A stretch of 64,000 nucleotides of DNA from Alphaproteobacteria bacterium (GTDB taxonomy: Bacteria > Pseudomonadota > Alphaproteobacteria > SMXQ01), in the NCBI GenBank assembly GCA_050485485.1, contig JBJHBM010000001.1, positions 114,916 through 178,915 of the forward strand, given 5' to 3'. How positions within the stretch are numbered: position 1 is the first letter of the stretch; every line of letters begins with the position of its first letter. Made by a program: the position numbers and the translations under genes. Under the pieces are notes generated by a model, which worked only from the letters and a program-made list of their open reading frames with translations, did not search any database and was not told the DNA's origin. Positions 1 through 64,000 of the stretch are shown here, piece after piece.

Positions 1-123
1 TCCTCGAGCTTGCGGATCTGCAGGCCCAGCGCCGGTTGGGCCACGTGCAGATAGGCCGCGGCCTTGGAGAAGCTGCGGAGCTCGACGATGCGCAGGAAGT
101 AGCGAAGCTGGCGGATAGTCATT
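1..123 (-). CDS. LysR-family transcriptional regulator, N-terminal HTH part; the gene continues beyond the window start
   Basis: The reverse complement of 1..123 reads [40 protein letters not shown], a typical LysR HTH start. It is divergent from the aldehyde dehydrogenase gene. Confidence 0.7.
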
Positions 124-276
124 TTTCGCCCGCACTCTAGCCTGACTATAACGATAATGTCTATCTGGGCCATTGGTGATCGGGACTCGAAATCGCCTCC
201 GAATGCGGGGACAATGCCGCCAATCAATGCGCTCCGCCGCCGTGGGCGATGCCGGGGCATCGGAAGGGAGAACGGC

Positions 277-1758
277 ATGGCATCCGACACCACCACTCTC
301 AGCAACGAGCGACCGCCGGTTCATGCCGGCCTCCTGATCGAGGGCGCCTGGACGGAGGGTTCGGAACGGATGGACGTGCGCAATCCGGCCCATCCCTCAG
401 AACTGGTCGGCACTGCGGTCCGCGCCACGGAGGCGGACGTGGATGCCGCCGTGGCGGCCGCCAAGGCGGCGCAGCCCGCCTGGGCGGCGAAGGGCTACCG
501 GGCTCGTGCCGCCGTCATCGCCGAGGCCCTCAAGCGGCTCGAGACCGACATCGACGCGCGCGCGCTGCTCTATAGCCGCGAGAATGGCAAGACCCTGGCC
601 GAGGCCAAGGGCGAGCTGATGAGCGTGTTCATGCGCCAGCGCCTCACGCTGGAGCTGGTGGACGAGATCGAGCAGGAGCGGGTGCTGACCGACGACAACG
701 GCCGCACCTTCGTGACCCATATCCCCTACGGTGTGGTGGTTTCCATCGTGCCCTGGAACGCGCCAGTGCCGCTCGCCTTCATGCAAATCGTTCCGGCGCT
801 GCTGGCCGGCAACGCGGTGATCGTGAAACCGCCGGAGACCTGCCCGCTCGCGCTCACCCGCAGCGTCGAGATGATCGCCGACCTGTTCCCGCCGGGACTC
901 CTCGGCCTTGTCACGGGCCTGCCGGCGGAGATCGGCGACCGCCTCACCGGCCATCCCGATGTCGGCAAGGTGGCCTTCACGGGCTCGATCCCGTCGGCGC
1001 GCCACATCGCGGCCAACGCGGCCCAGACCATCAAGGGCATCACGCTGGAGCTCGGCGGCAACGACCCGGCGATCCTGCTCGACGACGTGGACCTGTCGGA
1101 CAAAACCATGAACCAGATGGCCTCGGTGGTGTTCCGCATGTCGGGCCAGGTCTGCATGGCGATCAAGCGGGTCTACGTGCCGTCCCGGATCAAGGATCGC
1201 TTTGTGGACGCCTTCGCCAAGGCCGCCGACAAGGTGGTGGTGGGCGATGGCATCCGGCCCAAGGTCACGATGGGTCCGCTGCATCAGGAGAAGGGGCTGC
1301 TGCGCGGACGCAACCTCGTGGAGGACGCGGAGACGCGCGGCGCGAGCGTGCTCAGGCTCGGCAGGATCGACGACATGGAGACCTTCCGGGAAGGTTATTT
1401 CATGCAGCCGACCATCGTCATGGACATTCCCGACGACGCGCCGCTGATGACGGAGGAGCAGTTCTGCCCGGCGCTGCCGGTTGCCGTCTACGACGACCTC
1501 GACGAGGCGGTCGCGCGCGCCAACGGCACCGTCTACGGCCTCGGCGGCTCGGTATGGAGCAAGGACGTGGACCGTGCCCTCGCGGTCGCGCGCCGCGTCG
1601 AATCGGGCACGGTTTGGGTCAACACCCACGGCACCCAGGCCATCAACCGGCGCGCGCCCTACGGCGGCATCAAGCAGTCCGGCATCGGGCGGCGCGCGGG
1701 GGTCGAGGGGATGCACGAGTACCTGCAGCTCCAGACCATCACCAGCTACGAGGCCTGA
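277..1758 (+). CDS. NAD(P)-dependent aldehyde dehydrogenase
   Basis: The ORF 157..1758 has an internal ATG at 277 preceded by GGAAGGGAG. The protein MASDTTT... (493 aa) has the ALDH family length. It carries ALDH signatures including [10 protein letters not shown], the catalytic Cys region (GQVCMA) and FTGS. Confidence 0.85.
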
Positions 1759-1849
1759 CCGCGCGTCGGGAGACTTGGAGTACGGCGAGAAGCTCTCAAG
1801 GGCCACGCCAGGAACCGCCCCGCGCCGCGGGGCCCAACAGGAGAGGTCA

Positions 1850-2941
1850 ATGAAGACGTCACGCATCATGGGAGCAATGGCGGCGGCCGGGCTCGCCGGG
1901 GCCGTCCTGGCCACGGGCGACGCGCGCGCCGACGCGGTGGCAGATTTCTACAAGGGCAAGACCGTCACCATCTTGATCGGCTACGACACGGGCGGCGGCT
2001 ACGACCAGTACGCGCGCGTGCTCGCGCGTCATTACGACCGCCATATTCCGGGCCGTCCCAGCGTGGTGCCGCGCAACATGACCGGCGCCGGCTCCATCGT
2101 CGCTGCCAACGCGGTCTATAACTCGCTGCCTCAGGATGGCACCAACATCGCCGCGGTCGGCCGTGGCATCGCCATGGAACCGTTGTTCGGCCGCCAGGGG
2201 CCGCAGTTCGAGGGCACCAAGATCAACTGGATCGGTTCCATGAACAACGAGGTCTCGGTGTGCGTCGTGTGGCACGAGGCCAAGGCGCCGCGCATCCAGG
2301 ACGCGATGACGAAGGAGCTGATCATCGGTGGCACCGCACAGGGTTCTGACGGGGTCGATTTCCCGATCATCCTCAACAACGTTCTCGGCACCAAGTTCCG
2401 GCTGATCACGGGCTACCCCGGCGGCTCGTCGCAGATGCTCGCGATGGAGCGGCGCGAGATCGACGGCCGCTGCGGCTGGTCGTGGTCCTCGATCAAGGCG
2501 ACCCGGCCCAACTGGATCCGTGACAAGCAGATCGACGTGACCCTCCAGATCGCGCTCAAGGGCGATCCCGACCTCGACAAGCAGGGCGTGCCGCTGGTCA
2601 TGAACCTCGCCAAGGACGACCGCGACCGCCAGATCCTGCGCCTGATCTTCGCGCGCCAGACCATGGGCCGGCCGTTCATGGCGGGACCAGGCGTGCCGGC
2701 CGAGCGCGTCGCCGCGCTGCGCGCCGCCTTCGACGCCACCATGAAGGACCCGGCGTTTCTGGCGGACGCGGAGAAGGGCAAGATGGACATCGACCCGGTT
2801 TCCGGGCAGGAGGTCCAGGACCTCGTGGCCGAGCTCTACAAGACGCCCAAGGAGCTGGTCGAGGAGGCGGCCCGCGCCACGGCGCGCACCGACCGCACCA
2901 CGATCACCGAACGCAAGGCGGATGAGTCCAAGAAGAAGTAG
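1850..2941 (+). CDS. Bug/TctC-family periplasmic solute-binding protein (tripartite tricarboxylate transporter receptor)
   Basis: Start at ATG 1850, preceded by GGAGAGG. Signal peptide MKTSRIMGAMAAAGLAGAVLA. Family signature ADFYKGKTVTILIGYDTGGGYDQYARVLARHY...PGAGS. 364 aa. The C-terminus ends ...ADESKKK. Confidence 0.85.
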   Translation: MKTSRIMGAMAAAGLAGAVLATGDARADAVADFYKGKTVTILIGYDTGGGYDQYARVLARHYDRHIPGRPSVVPRNMTGAGSIVAANAVYNSLPQDGTNIAAVGRGIAMEPLFGRQGPQFEGTKINWIGSMNNEVSVCVVWHEAKAPRIQDAMTKELIIGGTAQGSDGVDFPIILNNVLGTKFRLITGYPGGSSQMLAMERREIDGRCGWSWSSIKATRPNWIRDKQIDVTLQIALKGDPDLDKQGVPLVMNLAKDDRDRQILRLIFARQTMGRPFMAGPGVPAERVAALRAAFDATMKDPAFLADAEKGKMDIDPVSGQEVQDLVAELYKTPKELVEEAARATARTDRTTITERKADESKKK

Positions 2942-2990
2942 CGCCTTTTTCTCCGGCGCCGTCCGCGCGGACGGCGCCGGACGCTGAACC

Positions 2991-3028
2991 GGGGGCCCCA
3001 TCGTCGATGGGGCCCTTTCGGTTTTTTT
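2991..3028 (+). terminator. Rho-independent terminator after the first tctC-like gene
   Basis: GGGGGCCCCATCGTCGATGGGGCCC hairpin followed by TTTCGGTTTTTTT. It is preceded by a second perfect palindrome GGCGCCGTCCGCGCGGACGGCGCC at about 2955..2978. Confidence 0.7.
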
Positions 3029-3333
3029 CGTGATTTCAGGATATTGCCGGGAGGTTTGGAGAAGAAGAAGGAAGATACCCGAGGGCAGATCGTTCGAATT
3101 ATTATGTTTTTGTTTTTCGCCGGGATTTTGGTTATAAGCGGTGCGCCTGCCTCTCATAACCGCGTGCCATGGAGCCGTCCGGGCGGCGGCCCGGATGCGA
3201 ACGATACGTTTTCGCCTTGCACGCCTGCCGGGGCATGTTTGAATTTCGGTCGTGCCGCGCCTCCGCGCGCCGGCCCCAACCCAGGAAAGCCGGATGCAAG
3301 GTCCGGCTGCCGATACTCAGGAGAGAGCTGAAA

Positions 3334-4812
3334 GTGGCGACAGACACAGCATCCGCGAAGAAGGGCGCCTACAAAGAGTACAGCGCGCCGCATCAGGACC
3401 TCCGCGAATGGCTCGATCGCGTGGACAACATGGGCGAACTGCTCAAGATCGACGGGGCCGACTGGAACCTCGAGATCGGCGCCGTCGCCGAGATGGTCTA
3501 TCACGAGACCCCCGACAATCCCCCGGCGCTGCTGTTCGACAACATTCCCGGCTATCCCAAGGGCTTCCGCATCCTGTCGGGCATGACCAACTCGATCAAG
3601 CGGCTGGCGCTGACCCTCGGCTTCCCCGAGCCCAGCGGGGCCATGGACGTGGTGCGCTGGTACCGCGACCGCATGAAGGATTTCGAGCCGATCCCGTCGC
3701 GCTTCGTCAACACCGGCCCGATCCTTGAGAACGTGGACCGCGACGAGGACGTGGACCTGCTCAAGTTCCCGGTGCCGCTGCTCCATGAGCTCGACGGCGG
3801 CCGCTACATCGGCACCGGCGACGTGGTCATCATGAAGGATCCGGACTCCGACTGGGTCAACTGCGGCACCTACCGCGTGATGATCCACGACAAGAACACG
3901 GTCGGCCTGTGGATGAGCCCGGGCAAGCACGGCCGCCTGATCCGCGAGAAGTACTTCAAGCAGGGCAAGCCGTGCCCCGTTGCCATCAGCGTCGGCCACG
4001 ACCCGCTGATGTTCCTCGCTGCCGGCAACGAGATCCAGTACGGCGTCTCCGAGTTCGCCTATGCGGCGGGCCATCGCGGCGCGCCGTTCGACATGATCAA
4101 GTCGGAACTGCATGGCCTGCCGGTGCCGGCCTATGGCGAAATCTGCATCGAGGGCGAGATCGTCCCCGACGACGAGCGGCCCGAGGGCCCGTTCGGCGAA
4201 TGGACCGGGTACTATGCCTCCTCCGTGCGCGAGGACCCTGTGGTGAAGGTCAAGCGCGTCTATTACCGCAACAACCCGATCATCACCATGGCGCGGCCCG
4301 GCCGCCCGCCGTCCGACTACACGCTCTCCAAGAGCGTCATCAAGTCGGCGCTGGTGTGGGACCAGGTCGAGGGCGCGGGCCTGCCCGGCGTGCAGGGCGT
4401 GTGGTGCCACCAGAACGGCGGCGGTCGCCTGTTCAACGTGATCTCGATCAAGAATTCCTACCCGGGCCATTCGCGTCAGGCGGGGCAGCTGTGCTGCAAC
4501 GTCCATGCCGGCAACTACCTGGGCCGCTGGGTGGTCGTGGTGGACGAGGACATCGATCCGTCCAACCTGTGGGACGTGACCTGGGCGATGGCCTCGCGTT
4601 GCGATCCGATCGAGGACATCGACATCACCCGCCGCGCCTGGTCGGGCGCGCTCGATCCGCGCAAGCGGGCGGGCGATAACTTCAACTCCCGCGCGATCGT
4701 CGACGCCTGCCGTCCGTTCGAGTGGAGGAGCGAATTCCCGCCGGTCGCGGAGTCCTCGCCCGAGCTCGCGGCGAAGACCCTCGATAAGTGGAAGCATTTG
4801 CTGAGCAAGTAA
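3334..4812 (+). CDS. UbiD-family (prFMN-dependent) reversible decarboxylase
   Basis: GTG start at 3334 directly after AGGAGAGAG. 492 aa with the UbiD hallmark E-x-P-E-G-P-F-G-E (RPEGPFGEWTGYY) and overall UbiD length. The codons upstream of the GTG are low-GC and rare, so they are judged non-coding. Confidence 0.85.
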   Translation: MATDTASAKKGAYKEYSAPHQDLREWLDRVDNMGELLKIDGADWNLEIGAVAEMVYHETPDNPPALLFDNIPGYPKGFRILSGMTNSIKRLALTLGFPEPSGAMDVVRWYRDRMKDFEPIPSRFVNTGPILENVDRDEDVDLLKFPVPLLHELDGGRYIGTGDVVIMKDPDSDWVNCGTYRVMIHDKNTVGLWMSPGKHGRLIREKYFKQGKPCPVAISVGHDPLMFLAAGNEIQYGVSEFAYAAGHRGAPFDMIKSELHGLPVPAYGEICIEGEIVPDDERPEGPFGEWTGYYASSVREDPVVKVKRVYYRNNPIITMARPGRPPSDYTLSKSVIKSALVWDQVEGAGLPGVQGVWCHQNGGGRLFNVISIKNSYPGHSRQAGQLCCNVHAGNYLGRWVVVVDEDIDPSNLWDVTWAMASRCDPIEDIDITRRAWSGALDPRKRAGDNFNSRAIVDACRPFEWRSEFPPVAESSPELAAKTLDKWKHLLSK

Positions 4813-4821
4813 ACCGTGTCG

Positions 4822-4850
4822 GCAAGGGCGCCCCGCAAGGGCGCCCTTGC
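4822..4850 (+). other. Perfect 12-bp-stem hairpin immediately after ubiD (GCAAGGGCGCCC-CGCAA-GGGCGCCCTTGC). It has no U-tract, so it may be an attenuator or an mRNA-stabilising stem-loop.
   Basis: Read directly from the sequence. It overlaps the 5' end of the next ORF. Confidence 0.5.
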
Positions 4851-4926
4851 TCCTTGCGTTCGCGCGTCGCGTCCTGACGCCCCGAGGGGCAGCCCCGGCG
4901 GCGCCTTTATTGCACCAGGGGAGCTC

Positions 4927-5502
4927 ATGCGCCGCCCCGGCAAACCCCAGCCTTCATTATTCAGGCAGATTTTCGGCCTGCCGTTCTGGGCCTTCGTCGC
5001 GGTCGCGGCGGCGGCCGGCATCGCCACCTGGGAGATCAAGGGACCGGCTCAGGTCGAGGCGGCCCTGCGCGGCGACCTCGACCTGCTCCTGTTCCTGCTG
5101 CCCCGGGTGCTGGGGGGTATGCTGCTCGCGGGACTCGTCCAGGTGGTGCTGCCGCCCGAGGTGGTGTCGCGCTGGGTGGGGGAGAACTCCGGCCTGCGCG
5201 GCCTCGTGATCGCGACCGTGGTGGGCGCACTCACGCCGGGCGGCCCCATGACCTCCTTCCCGATCGTGGTCGCGTTCTACATGTCCGGGGCCGATCGCGG
5301 GGCGCTGGTGGCCTATATCACGGCATGGTCGTTGCTCGGCTTCCAGCGGTTCCTGGTCTGGGAGCTGCCGCTGCTCGGGCCGGAGATCAGCCTGTTCCGC
5401 ATCCTCGTCGTGTTCTGGATGCCGGTTCTGGCCGGCCTGATCGCAAGGCGCCTGCCGTTCGGCCCGGAGACCGTTCCGCCCTCGGAAAGGGAGGGCCGCT
5501 GA
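4927..5502 (+). CDS. Predicted permease, half-size subunit 1 (YraQ/ArsP-like 'predicted permease' fold split into two genes)
   Basis: ATG 4927 after GGGGAG. Multi-TM protein with GGPMTSFPIVVAFYMSGADRGALVAYITAWSLLGFQRFLVWELPLLGPE. This is clearly paralogous to the next gene. Confidence 0.6.
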   Translation: MRRPGKPQPSLFRQIFGLPFWAFVAVAAAAGIATWEIKGPAQVEAALRGDLDLLLFLLPRVLGGMLLAGLVQVVLPPEVVSRWVGENSGLRGLVIATVVGALTPGGPMTSFPIVVAFYMSGADRGALVAYITAWSLLGFQRFLVWELPLLGPEISLFRILVVFWMPVLAGLIARRLPFGPETVPPSEREGR

Positions 5503-5503
5503 C

Positions 5504-6025
5504 GTGGACCTGCCCGCCTTCGACGTTTCGCTGGTGCTGATCTGGGGGCTGGTTGTCGTGCTCGCATACCTCGCGTGGCGGCGCGGCGAAGGCCGGTTGC
5601 AGCGGGGGCTGCGGCGCGGCATCGACATCTTCCTCGTCAACGGCCCGCGCATCGTCGTGGCGCTGCTGGCCGCCGGCTTCGTCGCCTACCTGCTGCCGGA
5701 AGGCGTGATCGCCCAGTGGCTCGGCGCGGAAGCGGGCTGGCGCGGCATCCTGATCGGCTGCCTGGTGGGGCCGTTCTTCCCCGGTGGGCCGCTCGTCATC
5801 TTCCCGGTGCTGGTGGCGCTGCTCAAGGCCGGGGCGGGGGTGCCGGCGGTGTTCGCGTTCCTGACCGCCGCCTCGCTATGGGGCGTGCATCGCATCCTCA
5901 TGTTCGAGCTGCCGATGATGGGGTCGCGCTTCACCGCCAACCGCATGATCTCCTCGCTGCTGCTGCCGCCGCTCGCGGGCTTCGTCACCGGCGCCGCAAT
6001 GCAGGTGCTGGGCATCGCCTCGTAA
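5504..6025 (+). CDS. Predicted permease, half-size subunit 2 (paralog of the preceding gene)
   Basis: GTG start 1 nt after the previous stop. GGPLVIFPVLVALLKAGAGVPAVFAFLTAASLWGVHRILMFELPMMGSR aligns with the subunit-1 motif. Confidence 0.6.
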   Translation: MDLPAFDVSLVLIWGLVVVLAYLAWRRGEGRLQRGLRRGIDIFLVNGPRIVVALLAAGFVAYLLPEGVIAQWLGAEAGWRGILIGCLVGPFFPGGPLVIFPVLVALLKAGAGVPAVFAFLTAASLWGVHRILMFELPMMGSRFTANRMISSLLLPPLAGFVTGAAMQVLGIAS

Positions 6026-6186
6026 GGGCCGATTTTATCTCAAGTCTTTGATCCGATTTGGATTTGGTGCCTTGCCCGGGGCGTCGGGGCCGGTTATCGT
6101 TCCGGTGGAGGCATAACAAGAAAGCCCAAGATATAGCTTCAACAGGGATGGCGGCAAACAGGGCGCCATCCATCCAACGGGAGATA

Positions 6187-7476
6187 ATGATGACGATTCG
6201 CTACAGTTTCGCCGCGCTGGCGGCCGGCGTCCTTGCCGCGGGCTTCCTGATGGCGCCGGCGCCGGCCGCGGCCGACCCCGTGGCCGACTTCTACAAGGGC
6301 AAGCGGATGGAGATGCTGATCGGCTACTCCTCCGGCGGCGGCTACGACACCTACGCGCGCGTGGTCGCGCGCCACTGGCCGCGCCTGATCCCCGCCCAGC
6401 CCACCATGACGCCGCGCAACGTGCCGGGCGCGGGTTCGATGCGGCTGATGAACGAGATGTACAACACCCGGCCCAAGGACGGCACCGCAGTCGCGACCGT
6501 CAGCCGCGGCATCGTCCACGAGGAGTTGTGGGGCAACCAGGGCGTCCAGTTTAGGGCCAACGAGATGCACTGGATCGGCAGCGCCAATAACGAGGTGAGC
6601 GTGTGTGCGTTCTGGAAGACCGCGCCCGCCGCCACCGTCAACGACCTGCTCAACAACGAGCTGGTGGTGGGCGGCACCGGGCCGGGCGCCGACACCGACG
6701 CCTTTCCGCAGGTGATGAACAACGTGTTCGGCAGCAAGCTCAAGCTGGTGACTGGCTACCCCGGCGGCAACGACATCAACTTCGCGATCGAGCGCGGCGA
6801 GGTCCAGGGACGTTGCGGCTGGTCGTGGTCGTCGGTGGTGGCCACGCGCGCCCAGTGGCTGAAGAACAAGGACATCCTGATCCCGATCCAGATGGCGCTG
6901 ACCAAGCACGCGGACCTGGCGGACGTGCCGCTGGTGATGGACCTCGCGCGCAACGAGCGCGAGAAGCAGCTTCTGACCCTGGTGTTCGCGCGCCAGACCA
7001 TGGGGCGTCCGTTCCTCACCACCGATCAAGTGCCGGCCGAGCGCGTCGCGATGCTGCGCAAGACCTTCATGCAGCTGATGGAGGACAAGCAGTTCCTGGC
7101 GGAAACCGAGAAGGCGCGCCTCGAGATCACCCCGGTTTCGGGTGAGGAGGTCCAGCAGCTCGTCTCCAGTCTGTTCCAGTTCCCGAAGGACGTGATCGAA
7201 GCCTCCAGGCTCGCCGCCAGCGACGCCGCACGCACCCAGGTGGTGAAGGCGGTGGTGCCGGAGGTGACGGTGACGGCGCGGGTCGCAGCCGTGCAGCGCG
7301 GCGGCGAGCGTGTCCAGTGGCAAGGCGACACCGCCAAGGGCCGCGTCAACCTCGACGGCAAGACCGAGGTGACCGTCGCCGGCAACAAGGCTACGGGCGC
7401 CGACCTGAAGGAAGGCATGACCTGCGACTTCAAGATTCTCGGCGTAGAGACGGCGCTGGCGATCGCCTGCAAGTAA
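6187..7476 (+). CDS. Bug/TctC-family solute-binding protein with an extra ~65-aa C-terminal domain ending ...GMTCDFKILGVETALAIACK
   Basis: ATG 6187 after GGGAG. Signal peptide, then ADFYKGKRMEMLIGYSSGGGYDTYARVVARHW...PGAGS. 430 aa versus ~325 aa for a canonical TctC. The C-terminal domain is homologous to the two small stand-alone proteins at 16622..17462 and to the tail of the TctC at 15031..16275. Confidence 0.8.
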   Translation: MMTIRYSFAALAAGVLAAGFLMAPAPAAADPVADFYKGKRMEMLIGYSSGGGYDTYARVVARHWPRLIPAQPTMTPRNVPGAGSMRLMNEMYNTRPKDGTAVATVSRGIVHEELWGNQGVQFRANEMHWIGSANNEVSVCAFWKTAPAATVNDLLNNELVVGGTGPGADTDAFPQVMNNVFGSKLKLVTGYPGGNDINFAIERGEVQGRCGWSWSSVVATRAQWLKNKDILIPIQMALTKHADLADVPLVMDLARNEREKQLLTLVFARQTMGRPFLTTDQVPAERVAMLRKTFMQLMEDKQFLAETEKARLEITPVSGEEVQQLVSSLFQFPKDVIEASRLAASDAARTQVVKAVVPEVTVTARVAAVQRGGERVQWQGDTAKGRVNLDGKTEVTVAGNKATGADLKEGMTCDFKILGVETALAIACK

Positions 7477-7484
7477 CCGTGTCG

Positions 7485-7521
7485 CGCGGGGCCTTTCCGC
7501 GCTCTCGCGGAAGGGCCCCGC
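7485..7521 (+). other. 16-bp-stem hairpin after the tctC-fusion gene (GCGGGGCCTTTCCGCG-CTCT-CGCGGAAGGGCCCCGC)
   Basis: Read from the sequence. It is preceded by the same CAAGTAA-CCGTGTCG junction found after ubiD. Confidence 0.5.
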
Positions 7522-7922
7522 AATCTTGCCGGGCAGGTACGGGACGGAGCGCGAACATCGCCGCGAAGTGCCAGAAAAGTAACGTTTTCATGGCTTAAAG
7601 CTGTTGCATGTTGGGCGCCTCCCTGCCAAATTTCAAAACGTCGGCGGCCTGCCCGGAGGCTGCCCGGACGATGCGCGCAGCCGCGCGTCGTGCAATCAAG
7701 ATGGCCCATCGCGCGTTTGTTCGGAATGGCGGGCGCGCGATCCGAAGAAGCTCCGGGACGGAGGGGGGCTGCCCTTGAAGCGTCGCGCCGGCTCTCGCGG
7801 GCCGGTCGGACCGGGGATTTTCCCTGGAGAAAGTTGACAATGGCTGGACGCTGGTGCGCGGCCGGCCGAGCAGGAGGATGCGCCTGCCCGGAAGGGGCAG
7901 GCCGTAACGGATAGAGGACTGT

Positions 7923-9767
7923 ATGGCAACGACCACCAAGCCCACCGGCGCCCAGAAACCATTTCGCAAGCCGATCCCGACCCCCAAGAAGCCGAAGCTG
8001 AAGACTGCCGGGGCCGGCCGTTTCAATTCCGACGTCATCGTCGACATGCTGCACATGTACGACATGCCGTACGCCTCGCTGAACCCGGGCGCGAGCTACC
8101 GCGGCCTGCACGACAGCATGGTGAACTACGGCGGCAACTGGCCGTACATGATGCTCTGCACCCACGAGGAGACTGCGGTCCAGATCGCCCACGGCTATTC
8201 CCGCGCCACCAACAAGCCGATGGTGGCGATCGTCCACAACCTGGTCGGCCTGCTGCATTCGAACATGGCGATCTACTACGCCTACATCGACCGCGCGCCG
8301 ATCTTCATCATCGGCGCCACCGGCCCGCTGAACGAGACCAAGCGGCGCCCGAAGATCGACTGGATCCACACGGCCAACGGCCAGGGCGCGGCGATCCGCG
8401 AATACGTCAAGTTCGACGCCCAGCCGGCCACCGTGGATGGCGTCCCCGAAGCCTTCGCGCGCGCCTATTCGGTGATGATGACCCAGCCCACCGGGCCGAT
8501 CTACATGTGCTACGACGCGTGGCTCCAGGAGGAGAAGCTCGAGCACAAGGTCGAGCTGCCGCCGCCGTCGGCGGTCAAGGTGCCGTCCAAGATGGCGCCC
8601 GACCCGGAAACCCTGCGCAAGGCGGCCGAGATGCTGGTCGCTGCCAAGTTTCCGATGCTGTTGGCCGAGTTCGCGGGCCGCTCCGAGGACGGCTACAACG
8701 CGCTCGTCGATCTCGCCGACACCCTGCACTGCGCGGTCTATGACCTCGACACGCGCTGCAACTTCCCCGGCACCCACCCCTACAATATGTCGATGATCGA
8801 CGACGTGCTGAAATCGGTGGACCTCGTGGTCGGCCTCGACGCCCAGGACTGGGAGCGCCCGACCACGCGTCTGATTTCCGCCACCCGCACGCGCGAAAGC
8901 AAGATGGCGAAAGGGTGCAAGTTCATCGACATCGGCTTTGGCGAACTCAAGATCTCGGGCTGGTCGCTCGACTACCAGCGCATGATGAACTTCGACTTGC
9001 GCATCCTCGGCGATACCGACATTGCGATCCCGATGCTCACCAAGATGTGCAAGGAGATCATCGCCAAGAGCTCCGGCCTTAAGTCGAAGCTCGAGGCGCG
9101 CGGCAAGAAGCTCGCCCAGATCCACGCGAAGAAGCGGGCGGAATGGCGCAAGGTGGGTCTCGACTCGAAGATGCGCAAGATGAGCCCGATCCCGCACGCG
9201 GTGCTCGCGACGGAAATCTGGGAAGTCATCAAGGAGCACGACTGGGTACTGACCGCGAGCACGCTCGAGGACTGGACCCGGCGCATCTGGGACTTCGATG
9301 CCCACCACCGTCACCCGGGCAAGTCGATGGGCACCTCGACCCAGATCGGCACCTCGCTCGGCGTGGCCCTCGCCAACCGCGACAAGGGGCGGCTCGTGGT
9401 GGACATCCAGCCCGACGGCGACCTCATGTTCGACGCCGGCGCGCTGTGGATCGCGGCCAAGCACAACATTCCGATGCTGATCGTGATGTACAACAACCGC
9501 GCCTACTACAACGACTGGGAACACCAGATCCGCATGGCGCGGCTGCGCAAGACCGACGAAAAGAGGGCGCATATCGGTATGGACCTGTGCGATCCGGACC
9601 CGGACTTCGCCGGCCTCGCCCGCGCGATGGGCTGGTACGCCGAGGGTCCGATCGACCGCTGCGAGGACATCCAGCCGGCGTTGCGCCGCGCGATCGAGCG
9701 GGTGCGTGCCGGCCAGCCGGCGCTCGTGGACACGATCACCCAGCGTCGCGACGCGTGGAACCAGTAG
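7923..9767 (+). CDS. Thiamine-diphosphate-dependent enzyme (acetolactate-synthase / benzoylformate-decarboxylase-like) with a Lys/Pro-rich N-terminal extension
   Basis: 614 aa. PYR domain HEETAVQIAHGYSRATNKPMVAIVHNLVGLLHSNMAIYYAYIDRAPIFIIGATGP. TPP-binding GDG...N motif (DIQPDGDLMFDAGALWIAAKHNIPMLIVMYNN). RBS AGAGGA 7 nt upstream. The 915-aa ORF on the opposite strand (7026..9773) is judged spurious. Confidence 0.85.
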   Translation: MATTTKPTGAQKPFRKPIPTPKKPKLKTAGAGRFNSDVIVDMLHMYDMPYASLNPGASYRGLHDSMVNYGGNWPYMMLCTHEETAVQIAHGYSRATNKPMVAIVHNLVGLLHSNMAIYYAYIDRAPIFIIGATGPLNETKRRPKIDWIHTANGQGAAIREYVKFDAQPATVDGVPEAFARAYSVMMTQPTGPIYMCYDAWLQEEKLEHKVELPPPSAVKVPSKMAPDPETLRKAAEMLVAAKFPMLLAEFAGRSEDGYNALVDLADTLHCAVYDLDTRCNFPGTHPYNMSMIDDVLKSVDLVVGLDAQDWERPTTRLISATRTRESKMAKGCKFIDIGFGELKISGWSLDYQRMMNFDLRILGDTDIAIPMLTKMCKEIIAKSSGLKSKLEARGKKLAQIHAKKRAEWRKVGLDSKMRKMSPIPHAVLATEIWEVIKEHDWVLTASTLEDWTRRIWDFDAHHRHPGKSMGTSTQIGTSLGVALANRDKGRLVVDIQPDGDLMFDAGALWIAAKHNIPMLIVMYNNRAYYNDWEHQIRMARLRKTDEKRAHIGMDLCDPDPDFAGLARAMGWYAEGPIDRCEDIQPALRRAIERVRAGQPALVDTITQRRDAWNQ

Positions 9768-9814
9768 CGGCATAGCGGTACGTCGGACGGCAAGGCCCGC
9801 GGAGCATTGGCCAT

Positions 9815-10402
9815 ATGCGTAGATTGGTCGTAGGCATGTCGGGTGCGTCGGGTGCCATTTACGGCATCCGCTTCCTCGAGGTTCTCAGCAAGGCCGAGGA
9901 CATCGAGGTGCACCTGATCCTGTCGGCTTCCGCGGGCCAGACCATCGTGGACGAAACCGACTGGACGGTGTCGGACGTCAAAGCGCTCGCCGACGTGGTC
10001 TACAACAACCGGGACATCGGGGCGTCGCTGTCGAGCGGCTCCTATCGCCACGACGGGATGATCGTGGCTCCGTGCTCGGTCAAGACCCTGTCCGGGATCG
10101 TCAATTCCTACGACGACAACCTGCTGACACGCGCGGCCGACGTGTCGCTCAAGGAGAAGCGGCGCGTCGTGCTGCTGGTGCGGGAGACGCCCCTGCACCT
10201 CGGCCATATCGAACTCATGGGACGGGCGGCGAGCTACGGTGCCGTCGTCATGCCGCCCGTTCCGGCCTTCTATCATCGTCCTCAGACGTTGGACGACGTG
10301 ATTAACCAGACAGTGGGCAAGGCACTGGATCTTTTCGACATTCCCCACCGGCTGTTCCGGAGGTGGAAGGAGTCGAACAACGGGGGAGGGACGACCGGCT
10401 GA
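9815..10402 (+). CDS. ubiX: Flavin prenyltransferase UbiX/Pad1 (makes prFMN for UbiD)
   Basis: MRRLVVGMSGASGAIYGIRFLEVL... 195 aa, a typical UbiX N-terminus and length. Confidence 0.9.
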   Translation: MRRLVVGMSGASGAIYGIRFLEVLSKAEDIEVHLILSASAGQTIVDETDWTVSDVKALADVVYNNRDIGASLSSGSYRHDGMIVAPCSVKTLSGIVNSYDDNLLTRAADVSLKEKRRVVLLVRETPLHLGHIELMGRAASYGAVVMPPVPAFYHRPQTLDDVINQTVGKALDLFDIPHRLFRRWKESNNGGGTTG

Positions 10403-10489
10403 GCCGCGGGCTCGGCTTTTAACCGGCATCGATCTGCACAACAACGGCGGGCGATGCATCACTCACCACTCGCAAACAGGTGGGGTGAC

Positions 10490-12649
10490 ATGGATTATCT
10501 GATGCTGATGGCGACGAGCGCCGGCGATGCCCTTGCAATCATCGGTGAGCCCTCGCGCCTCTTCTTCCTGTTCAGCGGTGTCGTCATCGGCCTCGTGCTG
10601 GGCGTCATCCCCGGTCTCGGCGGTCTCGTCGGCCTCGCGCTCCTGCTTCCCTTCACATTCGACATGGACAGATATGCGGCCTTCGCGTTCCTTCTCGGAA
10701 TGGGGGCCGTCACGACGACGTCGGATACCATACCGGCAGTGCTGTTCGGCGTGCCCGGCACGACGGGATCGGCCGCGACCATCCTCGACGGTCACCCCCT
10801 GGCGCGCCAAGGCCATGCTGGGCGCGCTTTCGGCGCGGCCTATTCGGCCTCCCTGCTGGGCGGCCTCCTGGGCGCGCTCCTGCTCGCGGTGTCGATCCCG
10901 ATCCTGCGGCCGGTGATGCTCTATCTCGGCTCGCCGGAGCTGCTGTCGTTCTCGGTGTTCGGACTGTCGATGGTGGCGGTGCTGTCGGGTTCCTCGCCGA
11001 TGCGCGGCATCGGCGCGGCCTGCCTCGGCCTCCTGATCGCCATGGTCGGCTCAGACCCGCAGACCGGCACCCTGCGCTGGACGCTGGATTCCCTCTACCT
11101 GTGGGACGGTCTGCCGCTGGTGCCCGTCACCATCGGCCTGTTCGCGCTGCCGGAGCTCGCGGACATGGCGATCAACCGGACCTCGATCGCGCGCGACGCG
11201 AAGAGCGTGAAGTTCGACACCCGTACCGGCCAGTGGCAGGGGGTGCGCGACACGCTCAACAACTGGTGGCTGGTAGTGCGCGTCGCCTGGCTCGGTGCCT
11301 CGCTCGGCGCGATCCCGGGCCTCGGCTCCTCGATCGTGGACTGGGTCTCCTACGGTCACGCGGCCCGGACCGAGCCGCGCGCGGAGGAAACCTTCGGCAA
11401 GGGCGACATTCGCGGCGTGATCGCGCCCGAATCGTGCAACAACGCCAAGGAAGGCGGATCCCTGGTGCCGACCATCGCCTTCGGCGTGCCGGGCTCGGCC
11501 TCTATGGCGATCCTGCTCGGCGCGTTCCTGATCCACGGCCTGGTTCCGGGCCCGGACATGCTGACCAAGCACCTCGACGTCACCTATTCGATGGTGTGGT
11601 CGATCGCCATCGCCAACGTGCTCGGCGCCGGCATCTGTTTCATGTTCTCGGACCAGTTCGCGAAGCTCGCGCTGCTGCGCTACTCGATCATCATGCCGCT
11701 GGTCCTGTGCGTGGTGTTCGTGGGCGCGTACCAGGGCTCGCGGCAATGGGGCGATATCTACGCCCTGCTGGTGTTCGGTACCGTCGGCTGGGTGATGAAG
11801 CGCCTGCGCTGGCCGCGTCCGCCGGTAATCCTCGGTGTCGTGCTGGGCGGAATCGTGGAACGCTACATGTTCATCTCTGTGGAGCGTTACGGCACCGAGT
11901 GGATTTTCCCGACGAGCCTGGAGAGCGTCCGCTGGGTCGTACTGATCATGTTCGCGCTCTCGATCTACGGCCTTCTGCGCCCGCTGATCAAGGAGTACAA
12001 ATACGCCGGCGGCGTCGGCGGGATGCTCCGAAGCATGGAGCCGTCGAAGCCCCACTTCGACGCTCAGACGCTGATGTACCTCTTCTTCATCGGCGTGTTC
12101 GGCTACATGATGTACGAGGCGTCCGGCTGGAACTACGACGCCAGGATCATCCCAAACATCGTGGGCTATTTCGGCCTCACCATCCTGGCGATCAGCCTGC
12201 TCAACCATACCTTCAAGAGCGTCGAGATCACCGCCGCCCAGAGGGCCGAGCAGGCGGACGAGAGCGCCATGGGCCGGCTCAAGCGCAGCATGCATCTCGA
12301 CATCTCGGTGATGGGGCCGCAGATGCCGAAGAGGCTGCTCGCGCTCAGGGCGATCGGCTATCTCGGGTGGCTGTTCTCATTCCTGCTGTCCACGGCGCTG
12401 ATCGGCATGATTCCGTCGCTGTTCCTGCTGGTGGTCGCCTACATGAAGATCGAAGGGCGGGAATCGTGGAAGCTGACGCTGTCCTGCGCGTTCGGCCTCA
12501 TGTTGTTTTCGATCGTCCTGTTCGACAAGCTCCTGGCCCTGCCGTGGCCGCAGACGGAGTTCGGCGATCTCTACCTGATGTTCGATCAGGCGGTGCTGCA
12601 ACCCCTGACCTACTGGGTCGAGGTGCAGATGGGCTGGCGGGATCCTTGA
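10490..12649 (+). CDS. Fused TctA-TctB tripartite tricarboxylate transporter membrane protein (TctA large permease domain followed by a C-terminal TctB-like 4-TM domain)
   Basis: ATG 10490 after AGGTGGGGTG. The first ~500 aa align with the stand-alone TctA at 18389..19897 (GVPGTTGSAATILDGHPLA, ETFGKGDIRGVIAPES, GGSLVPTIAFGVPGS). The last ~200 aa align with the stand-alone TctB-like protein at 17758..18399, including RESWKL. Confidence 0.85.
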   Translation: MDYLMLMATSAGDALAIIGEPSRLFFLFSGVVIGLVLGVIPGLGGLVGLALLLPFTFDMDRYAAFAFLLGMGAVTTTSDTIPAVLFGVPGTTGSAATILDGHPLARQGHAGRAFGAAYSASLLGGLLGALLLAVSIPILRPVMLYLGSPELLSFSVFGLSMVAVLSGSSPMRGIGAACLGLLIAMVGSDPQTGTLRWTLDSLYLWDGLPLVPVTIGLFALPELADMAINRTSIARDAKSVKFDTRTGQWQGVRDTLNNWWLVVRVAWLGASLGAIPGLGSSIVDWVSYGHAARTEPRAEETFGKGDIRGVIAPESCNNAKEGGSLVPTIAFGVPGSASMAILLGAFLIHGLVPGPDMLTKHLDVTYSMVWSIAIANVLGAGICFMFSDQFAKLALLRYSIIMPLVLCVVFVGAYQGSRQWGDIYALLVFGTVGWVMKRLRWPRPPVILGVVLGGIVERYMFISVERYGTEWIFPTSLESVRWVVLIMFALSIYGLLRPLIKEYKYAGGVGGMLRSMEPSKPHFDAQTLMYLFFIGVFGYMMYEASGWNYDARIIPNIVGYFGLTILAISLLNHTFKSVEITAAQRAEQADESAMGRLKRSMHLDISVMGPQMPKRLLALRAIGYLGWLFSFLLSTALIGMIPSLFLLVVAYMKIEGRESWKLTLSCAFGLMLFSIVLFDKLLALPWPQTEFGDLYLMFDQAVLQPLTYWVEVQMGWRDP

Positions 12650-12674
12650 TCCCGGGCCTGGTCCCGTGCGCGAC

Positions 12675-12707
12675 GAGGGCGGGAGCGATGCTCCCGCCCT
12701 CTTTTTA
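12675..12707 (+). terminator. Rho-independent terminator after the tctAB fusion
   Basis: GAGGGCGGGAGC-GAT-GCTCCCGCCCTC followed by TTTTT. Confidence 0.75.
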
Positions 12708-12737
12708 CGTCCGTTCGCGTCGTGCGGGGAGGGGCTC

Positions 12738-13808
12738 TCAGGGATGCTCGATCTGGGTGAACCACTCGGTCGGCAGTTCGCGACCGAGGCCGGCCTCGCG
12801 CGCCTTGCGGTAGGCAAGGCCGCCGACCACGGTGAATTGATAGCCGATGCCGGAATAGTTGAGGAAGCAGGTGGCCTCGCGGTCGTTCGTCCGGCCGGCC
12901 ACCCGGCCGGTGACGAGGTCGGCAAGCTCGGCCATGGATTTCTCGTCCAGGCACGCGTCGGGGGCATGGACGCCCTTGCGATCCTCGGCGAGCTCGACTC
13001 CCTGGGTGCGCACCACGAGGGGCGCGTTGTCGCGCAGATGCACGGCGCGGCGCGCGCAGGCCGCGACCGCCTCGGGCGCGATCTCGGCCGGCTTGATGGA
13101 CGAATAATGCACGCCCTCCCGCACATGGTTGTGGCCGATCACGGGATCGAGGGCATTGGTGGCGCAGGCGACGATATCGGCGTCGCGGACCACCGCTTCG
13201 ACGCTCGCCGCCGCGGCGACCTCGATCCCGAGCCGTGCCGTCATGTCGCGGGCGAAGGCGGCGCGATGGGCGGGGTTGGGGCTGTAGCACACCAGCCTTT
13301 CGAGCGGCCGTACGGCGGCCATCGCCATTGCCTGCGCGCCGGCCTGCCAGCCCGAGCCGATCACCGCCGCCACCCGGGCGTCGGCGCGCGCCATGTGGCG
13401 GGCCGCGATGCCGTTGGTGGCGCCGACCCGCATCCGCTGGACCACGCCGTCCGGGAAGATCGCGAGCGGCTCGCCGTTCTCCGTGGAGAACAGCAGCACG
13501 AGCCCGACGTAGCGTCCGCCGGGCGCGGCCGGCACCTTCTCGCGCCGGGTCGAGCCCGCGACCTCGCGCCAGCCGATGATGTCGGAATTGAGCCGGATGG
13601 AGGCGAATCCCGACGGCGCATGGACGCCGTCCATGCTCTTGAGGGCGTAGACGGTGCCCGGATCGCGGGCGGGGGCGACGATCTCGGCCCGGCCCCGATT
13701 GCCCCCGCGTCCTTCGGCGAGATCGCGGTAGCCCTCCTCGAGAACGGCGATACACTCCGGCATGGCGAGCACGCGGTCGAGCTCGTCGTTGCTGAATATC
13801 CAGGTCAT
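12738..13808 (-). CDS. Ornithine cyclodeaminase / mu-crystallin family protein (paralog 2)
   Basis: 356 aa. MTWIFSNDELDRVLAMPECIAVLEEGY... with a Rossmann-type VIGSGWQAGAQ motif. About 50% identical to the upstream paralog. Confidence 0.85.
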   Translation of the reverse strand: MTWIFSNDELDRVLAMPECIAVLEEGYRDLAEGRGGNRGRAEIVAPARDPGTVYALKSMDGVHAPSGFASIRLNSDIIGWREVAGSTRREKVPAAPGGRYVGLVLLFSTENGEPLAIFPDGVVQRMRVGATNGIAARHMARADARVAAVIGSGWQAGAQAMAMAAVRPLERLVCYSPNPAHRAAFARDMTARLGIEVAAAASVEAVVRDADIVACATNALDPVIGHNHVREGVHYSSIKPAEIAPEAVAACARRAVHLRDNAPLVVRTQGVELAEDRKGVHAPDACLDEKSMAELADLVTGRVAGRTNDREATCFLNYSGIGYQFTVVGGLAYRKAREAGLGRELPTEWFTQIEHP

Positions 13809-13832
13809 GGAAGTTCCCGCCTGTAGGGACGC

Positions 13833-14909
13833 CTACGGATGCACCGTCTCGGTGAACCAGTCGGTGGGCAAGGCGTGGCCGATGCCGCGTTCGACCGCGC
13901 GCTTGTAGATGACCGAGCCAGCCGCCGCGAACTGGTAGCCGAGGCCGAGGTTGTTCAGGAAGCAGGTGACCTCGTCCTGGCCGCCGCGGCCTTGGGCGCG
14001 GCCGACGATCAGGTCGGGCAGGGTGGGAAATTTCCCGAAATCGAGCTTGTTGGCGGCATTCCAGCCCTTTTCCTTGCTCTCCTCCTGGAACGGCGCACCC
14101 TCGGCCACCACGATGATGGGCGCGGTATCATGGGTGTGCACCGCCACCCGGTTGGCGGCGAGGATCGCGGCCGGCTCGACCTCCGGCTTCTTGATGGAGG
14201 AGACGTGCATTCCCGGTGCGATCCACTCCTTGAAGAATACCGGGTCGATGGAATTGGTACCGCACATGGCGACGTCGGCGCCGCGCACCGCTTCTTCGGG
14301 ATGGGCGACCGGACGGATGTCGACGCCGACCACCTCGCTCATGCGGACGGCGAAAGCCTCGCGGTTGTCCTTGTTGGGGGAGAATACCCGGATTTCCTCG
14401 AAGTCGCGCACTGCGCAGGCCGCGGTGAGCTGCGTCTCCGCCTGCCAGCCCGAGCCGAGCAGCCCGAGCACGCGCGAATCCTCGCGCGCCATGTACTTGA
14501 CGCCGAGCCCGTTGGTGGCGCCAACGCGGATATGCTGCAGCACGCCGTCCGGGAAGATCGCGAGCGGCTCGCCGTTGGCGGTCGAGAACAGCAGCACCAG
14601 CCCGACGTAGCGGTCGCCGGGCGCCGCCGGCACCTTCACGCGGCGCTGGGCGTTGCCGATCACCGGGTTGGTAACGATGTCGGAGTTGATGCGGATCGCG
14701 CCGACGCCGAGCGCCGGCACCACCCCGTCCATCGACTTGAGACCGTAGATCGCATCGGGCGCATAGGAGGTGGGGGCGATGCAGTCGGAGCGCTGGCGCG
14801 TGATGCCGCGCCCGTGGGCCAACTCCTTGTAGGCCTCCTCCAGCGCTGCGATGCAGTCCGGCATGGTGAGCAGGGTTTCGACGTCGTCGTTGGACAGGAT
14901 CAGGGTCAT
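13833..14909 (-). CDS. Ornithine cyclodeaminase / mu-crystallin family protein (paralog 1)
   Basis: 358 aa. MTLILSNDDVETLLTMPDCIAALEEAY... RBS GGAGG. Lies 24 nt upstream of paralog 2. Confidence 0.85.
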   Translation of the reverse strand: MTLILSNDDVETLLTMPDCIAALEEAYKELAHGRGITRQRSDCIAPTSYAPDAIYGLKSMDGVVPALGVGAIRINSDIVTNPVIGNAQRRVKVPAAPGDRYVGLVLLFSTANGEPLAIFPDGVLQHIRVGATNGLGVKYMAREDSRVLGLLGSGWQAETQLTAACAVRDFEEIRVFSPNKDNREAFAVRMSEVVGVDIRPVAHPEEAVRGADVAMCGTNSIDPVFFKEWIAPGMHVSSIKKPEVEPAAILAANRVAVHTHDTAPIIVVAEGAPFQEESKEKGWNAANKLDFGKFPTLPDLIVGRAQGRGGQDEVTCFLNNLGLGYQFAAAGSVIYKRAVERGIGHALPTDWFTETVHP

Positions 14910-14963
14910 GGGGCCTCCCGTAGGGCTGTCGTTGAACCGCCGCGGCCGTTGTTCCGGGCGGGC

Positions 14964-15003
14964 AAGGAAAAGGGCGGAGCCGTCCCGCGTCGGCCCCGCC
15001 CTT
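14964..15003 (-). terminator. Rho-independent terminator (minus strand) after the tctC-fusion gene
   Basis: Minus-strand sense reads AAGGGCGGGGCCGACGCGGGACGGCTCCGCCCTT followed by TTTCCTT. Confidence 0.6.
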
Positions 15004-15030
15004 GTTATAGCAGGCTATGAACGCCCGTGC

Positions 15031-16275
15031 TTACTTGCAATCGATGGTGACGGGCTCGTTGTCGCCGCCCGGCTTGTAGTCGATCTCGCACGCCATGCCC
15101 GCCTTGAGGGCCTCCCGGGCTCCGGGCTTGCCGCCGATGGTGATCTTGGTGCGCGCGGCCGAGATCTTGGACTTGACGTCGTTGGCGCCGTGCTTGAAGG
15201 CGATCTCCCGCCCGTCCGGCGACACGGCGGACAGGGCGGTGGCCACCTTGCTGGCGGGCGGCACGATATTCAGGATATCCGCGACCATGGCGACGATTTC
15301 CGGCGGCTGGTCAAGGGCCTCGCGCACTTTGCGCGCGAGCTCTTCGCCGTAGAGCGGGTCGACCGGCCGGTCGGCCTTGATCGCCTGGGCCTGCAGCTCG
15401 GAGTCTTCCATCGCCTTGCGATAGGCCTCGACGAGGGTTTTGGCGCGGTCGGCCGGAATGCCCGGAGGGCCGGCCGTGAAGCGTGCGATCTCTGCCTGGG
15501 AGCCGACCAGCGCGACCACCGCCTTGGCGTTGCGCTCGGTCACGATCTCGGAAAGCAGCGGTACGCCCGGGGCCGCCTTGCCGCCGATCTGGGCGATGTA
15601 GCGGCCGTAGCCGTTCTTCACGAACAGCTCGGCCGAGGACTGGGAGCCGACGGAGGCGTCGATCTCGCCCCGGCGCATGGCCAGCTCCGCGTCGGTGCCG
15701 TCGTAGCCAAGGATCAGCTTCATGTTCCAGCCGAGCACCTTGGACAGCATCATGGTGTCGTTGTAGGCTGAAGAGCCGACGCCCGCCGAGGCAAAGCGGA
15801 CGGGCGCCCTGGCCGTCCTGAGGTCGTCGAGGGTCTTGAGGTCGGTCTGCGCCGCGGCCATGATGACGCGCGGGTCGCTCGCGGCCTTGCCGATCCAGGT
15901 CATCTTGGCGAGGTCGAAGCGCACGCCCTGGCGCCCCAGAAGCTGGGAGAAGATCAGCCCGGTGTTGAAGGTGCCGATGGTCTCGCCGTCGGGCTTCGCG
16001 GCATAGAGCAGGTTGGCGCCGATGATATGGCCGGCACCCGGCACGTTGCGCACGACGAAGGTCGAGCCGGGCAGGTGGTTCTGCATGTATCTGGCCACCA
16101 GGCGGCCGTAGAAGTCGTAGCCGCCGCCCGCCGCCGTTGCCACCACGTAGGTGACGTTCTTGCCCTTGTAGTAGTCGGCACCGTCGGCCGCTGCGGCCGC
16201 GCCCGCGAGCAGGGTAGCCCCGGCGGCGACCGCCGCGCCCAGGCGGAGGCTTCTCGTAAGTTTCGGTGTCATGGG
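15031..16275 (-). CDS. Bug/TctC-family solute-binding protein with the C-terminal small domain (...ALKAGMACEIDYKPGGDNEPVTIDCK)
   Basis: ATG 16275 after AAAGGA. Signal peptide MTPKLTRSLRLGAAVAAGATLLAGAAAA. ADYYKGKNVTYVVATAAGGGYDFYGRLVARYM...PGAGH. 415 aa. Confidence 0.8.
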   Translation of the reverse strand, partial: PMTPKLTRSLRLGAAVAAGATLLAGAAAAADGADYYKGKNVTYVVATAAGGGYDFYGRLVARYMQNHLPGSTFVVRNVPGAGHIIGANLLYAAKPDGETIGTFNTGLIFSQLLGRQGVRFDLAKMTWIGKAASDPRVIMAAAQTDLKTLDDLRTARAPVRFASAGVGSSAYNDTMMLSKVLGWNMKLILGYDGTDAELAMRRGEIDASVGSQSSAELFVKNGYGRYIAQIGGKAAPGVPLLSEIVTERNAKAVVALVGSQAEIARFTAGPPGIPADRAKTLVEAYRKAMEDSELQAQAIKADRPVDPLYGEELARKVREALDQPPEIVAMVADILNIVPPASKVATALSAVSPDGREIAFKHGANDVKSKISAARTKITIGGKPGAREALKAGMACEIDYKPGGDNEPVTIDCK

Positions 16276-16569
16276 ACATGTCCTTTCAAGAGAGGACCGG
16301 ATTCCGTCGGGCCCGGATGGCGCAGGAGCGAAGCGGTGGCTTCTGGGCCGCACCATAGGCTACGCAAACTCGGTACGAGACGTGGCCGGCGGGTAGCAGG
16401 AAAGCATGCGAAGCGATGAGACGGTCCTCGGGGCTTCGCGCCTCCCGATCACAGTCGCCTTCGCCGTAGATGTTGGTAGGCGCAGGCAAAAAGGCAAGAA
16501 CCACCCCCGGGATGGTGATGCTTCGGCTGCGGCACGCCCCGGGGACGGATTCGAAACGTCTCGCGGGTA

Positions 16570-16601
16570 CGAAAAGGGGCGGGCCCGCAAGAGCCCGCCC
16601 C
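16570..16601 (-). terminator. Rho-independent terminator (minus strand) after small secreted protein 1
   Basis: Minus-strand sense reads GGGGCGGGCTCTTGCGGGCCCGCCCC followed by TTTTC. Confidence 0.65.
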
Positions 16602-16621
16602 CCAACGACGGCTATGCCGCG

Positions 16622-16879
16622 TTACTTGCAGGAGACCGTGGTGGCCTTGCCGCCATCGCCCTGCACGTCGCAGGTCATGCCGTCCTGAAGCTGGTCGCGC
16701 TTGGCGGCCTGGCCCTTGATGGTGACCTGGGTGCCGGAGTTGGAGATGGCGAACTCCTGGCCGCCGACGCTGATCTGGCGGCCTTCGTTCATGACCTGAA
16801 TCTTGCCCGACGCGGCATGGGCGCTCGCGATCAGGCCGACGGCGAACACGGACGTGAGAAGAGCACTGGTGATCTTCAT
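16622..16879 (-). CDS. Small secreted protein 1 (85 aa precursor) carrying the stand-alone GMxC...CK-COOH domain
   Basis: ATG 16879 after AAAGGA. Signal peptide MKITSALLTSVFAVGLIASAHA. Mature ~63 aa: ...TQVTIKGQAAKRDQLQDGMTCDVQGDGGKATTVSCK. Confidence 0.7.
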   Translation of the reverse strand: MKITSALLTSVFAVGLIASAHAASGKIQVMNEGRQISVGGQEFAISNSGTQVTIKGQAAKRDQLQDGMTCDVQGDGGKATTVSCK

Positions 16880-17036
16880 TTGATAATCCTTTCGAGACCC
16901 CACTCCCGACGGTGGACGACCTCCCGTGATGGGAAGGGGTGAGATCGTTTCATTTGTGAAGGTGCCGGGCCCTTGCGGGCGAGGCCTCCCGCCGGTACGC
17001 ATCTCCTTCTGATTTGTGCGTGCCCGGTCGTGAAGG

Positions 17037-17065
17037 ATATTGCGCCACTTTTTCGTTATTCGCAA
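17037..17065 (-). promoter_or_regulatory. Sigma70-like promoter for small protein 1 (TTGCGA-N17-CAATAT, minus-strand sense), giving a ~150-nt leader
   Basis: Read from the sequence. The same architecture, with the downstream leader sequence conserved, is found upstream of small protein 2. Confidence 0.55.
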
Positions 17066-17154
17066 GTAGCTCGAGTCATAGAACAATTATGTAAAACAGT
17101 AAGTTAAGATTATTACTTCAAGCGATTTGTCATAATATGTCTGGCGCCTATCGC

Positions 17155-17187
17155 AGAAAAAAAGAGGCGGGCCGTAAGGCCCGCCTC
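17155..17187 (-). terminator. Rho-independent terminator (minus strand) after small secreted protein 2
   Basis: Minus-strand sense reads GAGGCGGGCCTTACGGCCCGCCTC followed by TTTTTTTCT. Confidence 0.75.
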
Positions 17188-17207
17188 TCCACATCGGAAA
17201 TCCGATG

Positions 17208-17462
17208 TTACTTGCAGGCGATCGCGCTGGCCTCGCCCTCGCCGGTGATCTGGCAGTCCATGCCGGACTTCAGGTCGCCGCGGCCGGCGGGATTGCCGCC
17301 GATGGTGATCTGGGTACGCGATGCGGACACGGTGTAGGTCTTGCCGCCCGCTACAACCTCGCGGCCTTCATTCTTGACCTCGATCTTGGCCGCCATGGCG
17401 CCGCTCGACACCAGCATGGCCGCGGCGAAAACCGAAGATACAAGAGCAGTGGAAATCTTCAT
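17208..17462 (-). CDS. Small secreted protein 2 (84 aa precursor), paralog of small protein 1
   Basis: ATG 17462 after AAAGGA. Signal peptide MKISTALVSSVFAAAMLVSSGAMA. ...RTQITIGGNPAGRGDLKSGMDCQITGEGEASAIACK. Confidence 0.7.
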   Translation of the reverse strand: MKISTALVSSVFAAAMLVSSGAMAAKIEVKNEGREVVAGGKTYTVSASRTQITIGGNPAGRGDLKSGMDCQITGEGEASAIACK

Positions 17463-17594
17463 TTTGGTCGTCCTTTTGAAGCCCCTGCCCAGGGCAGGGG
17501 GACAGTTTTGGAGCATGTAGGCTCAGGCCTTTGCGAGGCTCGGCCTCCCCCCGGGCGTTTGCCGTTTTTGATTATCGGGCGCCCGGTCGGTGAG

Positions 17595-17623
17595 ATATTG
17601 CGCCTTCTCCAAGCCCTCCGCAA
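17595..17623 (-). promoter_or_regulatory. Sigma70-like promoter for small protein 2 (TTGCGG-N17-CAATAT, minus-strand sense)
   Basis: Read from the sequence. It is paralogous to the promoter at 17037..17065, and the first ~35 nt of the leader are conserved (CACGACCGGGC...AATCA). Confidence 0.55.
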
Positions 17624-17757
17624 GCGGGATTATGGGAATGCCGAAAGCCTTAACATACCGTTTTACAGGGACTTTTTTGGACGCCCCTGGGAACTTATGG
17701 GAAGGTGCCGGCCCGGCCAGCGCCTCTCTCGGACATCGCCGGCCCGGCCGGCCTGTT

Positions 17758-18399
17758 TCAATCCGGCCGCAGCCAGGTATCGACCACATAGGTGGTCACG
17801 AACCCCTCGAACAGGATCTGCTGCAGCAGGACGGAGATGATGCCGTACATCACGACCCATGACCCGGCGGTGAGGATCGCCGCGAGCTTCCAGCTCTCGC
17901 GCGCATAGTAGCGCAGGAACGCGAGCATGAAGATCGGGTAGCCGAGCCAGAAGCCGAACAGCAGCACGAGCCCGATCAGGGAGAAGAAGTAGCCGAACAG
18001 CAGCGCCTCGCGCTTGTTGCGGCTGCGCGCGGTCGTGCTCGGGTCCTCCACCAGGGTCTGGAGCTGCGTGCCTTCGGCGACGTCCATGCGGACCTTGCCT
18101 CCGGTGCGCTCCATGATCTCGGCCATGTAGCGCTCGAAGCTGGTGCGCGGGTCGATCTTGCCGCCCTGCTTGTGGTAGTTGTGCACGTCGAGCACGAGCT
18201 GGAGCAGGGTGAGTCCCATGCCCGGTATGCCGATCACGTAGGGCAGGAAGTTGGCGGGCCAGGAATAGCCGTGGGCGATCAGCACCATGCCCGCGAAGAT
18301 GGCGAACATGAGCATGGTAAAGAGCGTGCGTCCGTGAAGCAGGGCCTGCAGCACGGTGGGCTTACGCTCCGCGCCGTCGGTGCGGGGATCAGATGACAT
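17758..18399 (-). CDS. TctB-like small 4-TM subunit of the tripartite tricarboxylate transporter, encoded downstream of tctA
   Basis: ATG 18399 after AAGGAG, overlapping the tctA stop (ATGTCATCTGA). Hydrophobic 4-TM protein. Homologous to the C-terminal domain of the fused TctAB (RESWKL...). Confidence 0.7.
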   Translation of the reverse strand: MSSDPRTDGAERKPTVLQALLHGRTLFTMLMFAIFAGMVLIAHGYSWPANFLPYVIGIPGMGLTLLQLVLDVHNYHKQGGKIDPRTSFERYMAEIMERTGGKVRMDVAEGTQLQTLVEDPSTTARSRNKREALLFGYFFSLIGLVLLFGFWLGYPIFMLAFLRYYARESWKLAAILTAGSWVVMYGIISVLLQQILFEGFVTTYVVDTWLRPD

Positions 18400-19897
18400 G
18401 GCCGAGCTCCTTCTGGCTGTCCCTGTAGCCGCGGAAGATTGCATAGGCGATGGTGACCGAGATTAGCCCCATCAGGACGAGCGAAAGCGGGCGGGCGAAG
18501 AAGTCCCAGCCCCACAGCGCCCAGGCCTTGTGGAGCGAATCCTCGGCGATCGAGCCGAGCACGATGCCGATGGCGAAGGGCGGGCGCGGCCAGTCGTACT
18601 TGAGAAGGCCGTAGCCGATCACGCTCAGGATCGCGAGCAGGACCAGGTTCTCCCACTGGCCCTTGGCCAGCAGCACGCCGAACACCACCACCACCAGCAC
18701 GAACGGGATCATGATGCCGCCGCGCAGGAAGGTGAGGAACGCCACCCAGCGGGTGATGAACAGCAGGATGATGACGGCGATGATGTTGGAGATCACCAGC
18801 GCCCAGATCAGGATCCACACGAGGTCGAGCTGCTGGGTCAGCATCATCGGTCCGGGCTGGATGCCGAGGATCAGGAACGCGCCGAGCAGGATCGCCATGC
18901 CGGAGGAGCCGGGCACGCCGAAGAACAGGGTGGGGAGCAGCGAGCCGCCCTCCTTGGAGTTGGTGGCCGATTCCGGCGCGATTACGCCGCGCACGTCGCC
19001 CTTGCCGAAGGTCTCCGGGTTGCGGCAGCTTTGGACCGCGTGGCCGTAGCAGATCCACGCCGCCGCCGAGCCGCCGAGGCCCGGCAGGATGCCGATGAAC
19101 GCCCCGATCATGGAGCACCGGAACATCAGCCACATGTGGCGGAAGGTCTCCATCATGCCCTTCCACTGGGCCCGCACGCCGGTATCGGCCATGTCGCGGG
19201 AGATTGCCGAGATCGCGCCGCCCTTGACCCCGAGGTGGATCATCTCCGGCACCGCGAACAGCGCGAGGACCGCGGTGATCAGGTCGACGCCGTCCCACAG
19301 GAACAGGAAATCTCCCGAGTAGCGCGCGATGCCGGTCTGTGGGTCCATGCCGACGAATGCCAGCATCATGCCGTAGAGGCCCACCACGATGCCCTTGAAG
19401 ATGGCAGAGCCCGACACGAAGGCGACGAAGGTGATGCCGAGCAGGGCGAGGAAGAAGAATTCGGCGGGCGAGAACTTGAGCACGATCGGCTCAATCACGG
19501 GGATCAGCACCGCCAGCACCGCGGCGCCGAGGATGCCCCCTATGCCTGAGGCCATCAGGCTCGCGCCGAGCGCCATGCCTGCCTGGCCCTTCTGCGCCAG
19601 CGGGTAGCCGTCGACGATGGTGGCGGCGTCGTCGCCGGTGCCCGGCACCCCGAACATGATCGACGATATCTGCCCCGCCGTCCCGGTGACGGCGTGCATG
19701 GACAGCAGGAACACCGCGCCCGCGATCATTTCCTGTCCGAACACAAACGGGATCATTATCGCGATCGCAAGTCTTCCGCCGAGTCCGGGCACGGCCCCGA
19801 AGAAGATGCCGATACAGGTGCCGAAGATCATCATCCACAGCACGTACGGCGATGTCATCAAATGCACGAGCGTGCCAAAGATCACATCTATGGACAT
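18389..19897 (-). CDS. TctA large permease subunit of the tripartite tricarboxylate transporter
   Basis: 502 aa with GVPGTGDDAATIVDGYPLAQKGQAG, ETFGKGDVRGVIAPES and GGSLLPTLFFGVPGSSGMAILLGAF. The family's internal duplicated structure is present. Confidence 0.9.
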   Translation of the reverse strand: MSIDVIFGTLVHLMTSPYVLWMMIFGTCIGIFFGAVPGLGGRLAIAIMIPFVFGQEMIAGAVFLLSMHAVTGTAGQISSIMFGVPGTGDDAATIVDGYPLAQKGQAGMALGASLMASGIGGILGAAVLAVLIPVIEPIVLKFSPAEFFFLALLGITFVAFVSGSAIFKGIVVGLYGMMLAFVGMDPQTGIARYSGDFLFLWDGVDLITAVLALFAVPEMIHLGVKGGAISAISRDMADTGVRAQWKGMMETFRHMWLMFRCSMIGAFIGILPGLGGSAAAWICYGHAVQSCRNPETFGKGDVRGVIAPESATNSKEGGSLLPTLFFGVPGSSGMAILLGAFLILGIQPGPMMLTQQLDLVWILIWALVISNIIAVIILLFITRWVAFLTFLRGGIMIPFVLVVVVFGVLLAKGQWENLVLLAILSVIGYGLLKYDWPRPPFAIGIVLGSIAEDSLHKAWALWGWDFFARPLSLVLMGLISVTIAYAIFRGYRDSQKELGHVI

Positions 19898-19930
19898 CGT
19901 CCATTGTCCCCCAATTGTATAGCCTCGCCC

Positions 19931-19973
19931 GACACAAAACGGGCGGCGGGGCGAAAGTCGCCCGCGCCGCCCG
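19931..19973 (-). terminator. Rho-independent terminator (minus strand) after the cupin genes
   Basis: Minus-strand sense reads CGGGCGGCGCGGGCGACTTTCGCCCCGCCGCCCG followed by TTTTGTGT. Confidence 0.6.
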
Positions 19974-20028
19974 CGTGTCGTTATCAGTTCATTCGCGCTG
20001 TTTTTATCATGCGCGTTTCATTTTCAGG

Positions 20029-20592
20029 TCAGGCCTTAACGTTCTCGAACCCCTGGGCGTTTTCCAGCTGTTCGAACCAGTCGAAGCCCATTTTCTTGAT
20101 GATGCGGCTGTTGATGACGACGACCCGCGCTTCGTTCTTCGGATCGGCGTTGACGCGCTGATGGATGACGTAGGGTGGGACATAGACGAAGTCGCCTTCC
20201 TTCCACTCGAACTTCTTGGGCTCCTTCTCCCAGTCCCACTCGAATTCGTCCTTGCAGTCGAAGATCACGTCCCAGTGGAGATCGTAGCCGCGGCCTTCGA
20301 CCACGTACATGATCTCCTCGGTCAGGTGGCGACTCTTGCCGGTGGACTTGCCGGGCTCGATGAACTGCATGTAGGCGTCGATGCACATCTCCGCCGTGCC
20401 CATCTTCTCGTGGATGATGTGCTTGATGAGGCCGTCGGGCGAGCGCTCCATCGGCATCTCGTGGGCCTTCACCACTTTCTTGGCCTTGGTCTTGTACTGC
20501 TGGCGGAAGGCCGCCGATTCCTTGAGGTTCTCGAGGTAGAACGAGCAGTTCTTGTCGCTGCGCGCCTTGGCTTTTTCGTCTGCGAACGCCAT
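20029..20592 (-). CDS. Cupin-domain protein (Trp/Lys-rich), possibly the C-terminal half of a split bicupin dioxygenase
   Basis: 187 aa. The cupin core is GKSRHLTEEIMYVVEGRGYDLHWD...WKEGDFVYVPPYVIHQRVN. RBS GGGAGAG. Confidence 0.65.
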   Translation of the reverse strand: MAFADEKAKARSDKNCSFYLENLKESAAFRQQYKTKAKKVVKAHEMPMERSPDGLIKHIIHEKMGTAEMCIDAYMQFIEPGKSTGKSRHLTEEIMYVVEGRGYDLHWDVIFDCKDEFEWDWEKEPKKFEWKEGDFVYVPPYVIHQRVNADPKNEARVVVINSRIIKKMGFDWFEQLENAQGFENVKA

Positions 20593-20654
20593 CTGACTGG
20601 TCTCTCCCTTGCTTCGGCCGCGGGCGGCCGAGTCCTTAGTCTTTCCCGATGCGG

Positions 20655-21257
20655 TTACAGGTTGGTGGGCGGGGTCCAGCTCTCCTGGCCCGGCGCGGGG
20701 GTCTTCGGCGGATACTCCACCATCTTCTGGAACAGCATGTGCATGAACAGGAACAGCGGCTTCGCCTTCATGATGAGCACCGCCGCGAATTCCTTGGGAT
20801 CGTCATTGAAATGCTGGTGGACGCAGCCGTTCTCGACGATGCAGGCGTCGCCCGCGCTCCAGGGATAGCTGATGCCGTCATGGACGTCGTGCCCGTTGCC
20901 CTTGAGGACGAAGAACACGGCGGAGTTCATGTGGCCGTGCTTCTGGCCGTGGCCGCCGGGGGAATAGCAGTCCAGGTGGCATTCGATCGACTGGGCGATC
21001 TCGACCGCCTGCGGGTTGACGATCTTCTTGCCGTAGTTCTGGGGGCCGCCCTTCCATTTCCAGTCGCCGTGCGAGTAGATGCGGGGCTGGGCGTAGAGGC
21101 TCTTGTAGACCTCGCCGTAGGTGCCCTCGAGCGCGCGCACGAAGGTGCGCTTCTTCTGCCAGCGCTCCCACACCACTTCCTTGCCTTCGTTGTGGCCGGG
21201 CTCGCCCGGTTTCACGTAGGTATCGGTCTCTTTCTGGCTGATTGTCTCGTCAGGCAC
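20655..21257 (-). CDS. Cupin-domain protein with His-rich metal site, possibly the N-terminal half of a split bicupin dioxygenase
   Basis: GTG start at 21257 after GGAG. The 81 codons upstream within the long ORF use rare ATA/TCA/AGA codons and are judged non-coding. GGHGQKHGHMNSAVFFVLKGNGHDVHDGISYPWSAGDACIVENGCVHQHFN. Confidence 0.6.
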   Translation of the reverse strand: MPDETISQKETDTYVKPGEPGHNEGKEVVWERWQKKRTFVRALEGTYGEVYKSLYAQPRIYSHGDWKWKGGPQNYGKKIVNPQAVEIAQSIECHLDCYSPGGHGQKHGHMNSAVFFVLKGNGHDVHDGISYPWSAGDACIVENGCVHQHFNDDPKEFAAVLIMKAKPLFLFMHMLFQKMVEYPPKTPAPGQESWTPPTNL

Positions 21258-21527
21258 GTCGCGTACTCCATGGAATGGCCACAAAGCATAATATCGTATG
21301 CCATGCGGGGATGTCGAACCGGGCGGGGCGAGGCTTGGCGATCTTGATATTATGCGCGGCCGCCGGACGGAAAGCCGACTCATAGCCCATTCCGTCGGTG
21401 CCCGCCATAGGGATTGAGCGCGGCGTGCGGCGCGATCGGCCGCGCTTTGCAAGGGCTTCGGCATCGGTTATGAGCCTTTCCGACCCGGTGTCCCGCACGG
21501 GGTGCCGCCTGCCGACCCGGAGAACCG

Positions 21528-22799
21528 ATGGCCGATACCGATTCCCCCAATCCGGACACGTCCGGCGGCCGCGCCCGGCCCCTGTCGGGGCGGGCCGCCG
21601 TGGGCATCTACGGCACTGCCTTCTTCAGCCTGTCGATGGTGCCGATGTCCTCGGTGCTGGTGCCGCTGTGGATGGTGTCGCTCGGCGCCACCCCGCTGAT
21701 GATCGGGATCGCCATCGGCATGCGCTCGTTTCTGCCCCTGCTGCTCTCGATTCACGGTGGGGTTTTGATGGACCGGCTGGGCGCGCGCCGGGTCACGCTC
21801 GCGGTGGCGGCGGTGACGGTGCTGCTGTTCCCGGCCTATCCGCTGATGCCCTGGTTCCTCGCTATCGTCGTGCTGCAGTCTGTCTTCGGCCTCACCCAGG
21901 GGCTGTGCTGGGTCGGCTCGCAGACCTTCTACGGCAACCAGATGCGCGGCAACGCGGGCGCCGCCGGCCGGTTGGTGTTCTTCTCCAACGGCGGCTGCTT
22001 CGCCGGGCCCCTGATCCTGGGCGCGGTAACCGAGCATCTCGGTGCCCACGCGGGATTCGGCCTCTTGTGCCTGTGGGCGGCGGCGATGGTGCTGTTCACC
22101 CTGCTGGTGCCCGAGACGCCTGGCACCGCGGCCGGGGAAGGGGAGCGGTGCACCGGCGCTTCCGGCTGGCGGGCCCTGGTGCCGCGCCTCGCCGATTACC
22201 GTTCGGCCATCGCGCTGTGCGTGGTGCCGGTGGTCATGATGGTGATGGTATTCACCTTCATTCGCATCGCCAACGCGAGCGTGCAGACCTCGTTCTATGT
22301 GGTGTACCTGGGCGAGATCCGCATGGGCGAGACCCTGATCGGCGCGCTGCTCGGCGTCACCAACCTGGTCGCCACCCTGACGCCGCCGCTGATTCAGCCG
22401 CTCGAGCGCCGCATTCCGGCGCTGTGGGTGCTGGTCGGGGCGACCGTCGCCACCATCGTGTTCATGGGGATCACGCCGCTGCTCACCTCGTTTTGGCTGC
22501 TGCTGCTGGCGGGCGCGCTCTACGGCGCGGGCGTGGGGCTCGGTTTCCCCAACCTTTTGATTCTGCTGTCGCGCGCGATCCCGGCCGGGGAGCAGGGCAA
22601 GAGCGTGGGGCTGCGCACCTCGGTCAACCGCGCGGCCTCGCTGGTGGTGCCGGTGGTGATGGGGGCGGTGGCCGAGGCCTTCGGAATCGGGCCGAGCTTC
22701 GCCGTGGTGGCGGTGGCGCTGCTGGCCGCGACCGCGGTCACGACCCAGTGGGTGGCGCGCCATCCGGGGCTCGCAGGAATCACCCGGACCACCCGGTAA
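21528..22799 (+). CDS. Major facilitator superfamily transporter
   Basis: 423 aa with 12 predicted TM segments, MFS-like loops (GGVLMDRLGARR) and two symmetric halves. Divergent from the cupin genes. Confidence 0.8.
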   Translation: MADTDSPNPDTSGGRARPLSGRAAVGIYGTAFFSLSMVPMSSVLVPLWMVSLGATPLMIGIAIGMRSFLPLLLSIHGGVLMDRLGARRVTLAVAAVTVLLFPAYPLMPWFLAIVVLQSVFGLTQGLCWVGSQTFYGNQMRGNAGAAGRLVFFSNGGCFAGPLILGAVTEHLGAHAGFGLLCLWAAAMVLFTLLVPETPGTAAGEGERCTGASGWRALVPRLADYRSAIALCVVPVVMMVMVFTFIRIANASVQTSFYVVYLGEIRMGETLIGALLGVTNLVATLTPPLIQPLERRIPALWVLVGATVATIVFMGITPLLTSFWLLLLAGALYGAGVGLGFPNLLILLSRAIPAGEQGKSVGLRTSVNRAASLVVPVVMGAVAEAFGIGPSFAVVAVALLAATAVTTQWVARHPGLAGITRTTR

Positions 22800-23025
22800 A
22801 AACTCTAAAAATCCCCCCCTAAATCCGAGGTTAATCTCCTTGCCAGCGGGGGGTGCGGTTGTTACCGTCGACCCGTTTCCGGCGGGGCCGAGGGAGGCAG
22901 GCGCGACGCCGCCGGGAAGCGCAAGGGGGTCCCCTCACGAGACAGGTCCGGGTCAACCGGGCGAACGGCCTGCTGGGCGCACCCGCACGTGGCGCGGGCG
23001 CGCAGGGAGAACGGAGCTCGACCGC

Positions 23026-24369
23026 GTGCCAAGGCCCGATGCCAGGTTCGCAGCCCTGAGGACGCGCCTGCGCGGGCCGGCGCGGCGCCTCCGCGCCGCC
23101 CTCGCCGCGCCGTTCGTCGAGCGCCAGGTCCTGATCCGCGCCGACGGCCGGGTCCGGGCCGCGACCCTGGGGCCCCGCCTGCAGGCCGTCCTGCTCGTCC
23201 TTGCGGTCGCGACCGGCGCGTGGCTGGTCCACGCCTCGGTGGCGCGCATCGAGAGCGAGGGCGCGATCGCCGCCAAGGACCGCGAGATCGGCGCCCTCAA
23301 GCTCGCCTTCCGTAGCCTGCGCAACGACGTCGACCGCTCCGAGGCGCGCCTCAAGGCGCTGGCGCGCACCCTCGAGGCCAAGCACGCCCACCTGGTCGCC
23401 CTGCTCGGGCCCGAGGCCCTCGGCCCCGACGCCGCCCGCACCCTCGGCCTCGCGGAGGGCGACGACGCCCGTGCCCGCATCCAGGCGACCCGCAGCGAGC
23501 TCCTGGCCCAGCTCGGCGCCCTCGAGCTGGTGATGGAGGGGACCGCGCGCGCCGAGGGGCGCGACGACCGCGCCCGCGCCGCCGTGGAGGAGCGCCTGCG
23601 CCTCGGCGCCGCCGAGCGCACCCGCCTCGACCGCGACCGGCGCGAGCTGATCGCGCGCCTCGAGGCGCTGGAGGAGCGCCTCGCCGCCCTCAACCTGTCC
23701 CAGCGCGGCGTCGCCGCCCGCATGGCCGAGCGCACCGGCGACCAGGACGGGCGCATCAAGGAACTGATCGCCTCGGCCGGCGTCAACGTCGATGCCCTGC
23801 TCGCGCGCCTCGCCGTCGAGCCCGGCGGCGGCGCCGGTGGCCCCTTCATCGCCGCCGACGCGGCGACGCCCGCGGCGCGCGCCGTGCCCGCCAGCATCGG
23901 CAGCCTCGACCGCCACCTCGAAGACCTCGGCAACGTCCGCAAGCTCGCGCGCATCCTGCCGCTGGCCGCGCCCTCGGACCATTTCTACGTCTCCAGCACC
24001 TTCGGCAAGCGGCGCGACCCGCTCAACGGCCGCTGGGCGGCCCATTACGGCGTCGATCTCGCCGGCGTCCACCGCTCGCCGGTCCTCGCCACCGCGCCGG
24101 GCACCGTCACCTATGTCGGCTGGAACGGCAATTACGGCCGCATGGTGGAGATCGACCACGGCATGGGCATCCGCACCCGCTACGCGCATCTCCACCGCAT
24201 CCTCGTCAACGGGGGCCAGCAGGTGGACCTGCGCGACAAGGTGGGGGAGATGGGCTCGACCGGCCGCTCCTCCGGCACTCATGTCCATTACGAGGTGCTG
24301 GTCAACGGCCAGCCCAGGGACCCGGTCAGGTTCATGCAGGCAGGTGAACATGTTCTCAAAGGATTCTAA
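23026..24369 (+). CDS. M23/LytM-family metallopeptidase with N-terminal TM segment and long coiled-coil; start codon uncertain (ORF begins 22840)
   Basis: C-terminal M23 signatures HYGVDLAG...YVGWNGNYGRMVEIDHGMGIRTRYAHL...GEMGSTGRSSGTHVHYEV. N-terminal LQAVLLVLAVATGAWLV TM segment, then an Ala/Arg/Glu/Leu-rich coiled-coil. Confidence 0.8.
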   Translation: MPRPDARFAALRTRLRGPARRLRAALAAPFVERQVLIRADGRVRAATLGPRLQAVLLVLAVATGAWLVHASVARIESEGAIAAKDREIGALKLAFRSLRNDVDRSEARLKALARTLEAKHAHLVALLGPEALGPDAARTLGLAEGDDARARIQATRSELLAQLGALELVMEGTARAEGRDDRARAAVEERLRLGAAERTRLDRDRRELIARLEALEERLAALNLSQRGVAARMAERTGDQDGRIKELIASAGVNVDALLARLAVEPGGGAGGPFIAADAATPAARAVPASIGSLDRHLEDLGNVRKLARILPLAAPSDHFYVSSTFGKRRDPLNGRWAAHYGVDLAGVHRSPVLATAPGTVTYVGWNGNYGRMVEIDHGMGIRTRYAHLHRILVNGGQQVDLRDKVGEMGSTGRSSGTHVHYEVLVNGQPRDPVRFMQAGEHVLKGF

Positions 24370-24769
24370 GGGCAGCACGTCGGACGGGCGCGACCGCGTG
24401 CCGTCCATCATCAGCACGAGCCTGCGCATCGTCGGCGACCTCGTCTCGGACGGCGACGTCCAGGTGGACGGCATGATCGAGGGCGACGTCAAGGCGCGCT
24501 CCGTCACCGTCAGCGAAGGCGCCGCCGTGCGCGGCCAGATCGCCGCCGATAAGGTCTGCATCCGCGGCGAGGTCCACGGCCAGGTGACGGCGGGGAACGT
24601 GGAGCTCGGGCGGACCTGCCGCGTGATCGGCGACATCGTGCATCAAAGCCTGAGCATCGAGGCGGGGGCCTTCCTGGAAGGCTATTGCCGCCATCCCGAC
24701 CGGCCCGCGCCGCTGTCCTCGGCACCTGCGCCGGACTCCAAGGAGGCCGTGCGCCCCGTTTCAGCCTGA
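24350..24769 (+). CDS. Bactofilin (polymer-forming cytoskeletal protein, DUF583/CcmA family)
   Basis: ATG 24350 after AGGTGA, overlapping the M23 gene end by 20 nt. 139 aa with beta-helical G-rich repeats (VGDLVSDGDVQVDGMIEGDVKARSVTVSEGAAVRGQIAADKVCIRGEVHGQVTAGNVELG) and a Pro-rich tail. Confidence 0.75.
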   Translation: MFSKDSKGSTSDGRDRVPSIISTSLRIVGDLVSDGDVQVDGMIEGDVKARSVTVSEGAAVRGQIAADKVCIRGEVHGQVTAGNVELGRTCRVIGDIVHQSLSIEAGAFLEGYCRHPDRPAPLSSAPAPDSKEAVRPVSA

Positions 24770-25771
24770 CGCCGCGCCGCGCGCGAGCGCGGCGGCGAAG
24801 GCCGCCGGATCGACGTTGCCGCCCGATGCCACCGCGACGACGGTCCTGCCGCGCAGGTCGAACATCTCCCCCAGCCGCCCCGTCACCACGGCGGCGAGCG
24901 CGATCGCGCCGGACGGCTCCAGCACCAGCTTCAGGTCCGCGAAGGCGGCATGGAGCCCCCGGCAGGTCTCGTCGTCCGAAAGCGCGAGCACGCCCGCCGC
25001 GTTCGCGCGGTTGATCGGGAACGTGATCTCGCCCGGCAGCGGCGCGGTCAGCGCGTCACAGACGGTGGCGCCGGCGCCCGGCCCGCCCTCGGCGCCGACG
25101 CGTCGCCCGGCCGCGAACGAGCGCCGGGTATCGTCGCAGGCGGCGGGCTCGACGAGGAACACCCGCGCCGCGGGCGCGAGCGCCTTCACCGCGGTCGAGA
25201 TTCCGGCGGCGAGGCCGCCGCCGCCGCACGGGATCACCACGGCGTCGGGCACCGTACCCAGCGCCGCCGCCTGGGCCACGATCTCGAGCCCGATGGTGCC
25301 CTGGCCCGCGATCACCTGCGGGTGGTCGAAGGACGGCACGACGGCGGCGCCGCCGCGCGCGCGGGCGATGTCCTCGGCGATCGCCACGCGGTCGTCGCGA
25401 AAGCGGTCATAGAACACCAGCTCTGCGCCCCAGGCGCGCGTGCCCGCCTGCTTGACGGCGGGCGTGTCGCGCGGCACCACGATGGTCGCCGCGGCACCCG
25501 CGAGATGCGCGGCGGCGGCGACCCCCTGGGCGTGGTTGCCGGTGGAGAAGGCGACCACCCCGCGCCGCAGCTCCTCGGGCGCGAGGCGGGAGACGCGATT
25601 GTAGGCGCCGCGGAACTTGAACGAGCCGGTGAGCTGCAGGTTCTCCGCCTTCACCAGCAGGCGGCAGTCGAGGCGCGCGTTGAGCAGCGGCGCTTCGAGC
25701 AGCGGCGTCGCCACGGCCTTGCCGGCGATGCGCGCCGCTGCCTGCCGGATGTCGTCGAGCGTGACCGTCAA
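24761..25771 (-). CDS. PLP-dependent threonine/serine dehydratase-like enzyme (tryptophan-synthase-beta fold)
   Basis: TTG start at 25771 after GGGGAGGACGGA, giving MTVTLDDIRQAAARIAG.... PLP-lysine motif SFKFRGA. Gly-rich loop GGGGL. 337 aa. Confidence 0.8.
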   Translation of the reverse strand: MTVTLDDIRQAAARIAGKAVATPLLEAPLLNARLDCRLLVKAENLQLTGSFKFRGAYNRVSRLAPEELRRGVVAFSTGNHAQGVAAAAHLAGAAATIVVPRDTPAVKQAGTRAWGAELVFYDRFRDDRVAIAEDIARARGGAAVVPSFDHPQVIAGQGTIGLEIVAQAAALGTVPDAVVIPCGGGGLAAGISTAVKALAPAARVFLVEPAACDDTRRSFAAGRRVGAEGGPGAGATVCDALTAPLPGEITFPINRANAAGVLALSDDETCRGLHAAFADLKLVLEPSGAIALAAVVTGRLGEMFDLRGRTVVAVASGGNVDPAAFAAALARGAASG

Positions 25772-25895
25772 TCCGTCCTCCCCGGCGGCGGAGGATAGCG
25801 GAGGCGCCGGGCGCGCAGAAGGGAGAAGGGGGCCGGCTATACAGCGGGGGGGCCGCTCGGGCATACTCGGCGCCGTTTTGGGGAGGCCCGGGGGA

Positions 25896-26426
25896 ATGAC
25901 CGACAATTCCAGCGCGCTCGCCGTCCTGGCGGGGCGGATCGATGCGTTGAACGAGGCGCTCGGGCGCGTCGTCGCGTGGGGCTTCCTGGGGCTGGTGGCG
26001 CTCCAGTTCGCCGCCGTGGTGCTGCGCTACGTCTTCGGCCTCGGCTGGATCTGGCTCGAGGAATCGGTCATCTACGTCCATGCGACCCTGTTCATGGCGG
26101 GCGCCGCCTACACGCTGCTCCACGACGGCCACGTGCGGGTCGATATCTTCTACCAGGAGGCCGGGGCGCGCGCCCGGGCCTGGGTGGACCTGCTCGGCGC
26201 GCTCGGCCTCCTGGTCCCGGTGTCGGCGCTGATCCTGGCCTATAGCTGGCCCTACGTCGCGGCAAGCTGGGCGATCCTCGAGGGCTCGCCCGAATCGGGC
26301 GGTATTCCCGCCCTGTTCCTGCTCAAGTCCCTGATCCCGCTGTTCGCCGTGACCCTGATCCTGCAGGGCCTCTCGATGGCGGCGGGCGCGGCGCTCGCGC
26401 TCCGCCGGCGGGATGCGGCCGCGTGA
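25896..26426 (+). CDS. dctQ: TRAP transporter small permease subunit (DctQ)
   Basis: ATG 25896 after GGGAGG. 176 aa, 4 TM segments, typical DctQ length. The stop overlaps the dctM start. Confidence 0.8.
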   Translation: MTDNSSALAVLAGRIDALNEALGRVVAWGFLGLVALQFAAVVLRYVFGLGWIWLEESVIYVHATLFMAGAAYTLLHDGHVRVDIFYQEAGARARAWVDLLGALGLLVPVSALILAYSWPYVAASWAILEGSPESGGIPALFLLKSLIPLFAVTLILQGLSMAAGAALALRRRDAAA

Positions 26427-27985
26427 TGGCGACGGCGCTCGCCTTCGGCATGTTCGCGACGACCTGCGGGCTCCTGCTCGCGGGCTTTCCGGTCGCTTTC
26501 ACGCTGGCGGGCGGCGCGCTCGCCTTCGCCGTCCTCGGCAGCCTTCTCGGCGCGTTCGACATCGCTTTCCTCGGCGCCTTCGTGCCGCAGATCTTCGGGC
26601 GCATGACCAACGCCGTGCTGGTCGCGGTACCGCTGTTCGTGTTCATGGGCGTGATGCTGGAGCGCTCGCGCGTGGCCGAGGATCTGCTCGAGACTCTAGG
26701 CAACCTGTTCGGGCGCGTGACGGGCGGGCTCGGCATTGCCGTGATCCTGGTGGGTGCGTTGCTGGCGGCTTCCACCGGAATCATCGGCGCGACCGTGGTG
26801 ACGATGGGCCTGATCTCGCTGCCGACCATGCTGCGGCGCGGCTACGATCCCAGGCTCGCCGCCGGCTCGATCTGCGCGGCGGGCACGCTCGGCCAGATCA
26901 TTCCGCCCTCGCTGGTGCTGGTGCTGCTGGGAGAGGTGATGGCGACCGCCTACCAGCAGTCGCAGCTGCGGGCGGGCAATTTCGCGCCCGATACCCTGTC
27001 GGTGGGCGACCTGTTCGCAGGTGCGCTGCTGCCGGGGTTGGTGCTGGTCGGGCTGTTCCTCGTCTATCAGGTCGTGGCCGCCTGGTTGCGGCCGGAGGCG
27101 GCGCCGCCGGTGCGCGCGGCGGGCGAAGGACTCGCGCCGGGGGAAATCCGGCGGGTGGCGGTGGTGCTGGTACCGCCGGTGGCGCTGATCGTCGCCGTGC
27201 TGGGCTCGATCCTGGGCGGAATCGCCACGCCGACGGAGGCCGCGGCGGTGGGGGCCGTGGGCGCGACGCTGCTCGCGGCGCGGCGCATCGACCCCGGCGC
27301 GCGGACGGCGGTGTTCGTAACGCTGGCGGCGCTCGGGGCACTGCTGGCGCTCACCGCCTTCATGGACCTGCGCGTCGGTCGCGCCCAGGCGACGCTGGCC
27401 GAGCGCGTCGGCATCGGCGTCGCGGCCGTGCTGGCGGTTGCCGCGGCCTGGGGCACGGCGACGGCCTTCGTGCGGCTCCATCGTGCGGGCGTGCTCGGGC
27501 CGGTGATGCGGGGCTCTCTCACGATCACGGCGATGGTGTTCGCCATCCTGATCGGCGCGGCGCTGTTCGCGCTCGTGTTCCGCGGCCTCGGCGGGGACCA
27601 TGCCGTGCATGGTTTCCTGCAGGGCCTGCCGGGCGGGGTGGCGGGGGCGGTGATCCTGGTGATGGCGGTGATGTTCCTGCTCGGCTTCTTCCTCGACGTG
27701 ATCGAGATCATCTACGTCGTGGTGCCGATCGTCGCGCCGCCGCTCCTGCTGCTGGGGGTGGACCCGATCTGGCTCGGCGTGCTGATCGCGGTCAACCTGC
27801 AGACCAGCTTCCTCACGCCGCCGTTCGGCTTTGCGCTGTTCTACCTGCGCGGCGTCGCGCCCCCGGAGGTGCGCACCATCGACATATACCGGGGCGTGGC
27901 GCCGTTCATCGCGCTCCAGCTCCTGATGCTGGCGATCCTCGCGCTGTTCCCGGCGCTGGCCCTGTGGCTGCCGCGGGCGTTGTGA
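26426..27985 (+). CDS. dctM: TRAP transporter large permease subunit (DctM)
   Basis: About 520 aa polytopic membrane protein of DctM length, directly coupled to dctQ. Confidence 0.9.
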   Translation: MATALAFGMFATTCGLLLAGFPVAFTLAGGALAFAVLGSLLGAFDIAFLGAFVPQIFGRMTNAVLVAVPLFVFMGVMLERSRVAEDLLETLGNLFGRVTGGLGIAVILVGALLAASTGIIGATVVTMGLISLPTMLRRGYDPRLAAGSICAAGTLGQIIPPSLVLVLLGEVMATAYQQSQLRAGNFAPDTLSVGDLFAGALLPGLVLVGLFLVYQVVAAWLRPEAAPPVRAAGEGLAPGEIRRVAVVLVPPVALIVAVLGSILGGIATPTEAAAVGAVGATLLAARRIDPGARTAVFVTLAALGALLALTAFMDLRVGRAQATLAERVGIGVAAVLAVAAAWGTATAFVRLHRAGVLGPVMRGSLTITAMVFAILIGAALFALVFRGLGGDHAVHGFLQGLPGGVAGAVILVMAVMFLLGFFLDVIEIIYVVVPIVAPPLLLLGVDPIWLGVLIAVNLQTSFLTPPFGFALFYLRGVAPPEVRTIDIYRGVAPFIALQLLMLAILALFPALALWLPRAL

Positions 27986-28069
27986 GGCCCCGAGCCGCCA
28001 CGGAAAAAGGACGCCTCCCGTCAGGGAGGCGCCCCCGGATCCTTCGCGACGGTGCGCGGACCTATTTGT

Positions 28070-29146
28070 TCATTTTTTCTTGGGCTGGCTGCACAGGTCG
28101 CCCTGGCAGCGCCCGATCCCGCTCTCGTCCGCGAGGTATTCCTTGACCCGCGCGATCACCGCGGGCGGCGCGGTGAACAGTTCGTTGAGCAACTTGGCGA
28201 CCTGCTCGCCGTCGCGCGGCGAGATGTCCTGGCGGCGCTTCTCCGCGTCGGCCAGGTACTTCGGGTCCTGGACGGCCTTCGTGAAGGCGGCGCGATGCGT
28301 GGCCACTGCCTCCTTGGGCGTTCCCGGCGCGAGCGCGAACGGGACCGTGATCTCGCTCGGGGTCAGGAACAGCTGCATGGCGAGCTTGTCCTGGGGGTCC
28401 TTGATCAGGTTCATGATGTTGGGCACGCCCGGCGGCAGCTCGGGATTGGGGTCGATGGTCACGTCGAGCAGGAACTTCACCTTCTTCTCGCTGATCCAGT
28501 CGGGGCGGGACGTCTTGAGCGAATCGTAGGTCAGGCAGCGGCCGTCGACCTCGCCGCGCTCGACCGCGAGCACCGAGCCGGCCCCGCCGTAGCCTGCGAT
28601 CGGCTTCATCTTGGTGCCGAGCGTGCGGTTGACCATGATCGGCAGCAGCGTGGAGTTGGACCGCGCTCCGGTGGCGGAGATCGTCATCTCCTTGGCCTGC
28701 ATGTCCGCGACGTTGTTGAAGGGGTGGGTATGCCAGACGAAGCACATGCTGCGCCCGCTGGAAAGGCTGCCGACCCATTCGAAGCCGCGGATGTCGTAAT
28801 CGAGCTTTTCATCGCCGAAGGCCGCGGCCTGGATCGGCCCGCCCGCCATCGTCGTCATGGCGGTGCCGTCCTTGGCGCCCTGGGCGTAGGTGAAGGCGAC
28901 CGCCTGCATGCCGCCCGCGCCGAACATGTTGCGGACGATGATGGTGGGATTGCCCGGCAGGTGGTTGGCGTAATGCGGCATGAAGGTCCGCGTGAAAAGG
29001 TCCACCCCCGCGCCGGGCTGGCCGCCGGCATAGACGGTGATGGTCTTTCCCCTGAAGTCGGTCTGGGCCTGGAGCCCGCCCGACGACCAGAGCCCGGCAA
29101 GCAGCGCGCTCGCCGCCGTGAGCATCAGGTTCCGTGCAATGCGCAT
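28070..29146 (-). CDS. Bug/TctC-family solute-binding protein (orphan) with short C-terminal CxxxxC...KKK tail
   Basis: ATG 29146. Signal peptide MRIARNLMLTAASALLAGLWSSGG. TDFRGKTITVYAGGQPGAGVDLFTRTF...FGAGG. C-terminus ADESGIGRCQGDLCSQPKKK. 358 aa. Convergent with dctM. Confidence 0.85.
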   Translation of the reverse strand: MRIARNLMLTAASALLAGLWSSGGLQAQTDFRGKTITVYAGGQPGAGVDLFTRTFMPHYANHLPGNPTIIVRNMFGAGGMQAVAFTYAQGAKDGTAMTTMAGGPIQAAAFGDEKLDYDIRGFEWVGSLSSGRSMCFVWHTHPFNNVADMQAKEMTISATGARSNSTLLPIMVNRTLGTKMKPIAGYGGAGSVLAVERGEVDGRCLTYDSLKTSRPDWISEKKVKFLLDVTIDPNPELPPGVPNIMNLIKDPQDKLAMQLFLTPSEITVPFALAPGTPKEAVATHRAAFTKAVQDPKYLADAEKRRQDISPRDGEQVAKLLNELFTAPPAVIARVKEYLADESGIGRCQGDLCSQPKKK

Positions 29147-29301
29147 GAGTCTCTCTCTCCTGTTGAACGCGTTCACGTCGCTATTGTCGTTCTTCGCTCC
29201 GGCTCGGGGCCGGTTCCATGTCCGAAGGCGCGGGCAGGGCAGGGGACCGGACCGCCCGTCGAGCGTTGCGACTGTAGCCGCAGAGGCAGGCGCGGGAAAT
29301 C

Positions 29302-31368
29302 CTATTTCCCCAGCTCGTGGGGCGCGGCGACCTGCACCCGTCCGGCGTTGAACACGGCGCGGTAGACCTGGACGTTCTCGATCACGCGCTGGACGTAGTT
29401 GCGGGTTTCGTCGAACGGGATCAGCTCGATCCAGTCGATGGCGTCCACCCCGTCCGTGCGGAAGTCGCCGTTGCGGCGCAACCACTGGCGCGCCCGGCCC
29501 GGCCCGGCGTTGTAGGCGGCGAGCGCGAGGATGTAGGAGCCGTCGAACTCCCGTAGGACGCGCGCAAAATAGGCGGTGCCGATGGCGAGGTTGTAGTCGG
29601 GATCTTCGAGCAGCCGTTCGCGCGAGAACGGCAGGCCGATGTCGCGTGCGACCACCCGGGCCGTCGCCGGCATCACCTGCATCAGGCCGCGTGCGCCGGC
29701 CCAGCTCACGGCATCCGTGTTGAAGCCGCTTTCCTGGCGCATCAGCGCGAGCAGGACGCTCTCCTCCAGTCCGCGCAGGTCGCGCGGCAGCGGCCCGCGC
29801 GGCCAGCCCGCCTCGATCAGATGCACGCCTGCCCTGAGCGAATCCTTGGCCGCCCAGACGGCCACGTCGTGGCGGCCGGCGGCGAGCGCGATCCGTGCCG
29901 CGAGCGCGTGCTCGGCCGGGCTCTCGGCGAGCCGGACGAGATGGCGGACGAAGGTACGGAAGTGATCGGGCTCGCGGCTCGCGGCCATGATCTCCGCGGC
30001 GCGCACGACCTCGCGGCCGGCGAAGGCCGCGACGGCGGCGTCGCCGATGTCGGGCTCGGGCGGGATGGCATGTCCCTGGAGCGGGGCGGCCCCCTTGCCG
30101 TCGAGGCGCGCGACGGCAAGCTGGCCGTAGAACGTGGTGATGTGACGGGCGGCGCGTCCGTACCACGCGAGCGCAGTTTCCGTGTCGCCGAGCGCCTCGG
30201 CGGCGCGTCCGGACCAATAGGCGCCGCGCGCGAGGCTCACCGGGAAATTGACCTTCTCGTGGAGCCGCGTGAAGTGGGTCAGTGCGGTCTGCGGCTCCTT
30301 GAGGAAGCGGAGCGCGATGAAGCCCGCGAGCCACTCGGCTTCCGCGAAACCTTCGCCTTCGGTGTTGGGATGGTCGGCCGCGAGCCGGTAGGCGCGCGTG
30401 ACCTGGCCGGCGTCGAGCGCGCGACGCGCGAGGATATGCTGCTCGGTCCACACCAGGTCGGGGCGCGGAACGGTCTTGGGGATGTCCTTGAGCGCGTCGA
30501 GCGCATCGTCGTCGCGGCCCTTGCGGCGGCGCCAGCGCATGCGTTCGTAGACGAGGCCGGGATCGGAGGCCAGCTCGTCGGGCACGCGCCGGATCGCGCC
30601 GTCCACGCCGCCCTTCATGTCGCGCAGCGCCATGCGCGCGGTGGCGAGCGCGGCATGGCCGGCGCCCACGCGCCGCAGCATCCGGTTGGCCTCCCAGCCG
30701 CGTCCGTCCCACACCAGCCGGTCGAGACGGCGCGCGTGGTCCTCGGCGGTGAGATGGCGGCGGAAGCGGTCGTAGAAGGCGCGCTCCACGGCAGGCGGGA
30801 AATTGTGCTCGACCCAGGCCGCGCGGATCGCCTTTTCGGCGTCGTCGCGGCGGCCCGTGGCGAGCAGGGCGCCGGCGTGGTGCATCGCGCCCTTGGGCGT
30901 CACGGGCGGATATTTCGCGAACCAGTCGGCCACGCGGTCGGCGGGGACGGCGTCGTTCAGGGCCTCCTCGGCGGTCTCACGCATGGCGCGCTGGCGCGGC
31001 CAGTCGGGATGGGCCTCGATGAAGGCGGCAACCTCGTCGAAGGTGGCGCGTTCGCCGCCCGCGCTGAAGCGCGACCACGACACGATCTTCGCCACCACCG
31101 GATCGCCGGTCCGCTCGGCGAGGGCTTGCGCCTTGGGCCAGTCGCGCAGGCCGATGGCGGCGAACACGTGCTCGAGGCTGCGTTCGACGGGGGTGCGCGG
31201 CGGCACGGGGGCGAAGCGCGGGACGCCCGCCTGGGCGCTGCTCGCGCCGCTCGCCTGGGCGGCGCTGCTGGCGATGTCGTCGGCGGCCGCCGCCGCGCCC
31301 TGCGGCACGAGGGCCGCAAGGGCGGCGCACAGCGCGGCCGAAACCACGCCTTTCGGTAGCGAGACCAT
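29302..31368 (-). CDS. slt: Soluble lytic murein transglycosylase (Slt70 family)
   Basis: 688 aa with a signal peptide. Superhelical N-terminal domain. SLT catalytic motifs MRQESGFN, GLMQVMP and AYNAGPGR. Confidence 0.85.
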   Translation of the reverse strand: MVSLPKGVVSAALCAALAALVPQGAAAAADDIASSAAQASGASSAQAGVPRFAPVPPRTPVERSLEHVFAAIGLRDWPKAQALAERTGDPVVAKIVSWSRFSAGGERATFDEVAAFIEAHPDWPRQRAMRETAEEALNDAVPADRVADWFAKYPPVTPKGAMHHAGALLATGRRDDAEKAIRAAWVEHNFPPAVERAFYDRFRRHLTAEDHARRLDRLVWDGRGWEANRMLRRVGAGHAALATARMALRDMKGGVDGAIRRVPDELASDPGLVYERMRWRRRKGRDDDALDALKDIPKTVPRPDLVWTEQHILARRALDAGQVTRAYRLAADHPNTEGEGFAEAEWLAGFIALRFLKEPQTALTHFTRLHEKVNFPVSLARGAYWSGRAAEALGDTETALAWYGRAARHITTFYGQLAVARLDGKGAAPLQGHAIPPEPDIGDAAVAAFAGREVVRAAEIMAASREPDHFRTFVRHLVRLAESPAEHALAARIALAAGRHDVAVWAAKDSLRAGVHLIEAGWPRGPLPRDLRGLEESVLLALMRQESGFNTDAVSWAGARGLMQVMPATARVVARDIGLPFSRERLLEDPDYNLAIGTAYFARVLREFDGSYILALAAYNAGPGRARQWLRRNGDFRTDGVDAIDWIELIPFDETRNYVQRVIENVQVYRAVFNAGRVQVAAPHELGK

Positions 31369-31542
31369 GATCCTCACGCTCGGAAAGTTACGGCACACAG
31401 CGTCTCGGCGCCCCGTCGCGCCGGCTGTCCCCAAGGCGGCCCGTGCCGGCGGCGTGCGCCGGCTATTCTAGGGGAGGTTTTGGTTAATTCAATATTAGCG
31501 CCATTAGCGGCGCCAACGCTGCCGCCGCCGGGTCCGGACCGG

Positions 31543-33186
31543 CTACCGGCCACCCTCCGCCCGCATGAAGGCGCGCAGAGATTCCGCGTTGCGCTCGACC
31601 CAGTCGGCGGCGACGGCGGTGTTGTCGCGCTCGCCGCCCACCATGTCGAAAATCAGCGCGATGAGGTCTTCGTAGTCGATCGCGAACGCCTCCAGGAAGG
31701 CGGCAAGCTCGGGATGGGCCTCGGCGATGTAACGGGAATAGGCGCGGTGAACGGTGACGGGCGGGCCGCCGCAGGCGGCGGTGGAGCGGTCGTACCACGG
31801 GCTGCCCGCGGCGTCGTCCGCGAGCCGGTAGCAGCTCGGCGAATGGGGCCGTTCGTTCAGCACCACGAGGTCGTGCTTGCGCAGGATCCAGTGCGGGCCG
31901 TAGCAATAGAACGCGACCGGCAGTTGTGCCGCGATCAGGCGGTCGAGGCCGCGGTAGAAGTCGCGCTCGCTGCCGGTCACGAGATCGAAATGCTGCTCGT
32001 AGCGGTGGTCGCGGGCCTTGATTCGCTCGATGCGGGTCGATTGCCAGCCTTCCTCGCCGATCCAGATTTGGCCGCGGCCGTCGCCGGTCGTGTCGAACAG
32101 GCGGGCGACGGAGGGATTGGCGAGGGCGGTGCGGCTGCGGACGGAGAAGCGCGCCAGCACGTAGCGCGGCACGCAGATACCCTGGGTCGCGACATAGCGC
32201 GCCGCGCTCAGGTGGGCATGGTCGGTCAGGAAACGGCGGTGGTTGGGGAGCCAGACGTCGGGGTGGATGTCGTAGCTGCGGTCGGACGCCTCGATCCCCG
32301 CGAGGATATCCTCGTTGGGGGCGGACACGACGATGGCCTGGATCGGGAACAGCCGTTCGATCGCCGCCTGGAGGAGATGGCCGGCCACGATGGCGGAATC
32401 CCAGTTGGGGATGCCGATCCGGACCATGCGGCGGGGATCGATCGCGTCGGCTTCAGGGCCCAGGGAAAGCGCCGCCGGGGGCGGCGGGGGCAGGCTGCGC
32501 GAGGCCGATACCTTGGCCCGGGAGGCTTGCGCCGCCGCCAGCGGGCGCCAGCCGCCGTCGCGCAGCGCGATCAGGTTGGCGGAGGGCGTCGCGAAGGCGA
32601 TCTGCGCTTCCTGCGGCAGGCGGCCGAACACGATTCCCACCACCTCGCCTTGCGCGTTGATGACCGGGCTGCCGCTGCTGCCCTGGGCGACGTTGGCGGA
32701 GATCTGGTACATCGGCGCGTCGCCGCGCGTGCGGATGCCGCTCACGAGCCCGTGGGACAGGGTGCGCGCATAGCCGAGCGGGTTGCCGATCACGTAGATC
32801 GTCTCGCCGACCTCGGGCCGGGCCACCGCCTCCAGCCTGAGGGCGTTGGCGGAGCGCTCCACCACCTCGATGATGGCGGTGTCGGCGGCGGGATCCGCGG
32901 CGACCGTGCGGCGCAGGGTGTAGAACGCGCCGTCGGCGTCCTCGATCGTGAGGCTGCGGGCGTCGTTGACGACGTGGTGGTTGGTGGCGATCAGGTGCGG
33001 CGCGACGAAGAACCCCGTACCGCGGAATGCCTTGCCGAGCAGGTCGGTCTTGCCGATCGTGACGACCGCGCGCTCCGACGAACGGAATATCTCCTGCGGC
33101 GTAAGCTCCTGGCCGGCCGCTGGCGCGCCCGCGACGGCGAGGGCGCTCCAGATGGCGGCCAGGAGGACAAGCGTGGTCCGTATCAT
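31543..33186 (-). CDS. Secreted trypsin-like serine protease (S1C) fused to a C-terminal OpuAC/ProX-type (glycine-betaine/choline-type) substrate-binding domain
   Basis: Signal peptide MIRTTLVLLAAIWSALAVAGA. Protease motifs ATNHHVV, ...D and GSSGSPV form the catalytic triad. The C-terminal ~280 aa start VRIGIPNWDSAIVAGHLLQAAIERL..., and with ...IWIGEEGW... they resemble ABC-type quaternary-amine binding proteins. Confidence 0.7.
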   Translation of the reverse strand: MIRTTLVLLAAIWSALAVAGAPAAGQELTPQEIFRSSERAVVTIGKTDLLGKAFRGTGFFVAPHLIATNHHVVNDARSLTIEDADGAFYTLRRTVAADPAADTAIIEVVERSANALRLEAVARPEVGETIYVIGNPLGYARTLSHGLVSGIRTRGDAPMYQISANVAQGSSGSPVINAQGEVVGIVFGRLPQEAQIAFATPSANLIALRDGGWRPLAAAQASRAKVSASRSLPPPPPAALSLGPEADAIDPRRMVRIGIPNWDSAIVAGHLLQAAIERLFPIQAIVVSAPNEDILAGIEASDRSYDIHPDVWLPNHRRFLTDHAHLSAARYVATQGICVPRYVLARFSVRSRTALANPSVARLFDTTGDGRGQIWIGEEGWQSTRIERIKARDHRYEQHFDLVTGSERDFYRGLDRLIAAQLPVAFYCYGPHWILRKHDLVVLNERPHSPSCYRLADDAAGSPWYDRSTAACGGPPVTVHRAYSRYIAEAHPELAAFLEAFAIDYEDLIALIFDMVGGERDNTAVAADWVERNAESLRAFMRAEGGR

Positions 33187-33441
33187 GGCCCACCTCCCGG
33201 TCCTGTTTCTTCCCGGCGCGCCATCTTGTGCGGCGTCGCAATGCCATACACTATCAAATTACCTCAAAAATAGGTAACATATTTGCTTGTTCACGCAAGT
33301 GAGGATGTGGCGTGCCGGCCTTCCCGGTAGCCGGAAGCCGGCCGGGAGCCGGCTTGGCAGCCTCTGCGGCGCGGTCTATGGTGCGCCCCACGCCGCAGGG
33401 CCGGGGCGCGCCGGCGGCCTCGCGAAGCTCGGGAGACGAGA

Positions 33442-34314
33442 ATGTTCAAGGGTTCCTTCACCGCGCTGATCACCCCGTTCCGGGGCGGCAAGGTGGACGA
33501 GAAGGCCTACCGGGACCTGGTCGAGCGCCAGATCGCGGCGGGCACGCACGGCCTGGTGCCGTGCGGCACCACCGGCGAATCGCCGACCCTCAGCCACGAG
33601 GAGCACATGCGCGTCACCGAGCTGTGCATCGAGGTGGCGAAGGGGCGCGTGCCGGTGATCGCGGGGACCGGCTCCAATTCCACCGAGGAGGCGATCACGC
33701 TGCAGCGCCACGCCAAGGAGGCGGGGGCCGATGCCGGGCTGGTGGTGACGCCCTACTACAACAAGCCGACCCAGGCCGGGCTGCTCGCGCACTACCGCGC
33801 GATCGCGGACGCGGTCGAGCTGCCGATCGTCATCTACAATATCCCCGGCCGCTCGGTGATCGACATGACGGTGGCGACGATGGCGGAGCTCGCGAAGCAT
33901 CCCAACATCGTCGGCGTCAAGGACGCGACCGCCGACCTCGCGCGGCCGCTGCGCACCCGGCTCGCCTGCGGCCCCGACTTCTGCCAGCTGTCGGGCGAGG
34001 ACGCGACCGCGGTGCCGTTCCTGGCCCAGGGCGGGGTGGGGTGCATCTCCGTCACCTCCAACATCGCTCCGCGCGAATGCGCCGCGCTGCACGACGCCTG
34101 GATGAAGGGCGACATGGCGACGGTGACGCGCCTCAACGACCTGCTGCTGCCCGTCCACGACGCGATGTTCTGCGAATCGAGCCCGGGGCCGGCCAAGTAC
34201 GCGGCCGAGCTGATGGGCCTGTGCGCGGGCGAGCTCAGGCTGCCGCTGGTACCGGTCTCGGACGCCGCGCGCCGGCGGGTCAAGGACGCGCTCGAGGGCG
34301 CGGGGCTGCTCTAG
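33442..34314 (+). CDS. dapA: 4-hydroxy-tetrahydrodipicolinate synthase
   Basis: [13 protein letters not shown]...GTTGE...active-site Lys region. 290 aa. Confidence 0.9.
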
Positions 34315-34319
34315 CGGCG

Positions 34320-34808
34320 ATGGCGAGGAAGGCCGCGCAGGCCGCCCGCGTCGAGGCGCAGCGCTACGTCGCCCAGAACCGCAAGGCGCGCCGCGACTAC
34401 GAGATCGCCGAGACGCTGGAGGCGGGGCTCGTGCTGACGGGCTCGGAGGTCAAGGGGCTGCGCGCGGGCGGCGCCAACCTCAACGACGCCTACGCGCGCG
34501 AGCAGGGCGGCGAGATCTGGCTGCTCAACGCCCATATCCCGGAATACCGGTTCGCCAACCGCGACGGCCACGCGCCCAAGCGCCCGCGCAAACTGCTGCT
34601 CCACAGGCGCCAGGTGGAGAAGCTGATCGGGGCCACCCAGCGCGAGGGCGTCACGGTGGTGCCGCTTTCGATCTACTTCAACGCGCGCGGCCGCGCCAAG
34701 GTCGAGCTCGGGCTCGCGCGCGGCCGGCGCAAGTTCGAGAAGCGCGAGGTCGAGAAGAAGCGCGACTGGCAGCGCGAGAAGGCGCGCGTGATGCGCGACA
34801 AAAGCTAG
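34320..34808 (+). CDS. smpB: SsrA-binding protein SmpB
   Basis: 162 aa. [13 protein letters not shown]..., [10 protein letters not shown] and [11 protein letters not shown] motifs. Confidence 0.9.
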
Positions 34809-34839
34809 GCGCGCACGATGCGCGGCAGGAGTTAAAGCA

Positions 34840-35532
34840 ATGGGTGGCGGGGACGGCGACGAAGACGAGGTGCCGCTGGCCGGCCGCATCAAGGCGCGGC
34901 TGATCGCGGCCAAGGAGAAGGCCGCGCGCCTGCGCTGCCCGCGCGGCGCCGCGGCCCCCGCCGCCGGCGATTCCGCGCGCGAGCGTCTGCCGCCGGGCCA
35001 GCGCGTGGTCGGGAAGTGGCCGGTGCTTGACCTCGGGGTCACGCCGAGGCTCGACCCCGCCCGGTGGCATCTCGCGGTGGACGGGCTGGTGGCCGCGCCC
35101 GCCGACTGGAGCTGGGAGGAGTTCCTCGCCCTGCCGCAGACCGAGGTGGTCGCCGACGTCCACTGCGTCACCGGCTGGTCGCTCTACGATTCGGCGTGGC
35201 GCGGCGTCGCCGCCCGCGACCTGATCGTCCGCGTGATCCCCGCGCCGGAGGCGCGCTTCGTGCTGTTCCGCGCCCACGACGGCTACACCACCAACGTGCC
35301 GCTGGCGCGCTTCGCGGCCGGCGACGTGATGCTGGCCCATGCCCGCAACGGCGAGCCCATCGGCCCCGAGCACGGCGGGCCGGTGCGCGCGGTGATCCCC
35401 GGCCTCTACTTCTGGAAGTCCGCCAAGTGGGTGAGGCGCATCACCTTCGCCGCGGACGACGCCCCCGGCTACTGGGAGGTGCGCGGCTATCACAACGACG
35501 CCGACCCCTGGAAGGAGGAGCGCTACGGCTGA
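34840..35532 (+). CDS. Sulfite-oxidase-like molybdopterin-binding oxidoreductase domain protein
   Basis: HCVTGWS and GGPVRAVIPGLYFWKSAKWVRRI are typical of the Mo-cofactor-binding fold (YedY/MsrP-like). Confidence 0.7.
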   Translation: MGGGDGDEDEVPLAGRIKARLIAAKEKAARLRCPRGAAAPAAGDSARERLPPGQRVVGKWPVLDLGVTPRLDPARWHLAVDGLVAAPADWSWEEFLALPQTEVVADVHCVTGWSLYDSAWRGVAARDLIVRVIPAPEARFVLFRAHDGYTTNVPLARFAAGDVMLAHARNGEPIGPEHGGPVRAVIPGLYFWKSAKWVRRITFAADDAPGYWEVRGYHNDADPWKEERYG

Positions 35533-35548
35533 CGCCGCGGCGCGGCCG

Positions 35549-36211
35549 TCAGCCGTCCACGGCCGCGCGGGCGGCGCGGATCACGTCCTCGAACATCGGC
35601 ACCGTCAGGCGCCCGGTATTTGTGTTGAGGCGCGAGCAGTGGTAGCTCGCGATCACTCTGAGTCCGCCGGGCAGGCCGTGGTTGCGGCCGTGCCCGAACG
35701 GCGCGTCGCGGCGCCGCAGGCCGAGCGCCCGCACCACCGCGCCGTGGGCGATGTTGCCGAGGGTCACGACGCAGCGCAGCTTCCGCATGGCAACGATCTC
35801 GGCGGCGAGGAAGTCGTGGCAGGTCGCCGTTTCCTCGGCCGTCGGCTTGTTCCGGGGCGGCACGCAGCGCACCGCGTTGGTGATGCGCGCGCCGGCGAGC
35901 GCGAGCCCGTCGTCGCGACGGCCGCCGTAGCGGCCGGTCGCGAACCCGAACTTGAGCAGCGTGGGGTAGAGCAGCAGGCCCGCGTAATCGCCAGTGAACG
36001 GGCGCCCGGTGGCGTTGGCGCCGCGCAGCCCGGGCGCGAGCCCCACGACCAGCAGCGGCGCGTCGAGCGGCCCGAACGAAGGCACCGGCGCATTGTGCCA
36101 GTCGGGGAAGGCGGCGGCGTTGGCGGCGCGGAAGGCGGCGAGACGGGGGCAGAGCGCGCAGTTACGTGCCGGCTCCAACCGACGTGGAGCGGTCGGGGGC
36201 GGCGTCGGCAT
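35549..36211 (-). CDS. Uracil-DNA glycosylase, family 4/5 type
   Basis: CALCPRL...LLVVGLAPGLRGANATGRPFTGDYAG, and HxSRLN near the C-terminus. Confidence 0.8.
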   Translation of the reverse strand: MPTPPPTAPRRLEPARNCALCPRLAAFRAANAAAFPDWHNAPVPSFGPLDAPLLVVGLAPGLRGANATGRPFTGDYAGLLLYPTLLKFGFATGRYGGRRDDGLALAGARITNAVRCVPPRNKPTAEETATCHDFLAAEIVAMRKLRCVVTLGNIAHGAVVRALGLRRRDAPFGHGRNHGLPGGLRVIASYHCSRLNTNTGRLTVPMFEDVIRAARAAVDG

Positions 36212-36216
36212 CGGGC

Positions 36217-36786
36217 TCAGGCGGCGTCGTTGCCCTGGGCGGCCGCGGGCACGTGGTCGCGCGGGCGGCTGATGTTCGGCTCGATGTCGGTCAGGTCGAT
36301 GAACACGTCGGCCTGTCGGCGCAGCTCATCGGCCACCATCGGCGGTGAGGAGCGGATCGTGGACACCACGGTCACGCGCACGCCCCTGTGCTGCACCGCC
36401 TCCACCAGCCTGCGGAAGTCGCCGTCGCCCGAGAACAGCACGATATGGTCGAGCCGGTCCGCCATCTCCAGCATGTCGATGGCGAGCTCCATGTCCATGT
36501 TGCCCTTGATGCGGCGGCGCCCGTCGGGGTCGGTGAACTCCTTGGCGGCCTTGGTGACGACGGCGTAGCCGTTGTAGTCGAGCCAGTCCACAAGGGGCCG
36601 GATCGGCGAATATTCCTGGTCGTCCATCATCGCGGTGTAATAGAACGCGCGGATGAGCCGCGCTTGGCCGCCGAACAGGTGGAGCAGCTTCTTGTAGTCC
36701 ACGTCGAAGCCGAGATTGCGGGCGGAGGCGTAGAGGTTGGAGCCGTCGATGAACAGCGCCAATCGCTCTTCGGGGTAAAAGTGCAT
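36217..36786 (-). CDS. NYN/LabA-like domain protein
   Basis: ATG 36786 after AAGGA. LALFIDGSNLY...VLFSGDGDFRRLVEAVQHRGVRVTVVS. An AT-rich divergent promoter region lies upstream. Confidence 0.7.
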   Translation of the reverse strand: MHFYPEERLALFIDGSNLYASARNLGFDVDYKKLLHLFGGQARLIRAFYYTAMMDDQEYSPIRPLVDWLDYNGYAVVTKAAKEFTDPDGRRRIKGNMDMELAIDMLEMADRLDHIVLFSGDGDFRRLVEAVQHRGVRVTVVSTIRSSPPMVADELRRQADVFIDLTDIEPNISRPRDHVPAAAQGNDAA

Positions 36787-36935
36787 AATTAATTCCTTTT
36801 CTGAAAATCTTATGCGAGTTCTGGAGGTCGGGTTATAAGGTACTGATTTATATGAAAACACTATCTTATGTCTAAAGACATGGCAACCGTATTCGGAACG
36901 CCGGTCCCCGAAGCCGCCCGTTTCCGGAGGCGGCG

Positions 36936-37436
36936 GTGATCCTGGTCGGCCTGGGCGGCAACCTGCCGAGCCCGCGCTACGGCCCGCCGCGCGCGACGCT
37001 GGAGGCCGCGCTCGCCCGCATGGAGGCGCAGGGAATCCGGGTGCTGCGGCGCTCGCGCTTCTACCGCACGGCGCCGGTCCCGGCTTCGGACCAGCCGTGG
37101 TTCGTCAACGCGGTGGCGGCGGTGGAGACCGGCCTCGCCCCCGACGCCCTGCTCGCGGCGCTGCTCGGGATCGAGGCCGAATTCGGGCGCGTCCGCACCG
37201 TACCCAACGCGCCCCGGGTGCTGGACCTCGACCTGCTGGCCTACCACGAGGTCGTCAGCGCGCCGGGGGCGGTGCCGGAGTTGCCCCATCCGCGCCTCGC
37301 GGCCCGCGCCTTCGTGCTGCTGCCTCTTGCCGAGATCGTCCCGGACTGGCGCCATCCGGCCTCCGGCAAGGACGTCGCGACGCTGATCCGGGCATTGCCC
37401 CCGGAGCAGGCGGCGGCTCCGGTCGCCGCCCCTTAA
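36936..37436 (+). CDS. folK: 2-amino-4-hydroxy-6-hydroxymethyldihydropteridine pyrophosphokinase
   Basis: GTG start. ILVGLGGNL...PRVLDLDLL motifs. 166 aa. Confidence 0.85.
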   Translation: MILVGLGGNLPSPRYGPPRATLEAALARMEAQGIRVLRRSRFYRTAPVPASDQPWFVNAVAAVETGLAPDALLAALLGIEAEFGRVRTVPNAPRVLDLDLLAYHEVVSAPGAVPELPHPRLAARAFVLLPLAEIVPDWRHPASGKDVATLIRALPPEQAAAPVAAP

Positions 37437-37537
37437 AACCGCCCCCTTAAAAAGGCCCGAAACCGCGATATTCCTTGCTTTTCGGGGTATCGCTCCCTAT
37501 ATACTGCCCGAAATTTCCCCCCGATTCGGAGACCCGT

Positions 37538-37993
37538 ATGGCCCGCATTACCGTCGAGGATTGCATCCTCCAGATTCCGAACCGGTTCGACCTCGTTCTG
37601 GTCGCGGCGCAGCGCGCTCGCGACATTTCCAAGGGCGGCTCGCTGACCGTGGACCGCGACAACGACAAGAACCCGGTGGTCGCGCTGCGCGAGATCGCGG
37701 AAGAGACCATCGAGCCCGAAGCCCTGCGCCAGGGGCTGATCCAGGGGCTCCAGCGCCACGTCGAGCAGGACGAGCCCGAGGACGAGGACCCCGACCTGCA
37801 GGCGCTGGGCCAAGGCCTCGGCGTGATGAAGCCGGAAGAGGCGCTTCAGCGGCGCAGCCTGGTGGACGAGGAGATCGCCGAAGACGTGCTCACGGTCGGC
37901 GGGGACGCCATCGAGGAAGGGGCGGACATCGAGGAGGAAGCCGGCGAGGACGCCGCTTCCGACACGGAGGAGACGGACGAGCGCCAGGGCTGA
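37538..37993 (+). CDS. rpoZ: DNA-directed RNA polymerase omega subunit with acidic C-terminal extension
   Basis: [30 protein letters not shown]. Located directly upstream of rsh, which is classic synteny. Confidence 0.85.
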
Positions 37994-38092
37994 CCCCGGC
38001 CCGGGGCGGGAGCCCCGGCCGCCGCGCCGGCGCGGCCGGCATTCCGGTCGGGACGGTTCGGGTGCCGGTCGGTTAGGTGATTGGGGCTTGGC

Positions 38093-40249
38093 ATGATCCG
38101 TCAGTTCGAACTCGTGGAAATGATCCGGGCCTACGATCCGGATATCGACGAGGACCTGATCAACCGGGCCTATGTTTTCGCCATGCGCGCCCACGGCTCC
38201 CAGAAGCGCGCCTCCGGCGATCCCTATTTCTCCCATCCGGTCGAGGTGGCCGGCATCCTCGCCGGGATGCGGCTCGACCAGCACACCATCGCGACCGCGC
38301 TGCTCCACGACACCGTGGAGGACACGCTCGCCACCGTGGAGGAGATCGAATCCCTGTTCGGTCCCGAGGTGGCGCGCCTCGTGGACGGGGTGACCAAGCT
38401 GTCGCGCATCGAGCTCCAGTCCGACAACACCCGCGAGGCCGAGAACTTCCGCAAGTTCCTGCTGGCGATGTCGGAGGACATCCGCGTGTTGCTGGTCAAG
38501 CTCGCGGACCGTCTCCACAACATGCGCACGCTCCGTTACATCTCCGATCCCGCGAAGCGCCGCCGCATCGCGGGCGAGACGATGGAGATTTACGCGCCGC
38601 TGGCCGAGCGCATCGGCCTGCACGACTTCAAGGACGAGCTCGAGGACCTCGCCTTCGCCGAGATCAACCCCGAGGCCCGTAACTCGATTCTGGCGCGGCT
38701 CGAATTCCTGCGCGCCCAGGGCGGCGACCTGGACGCGCGCATCATCGAGGAGCTGCGCAACACGCTGGCCGCCGCCGGCGTCGAGGCCGAGGTCACGGGC
38801 CGGGAGAAGCGGCCGTTCTCGATCTGGTCGAAGATGCAGCGCAAGAGCGTTGCCTTCGAGCAACTCGCCGACATCATGGCGTTCCGCGTGGTGGTGAACG
38901 ACCGCGAGGCGTGCTACCGCGCGCTCGGCGTCCTGCACGGCGCCTACCCGGTGGTGCCGGGACGCTTCAAGGACTACATCTCGACGCCCAAGCGCAACGG
39001 CTACCGCTCGCTGCACACCTGCATGATCGGTCCCAACCGCAACCGCATCGAGATCCAGATCCGCACCCACGAGATGCACGACGTCGCGGAGCACGGCGTC
39101 GCCGCGCACTGGGCCTACAAGCAGGACGCCCACGCTGACCGCGAGGGGCGACGCTACGGCTGGCTGCGCGAGTTGCTGCAGATTCTCGACCAGGCGTCGG
39201 GACCGGAGGAGTTCCTCGAGCACACCAAGCTCGAGATGTTCCAGGACCAGGTGTTCTGCTTCACTCCCAAGGGCGACCTCATCACCCTGCCGCGCGGGGC
39301 GACCCCGGTGGACTTCGCCTACGCGGTCCATTCGCGCATCGGAGATACCTGCGTCGGCGCCAAGATCAACGGCCGCATCATGCCGCTCAAGACCCAGCTC
39401 GAGAACGGCGACCAGGTGGAGATCATCACGTCCAAGGCGCAGAGCCCGTCGCCCACCTGGGAAGGCTTCGTCGTCACCGGCAAGGCGCGCGCCGCGATCC
39501 GCAAGTTCGTGCGCTCGCGCCAGATCCAGGAGTACGCCTATCTCGGCCGCGCCATTCTGCAGAAGGCGTTCGAGGAGGTGGGCTACCAGTATTCCGACAA
39601 GGCGCTGAAGGGCGTGCTCCGCGGATTCCGGCACGATTCGGCGGACGAGCTTCTGGCGGCTGTGGGATCGAGCGCCGTCACAGCCCGCGACGTGCTGCTC
39701 GCCGTGTTCCCCGGCCTCAAGGAGGAGCTAGAGCGCGGCACCGTCGGCACCAAGGTCGTGCCGCTCGCCGCCGCCCGCAAGGAACGCGGGCGCGACAAGG
39801 TCCAGGCCGTTCCCATCAAGGGCCTCACCCCCGGCATGGCGCTGCACTTCGCCAACTGCTGCCACCCGCTGCCGGGCGACCGCATCGTCGGCATCCTCAC
39901 GCCGGGCAAGGGCGTGACCATCCACACCATAGACTGCGACACGCTGGAGAGCTTTTCCGACATGCCGGAACGCTGGCTCGACGTTTCCTGGGACGCCGCC
40001 CAGGCCGAGGAGCGCGTGGGGCGCATCAACGTGACCGTCATCAACGAGCCGGGCGCGCTTTCCGCGCTCGCCTCGGTGATCGCCAAGAACTTCGGCAATA
40101 TCCTCAACCTCAAGATCACCCACCGCGCCGCCGATTTCTTCGAGATGGCGATCGACGTGGAGGTGAAGAACGTCAAGCACTTGAGCAACATCATCGCCGC
40201 GTTGCGCGCGACGCCCGCCATCAATTCGGTGGAACGGGCGCGCGGCTGA
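38093..40249 (+). CDS. spoT: Bifunctional (p)ppGpp synthetase/hydrolase Rsh (RelA/SpoT homolog)
   Basis: HD hydrolase motif (HDTVEDT), RelA/SpoT synthetase domain, and TGS and ACT C-terminal domains. About 718 aa. Confidence 0.9.
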   Translation: MIRQFELVEMIRAYDPDIDEDLINRAYVFAMRAHGSQKRASGDPYFSHPVEVAGILAGMRLDQHTIATALLHDTVEDTLATVEEIESLFGPEVARLVDGVTKLSRIELQSDNTREAENFRKFLLAMSEDIRVLLVKLADRLHNMRTLRYISDPAKRRRIAGETMEIYAPLAERIGLHDFKDELEDLAFAEINPEARNSILARLEFLRAQGGDLDARIIEELRNTLAAAGVEAEVTGREKRPFSIWSKMQRKSVAFEQLADIMAFRVVVNDREACYRALGVLHGAYPVVPGRFKDYISTPKRNGYRSLHTCMIGPNRNRIEIQIRTHEMHDVAEHGVAAHWAYKQDAHADREGRRYGWLRELLQILDQASGPEEFLEHTKLEMFQDQVFCFTPKGDLITLPRGATPVDFAYAVHSRIGDTCVGAKINGRIMPLKTQLENGDQVEIITSKAQSPSPTWEGFVVTGKARAAIRKFVRSRQIQEYAYLGRAILQKAFEEVGYQYSDKALKGVLRGFRHDSADELLAAVGSSAVTARDVLLAVFPGLKEELERGTVGTKVVPLAAARKERGRDKVQAVPIKGLTPGMALHFANCCHPLPGDRIVGILTPGKGVTIHTIDCDTLESFSDMPERWLDVSWDAAQAEERVGRINVTVINEPGALSALASVIAKNFGNILNLKITHRAADFFEMAIDVEVKNVKHLSNIIAALRATPAINSVERARG

Positions 40250-40273
40250 GGAACGGGGGCGCGGCGGAAAAAG

Positions 40274-40849
40274 ATGCTGTTCAGGCGGCGCGAGCAATCC
40301 TCCTTCTTCGGGAAGGTCGGCAACTCCCTCTGGCCGCGGTCGGGGTTCCGGCGTGCCGCGCGCTATCTCTCCCACCGCATCCGGCGCATGCCGGGCACCC
40401 CTTATGCCATCGCGGCCGGCTTCGCCTGTGGCGCGGCCGTCTCCATGCTGCCGTTGCCGGGGCTGCATTTCTTTCTCGGCGGGCTGCTGGCCTGGATCAT
40501 GCGCGCCTCCATCATCGCCTCCGCCCTCGGCACGGCGGTCGGCAATCCGTGGACCTTTCCGCTGATCTGGCTATGGATCTTCGAGGTCGGCAACTGGATG
40601 CTCGGTAGCGATGCGGTACTGGGACGCGGGGAGATCACGCTCGGCTTCATCTTCGACCATCCGCTGCAGGTGCTGCTGCCGATGATGGTGGGCGGCCTGC
40701 CGACCGCGGTGGTGACATGGATCGTGTTCTTCTGGCTGGTGCGCCGCATGGTATCGAGCTATCAGGTCCGTCGGCGGCAGCGGCTGGAGAAGGCGGCCAT
40801 CGCCTACCGCGCGCGCCGCATGGCGATCGAACCGGGGAATGTCGAATGA
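40274..40849 (+). CDS. DUF2062-family membrane protein
   Basis: Small polytopic protein. It is commonly found near pdxJ. Confidence 0.55.
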
Positions 40850-41613
40850 GCGCCGCCCGTCCCAGGCACCTTCGTCTCGGGGTCAACATCGACCACGTCG
40901 CGACCATCCGCAACGCGCGCGGCGGGGACCACCCCGATCCCGTGCGCGCGGCGCGCATCGCGGCGCAGGCCGGCGCCGACGGCATCACCGCGCACCTGCG
41001 CGAGGACCGGCGCCACATCTCCGACCGGGACATCCGCGCGCTCGCCCGCGAGATCGAGCTGCCGCTCAACCTCGAGATGGCGGCGACCGGGGAGATGCTG
41101 GAGATCGCGCTCGCGCACCGGCCCCACGCCGCCTGCATCGTGCCGGAGAAGCGCCAGGAGCTGACCACAGAGGGCGGCCTCGACGCGGCGGGAGGGCGCG
41201 CGCACCTTGCGCCGTTCGTCGCCCGCCTCGGCGCGGCCGGCATCCGGGTCTCGCTGTTCGTCGATCCCGACCCCGCGCAGATCGAGGCCGCCGCCGCGCT
41301 CGGCGCGCCGGTGGTGGAGCTCCATACCGGCCGCTACTGCGAGGAGAGCGGCGCCGCACGGACGGGCGAGCTCGACCGCCTCAAGGCGGCGGCGGCGCGC
41401 GCCGCCGCCCTCGGGCTCGAATGCCATGCCGGGCACGGCCTCACCTTCGACACGGTGGGCGACGTCGCCGCCATTCCCGAACTGGCGGAGCTCAACATCG
41501 GCCATTTCCTGGTGGGCGAGGCCATCTTCTCGGGCCTCGATTCGGCCATCAAGCGGATGCGCGCGCTGATGGACAAGGCCCGTGCCGATGCCGCCGGCCG
41601 GCGCTCGGCCTGA
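40846..41613 (+). CDS. pdxJ: Pyridoxine 5'-phosphate synthase
   Basis: [17 protein letters not shown]...[12 protein letters not shown]... 255 aa. Start overlaps the previous stop (ATGA). Confidence 0.9.
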
Positions 41614-41620
41614 GGCGCCC

Positions 41621-42034
41621 ATGCTGATCGGCCTCGGCAGCGACCTGATCGATACGCGTCGCATCGCCCGCGTCATCGACCGCTACGGCGACCGCTTCCT
41701 CGACCGGGTCTTCACCGCGACCGAGCGCGCCAAGTCCGACCGGCGCCGCAACCGCGCGGAGAGCTACGCCAAGCGCTACGCCGCCAAGGAAGCCTGCTCC
41801 AAGGCCCTCGGCACCGGTTTCCGCAAGGGCGTGTTCTGGCGCGACATGGGGGTCGTCAACCTGCCGGGCGGCAAGCCGGGCATGGCGCTGACCGGAGGAG
41901 CCGCGCGCCGGCTCGCCGAGATCACGCCGCCCGGCTGCGAGGCGCGGATCGAAGTCTCGCTGACCGACGAGCCGCCGCTGGCCCAGGCCATCGTCATCAT
42001 CACGGCGGTGCCGTCCGGCGTCCGCAATCCTTGA
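41621..42034 (+). CDS. acpS: Holo-[acyl-carrier-protein] synthase
   Basis: [15 protein letters not shown]...EACSKALG. 137 aa. Confidence 0.85.
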
Positions 42035-42131
42035 CAGGCCTCCGGGCGCGTGCATCCTAAGCCGGCGCTTGCGGGCCCCGGTTCGACGCGCGCAATAGGC
42101 CGGTTTTTCAATTCTTTAGACAGAAAGTTTC

Positions 42132-42899
42132 ATGGACGGCGCAAGCACAAAACCAGGGCCCAAGAGCAAGCGCGGCGGCAGCTTCTGGGACACGCTCAAG
42201 ACGGTCTTCTACGCGGGCCTCATCGCGCTCGGCATCCGGACGCTGGCTTACGAGCCGTTCAACATTCCCTCGAAATCGATGGTGCCGACGCTGCTGGTGG
42301 GCGACTACCTGTTCGTCTCCAAGTTCTCCTACGGCTATTCGCGCCATTCGCTGCCGTTCAGCATTCCGGTGATCTCCGGCCGCATCTTGGAACGCGCGCC
42401 GGAGCGCGGCGACGTCGCGGTGTTCAAGCTGCCGACCGATAACTCCACCGACTACATCAAGCGCATCGTCGGGCTGCCCGGCGACAGCATCCAAGTGACC
42501 GGTGGCATCCTGATGATCAACGGGACGCCCGTGGAACGCCGGCGCATCGGCGAATACGTGGACACGGACGAATACGGCAACGCCACCACCTTTGCCAAGT
42601 ACGTCGAGCGGCTGCCCAACGGCCGCGAGCACGTCATCCTGGAGCGTAGCGACGACGGCCAGCTCGACAACACGCCGGTCTACGAAGTGCCGCCCGGGCA
42701 TTATTTCGCGATGGGGGACAATCGCGACAACTCGCTCGATTCGCGCGTGCTCAACATGGTCGGCTTCATCCCCGCCGAGAACCTCGTGGGGCGGGCGGAA
42801 ATCCTGTTTTTCTCCACCGACGGCACGGCGCGGCTGTGGGAAGTGTGGCGCTGGCCGGGGGCGATCCGGTTCTCGCGCCTGTTCTCCGGGATTTCGTGA
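42132..42899 (+). CDS. lepB: Signal peptidase I
   Basis: PSKSMVPTLLVGDYLFVSKF (Ser region), KRIVGLPGD (Lys region) and GDNRDNSLDSR boxes. Confidence 0.9.
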   Translation: MDGASTKPGPKSKRGGSFWDTLKTVFYAGLIALGIRTLAYEPFNIPSKSMVPTLLVGDYLFVSKFSYGYSRHSLPFSIPVISGRILERAPERGDVAVFKLPTDNSTDYIKRIVGLPGDSIQVTGGILMINGTPVERRRIGEYVDTDEYGNATTFAKYVERLPNGREHVILERSDDGQLDNTPVYEVPPGHYFAMGDNRDNSLDSRVLNMVGFIPAENLVGRAEILFFSTDGTARLWEVWRWPGAIRFSRLFSGIS

Positions 42900-43669
42900 C
42901 GGGGCGCGGCGCCAGCGGCGGCAAGCGGCGGCGGGCGACGGAGGAGTCCTCGCCCGGCGCGGTGGCGGCGGGACGCGATCCGGCGACGCTCGCCCGCGTG
43001 CTCGGCCATGCCTTCTCCGATTCCGCGCTGCTCGCGGAAGCGCTGACCCATTCGAGCGCGGCGGCGGACCGCGGCCATCGGTTCGGCAACGAGCGCCTCG
43101 AATTCCTCGGCGATCGCGTGCTCGGCCTCGTGATCGCGGAGATGCTGATGGCGGAGTTCCCCGATGACGCCGAGGGCGCGCTGGCCCGCCGCCTCACCGG
43201 GCTGGTGCGGCGCGAGACGCTGGAGCATGTCGCCGAATCGCTCGACCTCGGGCGTTACGTCATCCTGGCCGAGAGCGAGGAGCGCGCCGGCGGGCGGCGC
43301 AACCGCAGCATCCAGGCCGACGCCTGCGAGGCGCTGATCGGCGCGCTCTATCTCGACGGCGGCATGGAGGTCGCGCGCCGCTTCATCCTGGAGCGCTGGC
43401 GGCCCCTGATCGACGCGCACGGGCGCGGCCGGCGTGACGCCAAGACGCGGCTGCAGGAATGGGCGCAGGGGCGCGGGCTCGCACTGCCGCACTACCGCGT
43501 GATCGCGCGCGAGGGACCGGCCCATGCGCCGCGTTTCACGGTGGAGGCGAGCGTCGGCGGCTATCCGCCCGCCGTCGGCGCGGCCCCGGCCAAGCGCGCG
43601 GCGGAGCAGAACGCGGCGGCCGCGCTGCTCGACCTGATCGACGCGGCGGGCGAGGGCGGCGATGTCTGA
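42896..43669 (+). CDS. rnc: Ribonuclease III; start codon uncertain (GTG overlapping the lepB stop; the ORF begins at 42836)
   Basis: ERLEFLGDRVLGLVIAEML catalytic signature. C-terminal dsRBD (AKRAAEQNAAAALL). Confidence 0.8.
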   Translation: MTGRGASGGKRRRATEESSPGAVAAGRDPATLARVLGHAFSDSALLAEALTHSSAAADRGHRFGNERLEFLGDRVLGLVIAEMLMAEFPDDAEGALARRLTGLVRRETLEHVAESLDLGRYVILAESEERAGGRRNRSIQADACEALIGALYLDGGMEVARRFILERWRPLIDAHGRGRRDAKTRLQEWAQGRGLALPHYRVIAREGPAHAPRFTVEASVGGYPPAVGAAPAKRAAEQNAAAALLDLIDAAGEGGDV

Positions 43670-44615
43670 GGCGGGGATTCCCGAAGGCGGCGCGCCCGCG
43701 CCCGACCGGCCGCGCATGGGCTTCGTCGCCCTGATCGGGGCGCCTAACGCGGGCAAGTCGACGCTGCTCAACGCGCTGGTCGGCTCGCACGTCGCCATCG
43801 TCTCGCCCAAGGTCCAGACCACCCGGATGCGGATGACGGGCATCTGCATGGCGGGGGAGGCGCAGATCGCCTTCATCGACACGCCCGGCATCTTCGCGCC
43901 CAGGCGCCGCCTCGACCGGGCGATGGTGGCCGCCGCCTGGAGCGGCGTGATGGACGCCGACGCCGTGGTGCTGGTGGCGGACGCAGAGCGCGCCGCCCGC
44001 GCGCCCGCGCGCATCGACCCGGAAACGGCCGAGATCGTGGCCGGGCTCAAGGCGCGCGGCTGCCGCGCGGCGCTCGCGCTTAACAAGATCGACCTGCTCG
44101 CGCGCGAGAGCCTGCTCGCGACGGTGGCGGCCCATGACGCCGCCATGACCTTCGAGCGCGTGTTCCTGGTCTCGGCGCGCGACGGCGACGGGGTCGCGGA
44201 CCTGCGCGACTGGCTCGCGGCCCAGATGCCGCAAGGGCCGTGGATGTATCCGCCCGACCAGCTCTCCGACCTGCCGATGCGCCTGCTCGCCGCCGAGATC
44301 ACGCGCGAGCAGGCGTTCCTCCGGCTTCACCAGGAACTGCCCTACGGCATCGCGGTGCAGACCGAGCGCTGGGAGGAGCGCGCCGACGGCTCGGCCCGCG
44401 TCGATCAGGTGATCCTGGTCGCGCGTGCGAGCCACAAGGGCATGGTGGTGGGGAAGAGCGGCGCCAAGGTGCGCGCCATCGGCGAGGCGGCGCGCCGCCG
44501 CCTCGAGGACATGCTGGGGCGGCGCGTACACCTGTTCCTGCACGTCAAGGTGGACGAGGCCTGGATGGAGAAGCCCGAGCACTACCGCGAGCTGGGGCTC
44601 GACTTCCGCTCTTAG
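43662..44615 (+). CDS. era: GTPase Era
   Basis: GAPNAGKST G1 motif, DTPG, NKID and a C-terminal KH domain. 317 aa. Confidence 0.9.
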   Translation: MSEAGIPEGGAPAPDRPRMGFVALIGAPNAGKSTLLNALVGSHVAIVSPKVQTTRMRMTGICMAGEAQIAFIDTPGIFAPRRRLDRAMVAAAWSGVMDADAVVLVADAERAARAPARIDPETAEIVAGLKARGCRAALALNKIDLLARESLLATVAAHDAAMTFERVFLVSARDGDGVADLRDWLAAQMPQGPWMYPPDQLSDLPMRLLAAEITREQAFLRLHQELPYGIAVQTERWEERADGSARVDQVILVARASHKGMVVGKSGAKVRAIGEAARRRLEDMLGRRVHLFLHVKVDEAWMEKPEHYRELGLDFRS

Positions 44616-44621
44616 CGCCGC

Positions 44622-45581
44622 TCAGGCGGTGCGGACGCGGCGCAGCTTGTCGGTGGCCTCGTTGAGGGCCTCGATCACGAGCTCGGCGGCGCCTTCCTTC
44701 TCCAGCAGCGTCGCCGTGACCGCGAAGGCGTGGAGCTTGAGCAGCTCGTAGAGCTGGCGGCTGGGGGCGGCCGCGACCGCCTCCATCGCCTCGGCCATCG
44801 AATCGGTGATCTCCAGCAGCCCGCCGTAGCCGTGGAGCTGCAGCTCGGAGGCGAGGTTTTCGACCATGCGGGCGAGCTCGGCGTTGCGCTCCATGCGCGC
44901 GGCCGGAAGCTCGGTGCCGGCTGCCTGGGCCGCGACCGCCTGGTCGGCGAGCCAGCCGACGCGCTGGGCGTAGCGGTTGAGGCGGTGGTGGTCGATCACC
45001 GCACGGATCGCGCGGATGCGCTCGCCCGATGCGGCGGCCTCCTGGTCGCCGGTGGCCCGGAAGCGCAGGTTGTTGGGCACCGGGATCGGCGCGAGGCCGA
45101 GCGGGTCGGGGGCGGCGCGGTTGGCGGCGCGGCGGTCGGGGCCGACGTAGCTGGTGGTGACCACGAACCGCTTGCGGTGCCGGATCAGGGCGTCGAGGCG
45201 GTCGGACAGCAGCTTGAGGGAGATCGGCATGGTGACGATGTCGTCGATGCCGGCCTCCATGCCGTTGTTGACCGCCTCCACGCTCGGGTTCCACGACAGC
45301 GCCAGGATCACCGTGAACGGGTCGGCGCACAGGCGCGCCTGGCGCACCTCGCGCACCAGGCCGCACACCGCCTGCTTCTCGCGGTCGAGGTCGAGCAGCA
45401 CCAGGTCGGGGCAGCGCTCGACCATGGCGCCGCGGGCGCGCTCCAGGTCGCCGAAATCGAGGATATTGCGGAAGCCGAGGGTCAGCATGGCGTCGCGCAG
45501 CGTCGCCCGCATCTGCGACAATGGATTGAACAGCACGACCGTCGCCTGCTCGAGCGTATATCGGGAATCGGCCACGGACAC
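44622..45581 (-). CDS. Response-regulator receiver-domain protein with uncharacterised (possibly HPt-like) C-terminal domain
   Basis: N-terminal CheY-like fold (DLVLLDLD...). The C-terminal helical region contains LLKLHAFAVTATLL. Confidence 0.6.
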   Translation of the reverse strand: MSVADSRYTLEQATVVLFNPLSQMRATLRDAMLTLGFRNILDFGDLERARGAMVERCPDLVLLDLDREKQAVCGLVREVRQARLCADPFTVILALSWNPSVEAVNNGMEAGIDDIVTMPISLKLLSDRLDALIRHRKRFVVTTSYVGPDRRAANRAAPDPLGLAPIPVPNNLRFRATGDQEAAASGERIRAIRAVIDHHRLNRYAQRVGWLADQAVAAQAAGTELPAARMERNAELARMVENLASELQLHGYGGLLEITDSMAEAMEAVAAAPSRQLYELLKLHAFAVTATLLEKEGAAELVIEALNEATDKLRRVRTA

Positions 45582-45720
45582 CCCTCTGACACCCCTTCGG
45601 ATCGGGTCCCGGGATGATGCCCCAAAAGCTTGATCAAAACTTAAATTTTAGGTGCATTTTTAGGGAATTTGGACGGAACGGCAGCGAATTCCGGCGCGCC
45701 GTGCTAGCACTGTCCGCGTC

Positions 45721-46473
45721 ATGGAATGGCACGACGAAGCCCTGGTCCTGAGCGTCCGCAAGCACGGCGAGACCGCCGCCGTCGCGAGTCTGCTCACGCT
45801 CGGCCACGGTCGCCGTCTGGGCCTCGTGCGCGGCGGCCAGTCGCGCCGCCGCCAGGGCCTGCTGCAGCCCGGCAACCTCGTCGCCGCGGGCTGGCGCGCG
45901 CGCCTGCCGGAGCACCTCGGCACCTTCACCCTCGAGCCGCGGCGTGACTTCGCCGCGCTCGCGCTGGAGGACCCGGGCCGGCTCGCCGCGCTGGCGGCGA
46001 TGGCGGCGGTGCTCGACGAGGCGCTGCCCGAGCACGATCCCCAGCCGCGGGCCTTCGCCGACGGCCTCGCGCTCCTGGAGGCGCTGGCGGCGCCGCCGGG
46101 CGGGGGGGATCCGATTGGCTGGCTCGCCGCCTATGTGTGCTGGGAGCTTGCGCTGCTGCGCATCCTCGGCTTCGGCCTCGACCTCGGCTCCTGCGCCGCG
46201 ACCGGCGCCACCGCCGACCTCGTCTACGTCTCGCCGCGTTCGGGCCGGGCGGTCTCGGCCGCGGCAGGCGCGCCCTATCACGACCGCCTGCTGCCGCTGC
46301 CCGCCTTCCTGCACGCGGACGACGCGGCGCCAGCGGGTGCCGACGACATCGTCGCGGGGCTCCGCCTCACCGGGTACTTCCTGGAGCGCCACCATTACGC
46401 GGCCCACGGCGGCAAGCCCCCGGCAGCGCGCGCACGGCTCGCGGCCTGGGCCGGGCGCGCGGTAAGAAAATAG
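45721..46473 (+). CDS. recO: DNA repair protein RecO
   Basis: MEWHDEALVLSVRKHGETAAVASLLT... OB-fold N-terminus. 250 aa. Positioned near era. Confidence 0.8.
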   Translation: MEWHDEALVLSVRKHGETAAVASLLTLGHGRRLGLVRGGQSRRRQGLLQPGNLVAAGWRARLPEHLGTFTLEPRRDFAALALEDPGRLAALAAMAAVLDEALPEHDPQPRAFADGLALLEALAAPPGGGDPIGWLAAYVCWELALLRILGFGLDLGSCAATGATADLVYVSPRSGRAVSAAAGAPYHDRLLPLPAFLHADDAAPAGADDIVAGLRLTGYFLERHHYAAHGGKPPAARARLAAWAGRAVRK

Positions 46474-46529
46474 GGGCCCGGCCCCCAACATCTTGTGTTT
46501 TTTGCCCGGCCGGTGCATAGATCGGGCCG

Positions 46530-48767
46530 ATGGCACGACCACCCGCAAAACCCGCTCCCGATCCCGTGATCCGCGACGAGCCGCTCGCGCGCGCGCTGAG
46601 CGAGCGCTACCTGGCCTATGCGCTCTCCACCATCATGTCGCGCTCGCTGCCCGACGTGCGGGACGGCCTCAAGCCGGTCCACCGGCGCCTGCTCTACGCC
46701 ATGCTCAAGCTGCACCTCGACCCCGAGCAGGGGTTCAAGAAGTGCGCGCGCGTGGTGGGCGACGTGATCGGCAAGTACCACCCCCACGGTGACGCCGCCG
46801 TCTATGACGCGCTGGTGCGTCTCGCCCAGGATTTCGCCGTGCGCTACCCGCTGGTGGACGGGCAGGGCAACTTCGGCAACATCGACGGCGACAACGCCGC
46901 GGCCATGCGCTACACCGAGGCCCGCCTGACGGCGGTGGCCAAGGCGCTGCTCGACGGCATCGACGAGGACGCGGTCGATTTCCGCACCACCTACGACGGC
47001 GAGGAGCAGGAGCCGGTGGTGCTGCCGGCGGCCTTCCCGAATCTGCTCGCCAACGGCGCGACCGGCATCGCGGTCGGCATGGCGACCTCGATTCCGCCCC
47101 ACAACGCGGGCGAGGTCTGCGACGCGCTGCTGCACCTCATCAAGTTCCCCAAGGCTACCGTCGGCAAGCTCGCGGACTTCATTCCGGGCCCGGATTTCCC
47201 GACCGGCGGCGTGCTGGTCGAATCGCGCGAGGCGGTGGTCGAGGCCTACCGCACCGGCCGCGGCGCGTTCCGGGTGCGCGCCCGCTGGGAGAAGGAGGAT
47301 CTGCCGCGCGGGTTGTGGCAGGTCGTCGTCACCGAGATTCCGTGGCAGGTCCAGAAGTCGCGCCTGATCGAGAAGATCGCGGCGCTGATGGAGGCGAAGA
47401 AGCTGCCGTTGCTCGCCGACGTTCGCGACGAATCGGCGGAGACCGTGCGCCTCGTGCTGGAACCGCGCTCGCGCGCGATCGAACCCGAGCACCTGATGGC
47501 GCAGCTGTTCCAGCATACCGAGCTCGAGGCCCGCATCGGCCTCAACATGAACGTGCTGGATGGCGACCAGACCCCGCGCGTGATGAACCTGCGCGAGGTG
47601 CTGCAGGCCTTCCTCGATCACCGCCACGCGGTCCTGAAGCGCGTTTCCGCCTTCCGCCTCGGCAAGATCGAAGCGCGCCTCGAGATTCTGGAGGGCTACC
47701 TCGAGGCCTACGGCAAGCTCGACCTCGTCATCAAGATCATCCGCGAGGAGGACGAGCCAAAGCCCAAGCTGATGAAGGCGCTGCGCATCAACGACGTGCA
47801 GGCCGAGGCGATCCTCAACATGCGGCTGCGCGCCCTGCGCAAGCTCGAGGAAAAGGAGATTCGCGCCGAGCATCGTAGGCTCGCCGACGAGGCGAAGGAG
47901 CTGCGCGCGCTTCTCAAGAACGAGAAGAAGCGCTGGACGATCATCGCGGACCAGGTCAAGGCGACCCGGGACGCGTTCGGCCAGAAGACCGCGCTCGGGC
48001 GCCGGCGCACGGAGATCGGCGACGCCCCCTCGGCGGTGGTCATCCCGATCGACGCCGCCATCGAGAAGGAGCCCGTGACCGTGGTTTGCTCGGCCAAGGG
48101 CTGGCTGCGCGGCTTCAAGGGGCATCTCGCGGCCGATGCCGACATCAAGTACAAGGAAGGCGACGGGCCCGGCTTCGTGCTCCACGCGGAAACCACCGAC
48201 AAGCTGCTGGTGTTCGCCACCAACGGGCGCTTCTACACGATCCCCTGCGACCGCCTGCCGCCCGGCCGCGGCAACGGCGAGCCGGTGCGCCTGATGGTGG
48301 ACCTCGGCAACGACCACGACATCGTGCGGCTTCTGGTCCACAAGCCGGGCCGCAAGCTGGTGGTGGCCTCCTCCGACGGGCGCGGCTTCGTCGTGCCGGA
48401 GGACGAAGTTCTGGCGCAGACCCGCGCCGGCAAGCAGGTGCTCAACGTCAAGGGCGACATCGAGGCCGCGGCGTGCCGGCCGGTGGAGGGGGATTCCGTG
48501 GCGGTGCTCGGCAGCAACCGCAAGCTCCTGATCTTCCCGGTCAAGGATCTGCCCGAGATGACGCGCGGGCGCGGCGTGAAGCTCCAGGCCTACCGCGACG
48601 CGACCCTCGACGACCTCGTCACCTTCAACCGCAAGGACGGGCTCTCATGGCGGCAGGCCGACCGCACCCGTACCGAGACCGACCTGACCGCCTGGATCGG
48701 CAAGCGTGCCCAGTCGGGCCGCATGCCGCCGCGCGGCTTCCCGAAGAAGCCGAAGGCGTTTTCTTAG
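46530..48767 (+). CDS. parC: DNA topoisomerase IV subunit A
   Basis: [13 protein letters not shown]..., the active-site Tyr region (AAMRYTE), and a GyrA/ParC C-terminal beta-pinwheel. 745 aa. Confidence 0.9.
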
Positions 48768-48827
48768 GCAGGACGGGATTTCCCGAGTGCCGCACGCAGG
48801 CTGCGCCCGGCATTCGGATTTCCTTCT

Positions 48828-49376
48828 TCAGTCGATCTGGCGGAAGGTGCCGGTGCGGCGATCCACCGCCAGCCGCTGAACCAGAGAGCCGTTCTGCGTG
48901 ACGATCTCGGCCACGATTTCCCCGGTGTCGGTCGGCCGCAACTCACCCAGCTTGAGTCGGGGATTGGCGTGCCAGTCGAGCGCGCGCCGAAGCATCTCCC
49001 CGACCTGCTCGGCGGTGGCTTCACCATGTCCCGCGCGTGGCATGCCGTAGATCGGGCCCGGCCCGATGGCCGGAGGCATCATGCCCATCATGCCGCCCAT
49101 CATCATGGGGCAAGGCATCATGCCGGGCATCATTCCCATCTGTCCCGGCATCATGCCGGACTGTCCCATGCCCTGGCCGCCCATCATTCCGGGCATGCCG
49201 CCCGGCATGTCCTTTGCCGGAGCCTCCTGCGGGGCGGCGGGGGCGGGGGCCGCCTGCGTTTCCGGGGGATGATGCGCATCATGGTCCTGAGGGTCCGTCT
49301 GCGCCATGGCCGAAGGCGGATTGAATAGCAGTAAAAGCCCTGCGACCAGTGCGGTGTGCGACTTATTCATCTTCAT
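48828..49376 (-). CDS. Secreted methionine/glycine-rich protein with C-terminal PepSY-like domain (putative periplasmic copper-binding protein)
   Basis: Signal peptide MKMNKSHTALVAGLLLLFNPPSAMA. Met-rich tract MPGGMPGMMGGQGMGQSGMMPGQMGMMPGMMPCPMMMGGMMGMMPP. C-terminal ...LAVDRRTGTF fold. The start overlaps the DUF2933 gene stop. Confidence 0.7.
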   Translation of the reverse strand: MKMNKSHTALVAGLLLLFNPPSAMAQTDPQDHDAHHPPETQAAPAPAAPQEAPAKDMPGGMPGMMGGQGMGQSGMMPGQMGMMPGMMPCPMMMGGMMGMMPPAIGPGPIYGMPRAGHGEATAEQVGEMLRRALDWHANPRLKLGELRPTDTGEIVAEIVTQNGSLVQRLAVDRRTGTFRQID

Positions 49377-49657
49377 GATTCATGCTCCTTGCTTACTGTG
49401 GATTCTTCATGCCGCTCACTCCCTTGTCCGCCATGCCCGTGATTTCGATGCATGAAGAAATGCATGCCGAGACAGACGGCCAACGGCAGCAGCAGCGGTA
49501 AGGCGGCGAGGAGGCGGAGACGATGTTCCAGCCATAGCACCACGCCGGCGACCGCAAGCAGGACCCAGAGCGCGAAACCCATGGGCGAGCTCAGGAATGG
49601 ACGCTTCCGATTTGCAATAACGGATGAATCGACCGGCTCGTGTTTGCGATAGGTCAT
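49373..49657 (-). CDS. DUF2933-like small membrane protein with His-rich tail (HRNHGHGGQGSERHEE)
   Basis: ATG 49657 overlapping the copA stop (ATGA). 94 aa with two TM segments. Confidence 0.6.
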   Translation of the reverse strand: MTYRKHEPVDSSVIANRKRPFLSSPMGFALWVLLAVAGVVLWLEHRLRLLAALPLLLPLAVCLGMHFFMHRNHGHGGQGSERHEESTVSKEHES

Positions 49658-51966
49658 GTTTTTGCCACCTCCAATCGCGCGCGCTTCAGCAACAGCGAGT
49701 TGCCGATCACGGAAAGCGAGCTCGCGGTCATGGCGATCACCCCGATCATCGGATGGAGAAGGCCCAGCGCCGCGATCGGAATGGCGGCGACGTTGTAGAA
49801 CCATGCCCAGAATAGGTTTTGGACGATTTTGGAGAAGGTGGCCTTGGACAGGCGGATCGCCTCGACCGCCTTGGAAAGCTCGCCCCCCACCAGGGTGACG
49901 TCGGCGGCCTCGATCGCGACGTCGGCACCGGCGCCGATGGCGATGCCGACGTTGGCCTGCTTCAATGCCGGCGCGTCGTTGATGCCGTCGCCGACCATGG
50001 CGACCCCGCCGCCATGACGCGCCTGAAGCTCGCGTATGGCAGCGACCTTTCCTTCGGGCAGCACGCCGGCCCGCACTTCGTCTATGCCGACCCGGGAAGC
50101 GACATGACGCGCGGTGCGCTCGTTATCGCCGGTGATCATGACGGCCTGGATGCCGAGCTCGTGCATGGCGGCGATAGCGGCCTTGGAATCCTCCTTGATC
50201 GTGTCGGCGACGGCGACGAGCCCCGCCGCGCGGTCGTCGATCGCGACCAGCATGGCGGTCTTTCCCGAGGTCTCGAGCCCGGTGAGCTGTTCGTCGAGCT
50301 CGCCGATGGAGATTCCGGATTCTTCGAGCAACCGCCGGCTGCCAACCCGCACCCGGCGGCCTTCAACGTCACCTTCGACGCCGCGCGCCGTGACCGCCTT
50401 GAAGCCCACGACGTCGGGCACGTCGAGGCCGCGCTCCCGGGCGCCAGCGACCACGGCCTGGCCGAGCGGGTGCTCGGAACCGGCTTCGACGGCCGCCGCG
50501 GCCTTGAGCACCTCGGTCTCGTCGAATCCCGGCGCCGTCGCCACGTCGGTGAGCGCGGGCTTGCCCTTGGTGATGGTGCCGGTCTTGTCGAGCACCACCA
50601 CCTTGATGTCTTTCAATGTCTGTATGGCTTCGCCCGAGCGGATCAGCACGCCGCGTTCGGCGCCAAGCCCGCTGCCCACCATGATCGCCGTCGGCGTGGC
50701 GAGGCCGAGCGCGCAGGGACAGGCGATGACGAGCACCGCGACCGCCGAGAGAATGCCGACCATCAGGGGAGCAAGTCCAGGATTGACCCAAGGAAGGAAG
50801 CTCGCGCCCCAGTGGAGGATCGGCCTCAGGCCGTCGTCGAAGGCCAGCCATGCGGCGAGGCTTGCGAAACTGATGAGGATGACCGCGGGCACGAAGTAGC
50901 CGGTGATCCGGTCCGCGAACTCCTGGATCGGCACTTTCGAGCCCTGGGCCTCCTCGACCAGGCGGATGACCTGCGCGAGAAACGTGTCGGCTCCCACCTT
51001 GGTGGCGTGGACCTTCAGCATGCCTTCCTTGTTGATGGTGGCGCCGATGACGGGGTCGCCCGGGCCCTTTTCGACGGGCACGGACTCGCCGGTGGCGATG
51101 GATTCGTCGAGATGGCTGTTTCCTTCGACGATCTCGCCATCGGTCGGAACCTTGGCGCCCGGACGGACCACCATCACGTCGCCGGCGCGTAGCGCCGTTA
51201 CCGCCACCTCGATTTCGTTGCCGTTGCGCAGGACCGAGGCGGTCTTGGCGCCGAGCGTGACCAGCCGCTTGATGGCCTGGCTGGCGCGTCCCTTGGCCCG
51301 GGTCTCGAGATAGCGCCCGAGCAGATGGAAGGTCGTGATGGTCGCGGCCATCTCTATGAACGAGGTCATCGGGTAGAAGAATCCGACGAGGCCGATCAAA
51401 TAAGGCGGCAGGCTGCCCATCGAGATCAGCACGTCCATATTGGCGGTACGGTTGGTGAGCGAGCGCCAGGCGGATCGGTGCGTCGCGAAGCCGCCGTAGA
51501 GGAAGACGACCGGAAACGCGAGGACGGCCACGATGGCGAGGTAGCCCGGGATCGGCTGCCAGAACATGTGCGGCACCATCAGCAGCATGATCAAGGTGGT
51601 CGGGACGGCGGCGATCCAGAGCCTCTTCCATGCCTGCGTCAGGTAGCGTTCCTCGATTTCGCCTGACGCCGTCGGGGAGCCCGACCCTGCGTCTTCGACC
51701 GCGTCGACGTCGTATCCCGCGCGCTCGACGGTGCCTCGTATCCTGGCGGCATCCGTCAGGGCCGGATCGAAATGGACCGTCACGCGGTGGTTTCCGATGT
51801 TGGTCTCGACGCCGGCGATGCCGGGCAGCCGACGGATCGAAGTGGAAACGAGCCCCGCGCAATGGTCACTGCCCATGCCCGGGACGATCAGGCGGGCCGT
51901 TTGGCGGCCGGAAGCTCCGGCGGCATCGCGTGAAACGACTTGGAGGGTATCGTCATTGGTTGTCAT
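49654..51966 (-). CDS. copA: Copper-translocating P1B-type ATPase (CopA-like)
   Basis: CPC (IACPCALGLATP), DKTGTITKG, GDGINDAP and HP motifs. The N-terminal HMA-like domain has a degenerate metal site GMGSDHCAG. Confidence 0.9.
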   Translation of the reverse strand: MTTNDDTLQVVSRDAAGASGRQTARLIVPGMGSDHCAGLVSTSIRRLPGIAGVETNIGNHRVTVHFDPALTDAARIRGTVERAGYDVDAVEDAGSGSPTASGEIEERYLTQAWKRLWIAAVPTTLIMLLMVPHMFWQPIPGYLAIVAVLAFPVVFLYGGFATHRSAWRSLTNRTANMDVLISMGSLPPYLIGLVGFFYPMTSFIEMAATITTFHLLGRYLETRAKGRASQAIKRLVTLGAKTASVLRNGNEIEVAVTALRAGDVMVVRPGAKVPTDGEIVEGNSHLDESIATGESVPVEKGPGDPVIGATINKEGMLKVHATKVGADTFLAQVIRLVEEAQGSKVPIQEFADRITGYFVPAVILISFASLAAWLAFDDGLRPILHWGASFLPWVNPGLAPLMVGILSAVAVLVIACPCALGLATPTAIMVGSGLGAERGVLIRSGEAIQTLKDIKVVVLDKTGTITKGKPALTDVATAPGFDETEVLKAAAAVEAGSEHPLGQAVVAGARERGLDVPDVVGFKAVTARGVEGDVEGRRVRVGSRRLLEESGISIGELDEQLTGLETSGKTAMLVAIDDRAAGLVAVADTIKEDSKAAIAAMHELGIQAVMITGDNERTARHVASRVGIDEVRAGVLPEGKVAAIRELQARHGGGVAMVGDGINDAPALKQANVGIAIGAGADVAIEAADVTLVGGELSKAVEAIRLSKATFSKIVQNLFWAWFYNVAAIPIAALGLLHPMIGVIAMTASSLSVIGNSLLLKRARLEVAKT

Positions 51967-52002
51967 GGCCGTGCCTTCCTTTCCTTTGTCGTTTGACGAT
52001 CC

Positions 52003-53475
52003 TCACGCCTGATATTCCAGTGTCGTCATCATGCCGCCCGCCATGTGGTAGAGGTGATGGCAGTGGAGCGCCCACTTGCCGGGGTTGGCCGCGTCGAAGG
52101 CGATGGTCACGCTGCCGCCCGCCGGCACCAGGACGGTGTCGCGCACCGCGCCCGCGAAGCGCCGTCCGTCGATGGCGACCACCTGGAAGTGATGCCCGTG
52201 CAGGTGCATCGGATGCGCCATCGTGGTGCGGTCCGTGAAGGTGATCTCGACGCGCTCGCCCGCGCGCACGGCGAGTGGCACGTGCGCGCCGTGGACCGCG
52301 CCGTTGAGCATCCAGACGTAGCCCGGAGCCTCGGTGATCGTCACCGCATGGGTGCGGTCGGCGGGGCGGGTGGCGATGGGCCGGGCGGTGCGCAGGCGCC
52401 GCTCGAGGTCGAGGCCGACGGCCGCGGCCGCATGATGGGCCTCCTCGGCGAGGCGTGAGACACGGCCCTTGGCGGTGGCGAGCACGAAGCCGGTGCGCTT
52501 GCGCTCGCCCTCGCGCACCGCGAAGACGGGCCAGGCGCCTTCGCTCCGCGGCAGGTCGATCAGGATGTCGAGCCGCTGGGCGATGGCGAACTCGAAACGG
52601 TTGCCGGCGACGGGCTCGACCGGGACGCCGTCCACCGCGATCAGTCGGCCCTTCAGCCTGTCGAGGTCGATCCAGAAGTTGGTCGCGGTAGCCGCGTTGA
52701 TCAGCCGGAGGCGCACCCGGCCGCCGCGCTCGACCCGATGGACGGCGGGGTCCGCGAGCGTCCGGTCGTCGGCGAGGAAGGCGTCGTAGTCGACATCGTG
52801 CAGATGCACGCCGCCGCCCGGGCCACCGTGGCCCCCATGTCCCGCATGGGGATCGGGCGCGGGGGCGGGGGCGCCGTGCCCCGCATGGCCGCCGTTCGCG
52901 CCGCCGTGTCCCGCGCCGCGCAGGCCCGCGAGGATTTCGGCGGGATCGCGGAAGGTGAAGTCGTGGAACATCACTACGACCTCCTGCACGTCCGCGCCCG
53001 TTTCGGCCGGGTCGCGGACGATCAGCGGCGCGGCCGCCAAGAGCTGCTCCTGGAGGCCGTGGTGCGAATGCATCCAGTTGGTGCCCGGAAGGTCCAGCGC
53101 GAAGTCGTAGTCGTAGGACGCGCCGGGGGCGAGCGCCGGCTGCGAGAGGTCGGGGACGCCATCCTGCCGCCACGGCGGCGTGAGGCCGTGCCAGTGGATC
53201 AGCGTTTTCTCGCCGATGCGGTTCTCGAGGCGCACGCGGAACCGTCCGCCCGCGTCCGCGTAAAGCCCGTGCGTGCCGTCGGGCTGGCGGATGGCGAACA
53301 CGTCGGCGGGCCTGCCGCGCACCTCGATCACGCGCTTCTCGACGCGCAGATCGGTGACGGGATGGCTCGCGGCGCGCGCGGGGGCGCGCGGCAGGAGCAG
53401 GGAAGGGACGGCACCGGCGAATCCGGCGCCGGCGGCCGAGGCCAGGAAGGCACGGCGGGAGAGCGGCATGGTCAT
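52003..53475 (-). CDS. Multicopper oxidase (CopA/PcoA-type), Tat-secreted
   Basis: Twin-arginine signal MTMPLSRRAFLASAAGAGFAGAV. HWHGL and HCHHLYHMAGGMM copper-site motifs. Confidence 0.85.
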   Translation of the reverse strand: MTMPLSRRAFLASAAGAGFAGAVPSLLLPRAPARAASHPVTDLRVEKRVIEVRGRPADVFAIRQPDGTHGLYADAGGRFRVRLENRIGEKTLIHWHGLTPPWRQDGVPDLSQPALAPGASYDYDFALDLPGTNWMHSHHGLQEQLLAAAPLIVRDPAETGADVQEVVVMFHDFTFRDPAEILAGLRGAGHGGANGGHAGHGAPAPAPDPHAGHGGHGGPGGGVHLHDVDYDAFLADDRTLADPAVHRVERGGRVRLRLINAATATNFWIDLDRLKGRLIAVDGVPVEPVAGNRFEFAIAQRLDILIDLPRSEGAWPVFAVREGERKRTGFVLATAKGRVSRLAEEAHHAAAAVGLDLERRLRTARPIATRPADRTHAVTITEAPGYVWMLNGAVHGAHVPLAVRAGERVEITFTDRTTMAHPMHLHGHHFQVVAIDGRRFAGAVRDTVLVPAGGSVTIAFDAANPGKWALHCHHLYHMAGGMMTTLEYQA

Positions 53476-53547
53476 GGTCCTTTCGTTCGTCTGTCCGCCG
53501 CCGGACGAGGGCGCGGCGGAACGGTTTGCGGGACCGCGCGGACGCGG

Positions 53548-53901
53548 TCAGAGCCGAACGAAAAGGGGCCTTGGAGGATGGGATCCGGGCGGAATAACGC
53601 GACCGCCGCCGGCGATGGAGGTTGGAGACGGCGGTGGCGTCTCCATGAGCGAGGCGACGGCGACGTTCCGGGGCAAGGGCACGCAGAAGCCGCAGCCGAG
53701 GCCGCCCGGACAGAGGTCCGCAGTCTTCTGCGCGTCGACGTCGCAGTCGCAATCGCCGTGGAGTGAGCCGTCGGCCTGTGCCACCGGCGGCGGGACATGG
53801 TGGCCGTGCCCGAGCGCCGCCGGGCCGGCGAAGTGGATGACGCCCGCCATCGCGAAGACGAGACAGAGGGTAATCGTCCGTATGAGGCGGACGGCCCTCA
53901 C
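53548..53901 (-). CDS. Hypothetical small secreted Cys-rich protein (HGDCDCDVDAQKTADLCPGGLGCGFC)
   Basis: Signal peptide MRAVRLIRTITLCLVFAMAGV. The start overlaps the htrA-like stop (ATGA). Coding status is uncertain. Confidence 0.35.
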   Translation of the reverse strand: MRAVRLIRTITLCLVFAMAGVIHFAGPAALGHGHHVPPPVAQADGSLHGDCDCDVDAQKTADLCPGGLGCGFCVPLPRNVAVASLMETPPPSPTSIAGGGRVIPPGSHPPRPLFVRL

Positions 53902-54965
53902 GAGATATCTCCCACCACGATCTCGACGGTGCGCGTCTTCCCGTCGCGCATAACGTCGAGCTTGGCGGTCGCGCCGACGCCCATCTCGAACAGGGCTTGG
54001 GCGAGGTCGTGGAAGGTGCGCACCGGATTGCCGTTGATGCCGACGATCACGTCGCCGGGCGCGCCGGTGCGCTCGTCCATGCCCTCGAGTCCGGCCTTCG
54101 CCGCGGGCGAGCCCCGCTGCACGCGATGGACGATCACGCCCGTCACGTTGGACTGCGCCGCCGCCTCGTCGGGCAGCGCGAGGATGCCGATGCCGGGCGT
54201 CGGCACCTTGCCCTCGGCGATCAGTTGCGGCACCACGCGGTTGACCACGTCCACGGGGATCGCGAAACCGACCCCGGCGGAGGCGCCGGAGCCGGACAGG
54301 ATCGCCGTGTTGACGCCGATCAGGCGTCCCGCCGAATCGAGCAGCGGCCCGCCCGAGTTGCCGGGATTGATCGCGGCGTCGGTCTGGATCACGCCCGGAA
54401 TCTCGCGCCCACGCATGGTCGGCAGGCGGCGCTCGGTCGCGCTCACGATGCCGGTGGTGAGGGTGCGCGCGAGGCCGAAGGGATTGCCGATGGCATAGAC
54501 GCGCTGGCCCACCTTGAGGTCGGCGGAACGGCCGATCGGCAGCGGCCTCAGGTTGTTCGGCACGTTGTTGAGGCGCAGCACGGCGAGATCGTAGTCGGGG
54601 GCACGCCCGATCACCTTGGCGGGGATTGCATCGCCCACGTCGAGGTTCACCACCACGGCGTCGGCCTGGGCCACGACGTGGTTGTTGGTGACGACATGGC
54701 CCCGCTCGTCCCAGACGAAGCCGGAGCCGGCCCCGGAGGGCCGTAGATTCTCGGCCGTCGCGCGGGCGCCGCGTGGGATGCGCGCCGTGAAGATGTAGGC
54801 GACCGAGGGGGCCGCCGTTTCGAACAGGGCGGCGTCGCGGGCTTCGTCGGCGGTGAGGGGGCCGCGCGGCGCGACCGGGCGCGGCTCCTGCGCCGCCGCG
54901 AGCAGGCCGCCCGCGACGACGGCGAAACAGGCCAGGGATACGAGGACGGCCTTGCGCAAGGCCAT
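53898..54965 (-). CDS. HtrA/DegP-family periplasmic serine protease with one PDZ domain (DegS-like size)
   Basis: ATG 54965 overlapping the dctP stop. TNNHVV, D, and GNSGGPL form the catalytic triad. C-terminal PDZ domain (GVIVHRVQRGSPAAKAGL). 355 aa. The 686-aa ORF in this frame includes a spurious N-terminal extension. Confidence 0.85.
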   Translation of the reverse strand: MALRKAVLVSLACFAVVAGGLLAAAQEPRPVAPRGPLTADEARDAALFETAAPSVAYIFTARIPRGARATAENLRPSGAGSGFVWDERGHVVTNNHVVAQADAVVVNLDVGDAIPAKVIGRAPDYDLAVLRLNNVPNNLRPLPIGRSADLKVGQRVYAIGNPFGLARTLTTGIVSATERRLPTMRGREIPGVIQTDAAINPGNSGGPLLDSAGRLIGVNTAILSGSGASAGVGFAIPVDVVNRVVPQLIAEGKVPTPGIGILALPDEAAAQSNVTGVIVHRVQRGSPAAKAGLEGMDERTGAPGDVIVGINGNPVRTFHDLAQALFEMGVGATAKLDVMRDGKTRTVEIVVGDIS

Positions 54966-56092
54966 CAGCCGTCTCTCAGCAGGCGGTGGCGCATGTCGAG
55001 GTAGCCGCGGTCGGCGAGCCGCGCCCAGGCGAGGGATTCGTCGCGGAAGCGACGGAACGACTGGTAGGTGCGGCTGGTCAGGTCGTCGGCGTCCTCGAGC
55101 TCGCGCAGCATCTGCTCTGACGCCTTGGCGAGCGCGGCCAGCACCTCGTCGGGGAAGCGGCGGAGCTGGACCTCGTGCTGGCCGACCAGCACGCCGAGCG
55201 CTTCGGCGTTGCGGCGGTTGAACTCGGCCAGCATGGCATCCGTCTCGGCGCGGCAGGCGGAGGCGACGATCGCCTGGAGATCGCCCGGCAGCGCGTCGAA
55301 GCGCGCCTTGTTGACGAAAGCCTCGACCGCGCTGCCGGGCTCGTGGAAGCCCGGCCAGTAGTAGAACTTCGCGATCTTGTGGAAGCCGAAGGCGAGGTCG
55401 TTCCAGGGCCCGACCCATTCGGCCGCGTCGATGCGCCCGGAGGACAGCGCCGGGTACAGATCGGCGCCCGGCAGGTTCTCGGCCACGGCGCCGGCGCGGC
55501 GCAGCACCTCGCCGCCGAGCCCGGGCATGCGAATCTTGAGGCCCCGGAAGTCGTCGAGCGACGTCACCTCGCGCCGGAACCAGCCGCCCATCTGGGCGCC
55601 GGTATTGCCGGCGAGGAACGGCTTGAGCCCGAAGCGCGCGTAGCCTTCGTCGTAGAGCGCCTGGCCGCCGCCTTCGTGCATCCACGCCGAATGCTCGGAG
55701 GCGGTGAAGCCGAAAGGCACCCCGGTGAAGAAATTGAAGGCGCGCGACTTGCCCTGCCAGTAATAGGCGGCGGCATGGCCCATCTCGACGGTACCCTGGG
55801 ACACGGCGTCGAAAACCTGGAGCGGCGGGATGGTGCCTGCCGGCAGAACCCGGACCGACAGCCGGCCCTCGCTCATGTCGGTGATGCGCTGGGCCAGCCG
55901 CTCGGCGCCGGTGCCGAGGCCGGGAAAGCGGTCGGGCCAGGCGGTCGCCATGCGCCACACGTGGCGCTCGCGCACGACGGCGGGTGCGGCAACGGCGGCG
56001 TCCTTGCGGCTTTCCCGCGCGAGGAGGTAGGCGCCCCCCGCTCCGGCGGCGAGGCCGGTCGCTGCGCCCGCGATGAAGTCACGACGGTTCAT
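54965..56092 (-). CDS. TRAP-transporter solute receptor, DctP family (COG4663-type), Tat-secreted; orphan with no adjacent dctQM
   Basis: MNRRDFIAGAATGLAAGAGGAYLLA twin-arginine signal. 375 aa. DctP-like alpha/beta fold motifs. Confidence 0.75.
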   Translation of the reverse strand: MNRRDFIAGAATGLAAGAGGAYLLARESRKDAAVAAPAVVRERHVWRMATAWPDRFPGLGTGAERLAQRITDMSEGRLSVRVLPAGTIPPLQVFDAVSQGTVEMGHAAAYYWQGKSRAFNFFTGVPFGFTASEHSAWMHEGGGQALYDEGYARFGLKPFLAGNTGAQMGGWFRREVTSLDDFRGLKIRMPGLGGEVLRRAGAVAENLPGADLYPALSSGRIDAAEWVGPWNDLAFGFHKIAKFYYWPGFHEPGSAVEAFVNKARFDALPGDLQAIVASACRAETDAMLAEFNRRNAEALGVLVGQHEVQLRRFPDEVLAALAKASEQMLRELEDADDLTSRTYQSFRRFRDESLAWARLADRGYLDMRHRLLRDG

Positions 56093-56129
56093 GAAAGGCG
56101 TTCTCCCTGGGTCACATGTCCGTGGCCGG

Positions 56130-56854
56130 TTACGGCGTACGTGGCTCGAACGGAATCCAGCCGTCGCCCGGATGCAGCGCCTCGAGCGGGCGGAAGCGGG
56201 CTTTATAGGCCATCTTGGCCGAGCGCGCGATCCAGTAGCCGAGATAGACGTAGTCGAGGCCGAGCGCGCGGGCATGTCCGGCGAGCCAGATCACCATGAA
56301 GGTGCCGAGGCTGTCGCGCGGGTCGGCGGGGTCGTAGAAGCTGTACACGGCGGAAAGGCCGTCGCCCGCGCGGTCGGCCAGCATCACGCCCGCCAGCCTT
56401 CCGTCTTCGTGCCGGAATTCGGCAGTGAAGGTCGGGACCGGGCTGGTCAGCATCAGCCCCTCGAACTCGCGCTGGCCCATGCCGTCCATGCCGCCGCCGG
56501 GGTGGCGGGTGGACTGATAGCGCGCGAACAGCGCGAAATGCTCGTCCTCGACGCGCGGCGGCGCGTGCAGCGTGACCGCGAGCCCGGCGTTGCGCCGTGC
56601 GATGCGGGCGAGGGTGCCATGGGGCCGGAAGCGGCGCGCGTCGATGCGCACCGGCACGCAGGCTTCGCAGCCGGGGCACGCCGGCCGGTAGATGATGTCG
56701 TGGGAACGGCGGAAGCCCGCGCGCACGGCAGCATCGTAGATGTCGGCGGCGTCGCTTCCGTTCAGCTCGGCCGCGACGTTGCGCTCCTCCCGGCCGGGCA
56801 GGTAGGGGCAGGGACGCAGGCGTGAGCCGAACAGCGAGATGGAACGGGCGGACA
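56130..56854 (-). CDS. bpt: Arginyl/leucyl-tRNA--protein transferase Bpt (ATE1-like)
   Basis: CPYLPGRE...YRPACPGCEAC Cys cluster of the ATE N domain, and an ATE C domain. 241 aa. Confidence 0.8.
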
Positions 56855-56949
56855 TGGCCGTATTATGCCGTCCCGGACGGCCCGGCCGCAATCGGGGGAT
56901 GGTTCGCCGTCGGAAAAACCGATGTTTCCGGGTATCTCGGGAGCGCCGC

Positions 56950-58005
56950 TCAGTTCCCGGAAGACGGCGGCAAAGCGAGTCCGCTGCTGCGGCTGACGAC
57001 GGGAGGGGGCGGCGAGACGGCGGCCGCAGGCCGGGGCATCGTCTCGTTGACGGCGGGCGGCACCGGCGCCTGGCGCAGCAGCGTGATCGAAAGGCGCCGG
57101 TTGCGCGCCGATTCCGGATCGTCCTTGACGAGATGCTCGGTGTCGGCGCGTCCGACCACGCGCGTGATGCGCTCCCCCGCAAGGCCGAAATGCAGCATCT
57201 CGCGGCGCGCGGCATGGGCGCGGTCGGTGGACAGTTCCCAGTTGGTGTAGCTGGAGCCGCGCGCGTAGGGCGTCGCGTCCGTGTGGCCGGAGATGGCGAT
57301 CTTGTTGGGCAGGCCGGCGACCGCATGGGCGACCATTTCCAGAAGCTGCCGGGTATGCTGGTAGGGCACGGCGGAACCGCGCGCGAACATCGAGGTCTGG
57401 TCCTGGTCCACGATCTGGATGCGCAACCCTTCCTCGGTGCGTTCCACGATCAGGTTCTCGGCGAGGCGGCGTAGCTCGGGTCGCGTCTCGACCGCCCGCT
57501 TGAGCGCCTGCTCGACCTCCTCGAACATCCTTTCCTCGCGCCGGCGCATGATCTCTTCCATCTGCGACTGGGTGAGTTCCTTCTTGGGCGCTTCGGGGTT
57601 CCTGCCGGCGTTGTCGGGATCCTTCACGCGCTCGTCGCGCGTGCCGGCCTCGACCCGATCCTCGGATTCGGCATCCTGCTCGCTCGGCTTCGAGTCGGGC
57701 GAGGGAACCGGCAGGCCGACGGGCGCCCCGCGTCCGCGCTGCGGCCCGTCGAGCGTGATGGTGGCGCCGCCGAGAATCTGGCCGGCGCCGGACGTGGTGC
57801 GCGACACCGATGCGGCGTTGAAGTATTCGGAAATGCCCGAACGCTGTTCCTGGGTGGTCGAGTTGAGCAGCCAAAGCAGCAGGAAGAACGCCATCATGGC
57901 GGTCACGAAGTCGGCGTAGGCGACCTTCCACGCGCCGCCGTGATGGGCGCCGTGATCGCCGCCCTTCTTGCGCCGGACGATGATCGGTGCGGCGTTGGTT
58001 GCCAT
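56950..58005 (-). CDS. motB: Flagellar motor protein MotB (OmpA-like C-terminal domain)
   Basis: N-terminal TM with a conserved Asp region (AYADFVTAMMAFFLLLWL). OmpA-like ISGHTD...WELSTDRA. Confidence 0.85.
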   Translation of the reverse strand: MATNAAPIIVRRKKGGDHGAHHGGAWKVAYADFVTAMMAFFLLLWLLNSTTQEQRSGISEYFNAASVSRTTSGAGQILGGATITLDGPQRGRGAPVGLPVPSPDSKPSEQDAESEDRVEAGTRDERVKDPDNAGRNPEAPKKELTQSQMEEIMRRREERMFEEVEQALKRAVETRPELRRLAENLIVERTEEGLRIQIVDQDQTSMFARGSAVPYQHTRQLLEMVAHAVAGLPNKIAISGHTDATPYARGSSYTNWELSTDRAHAARREMLHFGLAGERITRVVGRADTEHLVKDDPESARNRRLSITLLRQAPVPPAVNETMPRPAAAVSPPPPVVSRSSGLALPPSSGN

Positions 58006-58027
58006 CGTTCCCTGTCCCGTCCCGGCG

Positions 58028-58888
58028 TCAGAGCGCGGGCGCGTTCTGGACCGCGTCCTCGACCTCGTAGAAGGTCGGGCGCACGTCCTCGAACAGCGCC
58101 TTGCGCGCGAACTCGACGGAGACCGACGGCGCGTTGCCCTGCATGTGGGCGAGCAGCGCCACCTTGATGCACTGCAGGTACTTGAGCTCCGCCTCGAAGG
58201 TCGAGCGCATGGAGGCTGCGACGGGACCGAAGAAGCCGTAGGCGAGCAGCACCCCCAGGAACGTGCCGACCAGCGCGCCGCCGATCAGCCTGCCCAGCAC
58301 TTCGGGAGGCTCGGTGATCGAGCCCATCGTCTTGATGACGCCGAGCACGGCGGCGACGATGCCGAGCGCGGGCGTGCCGTCGGCCACCGTCTGGACCGCG
58401 TTGGCGACCTGCATCTCCTCGGCGTGGCGGGCCGCGATCTCGTCCTCCATCAGGGTTTCCATCTCGAACGGATTTTCGGCGCCGAGCACCATCATGCGCA
58501 GGTAGTCGCACAGGAAGGTGAGCGTGTGATGGTCGTTGTAGATCGTGGGGAACTTGCGGAACAACTCGCTTTCGTGGGGATTCTCGACATGGGCCTCGAG
58601 CACCAGCATGCCCTTGGACTTGGCGAGCTTGAAGATGGTGAACAGCAGCGTCAGCAGCTCGAGATAGGCCTGCTTGTCGTACTTCGGGCCCTTGAGAATT
58701 TTACCGAACGCCTTGCCGGAATTGAGCAGCACCGGCTTGGGGTTGGCGATGATGTAGGCGCCGAGGGCCGCGCCGCAGATGATGACGACCTCGAACGGCT
58801 GCCACAGGACGTAGAGCTTGCCGCCCATCGCGACATAGCCGCCGAAAACGCTCAGGACCACTGTGATGACGCCGACGATGAAGAACAT
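58028..58888 (-). CDS. motA: Flagellar motor stator protein MotA
   Basis: 286 aa. 4-TM MotA/TolQ/ExbB family (GIVAAVLGVIKTMGSI...GGALVGTFLGVLLAYGF). Confidence 0.85.
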   Translation of the reverse strand: MFFIVGVITVVLSVFGGYVAMGGKLYVLWQPFEVVIICGAALGAYIIANPKPVLLNSGKAFGKILKGPKYDKQAYLELLTLLFTIFKLAKSKGMLVLEAHVENPHESELFRKFPTIYNDHHTLTFLCDYLRMMVLGAENPFEMETLMEDEIAARHAEEMQVANAVQTVADGTPALGIVAAVLGVIKTMGSITEPPEVLGRLIGGALVGTFLGVLLAYGFFGPVAASMRSTFEAELKYLQCIKVALLAHMQGNAPSVSVEFARKALFEDVRPTFYEVEDAVQNAPAL

Positions 58889-59071
58889 GTCCGCCTGCTT
58901 GGCTGATGTTGACCGGAAGCGTCGCGCGCCTTCGCACGCGCCTCCGTTTGCCCGTGCGGCGAAGCTCGCAGGCTCTTGGTTAAGAACGGGTTTATCCGCC
59001 CCCCGGAACCTGACGCCCCGGCCGCGTTTCCCGGGCCGGGACGAGTCTAGGCGGAGGGAGTTAAGCCGGCC

Positions 59072-61528
59072 TTAAGGCTGGGCCGTCGGAGGAGAGGGCG
59101 GATGGGGCACGAGATGCAGGGTTTCGACCGGCCAGCGCGGCCGCGCGGGCAGCGTCACGAAGCCGCCGTCGCGCCAGCCCTCGGTCAGGTCGGCATAGCG
59201 CGGCGAAAGCGGATTGCCGGACTGCCCGCCCGGCATGGCGTAGAGCGAGCGCTCGAGGTCGGCGAGGTCGTAGATGCCCCGGAACGTGGCGCCATGGACG
59301 TGGGCGAACGGGCCGTCGCCGTATCTCGCGCGCCGTCCCGTGCGGTAGGTGCCGCGGTTGACTGTAAAGTCGTCGCCGTCGGTTTCCACCGTGACGCGGG
59401 TGAGGCGGCCCACCACCGGAATCCAATCGAGGAAGAGGTTGCGGAGGTTGGCCTGGTGCAGCGCTCCCCAGCGCCAGTTCGCGACATCGCCGAGTTGCGC
59501 TTCCAGGTCGGCGCGGGCGTCGTCGAGGGCGGCGGCCAGCATCTCGCCGCAACTTTCGCGCGCTTCGGTCGTGACGTCGTTGCACCAGGCGGTGTCGCTT
59601 TCGATGACGCGCTGGATCAGGCGCGGGCGGACGCGGGAAAAATCGCCGGCGTACGGGCCGAGCTCGTCCGCGAACAGCCGCACCATGATGCGCTCCATCC
59701 AGGCATTGAACAGGAGGGGTTCCATGCGGTCGCGCGCGACGCGGCCGTCCCAGGCGGCGAGCCGCTCGAGCAGCTCCTCCGTTTCGGCACTGCGTGGAGT
59801 TTCGCGCATGAGGAGAGGCAGAAGGTCGCGGGCGGCGTAGGAAACGACGTCCATCAGCAGCGCGCGGCTGGTCGTGACGTCGTGGCGCGGGCGCACGGCC
59901 AGCTGGTCTTCGATGCGCCGCGCCCGGTACGGCTCGTCCCAGTCGCGCGAGATGAGATGCGGATAGGCCGGCCCCACGGCCCGGTTGTTGGCGTTGACGA
60001 TGGTGCCGCGCCCGGGGTTGTAGCTGCGCGGCAGGGCGCCGGCGGGAATGAAGCCTTGCCAGTCGTGCGCAGGGTCGTCGCCCCGGGCGGGCTCTTCGCC
60101 GCTGCCGGCGCCCTGCCCGCGGATCGGGATGCGGCCGGCGACGGAGACGCCGATGTTGCCGTCCGTGTCGGCGTAGAACAGGTTCTGTACGGGGCTTTCG
60201 AAGAACTCCAGCGCCGCGGTGAAGTCGCTCCAGCTCCGCGCCAGGTTGATGCGTCGCAGAGCGTCGCCGGAACGGTCGCCATCGGCCAGCATGGCGGATC
60301 GCAGCACGATCACGGTGCCGGGCGGCACCTCGCCGGAAAGGGCCCCGGCGATGTCGGAGACCACGGGACCGTTGCGGGTCTCGCGCACGGTGAGGACGAC
60401 GTCCTCTCCGCCGCGCACGCGGATGGTCTCCTCGCGGGTCCGGAACGCGCGGGGCCCGTCGGGCGCGAGGTAGCGGCCGGGGTCGGCCGGGTCGAGCCTT
60501 TCCACCACGAGGTCATCCGTGTCCGCGCCGGTCGTGGTCATGCCCCATGCGATGCGCCCGTTATGGCCGAGCACGTGGAACGGCACGCCGGGGGCGGTCG
60601 CGCCGGCGACGGCGAAGTCCGGCGTGGCGATGCGGGCGAGATACCAGACGTTGGGCGCCCGCAGGCCGAGATGGGGATCGTTGGCGAGAAGCGGCCGTCC
60701 CGACGCGGTATGCGTACCCGCGATGGCCCAGGCGTTGGAGGCGCTGTGGCGCGGCGGCGCGGGAGGAAGTGCGGCATCCATGGCATCGAGCAGGCGCAGG
60801 GCATCGGGATCGAGCGCAGTGCCTTGCGGCACGGCGGGCGCGATGCCGGCGAGATCGGTCAGGGGTACCGTCACCGGGGCGTCTTCCGGATAGGGAAGGA
60901 ACAGGCGGCGCGCGGCCTCGGCGCCGAGATGCGCCTCGATCCGCGCGCGCGCCATCTGGCGGCGCCAGTTGCCCGACAGGTTCCAGGCCATGAGCCGTCC
61001 CCAGACGAGCGAATCGGCCGGGCGCCAAGGCTCGGGCTCGAATCCGAGCAGGACGAATTCGGGCGGCAGGGCGCCGCGCCGCGAGGCGATCCAGGCGTTC
61101 ACCCCGCGCGCATAGGCAGCGAGCGCGTCGCGCGTCTCCGGGGAAAGCTGGGCGAGACTCGCTTCGGACCGGGCGTAGAGGCCGATCGTGCGCATCAACC
61201 GGTCCTGGACCAGAACGCGGGGGCCGACCACCTCCGCAAGCCGTCCGGCACCGAGGCGGCGCATCGAGTCCATTTGCCACATGCGGTCCTGCGCATGGGC
61301 GTAGCCGAGGGCGTAATAGGCGTCGTTCGTCGTTTGGGCCCTGATGTGGACGAGGCCGTCGGGGTCGCGGGAGATCTCCGCCGGGCCGTCCAGTCCGGGG
61401 ACGCTCACGCTGCCCTCGGTGACGGGCAGGGAGCTTCTGAGCCATAGGTAGGTGATGCCGGCGCCGATCAGCAGCAGCACCGCCGCGAGCGCCAGCATCC
61501 AGCCTAATATCCGGCTTATAAAACGCAT
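59072..61528 (-). CDS. Penicillin-amidase / acyl-homoserine-lactone acylase family (Ntn-hydrolase S45) protein
   Basis: 818 aa. N-terminal TM/signal. YALGYAHAQDRMWQMD. SNAW nucleophile region (ASNAWAIAG). Confidence 0.85.
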   Translation of the reverse strand: MRFISRILGWMLALAAVLLLIGAGITYLWLRSSLPVTEGSVSVPGLDGPAEISRDPDGLVHIRAQTTNDAYYALGYAHAQDRMWQMDSMRRLGAGRLAEVVGPRVLVQDRLMRTIGLYARSEASLAQLSPETRDALAAYARGVNAWIASRRGALPPEFVLLGFEPEPWRPADSLVWGRLMAWNLSGNWRRQMARARIEAHLGAEAARRLFLPYPEDAPVTVPLTDLAGIAPAVPQGTALDPDALRLLDAMDAALPPAPPRHSASNAWAIAGTHTASGRPLLANDPHLGLRAPNVWYLARIATPDFAVAGATAPGVPFHVLGHNGRIAWGMTTTGADTDDLVVERLDPADPGRYLAPDGPRAFRTREETIRVRGGEDVVLTVRETRNGPVVSDIAGALSGEVPPGTVIVLRSAMLADGDRSGDALRRINLARSWSDFTAALEFFESPVQNLFYADTDGNIGVSVAGRIPIRGQGAGSGEEPARGDDPAHDWQGFIPAGALPRSYNPGRGTIVNANNRAVGPAYPHLISRDWDEPYRARRIEDQLAVRPRHDVTTSRALLMDVVSYAARDLLPLLMRETPRSAETEELLERLAAWDGRVARDRMEPLLFNAWMERIMVRLFADELGPYAGDFSRVRPRLIQRVIESDTAWCNDVTTEARESCGEMLAAALDDARADLEAQLGDVANWRWGALHQANLRNLFLDWIPVVGRLTRVTVETDGDDFTVNRGTYRTGRRARYGDGPFAHVHGATFRGIYDLADLERSLYAMPGGQSGNPLSPRYADLTEGWRDGGFVTLPARPRWPVETLHLVPHPPSPPTAQP

Positions 61529-61586
61529 GAATACAATAAGTTACCCTATTTTTCGAAAGTCATATGGGAAATATCTGGAAACGCCT

Positions 61587-62642
<1,056 letters not shown>

Positions 62643-62836
62643 TCATAGGGCGTGCGGACCGGCGAAACAACCGCCGCAGAGCTTTCCGCGGCGGCCGGAA
62701 CGTCTTTGGCTACAGAGGGTTAGGGGCAATCTCCGGTTAGGACAATGTTAAACTTTGGGGGCGGATAATCGGTTTGCAGACGGGCTCCGACGGGGCCGCA
62801 TGAGGGTCTCAACACAGCGATCGAAACGAGGGTGCC

Positions 62837-63316
62837 GTGGACCATATCTACCAGGACGTGATCTTCCTGATCGAACGGCTGCACCGCCAGTTCCTCGAAG
62901 TGGTGAAGACCGAAATCGACCGCATCGGCATCGAGGACATCAACAACGTGCAGGCGCTGATCCTGTTCAACATCGGCGAAGAGGAACTGACGGTGGGCGA
63001 GCTCACCAATCGCGGCTACTACCTCGGCTCCAACGTGTCCTACAACGTCAAGAAGATGGTCGAGAACGATTACCTCGTGCACGAGCGCTCGACCCACGAC
63101 CGGCGCTCCATCCGCGTGCGCCTTTCGCCCAAGGGGCTCGATCTCTATGCCAAGATGAAGGTGATGTTCGAGCGCCACATCGCCGAGCTCGACGCGAGCC
63201 CGGCGCTCAACGACGAGCTCAAGGGCGCGATCAAGTCGCTCCGCCACATGGAGCAGTTCTGGACCCGGCTCCTGGCGCTGGGGCTGCGCGGCGGCATCAA
63301 CGCCTCGGCCGCGTGA
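62837..63316 (+). CDS. MarR-family transcriptional regulator (noticeably lower GC than its surroundings)
   Basis: 159 aa. Winged helix ELTVGELTNRGYYLGSNVSYNVKKMVENDYLVHERSTHDRRSIRVRLSPKG. Confidence 0.75.
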   Translation: MDHIYQDVIFLIERLHRQFLEVVKTEIDRIGIEDINNVQALILFNIGEEELTVGELTNRGYYLGSNVSYNVKKMVENDYLVHERSTHDRRSIRVRLSPKGLDLYAKMKVMFERHIAELDASPALNDELKGAIKSLRHMEQFWTRLLALGLRGGINASAA

Positions 63317-63365
63317 CGCTTTCCCGGGGTTTCCGGCCTCCCGGCCGGAGCCCGCCATCGCGCCT

Positions 63366-63394
63366 TTGACGACATGCGGGCCGCTTGCTATCAA
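63366..63394 (+). promoter_or_regulatory. Sigma70-like promoter upstream of the gapR-like gene (TTGACG-N17-TATCAA), overlapped by a perfect 10-bp-arm palindrome GGGCCGCTTG-CTAT-CAAGCGGCCC (63378..63401)
   Basis: Read from the sequence. Confidence 0.5.
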
Positions 63395-63444
63395 GCGGCC
63401 CTTCGCTTGTGCGTCAACCGAGCAACGGAAAGGGGCATCTGAAC

Positions 63445-63693
63445 ATGGACGGGGCCGATCCGCAGACCATCGCGCGCCTGAAATCCTTCGTCGAGCGCGT
63501 CGAGCGCCTGGAGGCCGACAAGGCCAACATCGCGGCCGACATCCGCGAGGTGTACGCCGAGGCCAAGTCGCAGGGCTTCGACACCAAGGCGCTGCGCCAG
63601 GTGATCCGGCTGCGCAAGATGGATCCCGCCGACCGCCGCGAGCAGGAGGAGCTGCTCGATCTCTACAAGGGCGTGCTCGGCATGGAGGACTGA
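63445..63693 (+). CDS. gapR: GapR-like nucleoid-associated protein (DUF2312)
   Basis: 82 aa. LKSFVERVERLEADKANIAADIREVYAEAKSQGFDTKALRQVIRLRKMD closely matches the Caulobacter GapR core (...[46 protein letters not shown]...). Confidence 0.75.
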   Translation: MDGADPQTIARLKSFVERVERLEADKANIAADIREVYAEAKSQGFDTKALRQVIRLRKMDPADRREQEELLDLYKGVLGMED

Positions 63694-63787
63694 TCTTGCG
63701 GCGGCGATCGTCCGGTTGCGCCGGTTAGTGTGGCAGCCGTTTCCCGAATGGACTAGATTTCCGCCACGGGACGGCGGGGGGAGCGCG

Positions 63788-64000
63788 ATGACGGACGGGC
63801 CGGGCAAGCGGAGCGGCGGAGCGGCGGCGGACGAGGTCATCGTCGAGTTCCACCGCGTCGGCAACGCGGTCAAGGTTTCGGCCGTCGATACGCGCACCTA
63901 CGAGGAAGTCTCGATCGTGGCCCCGGCGCATTCCACCGAGCGCGAGATGACCGACGCCGTGCTGCGCAAGCTCGCCTGGGTGCAGGCGCGCGGGCCGGAA
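63788..64000 (+). CDS. Conserved hypothetical protein, 5' partial (continues beyond the window)
   Basis: ATG 63788 after GGGGGGAG. MTDGPGKRSGGAAADEVIVEFHRVGNAVKVSAVDTRTYEEVSIVAPAHS... No stop before the window end. Confidence 0.4.
   Translation, partial: MTDGPGKRSGGAAADEVIVEFHRVGNAVKVSAVDTRTYEEVSIVAPAHSTEREMTDAVLRKLAWVQARGPE

Follow-up and report, generated by a model that had tools for sequence, protein, structure and literature searches.

What might two small secreted proteins be doing inside the operon of a TTT transporter? In the stretch of DNA analyzed here (64,000 nucleotides, referred to throughout as the window), two genes designated A and B lie between tctB and a tctC-like gene. TTT transporters are among the least understood uptake systems that depend on a substrate-binding protein (SBP), and the 2018 review of the class describes TctA, TctB and TctC only, with no periplasmic accessory subunit, which is consistent with the statement of the first-pass annotation that none had been described. 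Both small proteins carry a domain, called the CK domain here, that ends one residue after its second cysteine, in a C-terminal Cys-Lys. The operon itself is complete, with TctA, TctB and a TctC/Bug-type binding protein all identified, and the presence of two free CK genes within it points to an undescribed accessory module. The features that bear on the question were as follows.

20655..21464 and 20029..20592, minus strand: cupinL and cupinS (both Pfam Cupin_2), at the head of the conserved cluster.
18389..19897, minus strand: tctA, the large membrane subunit (Pfam TctA, E = 4.4e-116, profile positions 1-421 of 423).
17758..18444, minus strand: tctB, the small membrane subunit (Pfam TctB, 31.1 bits, just over the 29.1 cut-off).
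17595..17623, minus strand: predicted promoter-like motif upstream of gene A, TTGCGG-N17-CAATAT, followed by a leader of ~125 nt.
17208..17462, minus strand: ORF of gene A, encoding an 84-aa precursor in which residues 1-24 form the signal peptide and residues 25-84 a short-form CK domain with ACK at its end.
17161..17190, minus strand: terminator-like hairpin after gene A (13 bp G+C-rich stem, U7; -34.4 kcal/mol, z = -7.8).
17037..17065, minus strand: predicted promoter-like motif upstream of gene B, TTGCGA-N17-CAATAT, followed by a leader of ~150 nt.
16622..16879, minus strand: ORF of gene B, encoding an 85-aa precursor in which residues 1-22 form the signal peptide; the short-form CK domain has SCK at its end.
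16572..16603, minus strand: terminator-like hairpin after gene B (13 bp G+C-rich stem, U4; -36 kcal/mol, z = -3.6).
15031..16272, minus strand: tctC::CK, the TTT SBP, 413 aa from the recorded start (P0218); the longest ORF extends to 16356 (441 aa).
15034..15237, minus strand: long-form CK domain forming the C-terminal end of TctC, where it spans residues 374-441 of the 441-aa ORF (HMM E = 1.4e-30).
14970..15003, minus strand: terminator-like hairpin after tctC::CK (-35.1 kcal/mol, z = -2.4).
12738..14909, minus strand: two ornithine-cyclodeaminase/mu-crystallin family genes (Pfam OCD_Mu_crystall), downstream of tctC::CK.
6187..7476, plus strand: another TctC-like SBP, the second in the window and a divergent one, whose C-terminal CK domain has itself diverged (~7282..7473; HMM E = 1.6e-07).

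Genes A and B had been annotated as paralogues on the minus strand between tctB and the tctC-like gene, and both were found there as ORFs. The gene A protein is on record as an exact match, P0001, and that of gene B as P0002; the two are 45% identical when aligned. The start of gene B was taken as the ATG following an AAGGA Shine-Dalgarno sequence, and in both genes the start codon, Shine-Dalgarno sequence, signal peptide and stop codon are intact. Inspection of the sequences upheld the earlier description of a signal peptide followed by a domain of about 60 residues, in that each precursor has n, h and c regions and an AXA motif. The predicted cleavage sites fall between GAMA and AKIEV and between SAHA and ASGKI, and the signal peptides (MKISTALVSSVFAAAMLVSSGAMA and MKITSALLTSVFAVGLIASAHA, each followed by A) retain this feature in the orthologues. 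Judged from their sequences, A and B would be Sec-exported proteins of the periplasm. That they are real genes and not chance ORFs is argued by orthologues at the same operon position elsewhere and by pN/pS values of 0.04-0.26 in close orthologue pairs, indicative of purifying selection. The close pairs were used because dN/dS between the window genes and their orthologues (0.37-0.90) was saturated and hence uninformative. At the DNA level, divergence is higher in the small-gene region than in its flanks.

The first-pass annotation could place the domain in no named family, and the searches bore this out. In Pfam and NCBIfam no family reached its cut-off for A or B, the best scores being DUF6799 and TIG (both E = 0.043) and DUF5666 (E = 0.086), with gene B only. 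Sequence searches of the PDB with the CK domain gave nothing meaningful, and neither the domain nor any accessory protein of TTT systems turned up in the literature searched. A word-indexed homologue search with gene A alone returned only gene A itself; an exhaustive profile search returned 327 cluster representatives at E <= 1e-3, 49 of them at E <= 1e-10, in all of which the domain is unannotated and the proteins are labelled either "TctC" or "hypothetical". Against the CK HMM, genes A and B scored E = 4.8e-35 and 9e-35, respectively. The alignments agreed with the consensus proposed at the outset. In the family alignment T26, G43, C46 and C59 are invariant and GR, S.SRT and R37 nearly so; apart from glycine and cysteine, the near-invariant residues G9-R10, S22, S24-R25-T26, R37 and K41 lie in or next to the loops of the predicted barrel. 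This polar motif (GR, S.SRT, R, K) would be compatible with binding to another protein and equally with binding of a small anion. The spacing of the two cysteines required correction: it had been given as about 17 residues, and is 13 in gene A and 14 in gene B, 17 being the value for the copy fused to TctC.

The domain occurs in three architectures. TctC proteins may end in a single copy or in two or three in tandem; certain ABC-type SBPs also terminate in it, so that it is not specific to TTT systems; and it makes up free secreted proteins. The window contains four copies, two free and two at the C-termini of SBPs. Those at the ends of the adjacent TctC and of the second SBP had been overlooked; once they are counted, A and B are to be seen as free versions of a domain that forms the tail of an SBP, and no longer as a novel kind of stand-alone protein. 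The tctC ORF (15031..16356, minus strand) is a clear member of its family (Pfam TctC, E = 1.9e-13, 51 bits against a cut-off of 27), and its CK domain is 44-47% identical to genes A and B in alignment. The second SBP receives no score from Pfam TctC, searches with its N-terminal part pick up TctC-like proteins at other loci, and its CK copy has lost much of the conserved motif. In all 120 of the 120 best homologues of the window TctC the domain is at the extreme C-terminus, in three tandem copies in six of them and two in one. The CK domain is a module ending a large clade of TctC/Bug SBPs and not an independent invention of this operon. Within the family, A and B form a separate short-form subfamily and are not recent copies of the domain of the neighboring TctC.

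The AlphaFold2 model of gene A (pLDDT 90.4) is an all-beta, OB-like barrel of seven strands. Fold searches gave generic OB-like matches only, with PilY2 (3tdq) among the top matches, and the best structural neighbor of the barrel, a weak one, was an S-layer self-assembly domain. C46 is located on strand E45-51 and C59 on the neighboring strand E53-59, and C395 and C412 have the same cross-strand geometry in the model of full-length TctC::CK. In both models the cysteines thus occupy adjacent strands of the last hairpin, as would be expected from the periplasmic disulfide suggested earlier. Such a bond is likely because the invariant cysteines are on neighboring strands, and C46-C59 probably staples the last hairpin. 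The full-length TctC::CK model (pLDDT 88.5, pTM 0.76) has a short, confidently modelled linker (pLDDT 81-95) between the TctC core and the CK domain, so that the domain would have a definite place on the SBP instead of hanging from a flexible tether. In Foldseek searches the TctC core matched TphC, Bug27 and BugD at E values of 1e-17 to 1e-20, and MatC was also matched.

Each small gene was originally thought to have its own promoter and strong terminator. The terminators stood up, on the evidence of the hairpins, U tracts and fold energies, while the promoters are predictions. The hairpin after gene B was not called by a consensus terminator scan because its U tract is only four residues long; equivalent hairpins follow the small genes in loci L068 and L030. 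The promoter-like motif, in the form TTGCG-N18-CAATAT, is identical at both genes and occurs nowhere else in the window, where chance alone would give 0 matches. It is present twice upstream of the B-type gene in L111, and the leader of gene B aligns in part with that of gene A. An Rfam scan of both long leaders and the intergenic regions gave only sub-threshold noise, indicating that no known riboswitch is present. The further suggestion of high and independently tuned expression draws on sequence motifs only; A and B may be abundant, and may influence transport.

Homologues of the domain are syntenic with TTT genes in many other genomes, so that a refuting condition named in the first-pass annotation, that such synteny would never be seen elsewhere, did not hold. 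Free CK genes lie between tctB and tctC, or beside tctC, at L030, L068, L085, L050, L105, L095, L111, L004/L005 and L091. A-type orthologues were found at L030, L068, L050, L014, L107 and L002, and B-type orthologues at L030, L068, L085 and L111. In L030 and L068 short-form A-, B- and C-type paralogues are arranged in the order TctB-A-B-C-TctC::CK, and subsets of the A-B-C order are kept in L085, L050, L111 and the window. Cupin genes accompany the TTT and CK genes in L105, L095, L068, L111, L004 and L128 as well, and the ornithine-cyclodeaminase/mu-crystallin genes, whose NCBIfam scores were all below the cut-offs, are conserved in L085, L050, L091 and L004. Orthologous cupin-cupin-TTT operons come in two forms: in one, extra CK copies follow each other in tandem at the end of TctC and small genes are absent; in the other, one to three separate genes beside tctC encode them. 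L128 has the order cupin-cupin-TctC::CKx3-TctA-TctB with no free CK gene, and L105 and L004 have cupin-cupin-TctC::CK-freeCK-TctA-TctB. The free copy of L105 is 71% identical to the fused domain of its neighbor and 56-65% identical to the three copies of L128; in the free copy of L004, phenylalanine replaces the first cysteine. Counted over a whole operon, CK copies number anywhere from 2 to 4, so no fixed stoichiometry is indicated.

The association with TTT genes has its bounds. Free copies lie away from any TTT gene in L002, L006, L014, L107, L121, L131 and L134, and among 86 loci with only fused SBP::CK genes, 69 have no TctA within the sequence stretch around each. Distant relatives of 93 residues, from Binatia and Eisenbacteria MAGs, have a variable context and no consistent ornithine-cyclodeaminase or TTT neighborhood; distant free relatives adjoin MdoG/MdoH-type glucan genes and DUF2541. 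For the scan of the species genomes a degenerate DNA pattern was composed by hand and first shown to work on the window; it detects only SRT-type copies ending in TGC-AAG, and its counts are accordingly biased and to be read as "at least".

The pattern of fusion and fission, in which extra CK copies are either joined to TctC or split off beside tctC, ties the small proteins to the SBP, and the free proteins most likely act together with it. We tentatively favor the explanation, to which we give a little less than an even chance, that A and B are free, trans-acting copies of the SBP tail and that the CK barrel is a protein-protein adaptor engaging TctC. The free A- and B-type proteins would bind to the CK domain that TctC carries, or vie with that domain for its partner. 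In this way they would control how the SBP oligomerizes or docks in the periplasm, and so could modulate substrate delivery to TctAB. Physical association of A or B with TctC is suggested by the fusion and fission pattern, which involves the long-form free copies of L105 and L004 directly. For A and B, which are short-form and only ~31-47% identical to the fused forms, the link to TctC is one of family membership and adjacency. A bolder version, possible but rather unlikely, holds that the free CK proteins are true extra periplasmic TTT subunits. Together with TctC::CK they would build a multi-CK complex that substrate capture or docking requires, and the domain would be an undescribed accessory module, common to SBPs of secondary (TTT) and primary (ABC) importers across a large lineage of uncultured alphaproteobacteria.

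Several other explanations were weighed. The CK barrel could be a module that binds or buffers a small ligand, with the free proteins serving as a periplasmic sink for an oxyanion, a carboxylate or a counter-ion shared by the substrates. The combination of free, tandem and transport-protein-fused architectures recalls the Mop/TOBE molbindins, the near-invariant Ser, Thr, Arg and Lys residues are placed in or next to the barrel loops, and promoter-like motifs and terminators of their own would suit a binding protein made in high copy. However, none of 36 members examined gave a Pfam TOBE or Mop match at E <= 1, and the second TctC-like copy in the window is without much of the motif. Moreover, the motif is identical on TTT and ABC SBPs, whose substrates should differ, so that any ligand would have to be common to both classes. 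This explanation is considered unlikely.

The CK domain might instead anchor SBPs to the envelope by way of anionic lipid head groups, peptidoglycan, periplasmic glucans or the outer membrane, tandem copies raising the avidity and free copies competing or capping. Its occurrence on unrelated SBP classes in a tandem number that varies from one to three fits this proposal, as do the glucan genes and DUF2541 beside the distant free relatives, the S-layer domain as best, though weak, structural neighbor, and the structural appearance of the related multi-repeat secreted DUF5666 proteins. Most members are also strongly basic, with a median net charge of +8 to +10 and a pI of ~10. The SBP cores of the same proteins, however, are basic too (median +7), so the charge may be a lineage trait, and the four copies of the window are nearly neutral at +1 to +2; the positive charge was for these reasons given less weight as a clue to a polyanionic partner. 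No known peptidoglycan- or lipid-binding family was matched in Pfam by the members searched, and we regard an anchoring role as quite improbable.

A periplasmic metal chaperone or site of the Cu/Ag type, formed by the Met-x-Cys and the C-terminal cysteine, is very improbable. The earlier comparison of Met-x-Cys with GMTCxxC metal sites drew on a real feature, since G-M-x-C is conserved together with a second invariant cysteine; in addition, the multi-repeat relative P0004 scores on the Pfam CusF_Ec model, and a 2026 preprint reports that a TTT SBP, BctC, binds citrate chelated with Zn or Ni. The comparison nevertheless failed on the predicted fold, which is all-beta and OB-like and not the ferredoxin-like beta-alpha-beta-beta-alpha-beta fold of HMA domains, and on the cysteines, which are 13-17 residues apart and form no CxxC. 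None of the CK members searched matched CusF_Ec or HMA in Pfam, and hhalign of the family profile against E. coli CusF gave a probability of 1.2%. Cross-strand cysteines in an exported all-beta protein favor a structural disulfide, and one natural free copy (L004) has Phe for the first of them. Finally, the notion that the small ORFs are decaying, functionless remnants of duplicated tctC 3' ends, which their position beside tctC::CK, their shared C-terminal domain and the raised DNA divergence of their region might suggest, is largely refuted and hardly credible given their intact coding signals, low pN/pS, conserved flanking terminators, distinct A and B orthologue groups in constant order across several genomes, and membership in a short-form subfamily of their own.

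The CK domain is of interest beyond this operon. Its presence, as yet without a name, at the C-termini of hundreds of TctC/Bug proteins and of some ABC SBPs, together with its free secreted form in TTT operons, suggests an aspect of SBP biology hidden by annotation, and the fusion and fission pattern provides a concrete, testable hypothesis about the free proteins and the SBP tail. The family merits a domain model, as ~90 extra residues on many annotated TctC proteins are now invisible.

Among known systems, the Mop/TOBE molbindins of molybdate and sulfate transport offer a precedent for a domain acting both in cis and in trans around a transporter. These are OB-type domains of ~65-70 aa that occur free, in tandem, or fused to transporter components; they are cytoplasmic and are joined to ABC ATPases or ModE, whereas the CK domain is exported and joined to SBPs. 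With no TOBE/Mop match among the members searched, the analogy is one of architecture only. The metal-ligand motif of CusF (PF11604) comprises His and Met-x-Met, and none was seen in the CK alignment; a CusF-type copper chaperone was rejected as a relative on this profile comparison (hhalign probability 1.2%) and the lack of Pfam CusF_Ec matches in CK members. CusF_Ec-like proteins and PilY2 are more remote neighbors of the CK domain than is DUF5666 (PF18914).

DUF5666 resembles the CK domain in size, in its all-beta pattern and in the motif ..T.vtv.G..a...dLk.G..v.v.., which the two have in common, and among the proteins found with the CK profile are secreted ones with multiple repeats, assigned to DUF5666 by Pfam. 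The family was matched weakly by 3 of 36 CK members (best E = 2.6e-4), and its 27-bit cut-off was missed by gene B (13.6 bits, E = 0.086), gene A giving no match. It is plausible that the CK domain is a distant DUF5666 relative at the superfamily level, distinguished by its two invariant cysteines, its motifs GR and S.SRT, its strict placement at the C-terminus and its association with SBPs. In the papers found to mention DUF5666, titles and abstracts do not name the family.

For SBP-dependent secondary transporters, one extra periplasmic partner of the SBP has been described, the TatT protein of TPAT systems (PMC5812351). Unlike the CK proteins, TatT is a TPR protein, unrelated in sequence and fold, belongs to a TRAP and not a TTT transporter, and is no copy of an SBP domain.

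The closest comparison is with the TctC/Bug SBPs themselves. The window TctC, in an operon with TctA and TctB like others of its class, superposes in its model on TphC (7ndr), TBP (8hk9), Bug27 (2qpq), BugD (2f5x), MatC (6hke) and Rpa4515 (5oei) over ~310 columns with a TM score of ~0.8 normalized to the target. The matched solved TTT SBPs have 288-302 residues and cover ~306-318 alignment columns of the 413-residue query, which implies that none of them has a C-terminal beta-barrel. The window TctC and its 120 best homologues differ from these solved proteins in bearing one to three CK domains, and A and B are that tail alone.

The two small secreted-protein genes, A and B, that the first-pass annotation had placed between tctB and a TctC-like gene were found there. 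All three defining subunits of a tripartite tricarboxylate transporter (TTT) are present in the operon, so that it constitutes a TTT system:

12738..14909, minus strand, two paralogues of the ornithine-cyclodeaminase/mu-crystallin family (OCD), flanking the TTT genes and conserved with them across MAGs
15031..16356, TctC-like gene, on the other side of the small genes
16622..16879, minus strand, gene B, signal peptide MKITSALLTSVFAVGLIASAHA, mature protein ASGKIQVMNEGRQISVGGQEFAISNSGTQVTIKGQAAKRDQLQDGMTCDVQGDGGKATTVSCK
17208..17462, minus strand, gene A, signal peptide MKISTALVSSVFAAAMLVSSGAMA, mature protein AKIEVKNEGREVVAGGKTYTVSASRTQITIGGNPAGRGDLKSGMDCQITGEGEASAIACK
17758..18444, tctB
18389..19897, tctA, upstream of the small genes
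20029..21464, minus strand, two cupins (cupinL, cupinS), flanking the TTT genes and conserved with them across MAGs

Every NCBIfam match of the flanking genes was far below its cut-off, the cupins weakly resembling 5-aminosalicylate dioxygenase and the OCDs resembling EutC/ketimine reductase.

Both A and B are preceded by an AAGGA ribosome-binding site and have, as judged by eye, an n-h-c signal peptide with an AXA motif, followed by a mature part of 60-63 residues. The proteins are 45% identical, and their cysteines are 13 and 14 residues apart rather than the roughly 17 first reported. The earlier view that the domain belongs to no named family held, since searches of Pfam and NCBIfam gave only sub-threshold matches, the best being to gene B alone (DUF6799 and TIG, E=0.043; DUF5666, E=0.086).

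The first-pass annotation had overlooked that the domain, designated CK for its terminal Cys-Lys, also closes the adjoining TctC-like protein (..SAVSPDGREIAFKHGANDVKSKISAARTKITIGGKPGAREALKAGMACEIDYKPGGDNEPVTIDCK), where it is 44-47% identical to its counterparts in A and B. When all six reading frames of the window were scanned with a profile built from these three copies, exactly one more was detected, a diverged one (E=1.6e-07) at the C-terminus of a second TctC-like solute-binding protein (SBP). The window has four CK domains, of which two are free and the others are SBP tails. The second SBP heads a TTT-related cluster (6187..12649, plus strand):

6187..7476, plus strand, divergent TctC-like SBP with a CK tail, second TTT system
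7923..9767, plus strand, TPP-dependent enzyme
9815..10402, plus strand, UbiX-family flavin prenyltransferase (NCBIfam, 270 bits)
10454..12649, plus strand, TctA of 731 aa with a ~270-aa C-terminal extension, second TTT system

Because the orthologue of this extended TctA in L004 (L numbers denote loci in other genomes) has Pfam TctA and TctB matches on one gene, the 731-aa protein looks like a TctA-TctB fusion, a form described as 'rare' in a 2018 review of TTT systems (PMC5812351).

The AlphaFold2 model of the mature gene A domain, from a 70-sequence alignment (pLDDT 90.4), has seven short strands and no real helix. C46 (strand E45-51) and C59 (E53-59) lie on adjacent strands of the last hairpin, and in a separate model of the full-length TctC with its tail (TctC::CK) the equivalent C395 and C412 are on E394-399 and E407-412. 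Given this arrangement in both models and the export of the protein, a cross-strand disulfide is the simplest reading. Foldseek with the domain model gave no match below E=0.1, and a relationship to E. coli CusF was rejected when profile comparison was null (probability 1.2%). The domain has two subfamilies, short-form (A and B) and long-form (the TctC tail). In one long-form free protein (L004 7902..8309, database record P0168), a natural variant that lacks the putative disulfide, Phe stands in place of the first invariant cysteine (GMSFDITY) while the last is kept.

A word-indexed search with gene A as sole query returned nothing beyond gene A itself. When the three-copy profile was used in an exhaustive HMMER search, 327 cluster representatives scored E<=1e-3, 49 of them E<=1e-10. 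About two thirds of the best 150 of the 327 were proteins of 70-140 aa that close with the domain; 58 of the 150 terminate in Cys-Lys. Some two dozen were TctC-like proteins of 410-520 aa, likewise closing with the domain, two, P0069 and P0148, were ABC-type SBPs, and about a dozen were long, secreted and multi-repeat but lacked the terminal cysteine. The last are DUF5666 proteins, one of which also matches CusF_Ec. The consensus of a 36-member alignment was GKvxxVxxxGRxvxxxG..vSGSRTKvTIxGKxAxRxxLKxGMxCxv..EAxxIxCK, with T26, G43, C46 and C59 invariant and G9, S22, G32 and R37 nearly so; three of the 36 match DUF5666 weakly. The database members listed carry no Pfam domain, and the few with a name from any source are called 'hypothetical protein'. 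CK is best described as a distant DUF5666 relative with a predicted disulfide and no existing domain model, and by their sequences the TctC tail, A and B lie outside every named family. The six papers found to mention DUF5666 name it in neither title nor abstract.

The CK domain is a regular feature of the SBP. All 120 best homologues of the window TctC have it at the C-terminus, six with three tandem copies and one with two, and the full-length model is confident across the short linker (pLDDT 81-95, pTM 0.76). The core of the model resembles TphC, the Ideonella terephthalate-binding protein, Bug27, BugD, MatC and Rpa4515; these have 288-302 residues and align with the 413-residue query over just ~306-318 columns, implying that all lack such a tail. 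A degenerate DNA pattern for CK, which gave 2 true matches in the window with 0 expected, matched more than 118 stretches over one genome per species. Nearly all those listed are MAGs of unclassified Alphaproteobacteria, a few being labelled Hyphomicrobiaceae, Rhodospirillales or Rhodospirillaceae, Rhizobium, Burkholderiales or Litorivicinus; by the matches listed, individual MAGs have at least 7-19 copies. Among these loci, 132 CK domains end long ORFs, with a TctC-like N-terminal part in 112 and another in 20. Four of the 20 were tested and, like P0069 and P0148, are SBP_bac_1/6/8 ABC-type binding proteins. These tend to form adjacent paralogous pairs (L012, L070, L115, L124, probably L122), in MAGs that also carry many TctC::CK genes. 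For 69 of the 86 listed loci having only fused SBP::CK genes, the fetched stretch contained no TctA, as is usual for orphan Bug proteins.

The window order, cupinL-cupinS-TctA-TctB-A-B-TctC::CK-OCD-OCD, recurs in several alphaproteobacterial MAGs at ~77-80% DNA identity, and the proposed TTT synteny of the small genes was borne out by free CK genes at the corresponding position: TctB-A-B-C-TctC::CK in L030 and L068, two free genes adjoining TctC::CK in L085 and L050, and one in L105, L095, L111, L004/L005 and L091. By orthology the free proteins divide into A-type, B-type and four-Cys C-type groups, all short-form, and a long-form type (L105, L004); close orthologue pairs have pN/pS of 0.04-0.26. 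The C-type, with an extra ..NVC.KG(I/V)CDQ.. pair, directly adjoins tctC::CK (L030 1538..1945, L068 7020..7421, L085 6914..7318, L050 7275..7703); the window lacks it, having only a 265-bp spacer between gene B and tctC. Two consecutive TctA-TctB pairs lie upstream of the three free genes and one TctC::CK in L030 (3285..8000) and L068 (1388..5892), that is, two membrane units per SBP gene. By blastn, the small-gene region (16200..17770) alone within the conserved cluster did not align with related MAGs, matches ending at ~16191 and restarting at ~17770; the free CK genes diverge faster than the surrounding transporter genes.

The orthologous operons of L128 (cupin-cupin-TctC::CK-CK-CK-TctA-TctB, no free gene) and L105 and L004 (cupin-cupin-TctC::CK-freeCK-TctA-TctB) are related by fusion/fission, a classical sign of parts working together. 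Between the free copy of L105 and the tail of the adjacent TctC, identity is 71%; against the three L128 copies it is 56-65%. The window A and B, with 31-47% identity to fused forms, are tied to the SBP by family membership and conserved adjacency. A TTT link is not general among free copies: the one in L002 adjoins a sensor kinase and a cupin/amidohydrolase cluster, no TTT gene was seen near those of L006, L014, L107 and L121, and a distant Cys-less 93-aa group (Binatia, Eisenbacteria MAGs) has varying neighbours. In L008, L132 and L133 the Cys-less relatives are in a conserved block by a DUF2541 protein and MdoG/glycosyltransferase (periplasmic glucan-type) genes, preceded by an OCD-family gene, then YjgF (L008), or by YjgF, then a 356-aa gene with no Pfam match on record (L132, L133). 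A and B, first taken for novel stand-alone proteins, are less exotic than that, being copies of a neighbour's tail whose domain is widespread in metagenomes, while their link to the transporter is better founded than could first be known, as fusion, synteny and selection support it.

Hairpins of 13 bp, rich in G+C and each with a U tract, lie 3' of A (-34.4 kcal/mol, z -7.8), B (-36, z -3.6) and tctC::CK (-35.1, z -2.4), with counterparts 3' of the small genes in L068 and L030. The promoter-like motif TTGCG-N18-CAATAT, also present in L111, precedes both A and B, its only two matches in 64 kb (0 expected), and separate, strong expression of the two genes is plausible. Each motif is followed by a 125-150-nt leader. 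The leaders (16880..17207 and 17463..17760, minus strand) are partly alignable, sharing beyond the motif the block GGCGCAATATC..ACGACCGGGC..AATCA..CCGG.GGGAGGCC..GCC, so the tandem duplication took in a long 5' UTR. This UTR may be regulatory; an Rfam scan of both leaders gave no family match.

CK is a conserved exported domain, a β-barrel by its predicted fold, that occurs both as an SBP tail and as a free protein, and distinct free paralogues keep their order across genomes under purifying selection. From these observations and the fusion/fission relationship, we infer that the free proteins act together with the SBP. The leading reading, at somewhat under even odds, is that CK is a protein-protein adaptor: free copies would either associate with the CK domain on the SBP or compete with it, and in this way determine the oligomeric or docking state of the SBP. 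A module that binds or buffers a small ligand would suit the Ser/Thr/Arg/Lys loops, which are conserved, and a range of architectures like that of Mop/TOBE, but one motif sits on SBPs of differing transporter classes, and we consider this reading unlikely. More doubtful still is an envelope anchor in which tandem copies give avidity; most members are basic, although the SBP cores are equally basic and the window copies neutral. That CK is a metal site is highly improbable, and that A and B are gene remnants barely credible.

Architecturally, the nearest precedent for CK is the Mop/TOBE domain, which is cytoplasmic; no sequence match between the two was found (Pfam, 36 CK members). For A and B the nearest functional precedent is TatT of the TPAT/TRAP systems, secondary transporters that depend on an SBP and here have an additional partner in the periplasm (PMC5812351); the fold of TatT is unrelated to CK. 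The window thus presents a TTT (and, elsewhere, ABC) binding-protein system with a previously undescribed accessory domain, in cis and in trans.

Follow-up and report, generated by a model that had tools for sequence, protein, structure and literature searches.

Introduction

The leader of the Escherichia coli ompA mRNA is 133 nt long and consists of a hairpin at the 5' end (hp1), a single-stranded segment that binds Hfq, and a second hairpin (hp2) by the ribosome-binding site. The ROSE thermometers of Rhizobiales are leaders of approximately 100 nt that fold into several hairpins and are located upstream of small heat-shock genes. A 5'-terminal stem is the classical protection from 5'-end-dependent decay by RNase E in the ompA and papA leaders (Arnold et al. 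1998 and Bouvet & Belasco 1992, on the ompA 5' UTR and 5'-terminal base pairing, cited in PMC3997798). [quoted passage not shown] AbcR1 carries single-stranded anti-SD motifs, binds SD-like sites outside initiation regions, and targets mRNAs for periplasmic binding proteins in Alphaproteobacteria (PMC4152367).

Here, we analysed a 64,000-nt stretch of alphaproteobacterial DNA (hereafter, the window) in which two small genes, g1 and g2, are each preceded by a promoter and a leader. The leaders share a conserved structured 5' module of uncultured Alphaproteobacteria that is uncatalogued in Rfam: a helix (P1) that encloses an A-rich loop, the box GGGAGG, and a hairpin (P2). We consider it likely, with good confidence, that this locus has a genuine promoter and a leader RNA that is both conserved and structured.

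The arrangement is similar to that of ompA in the length of the leader (approximately 125–150 nt), the stem that starts at most a few nt from the predicted 5' end, the A-rich single-stranded segment, the hairpin that precedes an open ribosome-binding site by a few nt, and the monocistronic gene for an abundant exported protein. Unlike in ompA, the A-rich segment forms the loop of the 5' stem and an extra invariant GGGAGG is present; there is no sequence or Rfam relationship between the two, the host is alphaproteobacterial, and stabilisation is a prediction here. As in STAB-SD, an invariant, perfect SD core (GGAGG) near the 5' end precedes the start codon by approximately 100 nt and has no initiation codon of its own. 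However, some 40 nt separate the motif from the predicted 5' end here, part of the motif is paired in P2, the binding of 30S is putative, and the documented cases of STAB-SD are from Gram-positive bacteria rather than Alphaproteobacteria. Like ours, ROSE leaders are long alphaproteobacterial 5' UTRs with several hairpins that follow a promoter of the housekeeping type. A ROSE-type thermometer is not supported, since the last hairpin here excludes the ribosome-binding site, which follows it by 4–12 nt and is predicted to be open, and no Rfam ROSE hit was obtained. The targets of AbcR1/2 likewise encode periplasmic proteins tied to solute uptake and possess an SD-like motif outside the initiation region (PMC4152367), together with a putative A-rich Hfq site; they differ from our genes in that the latter belong to a tripartite tricarboxylate transporter (TTT) rather than an ABC system and carry the motif far upstream in the leader.

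The gene pair and its neighbourhood

The genes and terminators at this locus are as follows.

16622 to 16879, minus strand: g1, encoding an 85-aa secreted small β-barrel protein of an uncharacterised family
17208 to 17462, minus strand: g2, encoding an 84-aa paralogue of g1 (45% amino acid identity)
19897 to 18389 and 18444 to 17758: tctA and tctB, respectively
16356 to 15031: TctC-like gene, with a likely true start at 16272
17161 to 17190, minus strand: intrinsic terminator of g2, with a 13-bp stem and a U7 run
16572 to 16603, minus strand: terminator-like hairpin of g1, GGGGCGGGC-UCUUGC-GGGCCCGCCCC followed by UUUU, read from the sequence

Both genes are placed between tctA/tctB and the TctC-like gene, and both products begin with a Sec-type signal peptide, MKI[TS].... 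Because of the terminator after g2, together with the hairpin and UUUU after g1 (which fall below the U-run threshold of the terminator scan), g1 and g2 were regarded as separate transcription units. The two units may have originated by tandem duplication, after which selection would have kept the promoter and the 5' 80 nt or so of the leader. Each small gene would then be an autonomous unit composed of an AT-rich tract, a promoter, a structured 5' UTR of approximately 125–150 nt, the gene for a secreted protein, and a terminator. Extension of the proteins at the N-terminus from in-frame ATGs (16622 to 17086 for g1 and 17208 to 17516 for g2) was rejected: it is not conserved, the related locus L001 breaks the frame, and the signal peptide begins with MKI.

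Single-sequence searches with the two proteins yielded almost no relatives, while a profile search gave 242 cluster representatives at E < 1e-3 and an alignment-based search gave 235 proteins. The hits that carry a taxon name, a minority, were all from alphaproteobacterial MAGs. No significant Pfam or NCBIfam match was obtained for the family (the matches were sub-threshold, and none reached a curated cut-off), the AlphaFold model (pLDDT 77) showed weak similarity to OB-like or PilY2 structures (E about 0.01), and an exact-sequence look-up of the small proteins returned no names. The same domain is also found at the C-terminus of many TctC-like proteins, two of which are encoded in the window; a search of the literature on TctC C-terminal domains found nothing relevant. 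The order tctA-tctB-small genes-tctC (with the domain) was repeated in the related loci L003, L004/L015, L005, L022, and L033. In L023 and L042, the part comprising tctB and the small gene was seen, and the contigs end before tctC. Some family members are located away from this arrangement. The position of the small genes between tctB and tctC and the fusion of their domain to TctC-like proteins point to an unknown accessory part of TTT transporters.

Promoters of g1 and g2

The following promoter elements were identified.

17060 to 17065, minus strand: −35 element of g1, TTGCGA, preceded by an invariant C at 17066
17037 to 17042, minus strand: −10 element of g1, CAATAT, within the conserved GGCGCAATATC
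17031, minus strand: predicted transcription start of g1, the A of CA, 6 nt past −10; placed from the sequence, with a conserved position relative to P1
17618 to 17623, minus strand: −35 element of g2, TTGCGG
17595 to 17600, minus strand: −10 element of g2, CAATAT
16273 to 16498, minus strand: region upstream of the TctC-like gene, with the similar motif CTTGCC-N17-CAACAT at 16498 to 16470

The first-pass annotation of this DNA had described TTGCG[A/G]-N17-CAATAT ahead of both small genes, and our results agree with it. The motif, extended to CTTGCG-N18-CAATAT, occurs exactly at 17066 to 17037 and at 17624 to 17595, which are the only exact copies in the 64 kb, and GGCGCAATATC is confined to these two promoters in the window. 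Among nine leaders from several lineages, CTTG and GCA..AT were invariant and the spacing between them was constant, while the spacer sequence was free. The conserved block that had been noted at the start region, TCAC(C)GACCGGGC[A/G]C ... [A/T]AATCA[G/A]AA, is also present after both promoters.

A promoter scan with the E. coli consensus gave 0 sites; TTGCGA-N17-CAATAT matches this consensus at 7 of 12 positions, and the scan is uninformative for this taxon. The alphaproteobacterial promoter consensus is reportedly CTTGAC-N17-CTATAT (MacLellan et al. 2006). Compared with that consensus, all four positions of CTTG and five of the six positions of −10 matched. CTTGCG-N18-CAATAT is probably a housekeeping-type alphaproteobacterial promoter, its sigma factor being presumed from the motif. 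A sigma-54 reading of the conserved TTGC was rejected, as no −24 GG element is found 10–11 nt upstream of TTGC. The region upstream of the TctC-like gene also contains GGGAGGC (16446 to 16440), as does the tctC leader of L001, and the same ribosome-binding site, GAAAGGAC.

Extent and conservation of the leaders

Outside the module described below, the following elements were found in or near the leaders.

17701 to 17714, minus strand: second copy of a 15-mer, GGGCCGGCACCTTC, 77 nt upstream of the g2 −35 element and outside the leader
16897 to 16940, minus strand: distal GC-rich hairpin region of g1, ACCCCUUCCC ... GGGAG-U-GGGGU, plus two more CGGGAG copies
17482 to 17500, minus strand: 8-bp hairpin of g2, CCCCUGCC-CUG-GGCAGGGG, 6 nt upstream of the ribosome-binding site, without a U-run
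16887 to 16893, minus strand: ribosome-binding site of g1, GAAAGGA, predicted to be 55% unpaired

The leaders had been called unusually long, at about 150 and 135 nt. Measured from the predicted starts, they are approximately 152 nt in g1 (17031 to 16880) and 126 nt in g2 (17588 to 17463), and their GC content is 0.62–0.63. The further claim that the leader is conserved beyond the promoter was correct for the 5' part of approximately 80 nt (70% identity), but not for the 3' half, where the identity (47%) is that of the background. Between g1 and g2, the identity was 73% in the promoter, 70% from −10 to the end of P2, and 70% in the coding sequence, against 46% in the DNA upstream of −35, which again corresponds to the background. 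When the regions upstream of g1 and g2 were aligned locally, the best match extended from −10 to approximately 80 nt downstream with a score of 28, compared with 10.7 ± 1.6 for dinucleotide shuffles (z = 10.8).

A 15-mer, GGGCC(C)GGCACCTTC, had been reported as shared by both leaders. The copy in g1 (16971 to 16958) lies inside the leader and forms the 3' strand of P2, but that of g2 is located upstream of the promoter. As a shared leader element the 15-mer was therefore discarded: the two copies are not colinear, and similar strings occur elsewhere in the window. The block truly common to the leaders of g1 and g2, which the earlier annotation did not name, is CCGG[C/G]GGGAGGCC..GCC.CGCAA[G/A]GGCC. 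The distal hairpin region of g1 is conserved with L001, not with g2. The ribosome-binding site was predicted to be 55–79% unpaired in the lineage of the window.

A two-helix module in the leaders

The elements of the module in the two leaders are as follows.

16990 to 17030, minus strand: helix P1 of g1, in which CG-A-CCGG (17030 to 17024) pairs with CCGGCG (16995 to 16990)
16985 to 16990, minus strand: GGGAGG at the P1/P2 junction of g1, invariant and SD-like
16958 to 16989, minus strand: hairpin P2 of g1, composed of GGAG/CUUC, GCC/GGC, and GCCC-GCAA-GGGC with a GNRA loop
17551 to 17586, minus strand: helix P1 of g2, in which CCGGGCG (17586 to 17580) pairs with CGCCCGG (17557 to 17551), with the A-rich loop CCCGAUAAUCAAAAACGGCAAA
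17519 to 17549, minus strand: GGGAGG (17549 to 17544) and P2 of g2, with AGGC/GCCU as the outer and GCCU-CGCAA-AGGC as the inner helix

In six leaders, P1 starts 7–9 nt past −10, which corresponds to approximately +1 to +3 of the predicted transcript (the start itself is predicted); in the L004 class, approximately 7 unpaired nt precede P1. The P1 loop is approximately 20–30 nt long. In g1, it comprises 28 A-rich nt (17023 to 16996) and holds an inner ACGCA/UGCGU stem. The fraction of A in the P1 loops was 0.31–0.67, against 0.154 in the window, and the loops contained runs of 2–6 ARN triplets, a feature of low specificity. GGGAGGC is invariant in six leaders and provides approximately 7 contiguous unpaired or junction nucleotides; otherwise, the loops vary freely. 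In neither g1 nor g2 is GGGAGG followed by AUG, GUG, or UUG 4–12 nt downstream. The outer helix of P2 is AGGC/GCCU, which never varies and may be kept as sequence rather than as a helix. Its inner helix is GCCC-GNRA-GGGC in g1 and L001, GCCU-CGCAA-AGGC in g2, GGUCC/GGGCC in L003 and L023, and GGCC/GGCC in L022.

Structure prediction on the leaders and their orthologues, which had been proposed as a check, found a common P1/P2 architecture. Single-sequence folds gave the same layout of P1 and P2 in g1, L001, L003, and L022, and those of g2 and L042 agreed on P1, not on P2. From an unsupervised alignment, RNAalifold recovered P1 with AU, GC, and UG variants as well as the inner stem of P2. In an alignment of six sequences from three lineages, which was fitted by hand to the structure with gaps written as N, 98.9% of the cells were paired, and 7 of the 19 pairs showed changes on both sides, a number reached by none of 500 shuffles. 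Sliding the partner columns of this alignment reduced the pairing to 31–57%. The folding energies were slightly below those of shuffles (z −1.3 to −2.0).

G·U pairs were found on the sense strand only (U·G in L001, L003, L023, and L042). A U·G pair on the sense strand is an A·C on the other strand, which points to RNA, not DNA, as the selected molecule. The two helices keep pairing through double changes and sense-strand G·U pairs, in support of the suggestion that the leader acts in cis as RNA. A protein operator, which had been suggested in the same place, is disfavoured for the leader by the strand-specific covariation.

Leaders of related loci

Conservation of the leader at orthologous loci had been left as a point on which the earlier claim could fail. 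The P1-GGGAGG-P2 module was found in L001, L003, L023, and L022, and partly in L042, which has the same promoter motif and first helix; the proteins of these relatives are 39–77% identical to that of g1. The leaders of this kind, termed b-type, comprised those of g1 and g2 in the window, L001, L003+3627, L023+1786, and L022+3147, with a variant in L004+3001, L005+3556, and L033+2501. They present first an AT-rich tract, followed by CTTGC[GA] and, at a fixed distance, (C)GCAATAT or GCACCAT; next come CG.CCGG, a stretch rich in A, CCGG.GGGAGGC, and a GC hairpin, and last a 3' half that varies and the ribosome-binding site GAAAGGAC. The length from the predicted start was 147–161 nt in 13 of the 15 leaders across both leader families, and the exceptions were g2 (126 nt) and L032 (131 nt).

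A covariance model (R1) found only the two leaders in the 64 kb and did not detect the L004/L005/L033 class, L042, or L046. By hand fit, the L004 class showed compensatory pairs (ACCGCC/GGCGGU and GGAU-CGGC/GCCG-AUCU), but R1 misses this fit. In L025, the leader is short (approximately 55 nt) and lacks P1-P2, indicating that the module is dispensable for some family members. The a-type leaders of relatives, which are unrelated to the b-type, also begin with a covarying 5'-terminal helix, with an AACAAG loop. AACAAG or AACAAA is repeated in a-type, b-type, and tctC-type leaders.

Comparison with known classes of regulators

An Rfam cmscan of positions 15500–19000 (E ≤ 10) gave chance hits only, none of them on the leader strand within a leader, and no Rfam family, sRNA families included, attained the gathering score anywhere in the window or in seven related loci. 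Two of the regulator types that had been offered for the leaders were not supported. For an attenuator, neither leader contains a conserved uORF or a hairpin with a U-run. For a classical riboswitch, there is no Rfam match, the invariant junction is single and short, and the ribosome-binding site is predicted to be mostly open. The terminator scan also detected no terminator-type expression platform in the leaders of g1 and g2. A leader peptide was rejected as well: the upstream AUGs differ in position and frame, and none is present in L001, whose leader shows 1-nt indels and an in-frame stop relative to that of g1.

Proposed role of the module

Here, we proposed that the small genes are autonomous units with a structured 5' UTR whose module acts post-transcriptionally as a stabiliser and docking site; including its mechanism, we hold this reading tentatively, as one that falls a little short of probable. 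After transcription, the 5'-terminal stem P1 would shield the 5' end from 5'-end-dependent RNase attack in the manner of ompA hp1, and GGGAGG and the A-rich loop may be where the 30S subunit (STAB-SD-like) and/or Hfq docks. The GAAAGGA ribosome-binding site would stay open, and the mRNA would as a result be stable and well translated, with a level that could be tuned in trans. Since the a-type leaders also possess a covarying 5'-terminal helix, a generic role in stability or translation is favoured over a specific ligand. We infer that the stabilising and docking role ranks first and a pure sRNA-target reading second; the two are not exclusive. If this reading is right, an uncatalogued structured 5' UTR motif would be added, simple in layout: a stem at the 5' end, a loop rich in A, a box resembling an SD sequence, and a hairpin. 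As a practical use, promoter and leader together might make a strong expression cassette for high-GC Alphaproteobacteria. Current understanding is not overturned by these results, which describe a modest candidate for a regulatory or stabilising RNA element.

In the sRNA-target reading, the main role of the leader would be to dock Hfq together with a trans-acting sRNA: Hfq would contact the A-rich (ARN)n loop of P1 through its distal face, and GGGAGG(C) would pair with a CU-rich anti-SD sRNA of the AbcR/NfeR type that co-regulates g1, g2, and the TctC-like gene. The A-rich P1 loops with their ARN triplets, the recurrence of AACAAG/AACAAA across leader types, and the GGGAGGC shared by the six leaders and the tctC leaders of the window and L001 are consistent with it, and AbcR1 provides a precedent for SD-like sites outside initiation regions (PMC4152367). 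However, no cognate sRNA was found, including any Rfam sRNA family in the window, and A-richness and ARN runs are poorly specific. GGGAGG is also located approximately 100 nt from the start codon and is half paired in P2. In addition, the window as a whole holds 16 copies of GGGAGGC where 22.7 are expected; the motif shows no enrichment and is notable only for its placement in three consecutive leaders. As the main function of the leader, this is possible but rather doubtful.

A broader reading places P1-GGGAGG-P2 as one of at least two unrelated covarying leader families that form a dedicated post-transcriptional layer, either a cis-RNA class or an sRNA/Hfq regulon, over the small periplasmic β-barrel family in TTT operons, the domain of which is also fused to the C-terminus of TctC. 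We regard this as unlikely. If it were true, the small proteins would be an unrecognised accessory component of TTT systems with an RNA switch of its own.

A new aptamer, whether of a riboswitch or of a protein-binding kind, that senses a metabolite linked to the TTT/ornithine-cyclodeaminase locus and controls translation is a very unlikely identity for the module. A conserved two-helix module with an invariant purine junction, absent from Rfam and set in a conserved transporter and catabolic neighbourhood, would suit such a function, and in L003 and L023 the P2 strand GGUCC could instead pair with GGACC of the ribosome-binding site. That alternative pairing, however, is not conserved in the lineage of the window or in L022. 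The invariant unpaired or junction nucleotides amount to the single contiguous stretch described above, with the loops free; the leaders lack a terminator-type platform and present a ribosome-binding site that is predicted to be open; and the module is missing in family members such as L025.

Still less probable is that the leaders have no selected function and are a leftover of tandem duplication or gene conversion, with helices as in any GC-rich sequence. The weak thermodynamic z-scores, the small sample, and the hand-fitted alignment would agree with such an origin. In contrast, the non-coding block is kept at the level of the coding sequence beside non-coding DNA at background identity, in genes whose proteins have diverged to 45% identity, which argues for selection, and the same order and spacing recur in L001, L003/L023, and L022, and partly in L042.

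The AT-rich tract upstream of g1

The features of the tract are as follows.

17067 to 17150, minus strand: AT-rich tract between the g2 terminator and the g1 −35 element (GC 0.36), a candidate UP element or regulator site
17086 to 17136: imperfect inverted repeat, ATTATGTAAAA (17086–17096) and TTTGTCATAAT (17126–17136)

The least probable reading is that the block past −10 acts as DNA, as an operator or through promoter-proximal effects of the initial transcribed region: the block adjoins the promoter, CCGG...CCGG is palindromic, AGGC/GCCU and GGGAGG are kept as sequence, and the inverted repeat with the recurrent TTATGTAAA in the tract upstream resembles a protein site, but helix positions carry compensatory substitutions while the sequence drifts, the U·G pairs of L001, L003, L023, and L042 would be mismatches on the other strand, and the spacing of the half-sites (the loop length) ranges from 21 to 30 nt.

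An AT-rich tract upstream of the g1 promoter had also been noted, and it is real: the GC content of 17050–17149 is 0.34, compared with approximately 0.65 around it. This stretch takes in the g1 promoter and extends to the g2 terminator. The window contains a single exact copy of the 9-mer TTATGTAAA. In approximately 237 kb of related loci, a figure that counts the duplicate contigs L015, L034, and L035, it was found only in the L004/L005/L033 clade, approximately 25 nt upstream of the b-type −35 elements. The tract with this recurrent 9-mer is a possible protein site or operator, as judged from its sequence. A copy of TTATGTAAA with one mismatch is located upstream of the a-type gene of L003.

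Domain shared with TctC-like binding proteins

The products of g1 and g2, two paralogous small secreted-protein genes (16622-16879 and 17208-17462, both minus strand), were found to be members of an unannotated protein family. The mature part, approximately 65 aa, is an all-beta domain with two conserved Cys, and the family motif is GR..v.GGk.y.vSGSRTKvtI.Gk.a.R..iK.GM.C. Two TctC-like binding proteins encoded in the window (15031-16356, minus strand, and 6058-7476, plus strand) end in the same domain, which makes up their last ~70 aa, and many TctC-like proteins from elsewhere also carry it at the C-terminus. This common occurrence suggested that the domain is an accessory module of tripartite tricarboxylate transporters (TTT).

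Two ornithine cyclodeaminase/mu-crystallin genes (12738-14909, minus strand) follow the TctC-like gene downstream of g1, and such a neighbour is also present in the related locus L033 (4674-5270). Its presence in both hints at the substrate class of the window's TTT system.

Leaders of the small genes and of the TctC-like gene

The first small gene of related loci carries a leader of approximately 150 nt, termed a-type, which is distinct from the structured 5' UTR class of g1, g2, and their relatives (b-type).

Positions of a-type leaders
L003: 2852-3003
L023: 1011-1162
L004: 2282-2431
L005: 2833-2982
L033: 1778-1927

The RNAalifold consensus structure covaries, with double changes in 10 of its 36 pairs; one of its helices is 5'-terminal, and GGGAACAAGGNCC forms a hairpin. 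The a-type leader is a second leader motif absent from catalogues. The entire 64-kb window (1-64000) contained no tRNA genes and no Rfam families at gathering score, and its species was absent among the matches of a GTDB representative-genome scan.

A promoter-like motif similar to the small-gene promoters precedes the TctC-like gene.

16498..16470, minus strand: CTTGCC-N17-CAACAT

The leader of this gene (within 16273-16498, minus strand) is ~190 nt long, with GGGAGGC at 16446..16440, and its ribosome-binding site, GAAAGGAC, is common to the small genes. A nearby GGUCCU could pair with that site. GGGGGGAGGC was also observed upstream of tctC in the related locus L001.

Sequence features around the promoters

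An inverted repeat in the AT-rich tract is a candidate regulator site. In the related loci compared, exact TTATGTAAA was found only upstream of homologous b-type genes of one distant clade.

Inverted repeat and related sites
17086-17096 and 17126-17136: ATTATGTAAAA/TTTGTCATAAT
L004 2779, L005 3330, L033 2278: exact TTATGTAAA
L003 2790: copy of TTATGTAAA with one mismatch, upstream of the a-type gene

In four b-type promoters, CTGAAAT/CTGAATT lies ~39-41 nt 5' of the -35 CTTG; in the window, ACTGTTTTA (g1) and CCTGTAAAA (g2) occur near this position.

CTGAAAT/CTGAATT and direct repeat
L001 ~167, L003 ~3402, L023 ~1561, L022 ~2909: CTGAAAT/CTGAATT
17738-17749 and 17707-17718, minus strand: two direct copies of the 12-mer GGCCGGGCCGGC, 31 nt apart

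Both copies of the GGCCGGGCCGGC repeat lie downstream of the tctB stop codon (17760..17758) and upstream of the g2 promoter, and the second copy overlaps the string described as a shared 15-mer in the first-pass annotation.

Follow-up and report, generated by a model that had tools for sequence, protein, structure and literature searches.

Substrate-binding proteins (SBPs) of ABC importers have been co-opted as sensor modules of kinases, chemoreceptors, cyclases and at least one cell-wall glycosidase. In the lytic transglycosylase MltF of Pseudomonas aeruginosa, a periplasmic hydrolase, a non-catalytic module with an ABC-type binding-protein fold regulates the catalytic module and resembles amino-acid-binding proteins, according to the summary of this enzyme in PMC12802301. 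The mycobacterial lipoprotein LpqZ is an orphan ProX-like protein repurposed for envelope biogenesis, which acts by binding the arabinosyltransferase AftA and whose canonical pocket is less conserved (PMC12802301), and the OpuAC-type protein CosB signals to a transducer (PMC8050422). A 2021 review of signalling by SBPs mentions neither proteases nor peptidases (PMC8050422), and our literature search found no paper describing a fusion of a protease to an OpuAC/ProX domain. Among exported proteases, the HtrA enzymes (DegP, DegQ and DegS; MEROPS S1C) place an N-terminal catalytic domain ahead of a C-terminal binding module, which in HtrA senses peptides and gates activity. Here we describe a fusion protein that shares this plan, encoded in a 64-kb stretch of alphaproteobacterial DNA (the window). 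Like HtrA, it is an exported chymotrypsin-fold protease with a His-Asp-Ser triad and the motifs TNxHV and GxSGxP; unlike HtrA, it is without PDZ domains and has an SBP (about 290 aa), preceded by a disordered linker (about 40 residues), as its accessory module (Table 1).

Table 1. Features of the protease-SBP fusion gene and its product, in positions of the 64-kb window.
Feature	Position	Strand	Basis
Complete protease-SBP fusion gene	31543..33186	-	ORF list, Pfam domains, identity with P0001 of the protein collection, uniform GC3
Shine-Dalgarno GGGAGG, 6 nt 5' of the ATG	33193..33198	-	Sequence reading
Putative promoter region, AT-rich, further upstream of the Shine-Dalgarno	about 33230-33285	-	Inference
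Signal peptide (about the first 25 residues), MIRTTLVLLAAIWSALAVAGAPAAG, without a lipobox cysteine	33112..33186	-	Sequence reading; cleavage inferred
S1C (HtrA/MarP-like) chymotrypsin-fold serine protease domain, residues 30-210	32557..33099	-	Pfam, PDB sequence matches, Foldseek, triad
Catalytic H71	32974-32976	-	Codon verified
Catalytic D102	32881-32883	-	Codon verified
Catalytic S171	32674-32676	-	Codon verified
Disordered Pro/Ala/Ser-rich inter-domain linker, residues 211-250	32437..32556	-	Model and family alignment
ProX/OpuAC-type (class F) substrate-binding domain, residues 251-542	31561..32436	-	Pfam, profile alignment, Foldseek, conservation
Accessory W262	32401-32403	-	Codon verified
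Cage W312	32251-32253	-	Codon verified
H316	32239-32241	-	Codon verified
Cage W381	32044-32046	-	Codon verified
Cage Y429	31900-31902	-	Codon verified

The reading frame that the initial annotation had treated as a single gene is real, encoding 547 aa from an ATG start behind a Shine-Dalgarno sequence. The gene looks monocistronic, and a consensus promoter scan of the minus strand upstream of it returned no promoter-like sites that passed; rRNA, tRNA and Rfam matches were absent from the 64-kb window. An artefactual origin, in which two adjacent genes were merged by a frameshift or an assembly error or in which the gene is a decaying pseudogene, is ruled out, being already refuted by conservation across the family: the same unbroken architecture occurs in 14 independently assembled clusters, in which the catalytic triad is invariant, the cage is conserved and every member has an inter-domain linker. 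In addition, the gene has a proper Shine-Dalgarno sequence and start codon, and its GC3 is even (0.94 versus 0.90 in the two halves) and the same as that of adjacent genes.

The product had been called secreted in the initial annotation, which is right as to export and better worded as periplasmic export via a Sec-type signal peptide, a route that we infer because the N-terminal segment is hydrophobic and has no lipobox and because four cysteines of the binding domain (Cys338, Cys428, Cys452 and Cys472) are invariant. The structure model places a helix at residues 2-19 of the predicted signal-peptide region, and comparable hydrophobic N-termini are present in 9 of the 11 aligned members, the remaining two being N-terminally truncated.

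Assignment of the N-terminal half to the S1C-type proteases, proposed from the motifs ATNHHV and GSSGSPV, is borne out: both motifs are genuine and hold catalytic residues (H71 and S171, respectively), and D102 completes the triad. Pfam Trypsin_2 matches residues 56-185 (E = 9.3e-28), and searches of PDB sequences recover RsgI9 (7sjy, E = 1.7e-15) and Rv3671c (3k6y/3k6z, about 6e-14), as well as DegP and HtrA. Similarly, the AlphaFold model of residues 30-210 (pLDDT about 85) is matched by Foldseek to DegP, DegS, DegQ, HtrA1 and MarP (Rv3671c) at E of about 1e-15 and TMt up to 0.83, corresponding to a chymotrypsin-like double beta-barrel; this fold, the His-Asp-Ser order and the TNxHV and GxSGxP motifs are the features of peptidase family S1C. 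The residues H71, D102 and S171 and the motifs GSSGxP and TGFF are invariant in all 11 aligned members, and the triad motifs recur in the proteins P0101-P0103. With its triad complete and invariant, the protease is predicted to be active.

HtrA/DegP in the strict sense is defined by one or two C-terminal PDZ domains and by trimer-based oligomers that peptide binding activates, whereas a Pfam scan of the fusion protein at E up to 1 found no PDZ domain, the C-terminal half being OpuAC, and its NCBIfam scores lie far under the family thresholds (degP_htrA_DO, 81.5 bits versus a cut-off of 416; NF033740 for MarP, E = 1e-23 and 84 bits versus an equivalog cut-off of 250). The closest protease-only relatives bear TPR, PDZ or FHA domains at the equivalent C-terminal position. 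MarP of Mycobacterium tuberculosis (Rv3671c) and the S1C domain of RsgI9, which are among the closest relatives of the protease half, both function without PDZ domains; in MarP, however, N-terminal transmembrane helices serve as the anchor, the RsgI9 domain belongs to an anti-sigma factor, and neither protein has an SBP domain.

The C-terminal half is, as had been suggested, of the OpuAC/ProX type. Pfam OpuAC (PF04069) matches residues 255-531 over profile positions 3-256 of 257 (E = 1.4e-32, 113.7 bits versus a cut-off of 21.2), and Foldseek identifies a bilobal type II binding-protein fold with matches to ProX (1r9l, TMt 0.75), OpuAC (3l6h, 0.82), 3tmg (0.77), 4xz6 (0.74) and 7yle (0.70), as well as to TmoX and DmpX. 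Ligand-site residues align with those of Escherichia coli ProX and of Bacillus subtilis and Lactococcus lactis OpuAC (class F glycine-betaine-binding proteins), although identity over the structural alignments is only 16-18%. In profile alignments to 1r9l ProX and to 2b4l and 3l6g OpuAC, W65, W140, W188 and H69 of E. coli ProX correspond to W312, W381, Y429 and H316, such that a Tyr takes the place of the third ProX Trp, and the Trp of the OpuAC "NWDS" motif aligns with W262. The Cys136-Cys142 pair of ProX is missing, and four other cysteines are invariant here. Whereas ProX and OpuAC begin directly behind a signal peptide, the binding domain of the fusion is internal.

Conservation of the aromatic cage, which the initial annotation had named as a check, is high among the fused members (W312 in 13 of 14, W381 and Y429 in all 14, H316 in 11), whereas column identity averages about 50%. 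In one member, P0010, Arg and Met replace W312 and H316, respectively. By alignment, the domain thus retains a putative aromatic cage for a quaternary ammonium head group. The same cage is kept by transporter-linked relatives, which indicates that the fusion has inherited the functional pocket of its ancestors. Tryptophans are often kept for structural reasons, so cage conservation by itself is no proof of binding.

Structure prediction, a further check that had been proposed, recovered both folds. The single-chain AlphaFold model (pTM 0.52, from an input alignment of 11 sequences) consists of two confident domains with no confident inter-domain contact or fixed interface, separated by a linker that has a pLDDT below 40 and, over residues 212-248, below 50. 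The absence of a confident contact in the model argues against tight allostery, with the caveat that the alignment holds only 11 sequences. Every family member has such a linker, 42-61 residues long and 50-66% P/A/G/S/T, the sequence of which is not conserved.

The architecture was flagged from the outset as unusual. Other genomes do carry it, although very few of them: the fusion is present in 14 clusters among 5.8 billion and in 1 of 185,579 species genomes, and scans of metagenome and genome contigs returned one fragment and one full-length member, respectively. The members come from Alphaproteobacteria. They share 32-55% identity yet have the same length (506-572 aa where complete) and architecture, and their binding domains form a single neighbor-joining clade (63 of 100 bootstraps), features that point to a single origin of the fusion followed by purifying selection. 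In the same tree the fused clade groups with non-transport relatives, apart from the transporter-linked ones.

Among stand-alone relatives of the binding domain, those at about 30% identity (29-31%) lie in SBP-ATPase-permease operons (3 of 3), and the nearest ones (36-39%) are accompanied by a YkuD L,D-transpeptidase and a small lipoprotein (3 of 3). In other relatives a second SBP or a large membrane domain is joined to the binding domain; Pfam returned no match for the membrane domain of roughly 600 aa that is attached to the same SBP subtype. The YkuD pairing and these fusions suggest that sister lineages of the fused domain have likewise been co-opted outside transport. The protein P0105 was considered as a split version of the fusion, and no protease remnant was found upstream of it. 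We also identified an M12B metalloprotease-OpuAC fusion with an intact HExxHxxGxxH motif (P0190); as a singleton on one 8.4-kb contig, it carries little weight as an independent recurrence, and recurrent coupling of proteases to this domain is only weakly supported by it.

To assess the genomic setting, we compared five independent contexts of the fusion (the window and the loci L001, L002-4, L094 and L099). A component of an ABC importer would be encoded or fused with its cognate permease and ATPase; in contrast to ProX and OpuAC, none of the five contexts has an ABC_tran or BPD_transp_1 gene close to the fusion, and the whole 64-kb window contains no ProV or ProW homologue. Public pipelines label the members "glycine betaine ABC transporter substrate-binding protein", and this label is misleading. 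All-versus-all tblastn of the neighbors returned nothing common to all five contexts; a TctC/Bug-type paralogue and a PIMT-like gene, common to two, were the sole matches, and the lack of a conserved neighbor gives no genomic hint of a dedicated target. A functional tie to the SLT lytic transglycosylase and dapA genes that adjoin the fusion in the window is unsupported in the other lineages, and slt has its own promoter-like site. At L099, four methyltransferase genes flank the fusion gene (that of P0009), an association that the remaining four contexts lack. We considered these genes as a pointer to a methylated ligand and set them aside, since NCBIfam gives only generic assignments (PIMT, FkbM-family, and UbiG- or MetW-like matches that fall short of family cut-offs) and identifies no lipid or protein-lysine N-methyltransferase among them.

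The reading that we favor, at a probability of roughly 45%, is that a transport-independent and putatively ligand-competent ProX-type domain has replaced PDZ in a periplasmic protease with the HtrA layout, which it gates or targets. The protein would be a soluble periplasmic serine protease with a Venus-flytrap module, flexibly tethered through about 40 residues, in the place of PDZ. The roles first suggested for it, a ligand-gated or substrate-targeting protease or a sensor, are compatible with the intact cage, the lack of transporter genes nearby and the long flexible tether. Its binding domain may still bind a small quaternary-ammonium compound (betaine-, choline- or carnitine-like) in the periplasm, and ligand-driven closure of the two lobes would be used for control of the tethered protease rather than for import. 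Closure could relieve an auto-inhibitory contact on the protease; alternatively, the closed domain could dock onto a membrane or envelope partner and carry the protease there, an option favored by the long disordered linker. Either way, an osmolyte or a host-derived amine would be the signal on which envelope proteolysis depends. Such control would be analogous to that of PDZ-gated DegS and DegP and to that exerted by the SBP-like regulatory module of MltF.

MltF offers the nearest functional analogy, an enzyme fused to an SBP-fold module, and the fusion likewise unites a catalytic module and an SBP-fold module on one exported polypeptide. The SBP module of MltF is of the amino-acid type and not OpuAC. 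Moreover, MltF is an SLT glycosidase and a lipoprotein with modules packed together, whereas the fusion is a serine protease with a long disordered tether. More tentatively, and with the odds running against it, the fusion may represent the first Venus-flytrap-gated protease, in which periplasmic osmolyte or choline levels are turned directly into regulated proteolysis.

The binding domain could instead be a protein-protein docking or scaffold module for a fixed envelope partner, binding no small ligand and keeping its pocket structurally, a reading that we consider unlikely. Orphan SBP-like proteins do behave in this way (PMC12802301), the fusion gene is an orphan in all contexts examined, the partner of its closest stand-alone relatives is an envelope enzyme, YkuD, and not a transporter, and the cage of P0010 is partly degenerate. 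LpqZ resembles the fusion in being a ProX homologue without a co-encoded transporter, but it is stand-alone with a poorly conserved pocket, whereas in the fusion an enzyme is covalently attached and the cage residues rank with the best-conserved positions, kept in 13-14 of 14 members at an overall identity of 32-55%, together with the carboxylate-binding His of ProX in 11 of 14. Somewhat less probable again is a true transport SBP that feeds an ABC importer encoded elsewhere, with the protease as an add-on that frees or scavenges substrate or clears the periplasmic face of the transporter. Tethered binding domains can stay transport-competent, as in L. lactis OpuA, matched here through PDB 7ahc; the pocket is intact, the public annotation names a transporter component, and inspection of the source genome spans 64 kb. 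Against transport, permease and ATPase genes are absent near the fusion in five lineages while the transporter-linked relatives keep their operons (3 of 3), OpuAC-type ligands are not products of proteolysis, and the fused domains cluster with non-transport relatives in the tree.

The cage might also read a trimethylammonium group on a macromolecule (the headgroup of phosphatidylcholine or a betaine lipid, trimethyl-lysine, or an N-terminally trimethylated envelope protein), anchoring the protease to a membrane leaflet or to marked substrates. Many Alphaproteobacteria make phosphatidylcholine, the family stems from this class, the cage is conserved, the long flexible tether would fit an anchor-and-reach design, and methyltransferase genes flank the fusion at L099. 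We nevertheless regard this reading as improbable, since those methyltransferases are generic and the association is missing in the other four contexts, the retained carboxylate-contacting His of the ProX type fits free betaine better, and a Venus-flytrap cleft meets steric difficulty in closing around a tethered group; gating by osmolyte or choline levels, itself doubtful, is the likelier of the two.

Taken together, a transport-independent ProX-like branch linked to a protease, an L,D-transpeptidase operon and a membrane protein suggests a role for quaternary-amine recognition in envelope biology that has gone unrecognised. If the cage does read a macromolecular mark, the fusion would be a mark-directed protease, and the YkuD-linked and membrane-fused sisters would position other envelope enzymes likewise. 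A Venus-flytrap-gated protease, if true, would be new, and the fusion would then constitute a natural scaffold for a ligand-switchable protease. If a betaine-type ligand controls the protease, this would be a simple new way for an osmolyte or a host-derived amine to bring about post-translational envelope remodelling.

Pfam assigns the N-terminal half of the fusion protein to Trypsin_2 (residues 56-185, E=9.3e-28) and the C-terminal half to OpuAC (PF04069, residues 255-531, E=1.4e-32, 113.7 bits against a cut-off of 21.2 bits), the latter over nearly the full profile length, while the NCBIfam matches (MarP, HtrA/DegP/DegS models and ProX) are all sub-threshold. A PDB sequence search with the N-terminal half retrieves the RsgI9 S1C domain, DegP-like proteases, Thermotoga maritima HtrA and Mycobacterium tuberculosis Rv3671c (E 1e-15 to 1e-13), and one with the C-terminal half alone ranks Escherichia coli ProX first. 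An AlphaFold model built from an 11-sequence alignment (mean pLDDT 77.9) contains both folds as two confident domains, with residues 212-248 (pLDDT <50) between them. In Foldseek searches of the PDB, the protease domain retrieves DegP/DegS/DegQ/MarP, and the binding domain retrieves lactococcal OpuAC (3l6h, TMt 0.82), Borrelia burgdorferi ProX (0.77), ProX 1r9l (0.75), TmoX (0.74) and DmpX (0.70). Since Pfam, PDB and AlphaFold/Foldseek agree, the initial annotation, which had read an S1C-type protease joined to an OpuAC/ProX-type domain from the sequence alone, was right in all checkable details.

The protein is predicted to be exported, and it combines a catalytically complete S1C protease with a full-length ProX-like domain whose betaine-type pocket is conserved. 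GGGAGG lies 6 nt upstream of the ATG, with an AT-rich stretch further upstream, and residues 1 to ~25 form a predicted Sec-type signal peptide that has no lipobox; a comparable segment is present in 9 of 11 aligned members, the remaining two being N-terminally truncated. Residues H71, D102 and S171 and the flanking TGFF, TNxH and GSSGxP motifs are invariant in the 11 aligned members, and the triad motifs are also found in three further fused members (P0101-P0103). The linker spans 42-61 residues in all members, is variable in sequence and consists of 50-66% Pro/Ala/Gly/Ser/Thr. Against a mean column identity of ~50%, the aromatic cage, the conservation of which had been put forward as a check, is retained: in profile and pairwise alignments, E. 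coli ProX W65, W140 and W188 correspond to W312 (kept in 13/14 fused proteins), W381 (14/14) and Y429 (14/14), and H69, which contacts the carboxylate, to H316 (11/14). The tryptophan of the Bacillus/Lactococcus OpuAC cage motif 'NWDS' corresponds to W262, kept in 7/11 aligned members. Four cysteines (338, 428, 452 and 472) are invariant, which fits an oxidizing compartment. P0104, a 662-aa protein with three tandem Trypsin_2 domains, ranks among the top matches of the protease half.

The architecture had also been called unusual, and a wider search shows that it recurs but is rare. BLASTP against 5.8 billion protein clusters recovered 11 that have the full architecture, with identities of 33-54% (32-55% to the query in a MAFFT alignment), and three more (P0101-P0103) came from an exhaustive HMM search covering 1.84 billion representatives at 50% identity; complete members are 506-572 aa long. 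Among 185,579 species (one genome each), only one, an uncultured alphaproteobacterial MAG, has a full-length relative, and one further fused member comes from marine Alphaproteobacteria MAGs. An artefact in which a frameshift joins two genes is a negligible prospect, given the same architecture in 14 fused proteins and similar GC3 in the protease (0.94) and SBP (0.90) halves (neighbouring genes, 0.90-0.97). Public records name P0002, P0008, P0098 and relatives 'glycine betaine ABC transporter substrate-binding protein', ignoring the protease half. No account of a Trypsin_2-OpuAC protein turned up in the literature searched.

In the window, the fusion gene lies between the dapA-smpB pair and a co-directional slt. 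In Alphaproteobacteria these three genes normally stand side by side, and the fusion gene may therefore have been inserted into this cluster. The all-neighbour cross-comparison of the window with four other fused lineages that have usable contigs found nothing in common except abundant TctC paralogues and, in two contexts, a PIMT-like gene (in L001 it lies ~2 kb away from the fusion). No ABC permease or ATPase gene is present in any of the five contexts, nor any ProV/ProW homologue in the entire 64-kb window. Paralogues of the TctC/Bug family (receptors of tripartite tricarboxylate transporters) number at least four in the window, and in L001 such a homologue is divergent beside the fusion gene; this is probably mere family expansion. 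Of the four methyltransferase genes flanking the P0009 fusion gene in L099, one encodes a true PIMT, one belongs to the FkbM family and two are UbiG- or MetW-like but score below family cut-offs; this pattern is missing in the other lineages. No tRNA genes or Rfam families at gathering threshold were found in positions 1-64000, and two long ORFs in the window may be either novel genes or spurious calls caused by high GC. The housekeeping proteins of the window fall into singleton clusters at 90% identity.

Coordinates and contexts of the fusion gene and associated loci
Feature	Location	Strand	Remarks
Fusion ORF	31543..33186	-	547 aa, ATG start
slt (SLT-domain lytic transglycosylase)	29302-31434	-	own promoter-like site
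dapA	33442-34314	+	divergent from fusion gene; smpB after; region 29302-34808
TctC/Bug paralogue	1922-2875	+	
TctC/Bug paralogue	6289-7197	+	
TctC/Bug paralogue	15253-16173	-	
TctC/Bug paralogue	28151-29056	-	just downstream of slt
Long ORF	22831-24636	-	no Pfam match; 72-74% GC stretch
Long ORF	26413-28146	+	no Pfam match; 72-74% GC stretch
Fusion gene, L001			adjoins TctC-like gene and DUF4440
Fusion gene, L002-L004			between histidine kinase and tamA/tamB
Fusion gene, L094			between HIT gene and comM
Fusion gene (P0009) with flanking genes, L099	L099:3706-9022		among four methyltransferase genes
SBP-YkuD-lipoprotein module	L085:6001-8058		
SBP-YkuD-lipoprotein module	L086:6001-8031		also L087
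SBP-YkuD-lipoprotein module	L088:6001-8106		also L089

A profile search with only the C-terminal domain recovered hundreds of stand-alone SBPs of ~320 aa, and six contexts were inspected. In three (P0329, P0291 and P0252; 29-31% identity), genes for an ABC ATPase and a ~510-aa permease come next; in the closest three (P0250, P0254 and P0249; 36-39%), a YkuD L,D-transpeptidase gene lies 10-15 bp downstream, and after it a lipoprotein of ~115-120 aa with a conserved 'ETAPADLQL.CA' motif. The SBP of this YkuD module is an orphan OpuAC/ProX-like protein with an intact cage, in otherwise unrelated neighbourhoods; the L085-L089 modules contain no transporter genes, and no literature on the module was found. 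In L086, an ECF sigma factor gene and a weakly matching zf-HC2 anti-sigma-like gene are transcribed divergently from the module. Seven multi-pass membrane proteins of 885-932 aa (P0157, P0161, P0174, P0175, P0192, P0202 and P0203) carry the ProX-like domain C-terminally with the cage intact; their ~600-aa N-terminal domain matched no Pfam family, and they may represent a tethered sensor or an unrecognized transporter class. Further relatives pair the domain with a second SBP in tandem. P0190 (756 aa, one 8.4-kb ENA contig) joins an OpuAC-type domain (residues 27-327) to a Reprolysin/M12B metalloprotease at the C-terminus, in which the HExxHxxGxxH motif is intact (HELGHNLGANH); this second protease class is given little weight because P0190 stands as a singleton among the 5.8 billion clusters. 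OpuAC + PBP_like_2 tandem proteins are its nearest relatives.

In a neighbor-joining tree of 181 binding domains, the 14 protease-fused domains and stand-alone P0105, upstream of which no protease remnant is present, form one clade (bootstrap 63/100 in a 75-taxon subset). The fusion thus has a single origin, its architecture upheld down to ~32% identity. The YkuD-linked, membrane-fused and tandem forms group on this clade's side of the tree and the three transporter-linked proteins outside, with cage residues invariant across all these classes. The picture suggested by these sequences is of an ancestral transport SBP that kept its ligand site, one branch of which lost its transporter and joined envelope proteins.

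A long flexible tether joins protease and SBP, with no transporter genes nearby. The nearest protease relatives carry PDZ, TPR or FHA domains, and the SBP may take over this role as an accessory module setting when or where the protease cuts, through closure around a small quaternary-ammonium compound. The closed SBP would then act by ligand-dependent docking or targeting or, alternatively, by relieving an auto-inhibitory contact; docking or targeting is favored over rigid allostery, given the length, disorder and variability of the linker and the lack of inter-domain packing in the AlphaFold model (pTM 0.52). We hold this ligand-controlled protease reading tentatively, at a probability of about 0.45.

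The SBP could instead be a ligand-independent scaffold like LpqZ, which we consider unlikely because the fusion pocket is strongly conserved, whereas that of LpqZ is reportedly less so (PMC12802301). Somewhat less probable still is an SBP that remains transport-competent and serves a distant importer, as the five fusion contexts are operon-less whereas 3/3 transporter-linked relatives lie in operons. The conjunction of methyltransferase neighbours in L099 and a cage that would read methyl-ammonium is suggestive of an SBP that reads trimethylammonium groups borne on macromolecules, but these enzymes are generic and we rate this as the most doubtful of these three alternatives.

Compared with known systems, the fusion protein is alike in plan to HtrA-type proteases, but Pfam finds no PDZ domain, the defining feature, and the protein therefore falls outside the strict HtrA family. 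Profile, fold and pocket all place the C-terminal half in the OpuAC/ProX fold family, but it lacks the genomic context of an ABC transporter component. The nearest functional analogies, both summarized in PMC12802301, are MltF, a hydrolase of the periplasm whose regulatory module has an SBP fold, and LpqZ, a ProX-like orphan that assists an envelope enzyme; the words 'protease' and 'peptidase' are absent from the text of a review of SBP-dependent signalling (PMC8050422). S1C proteases with accessory modules and SBP domains co-opted outside transport are known already, and the fusion is a real, rare, conserved and uncharacterized domain architecture rather than a categorically new system. The family is small, and its protease-SBP design is one that a specialist would find surprising.
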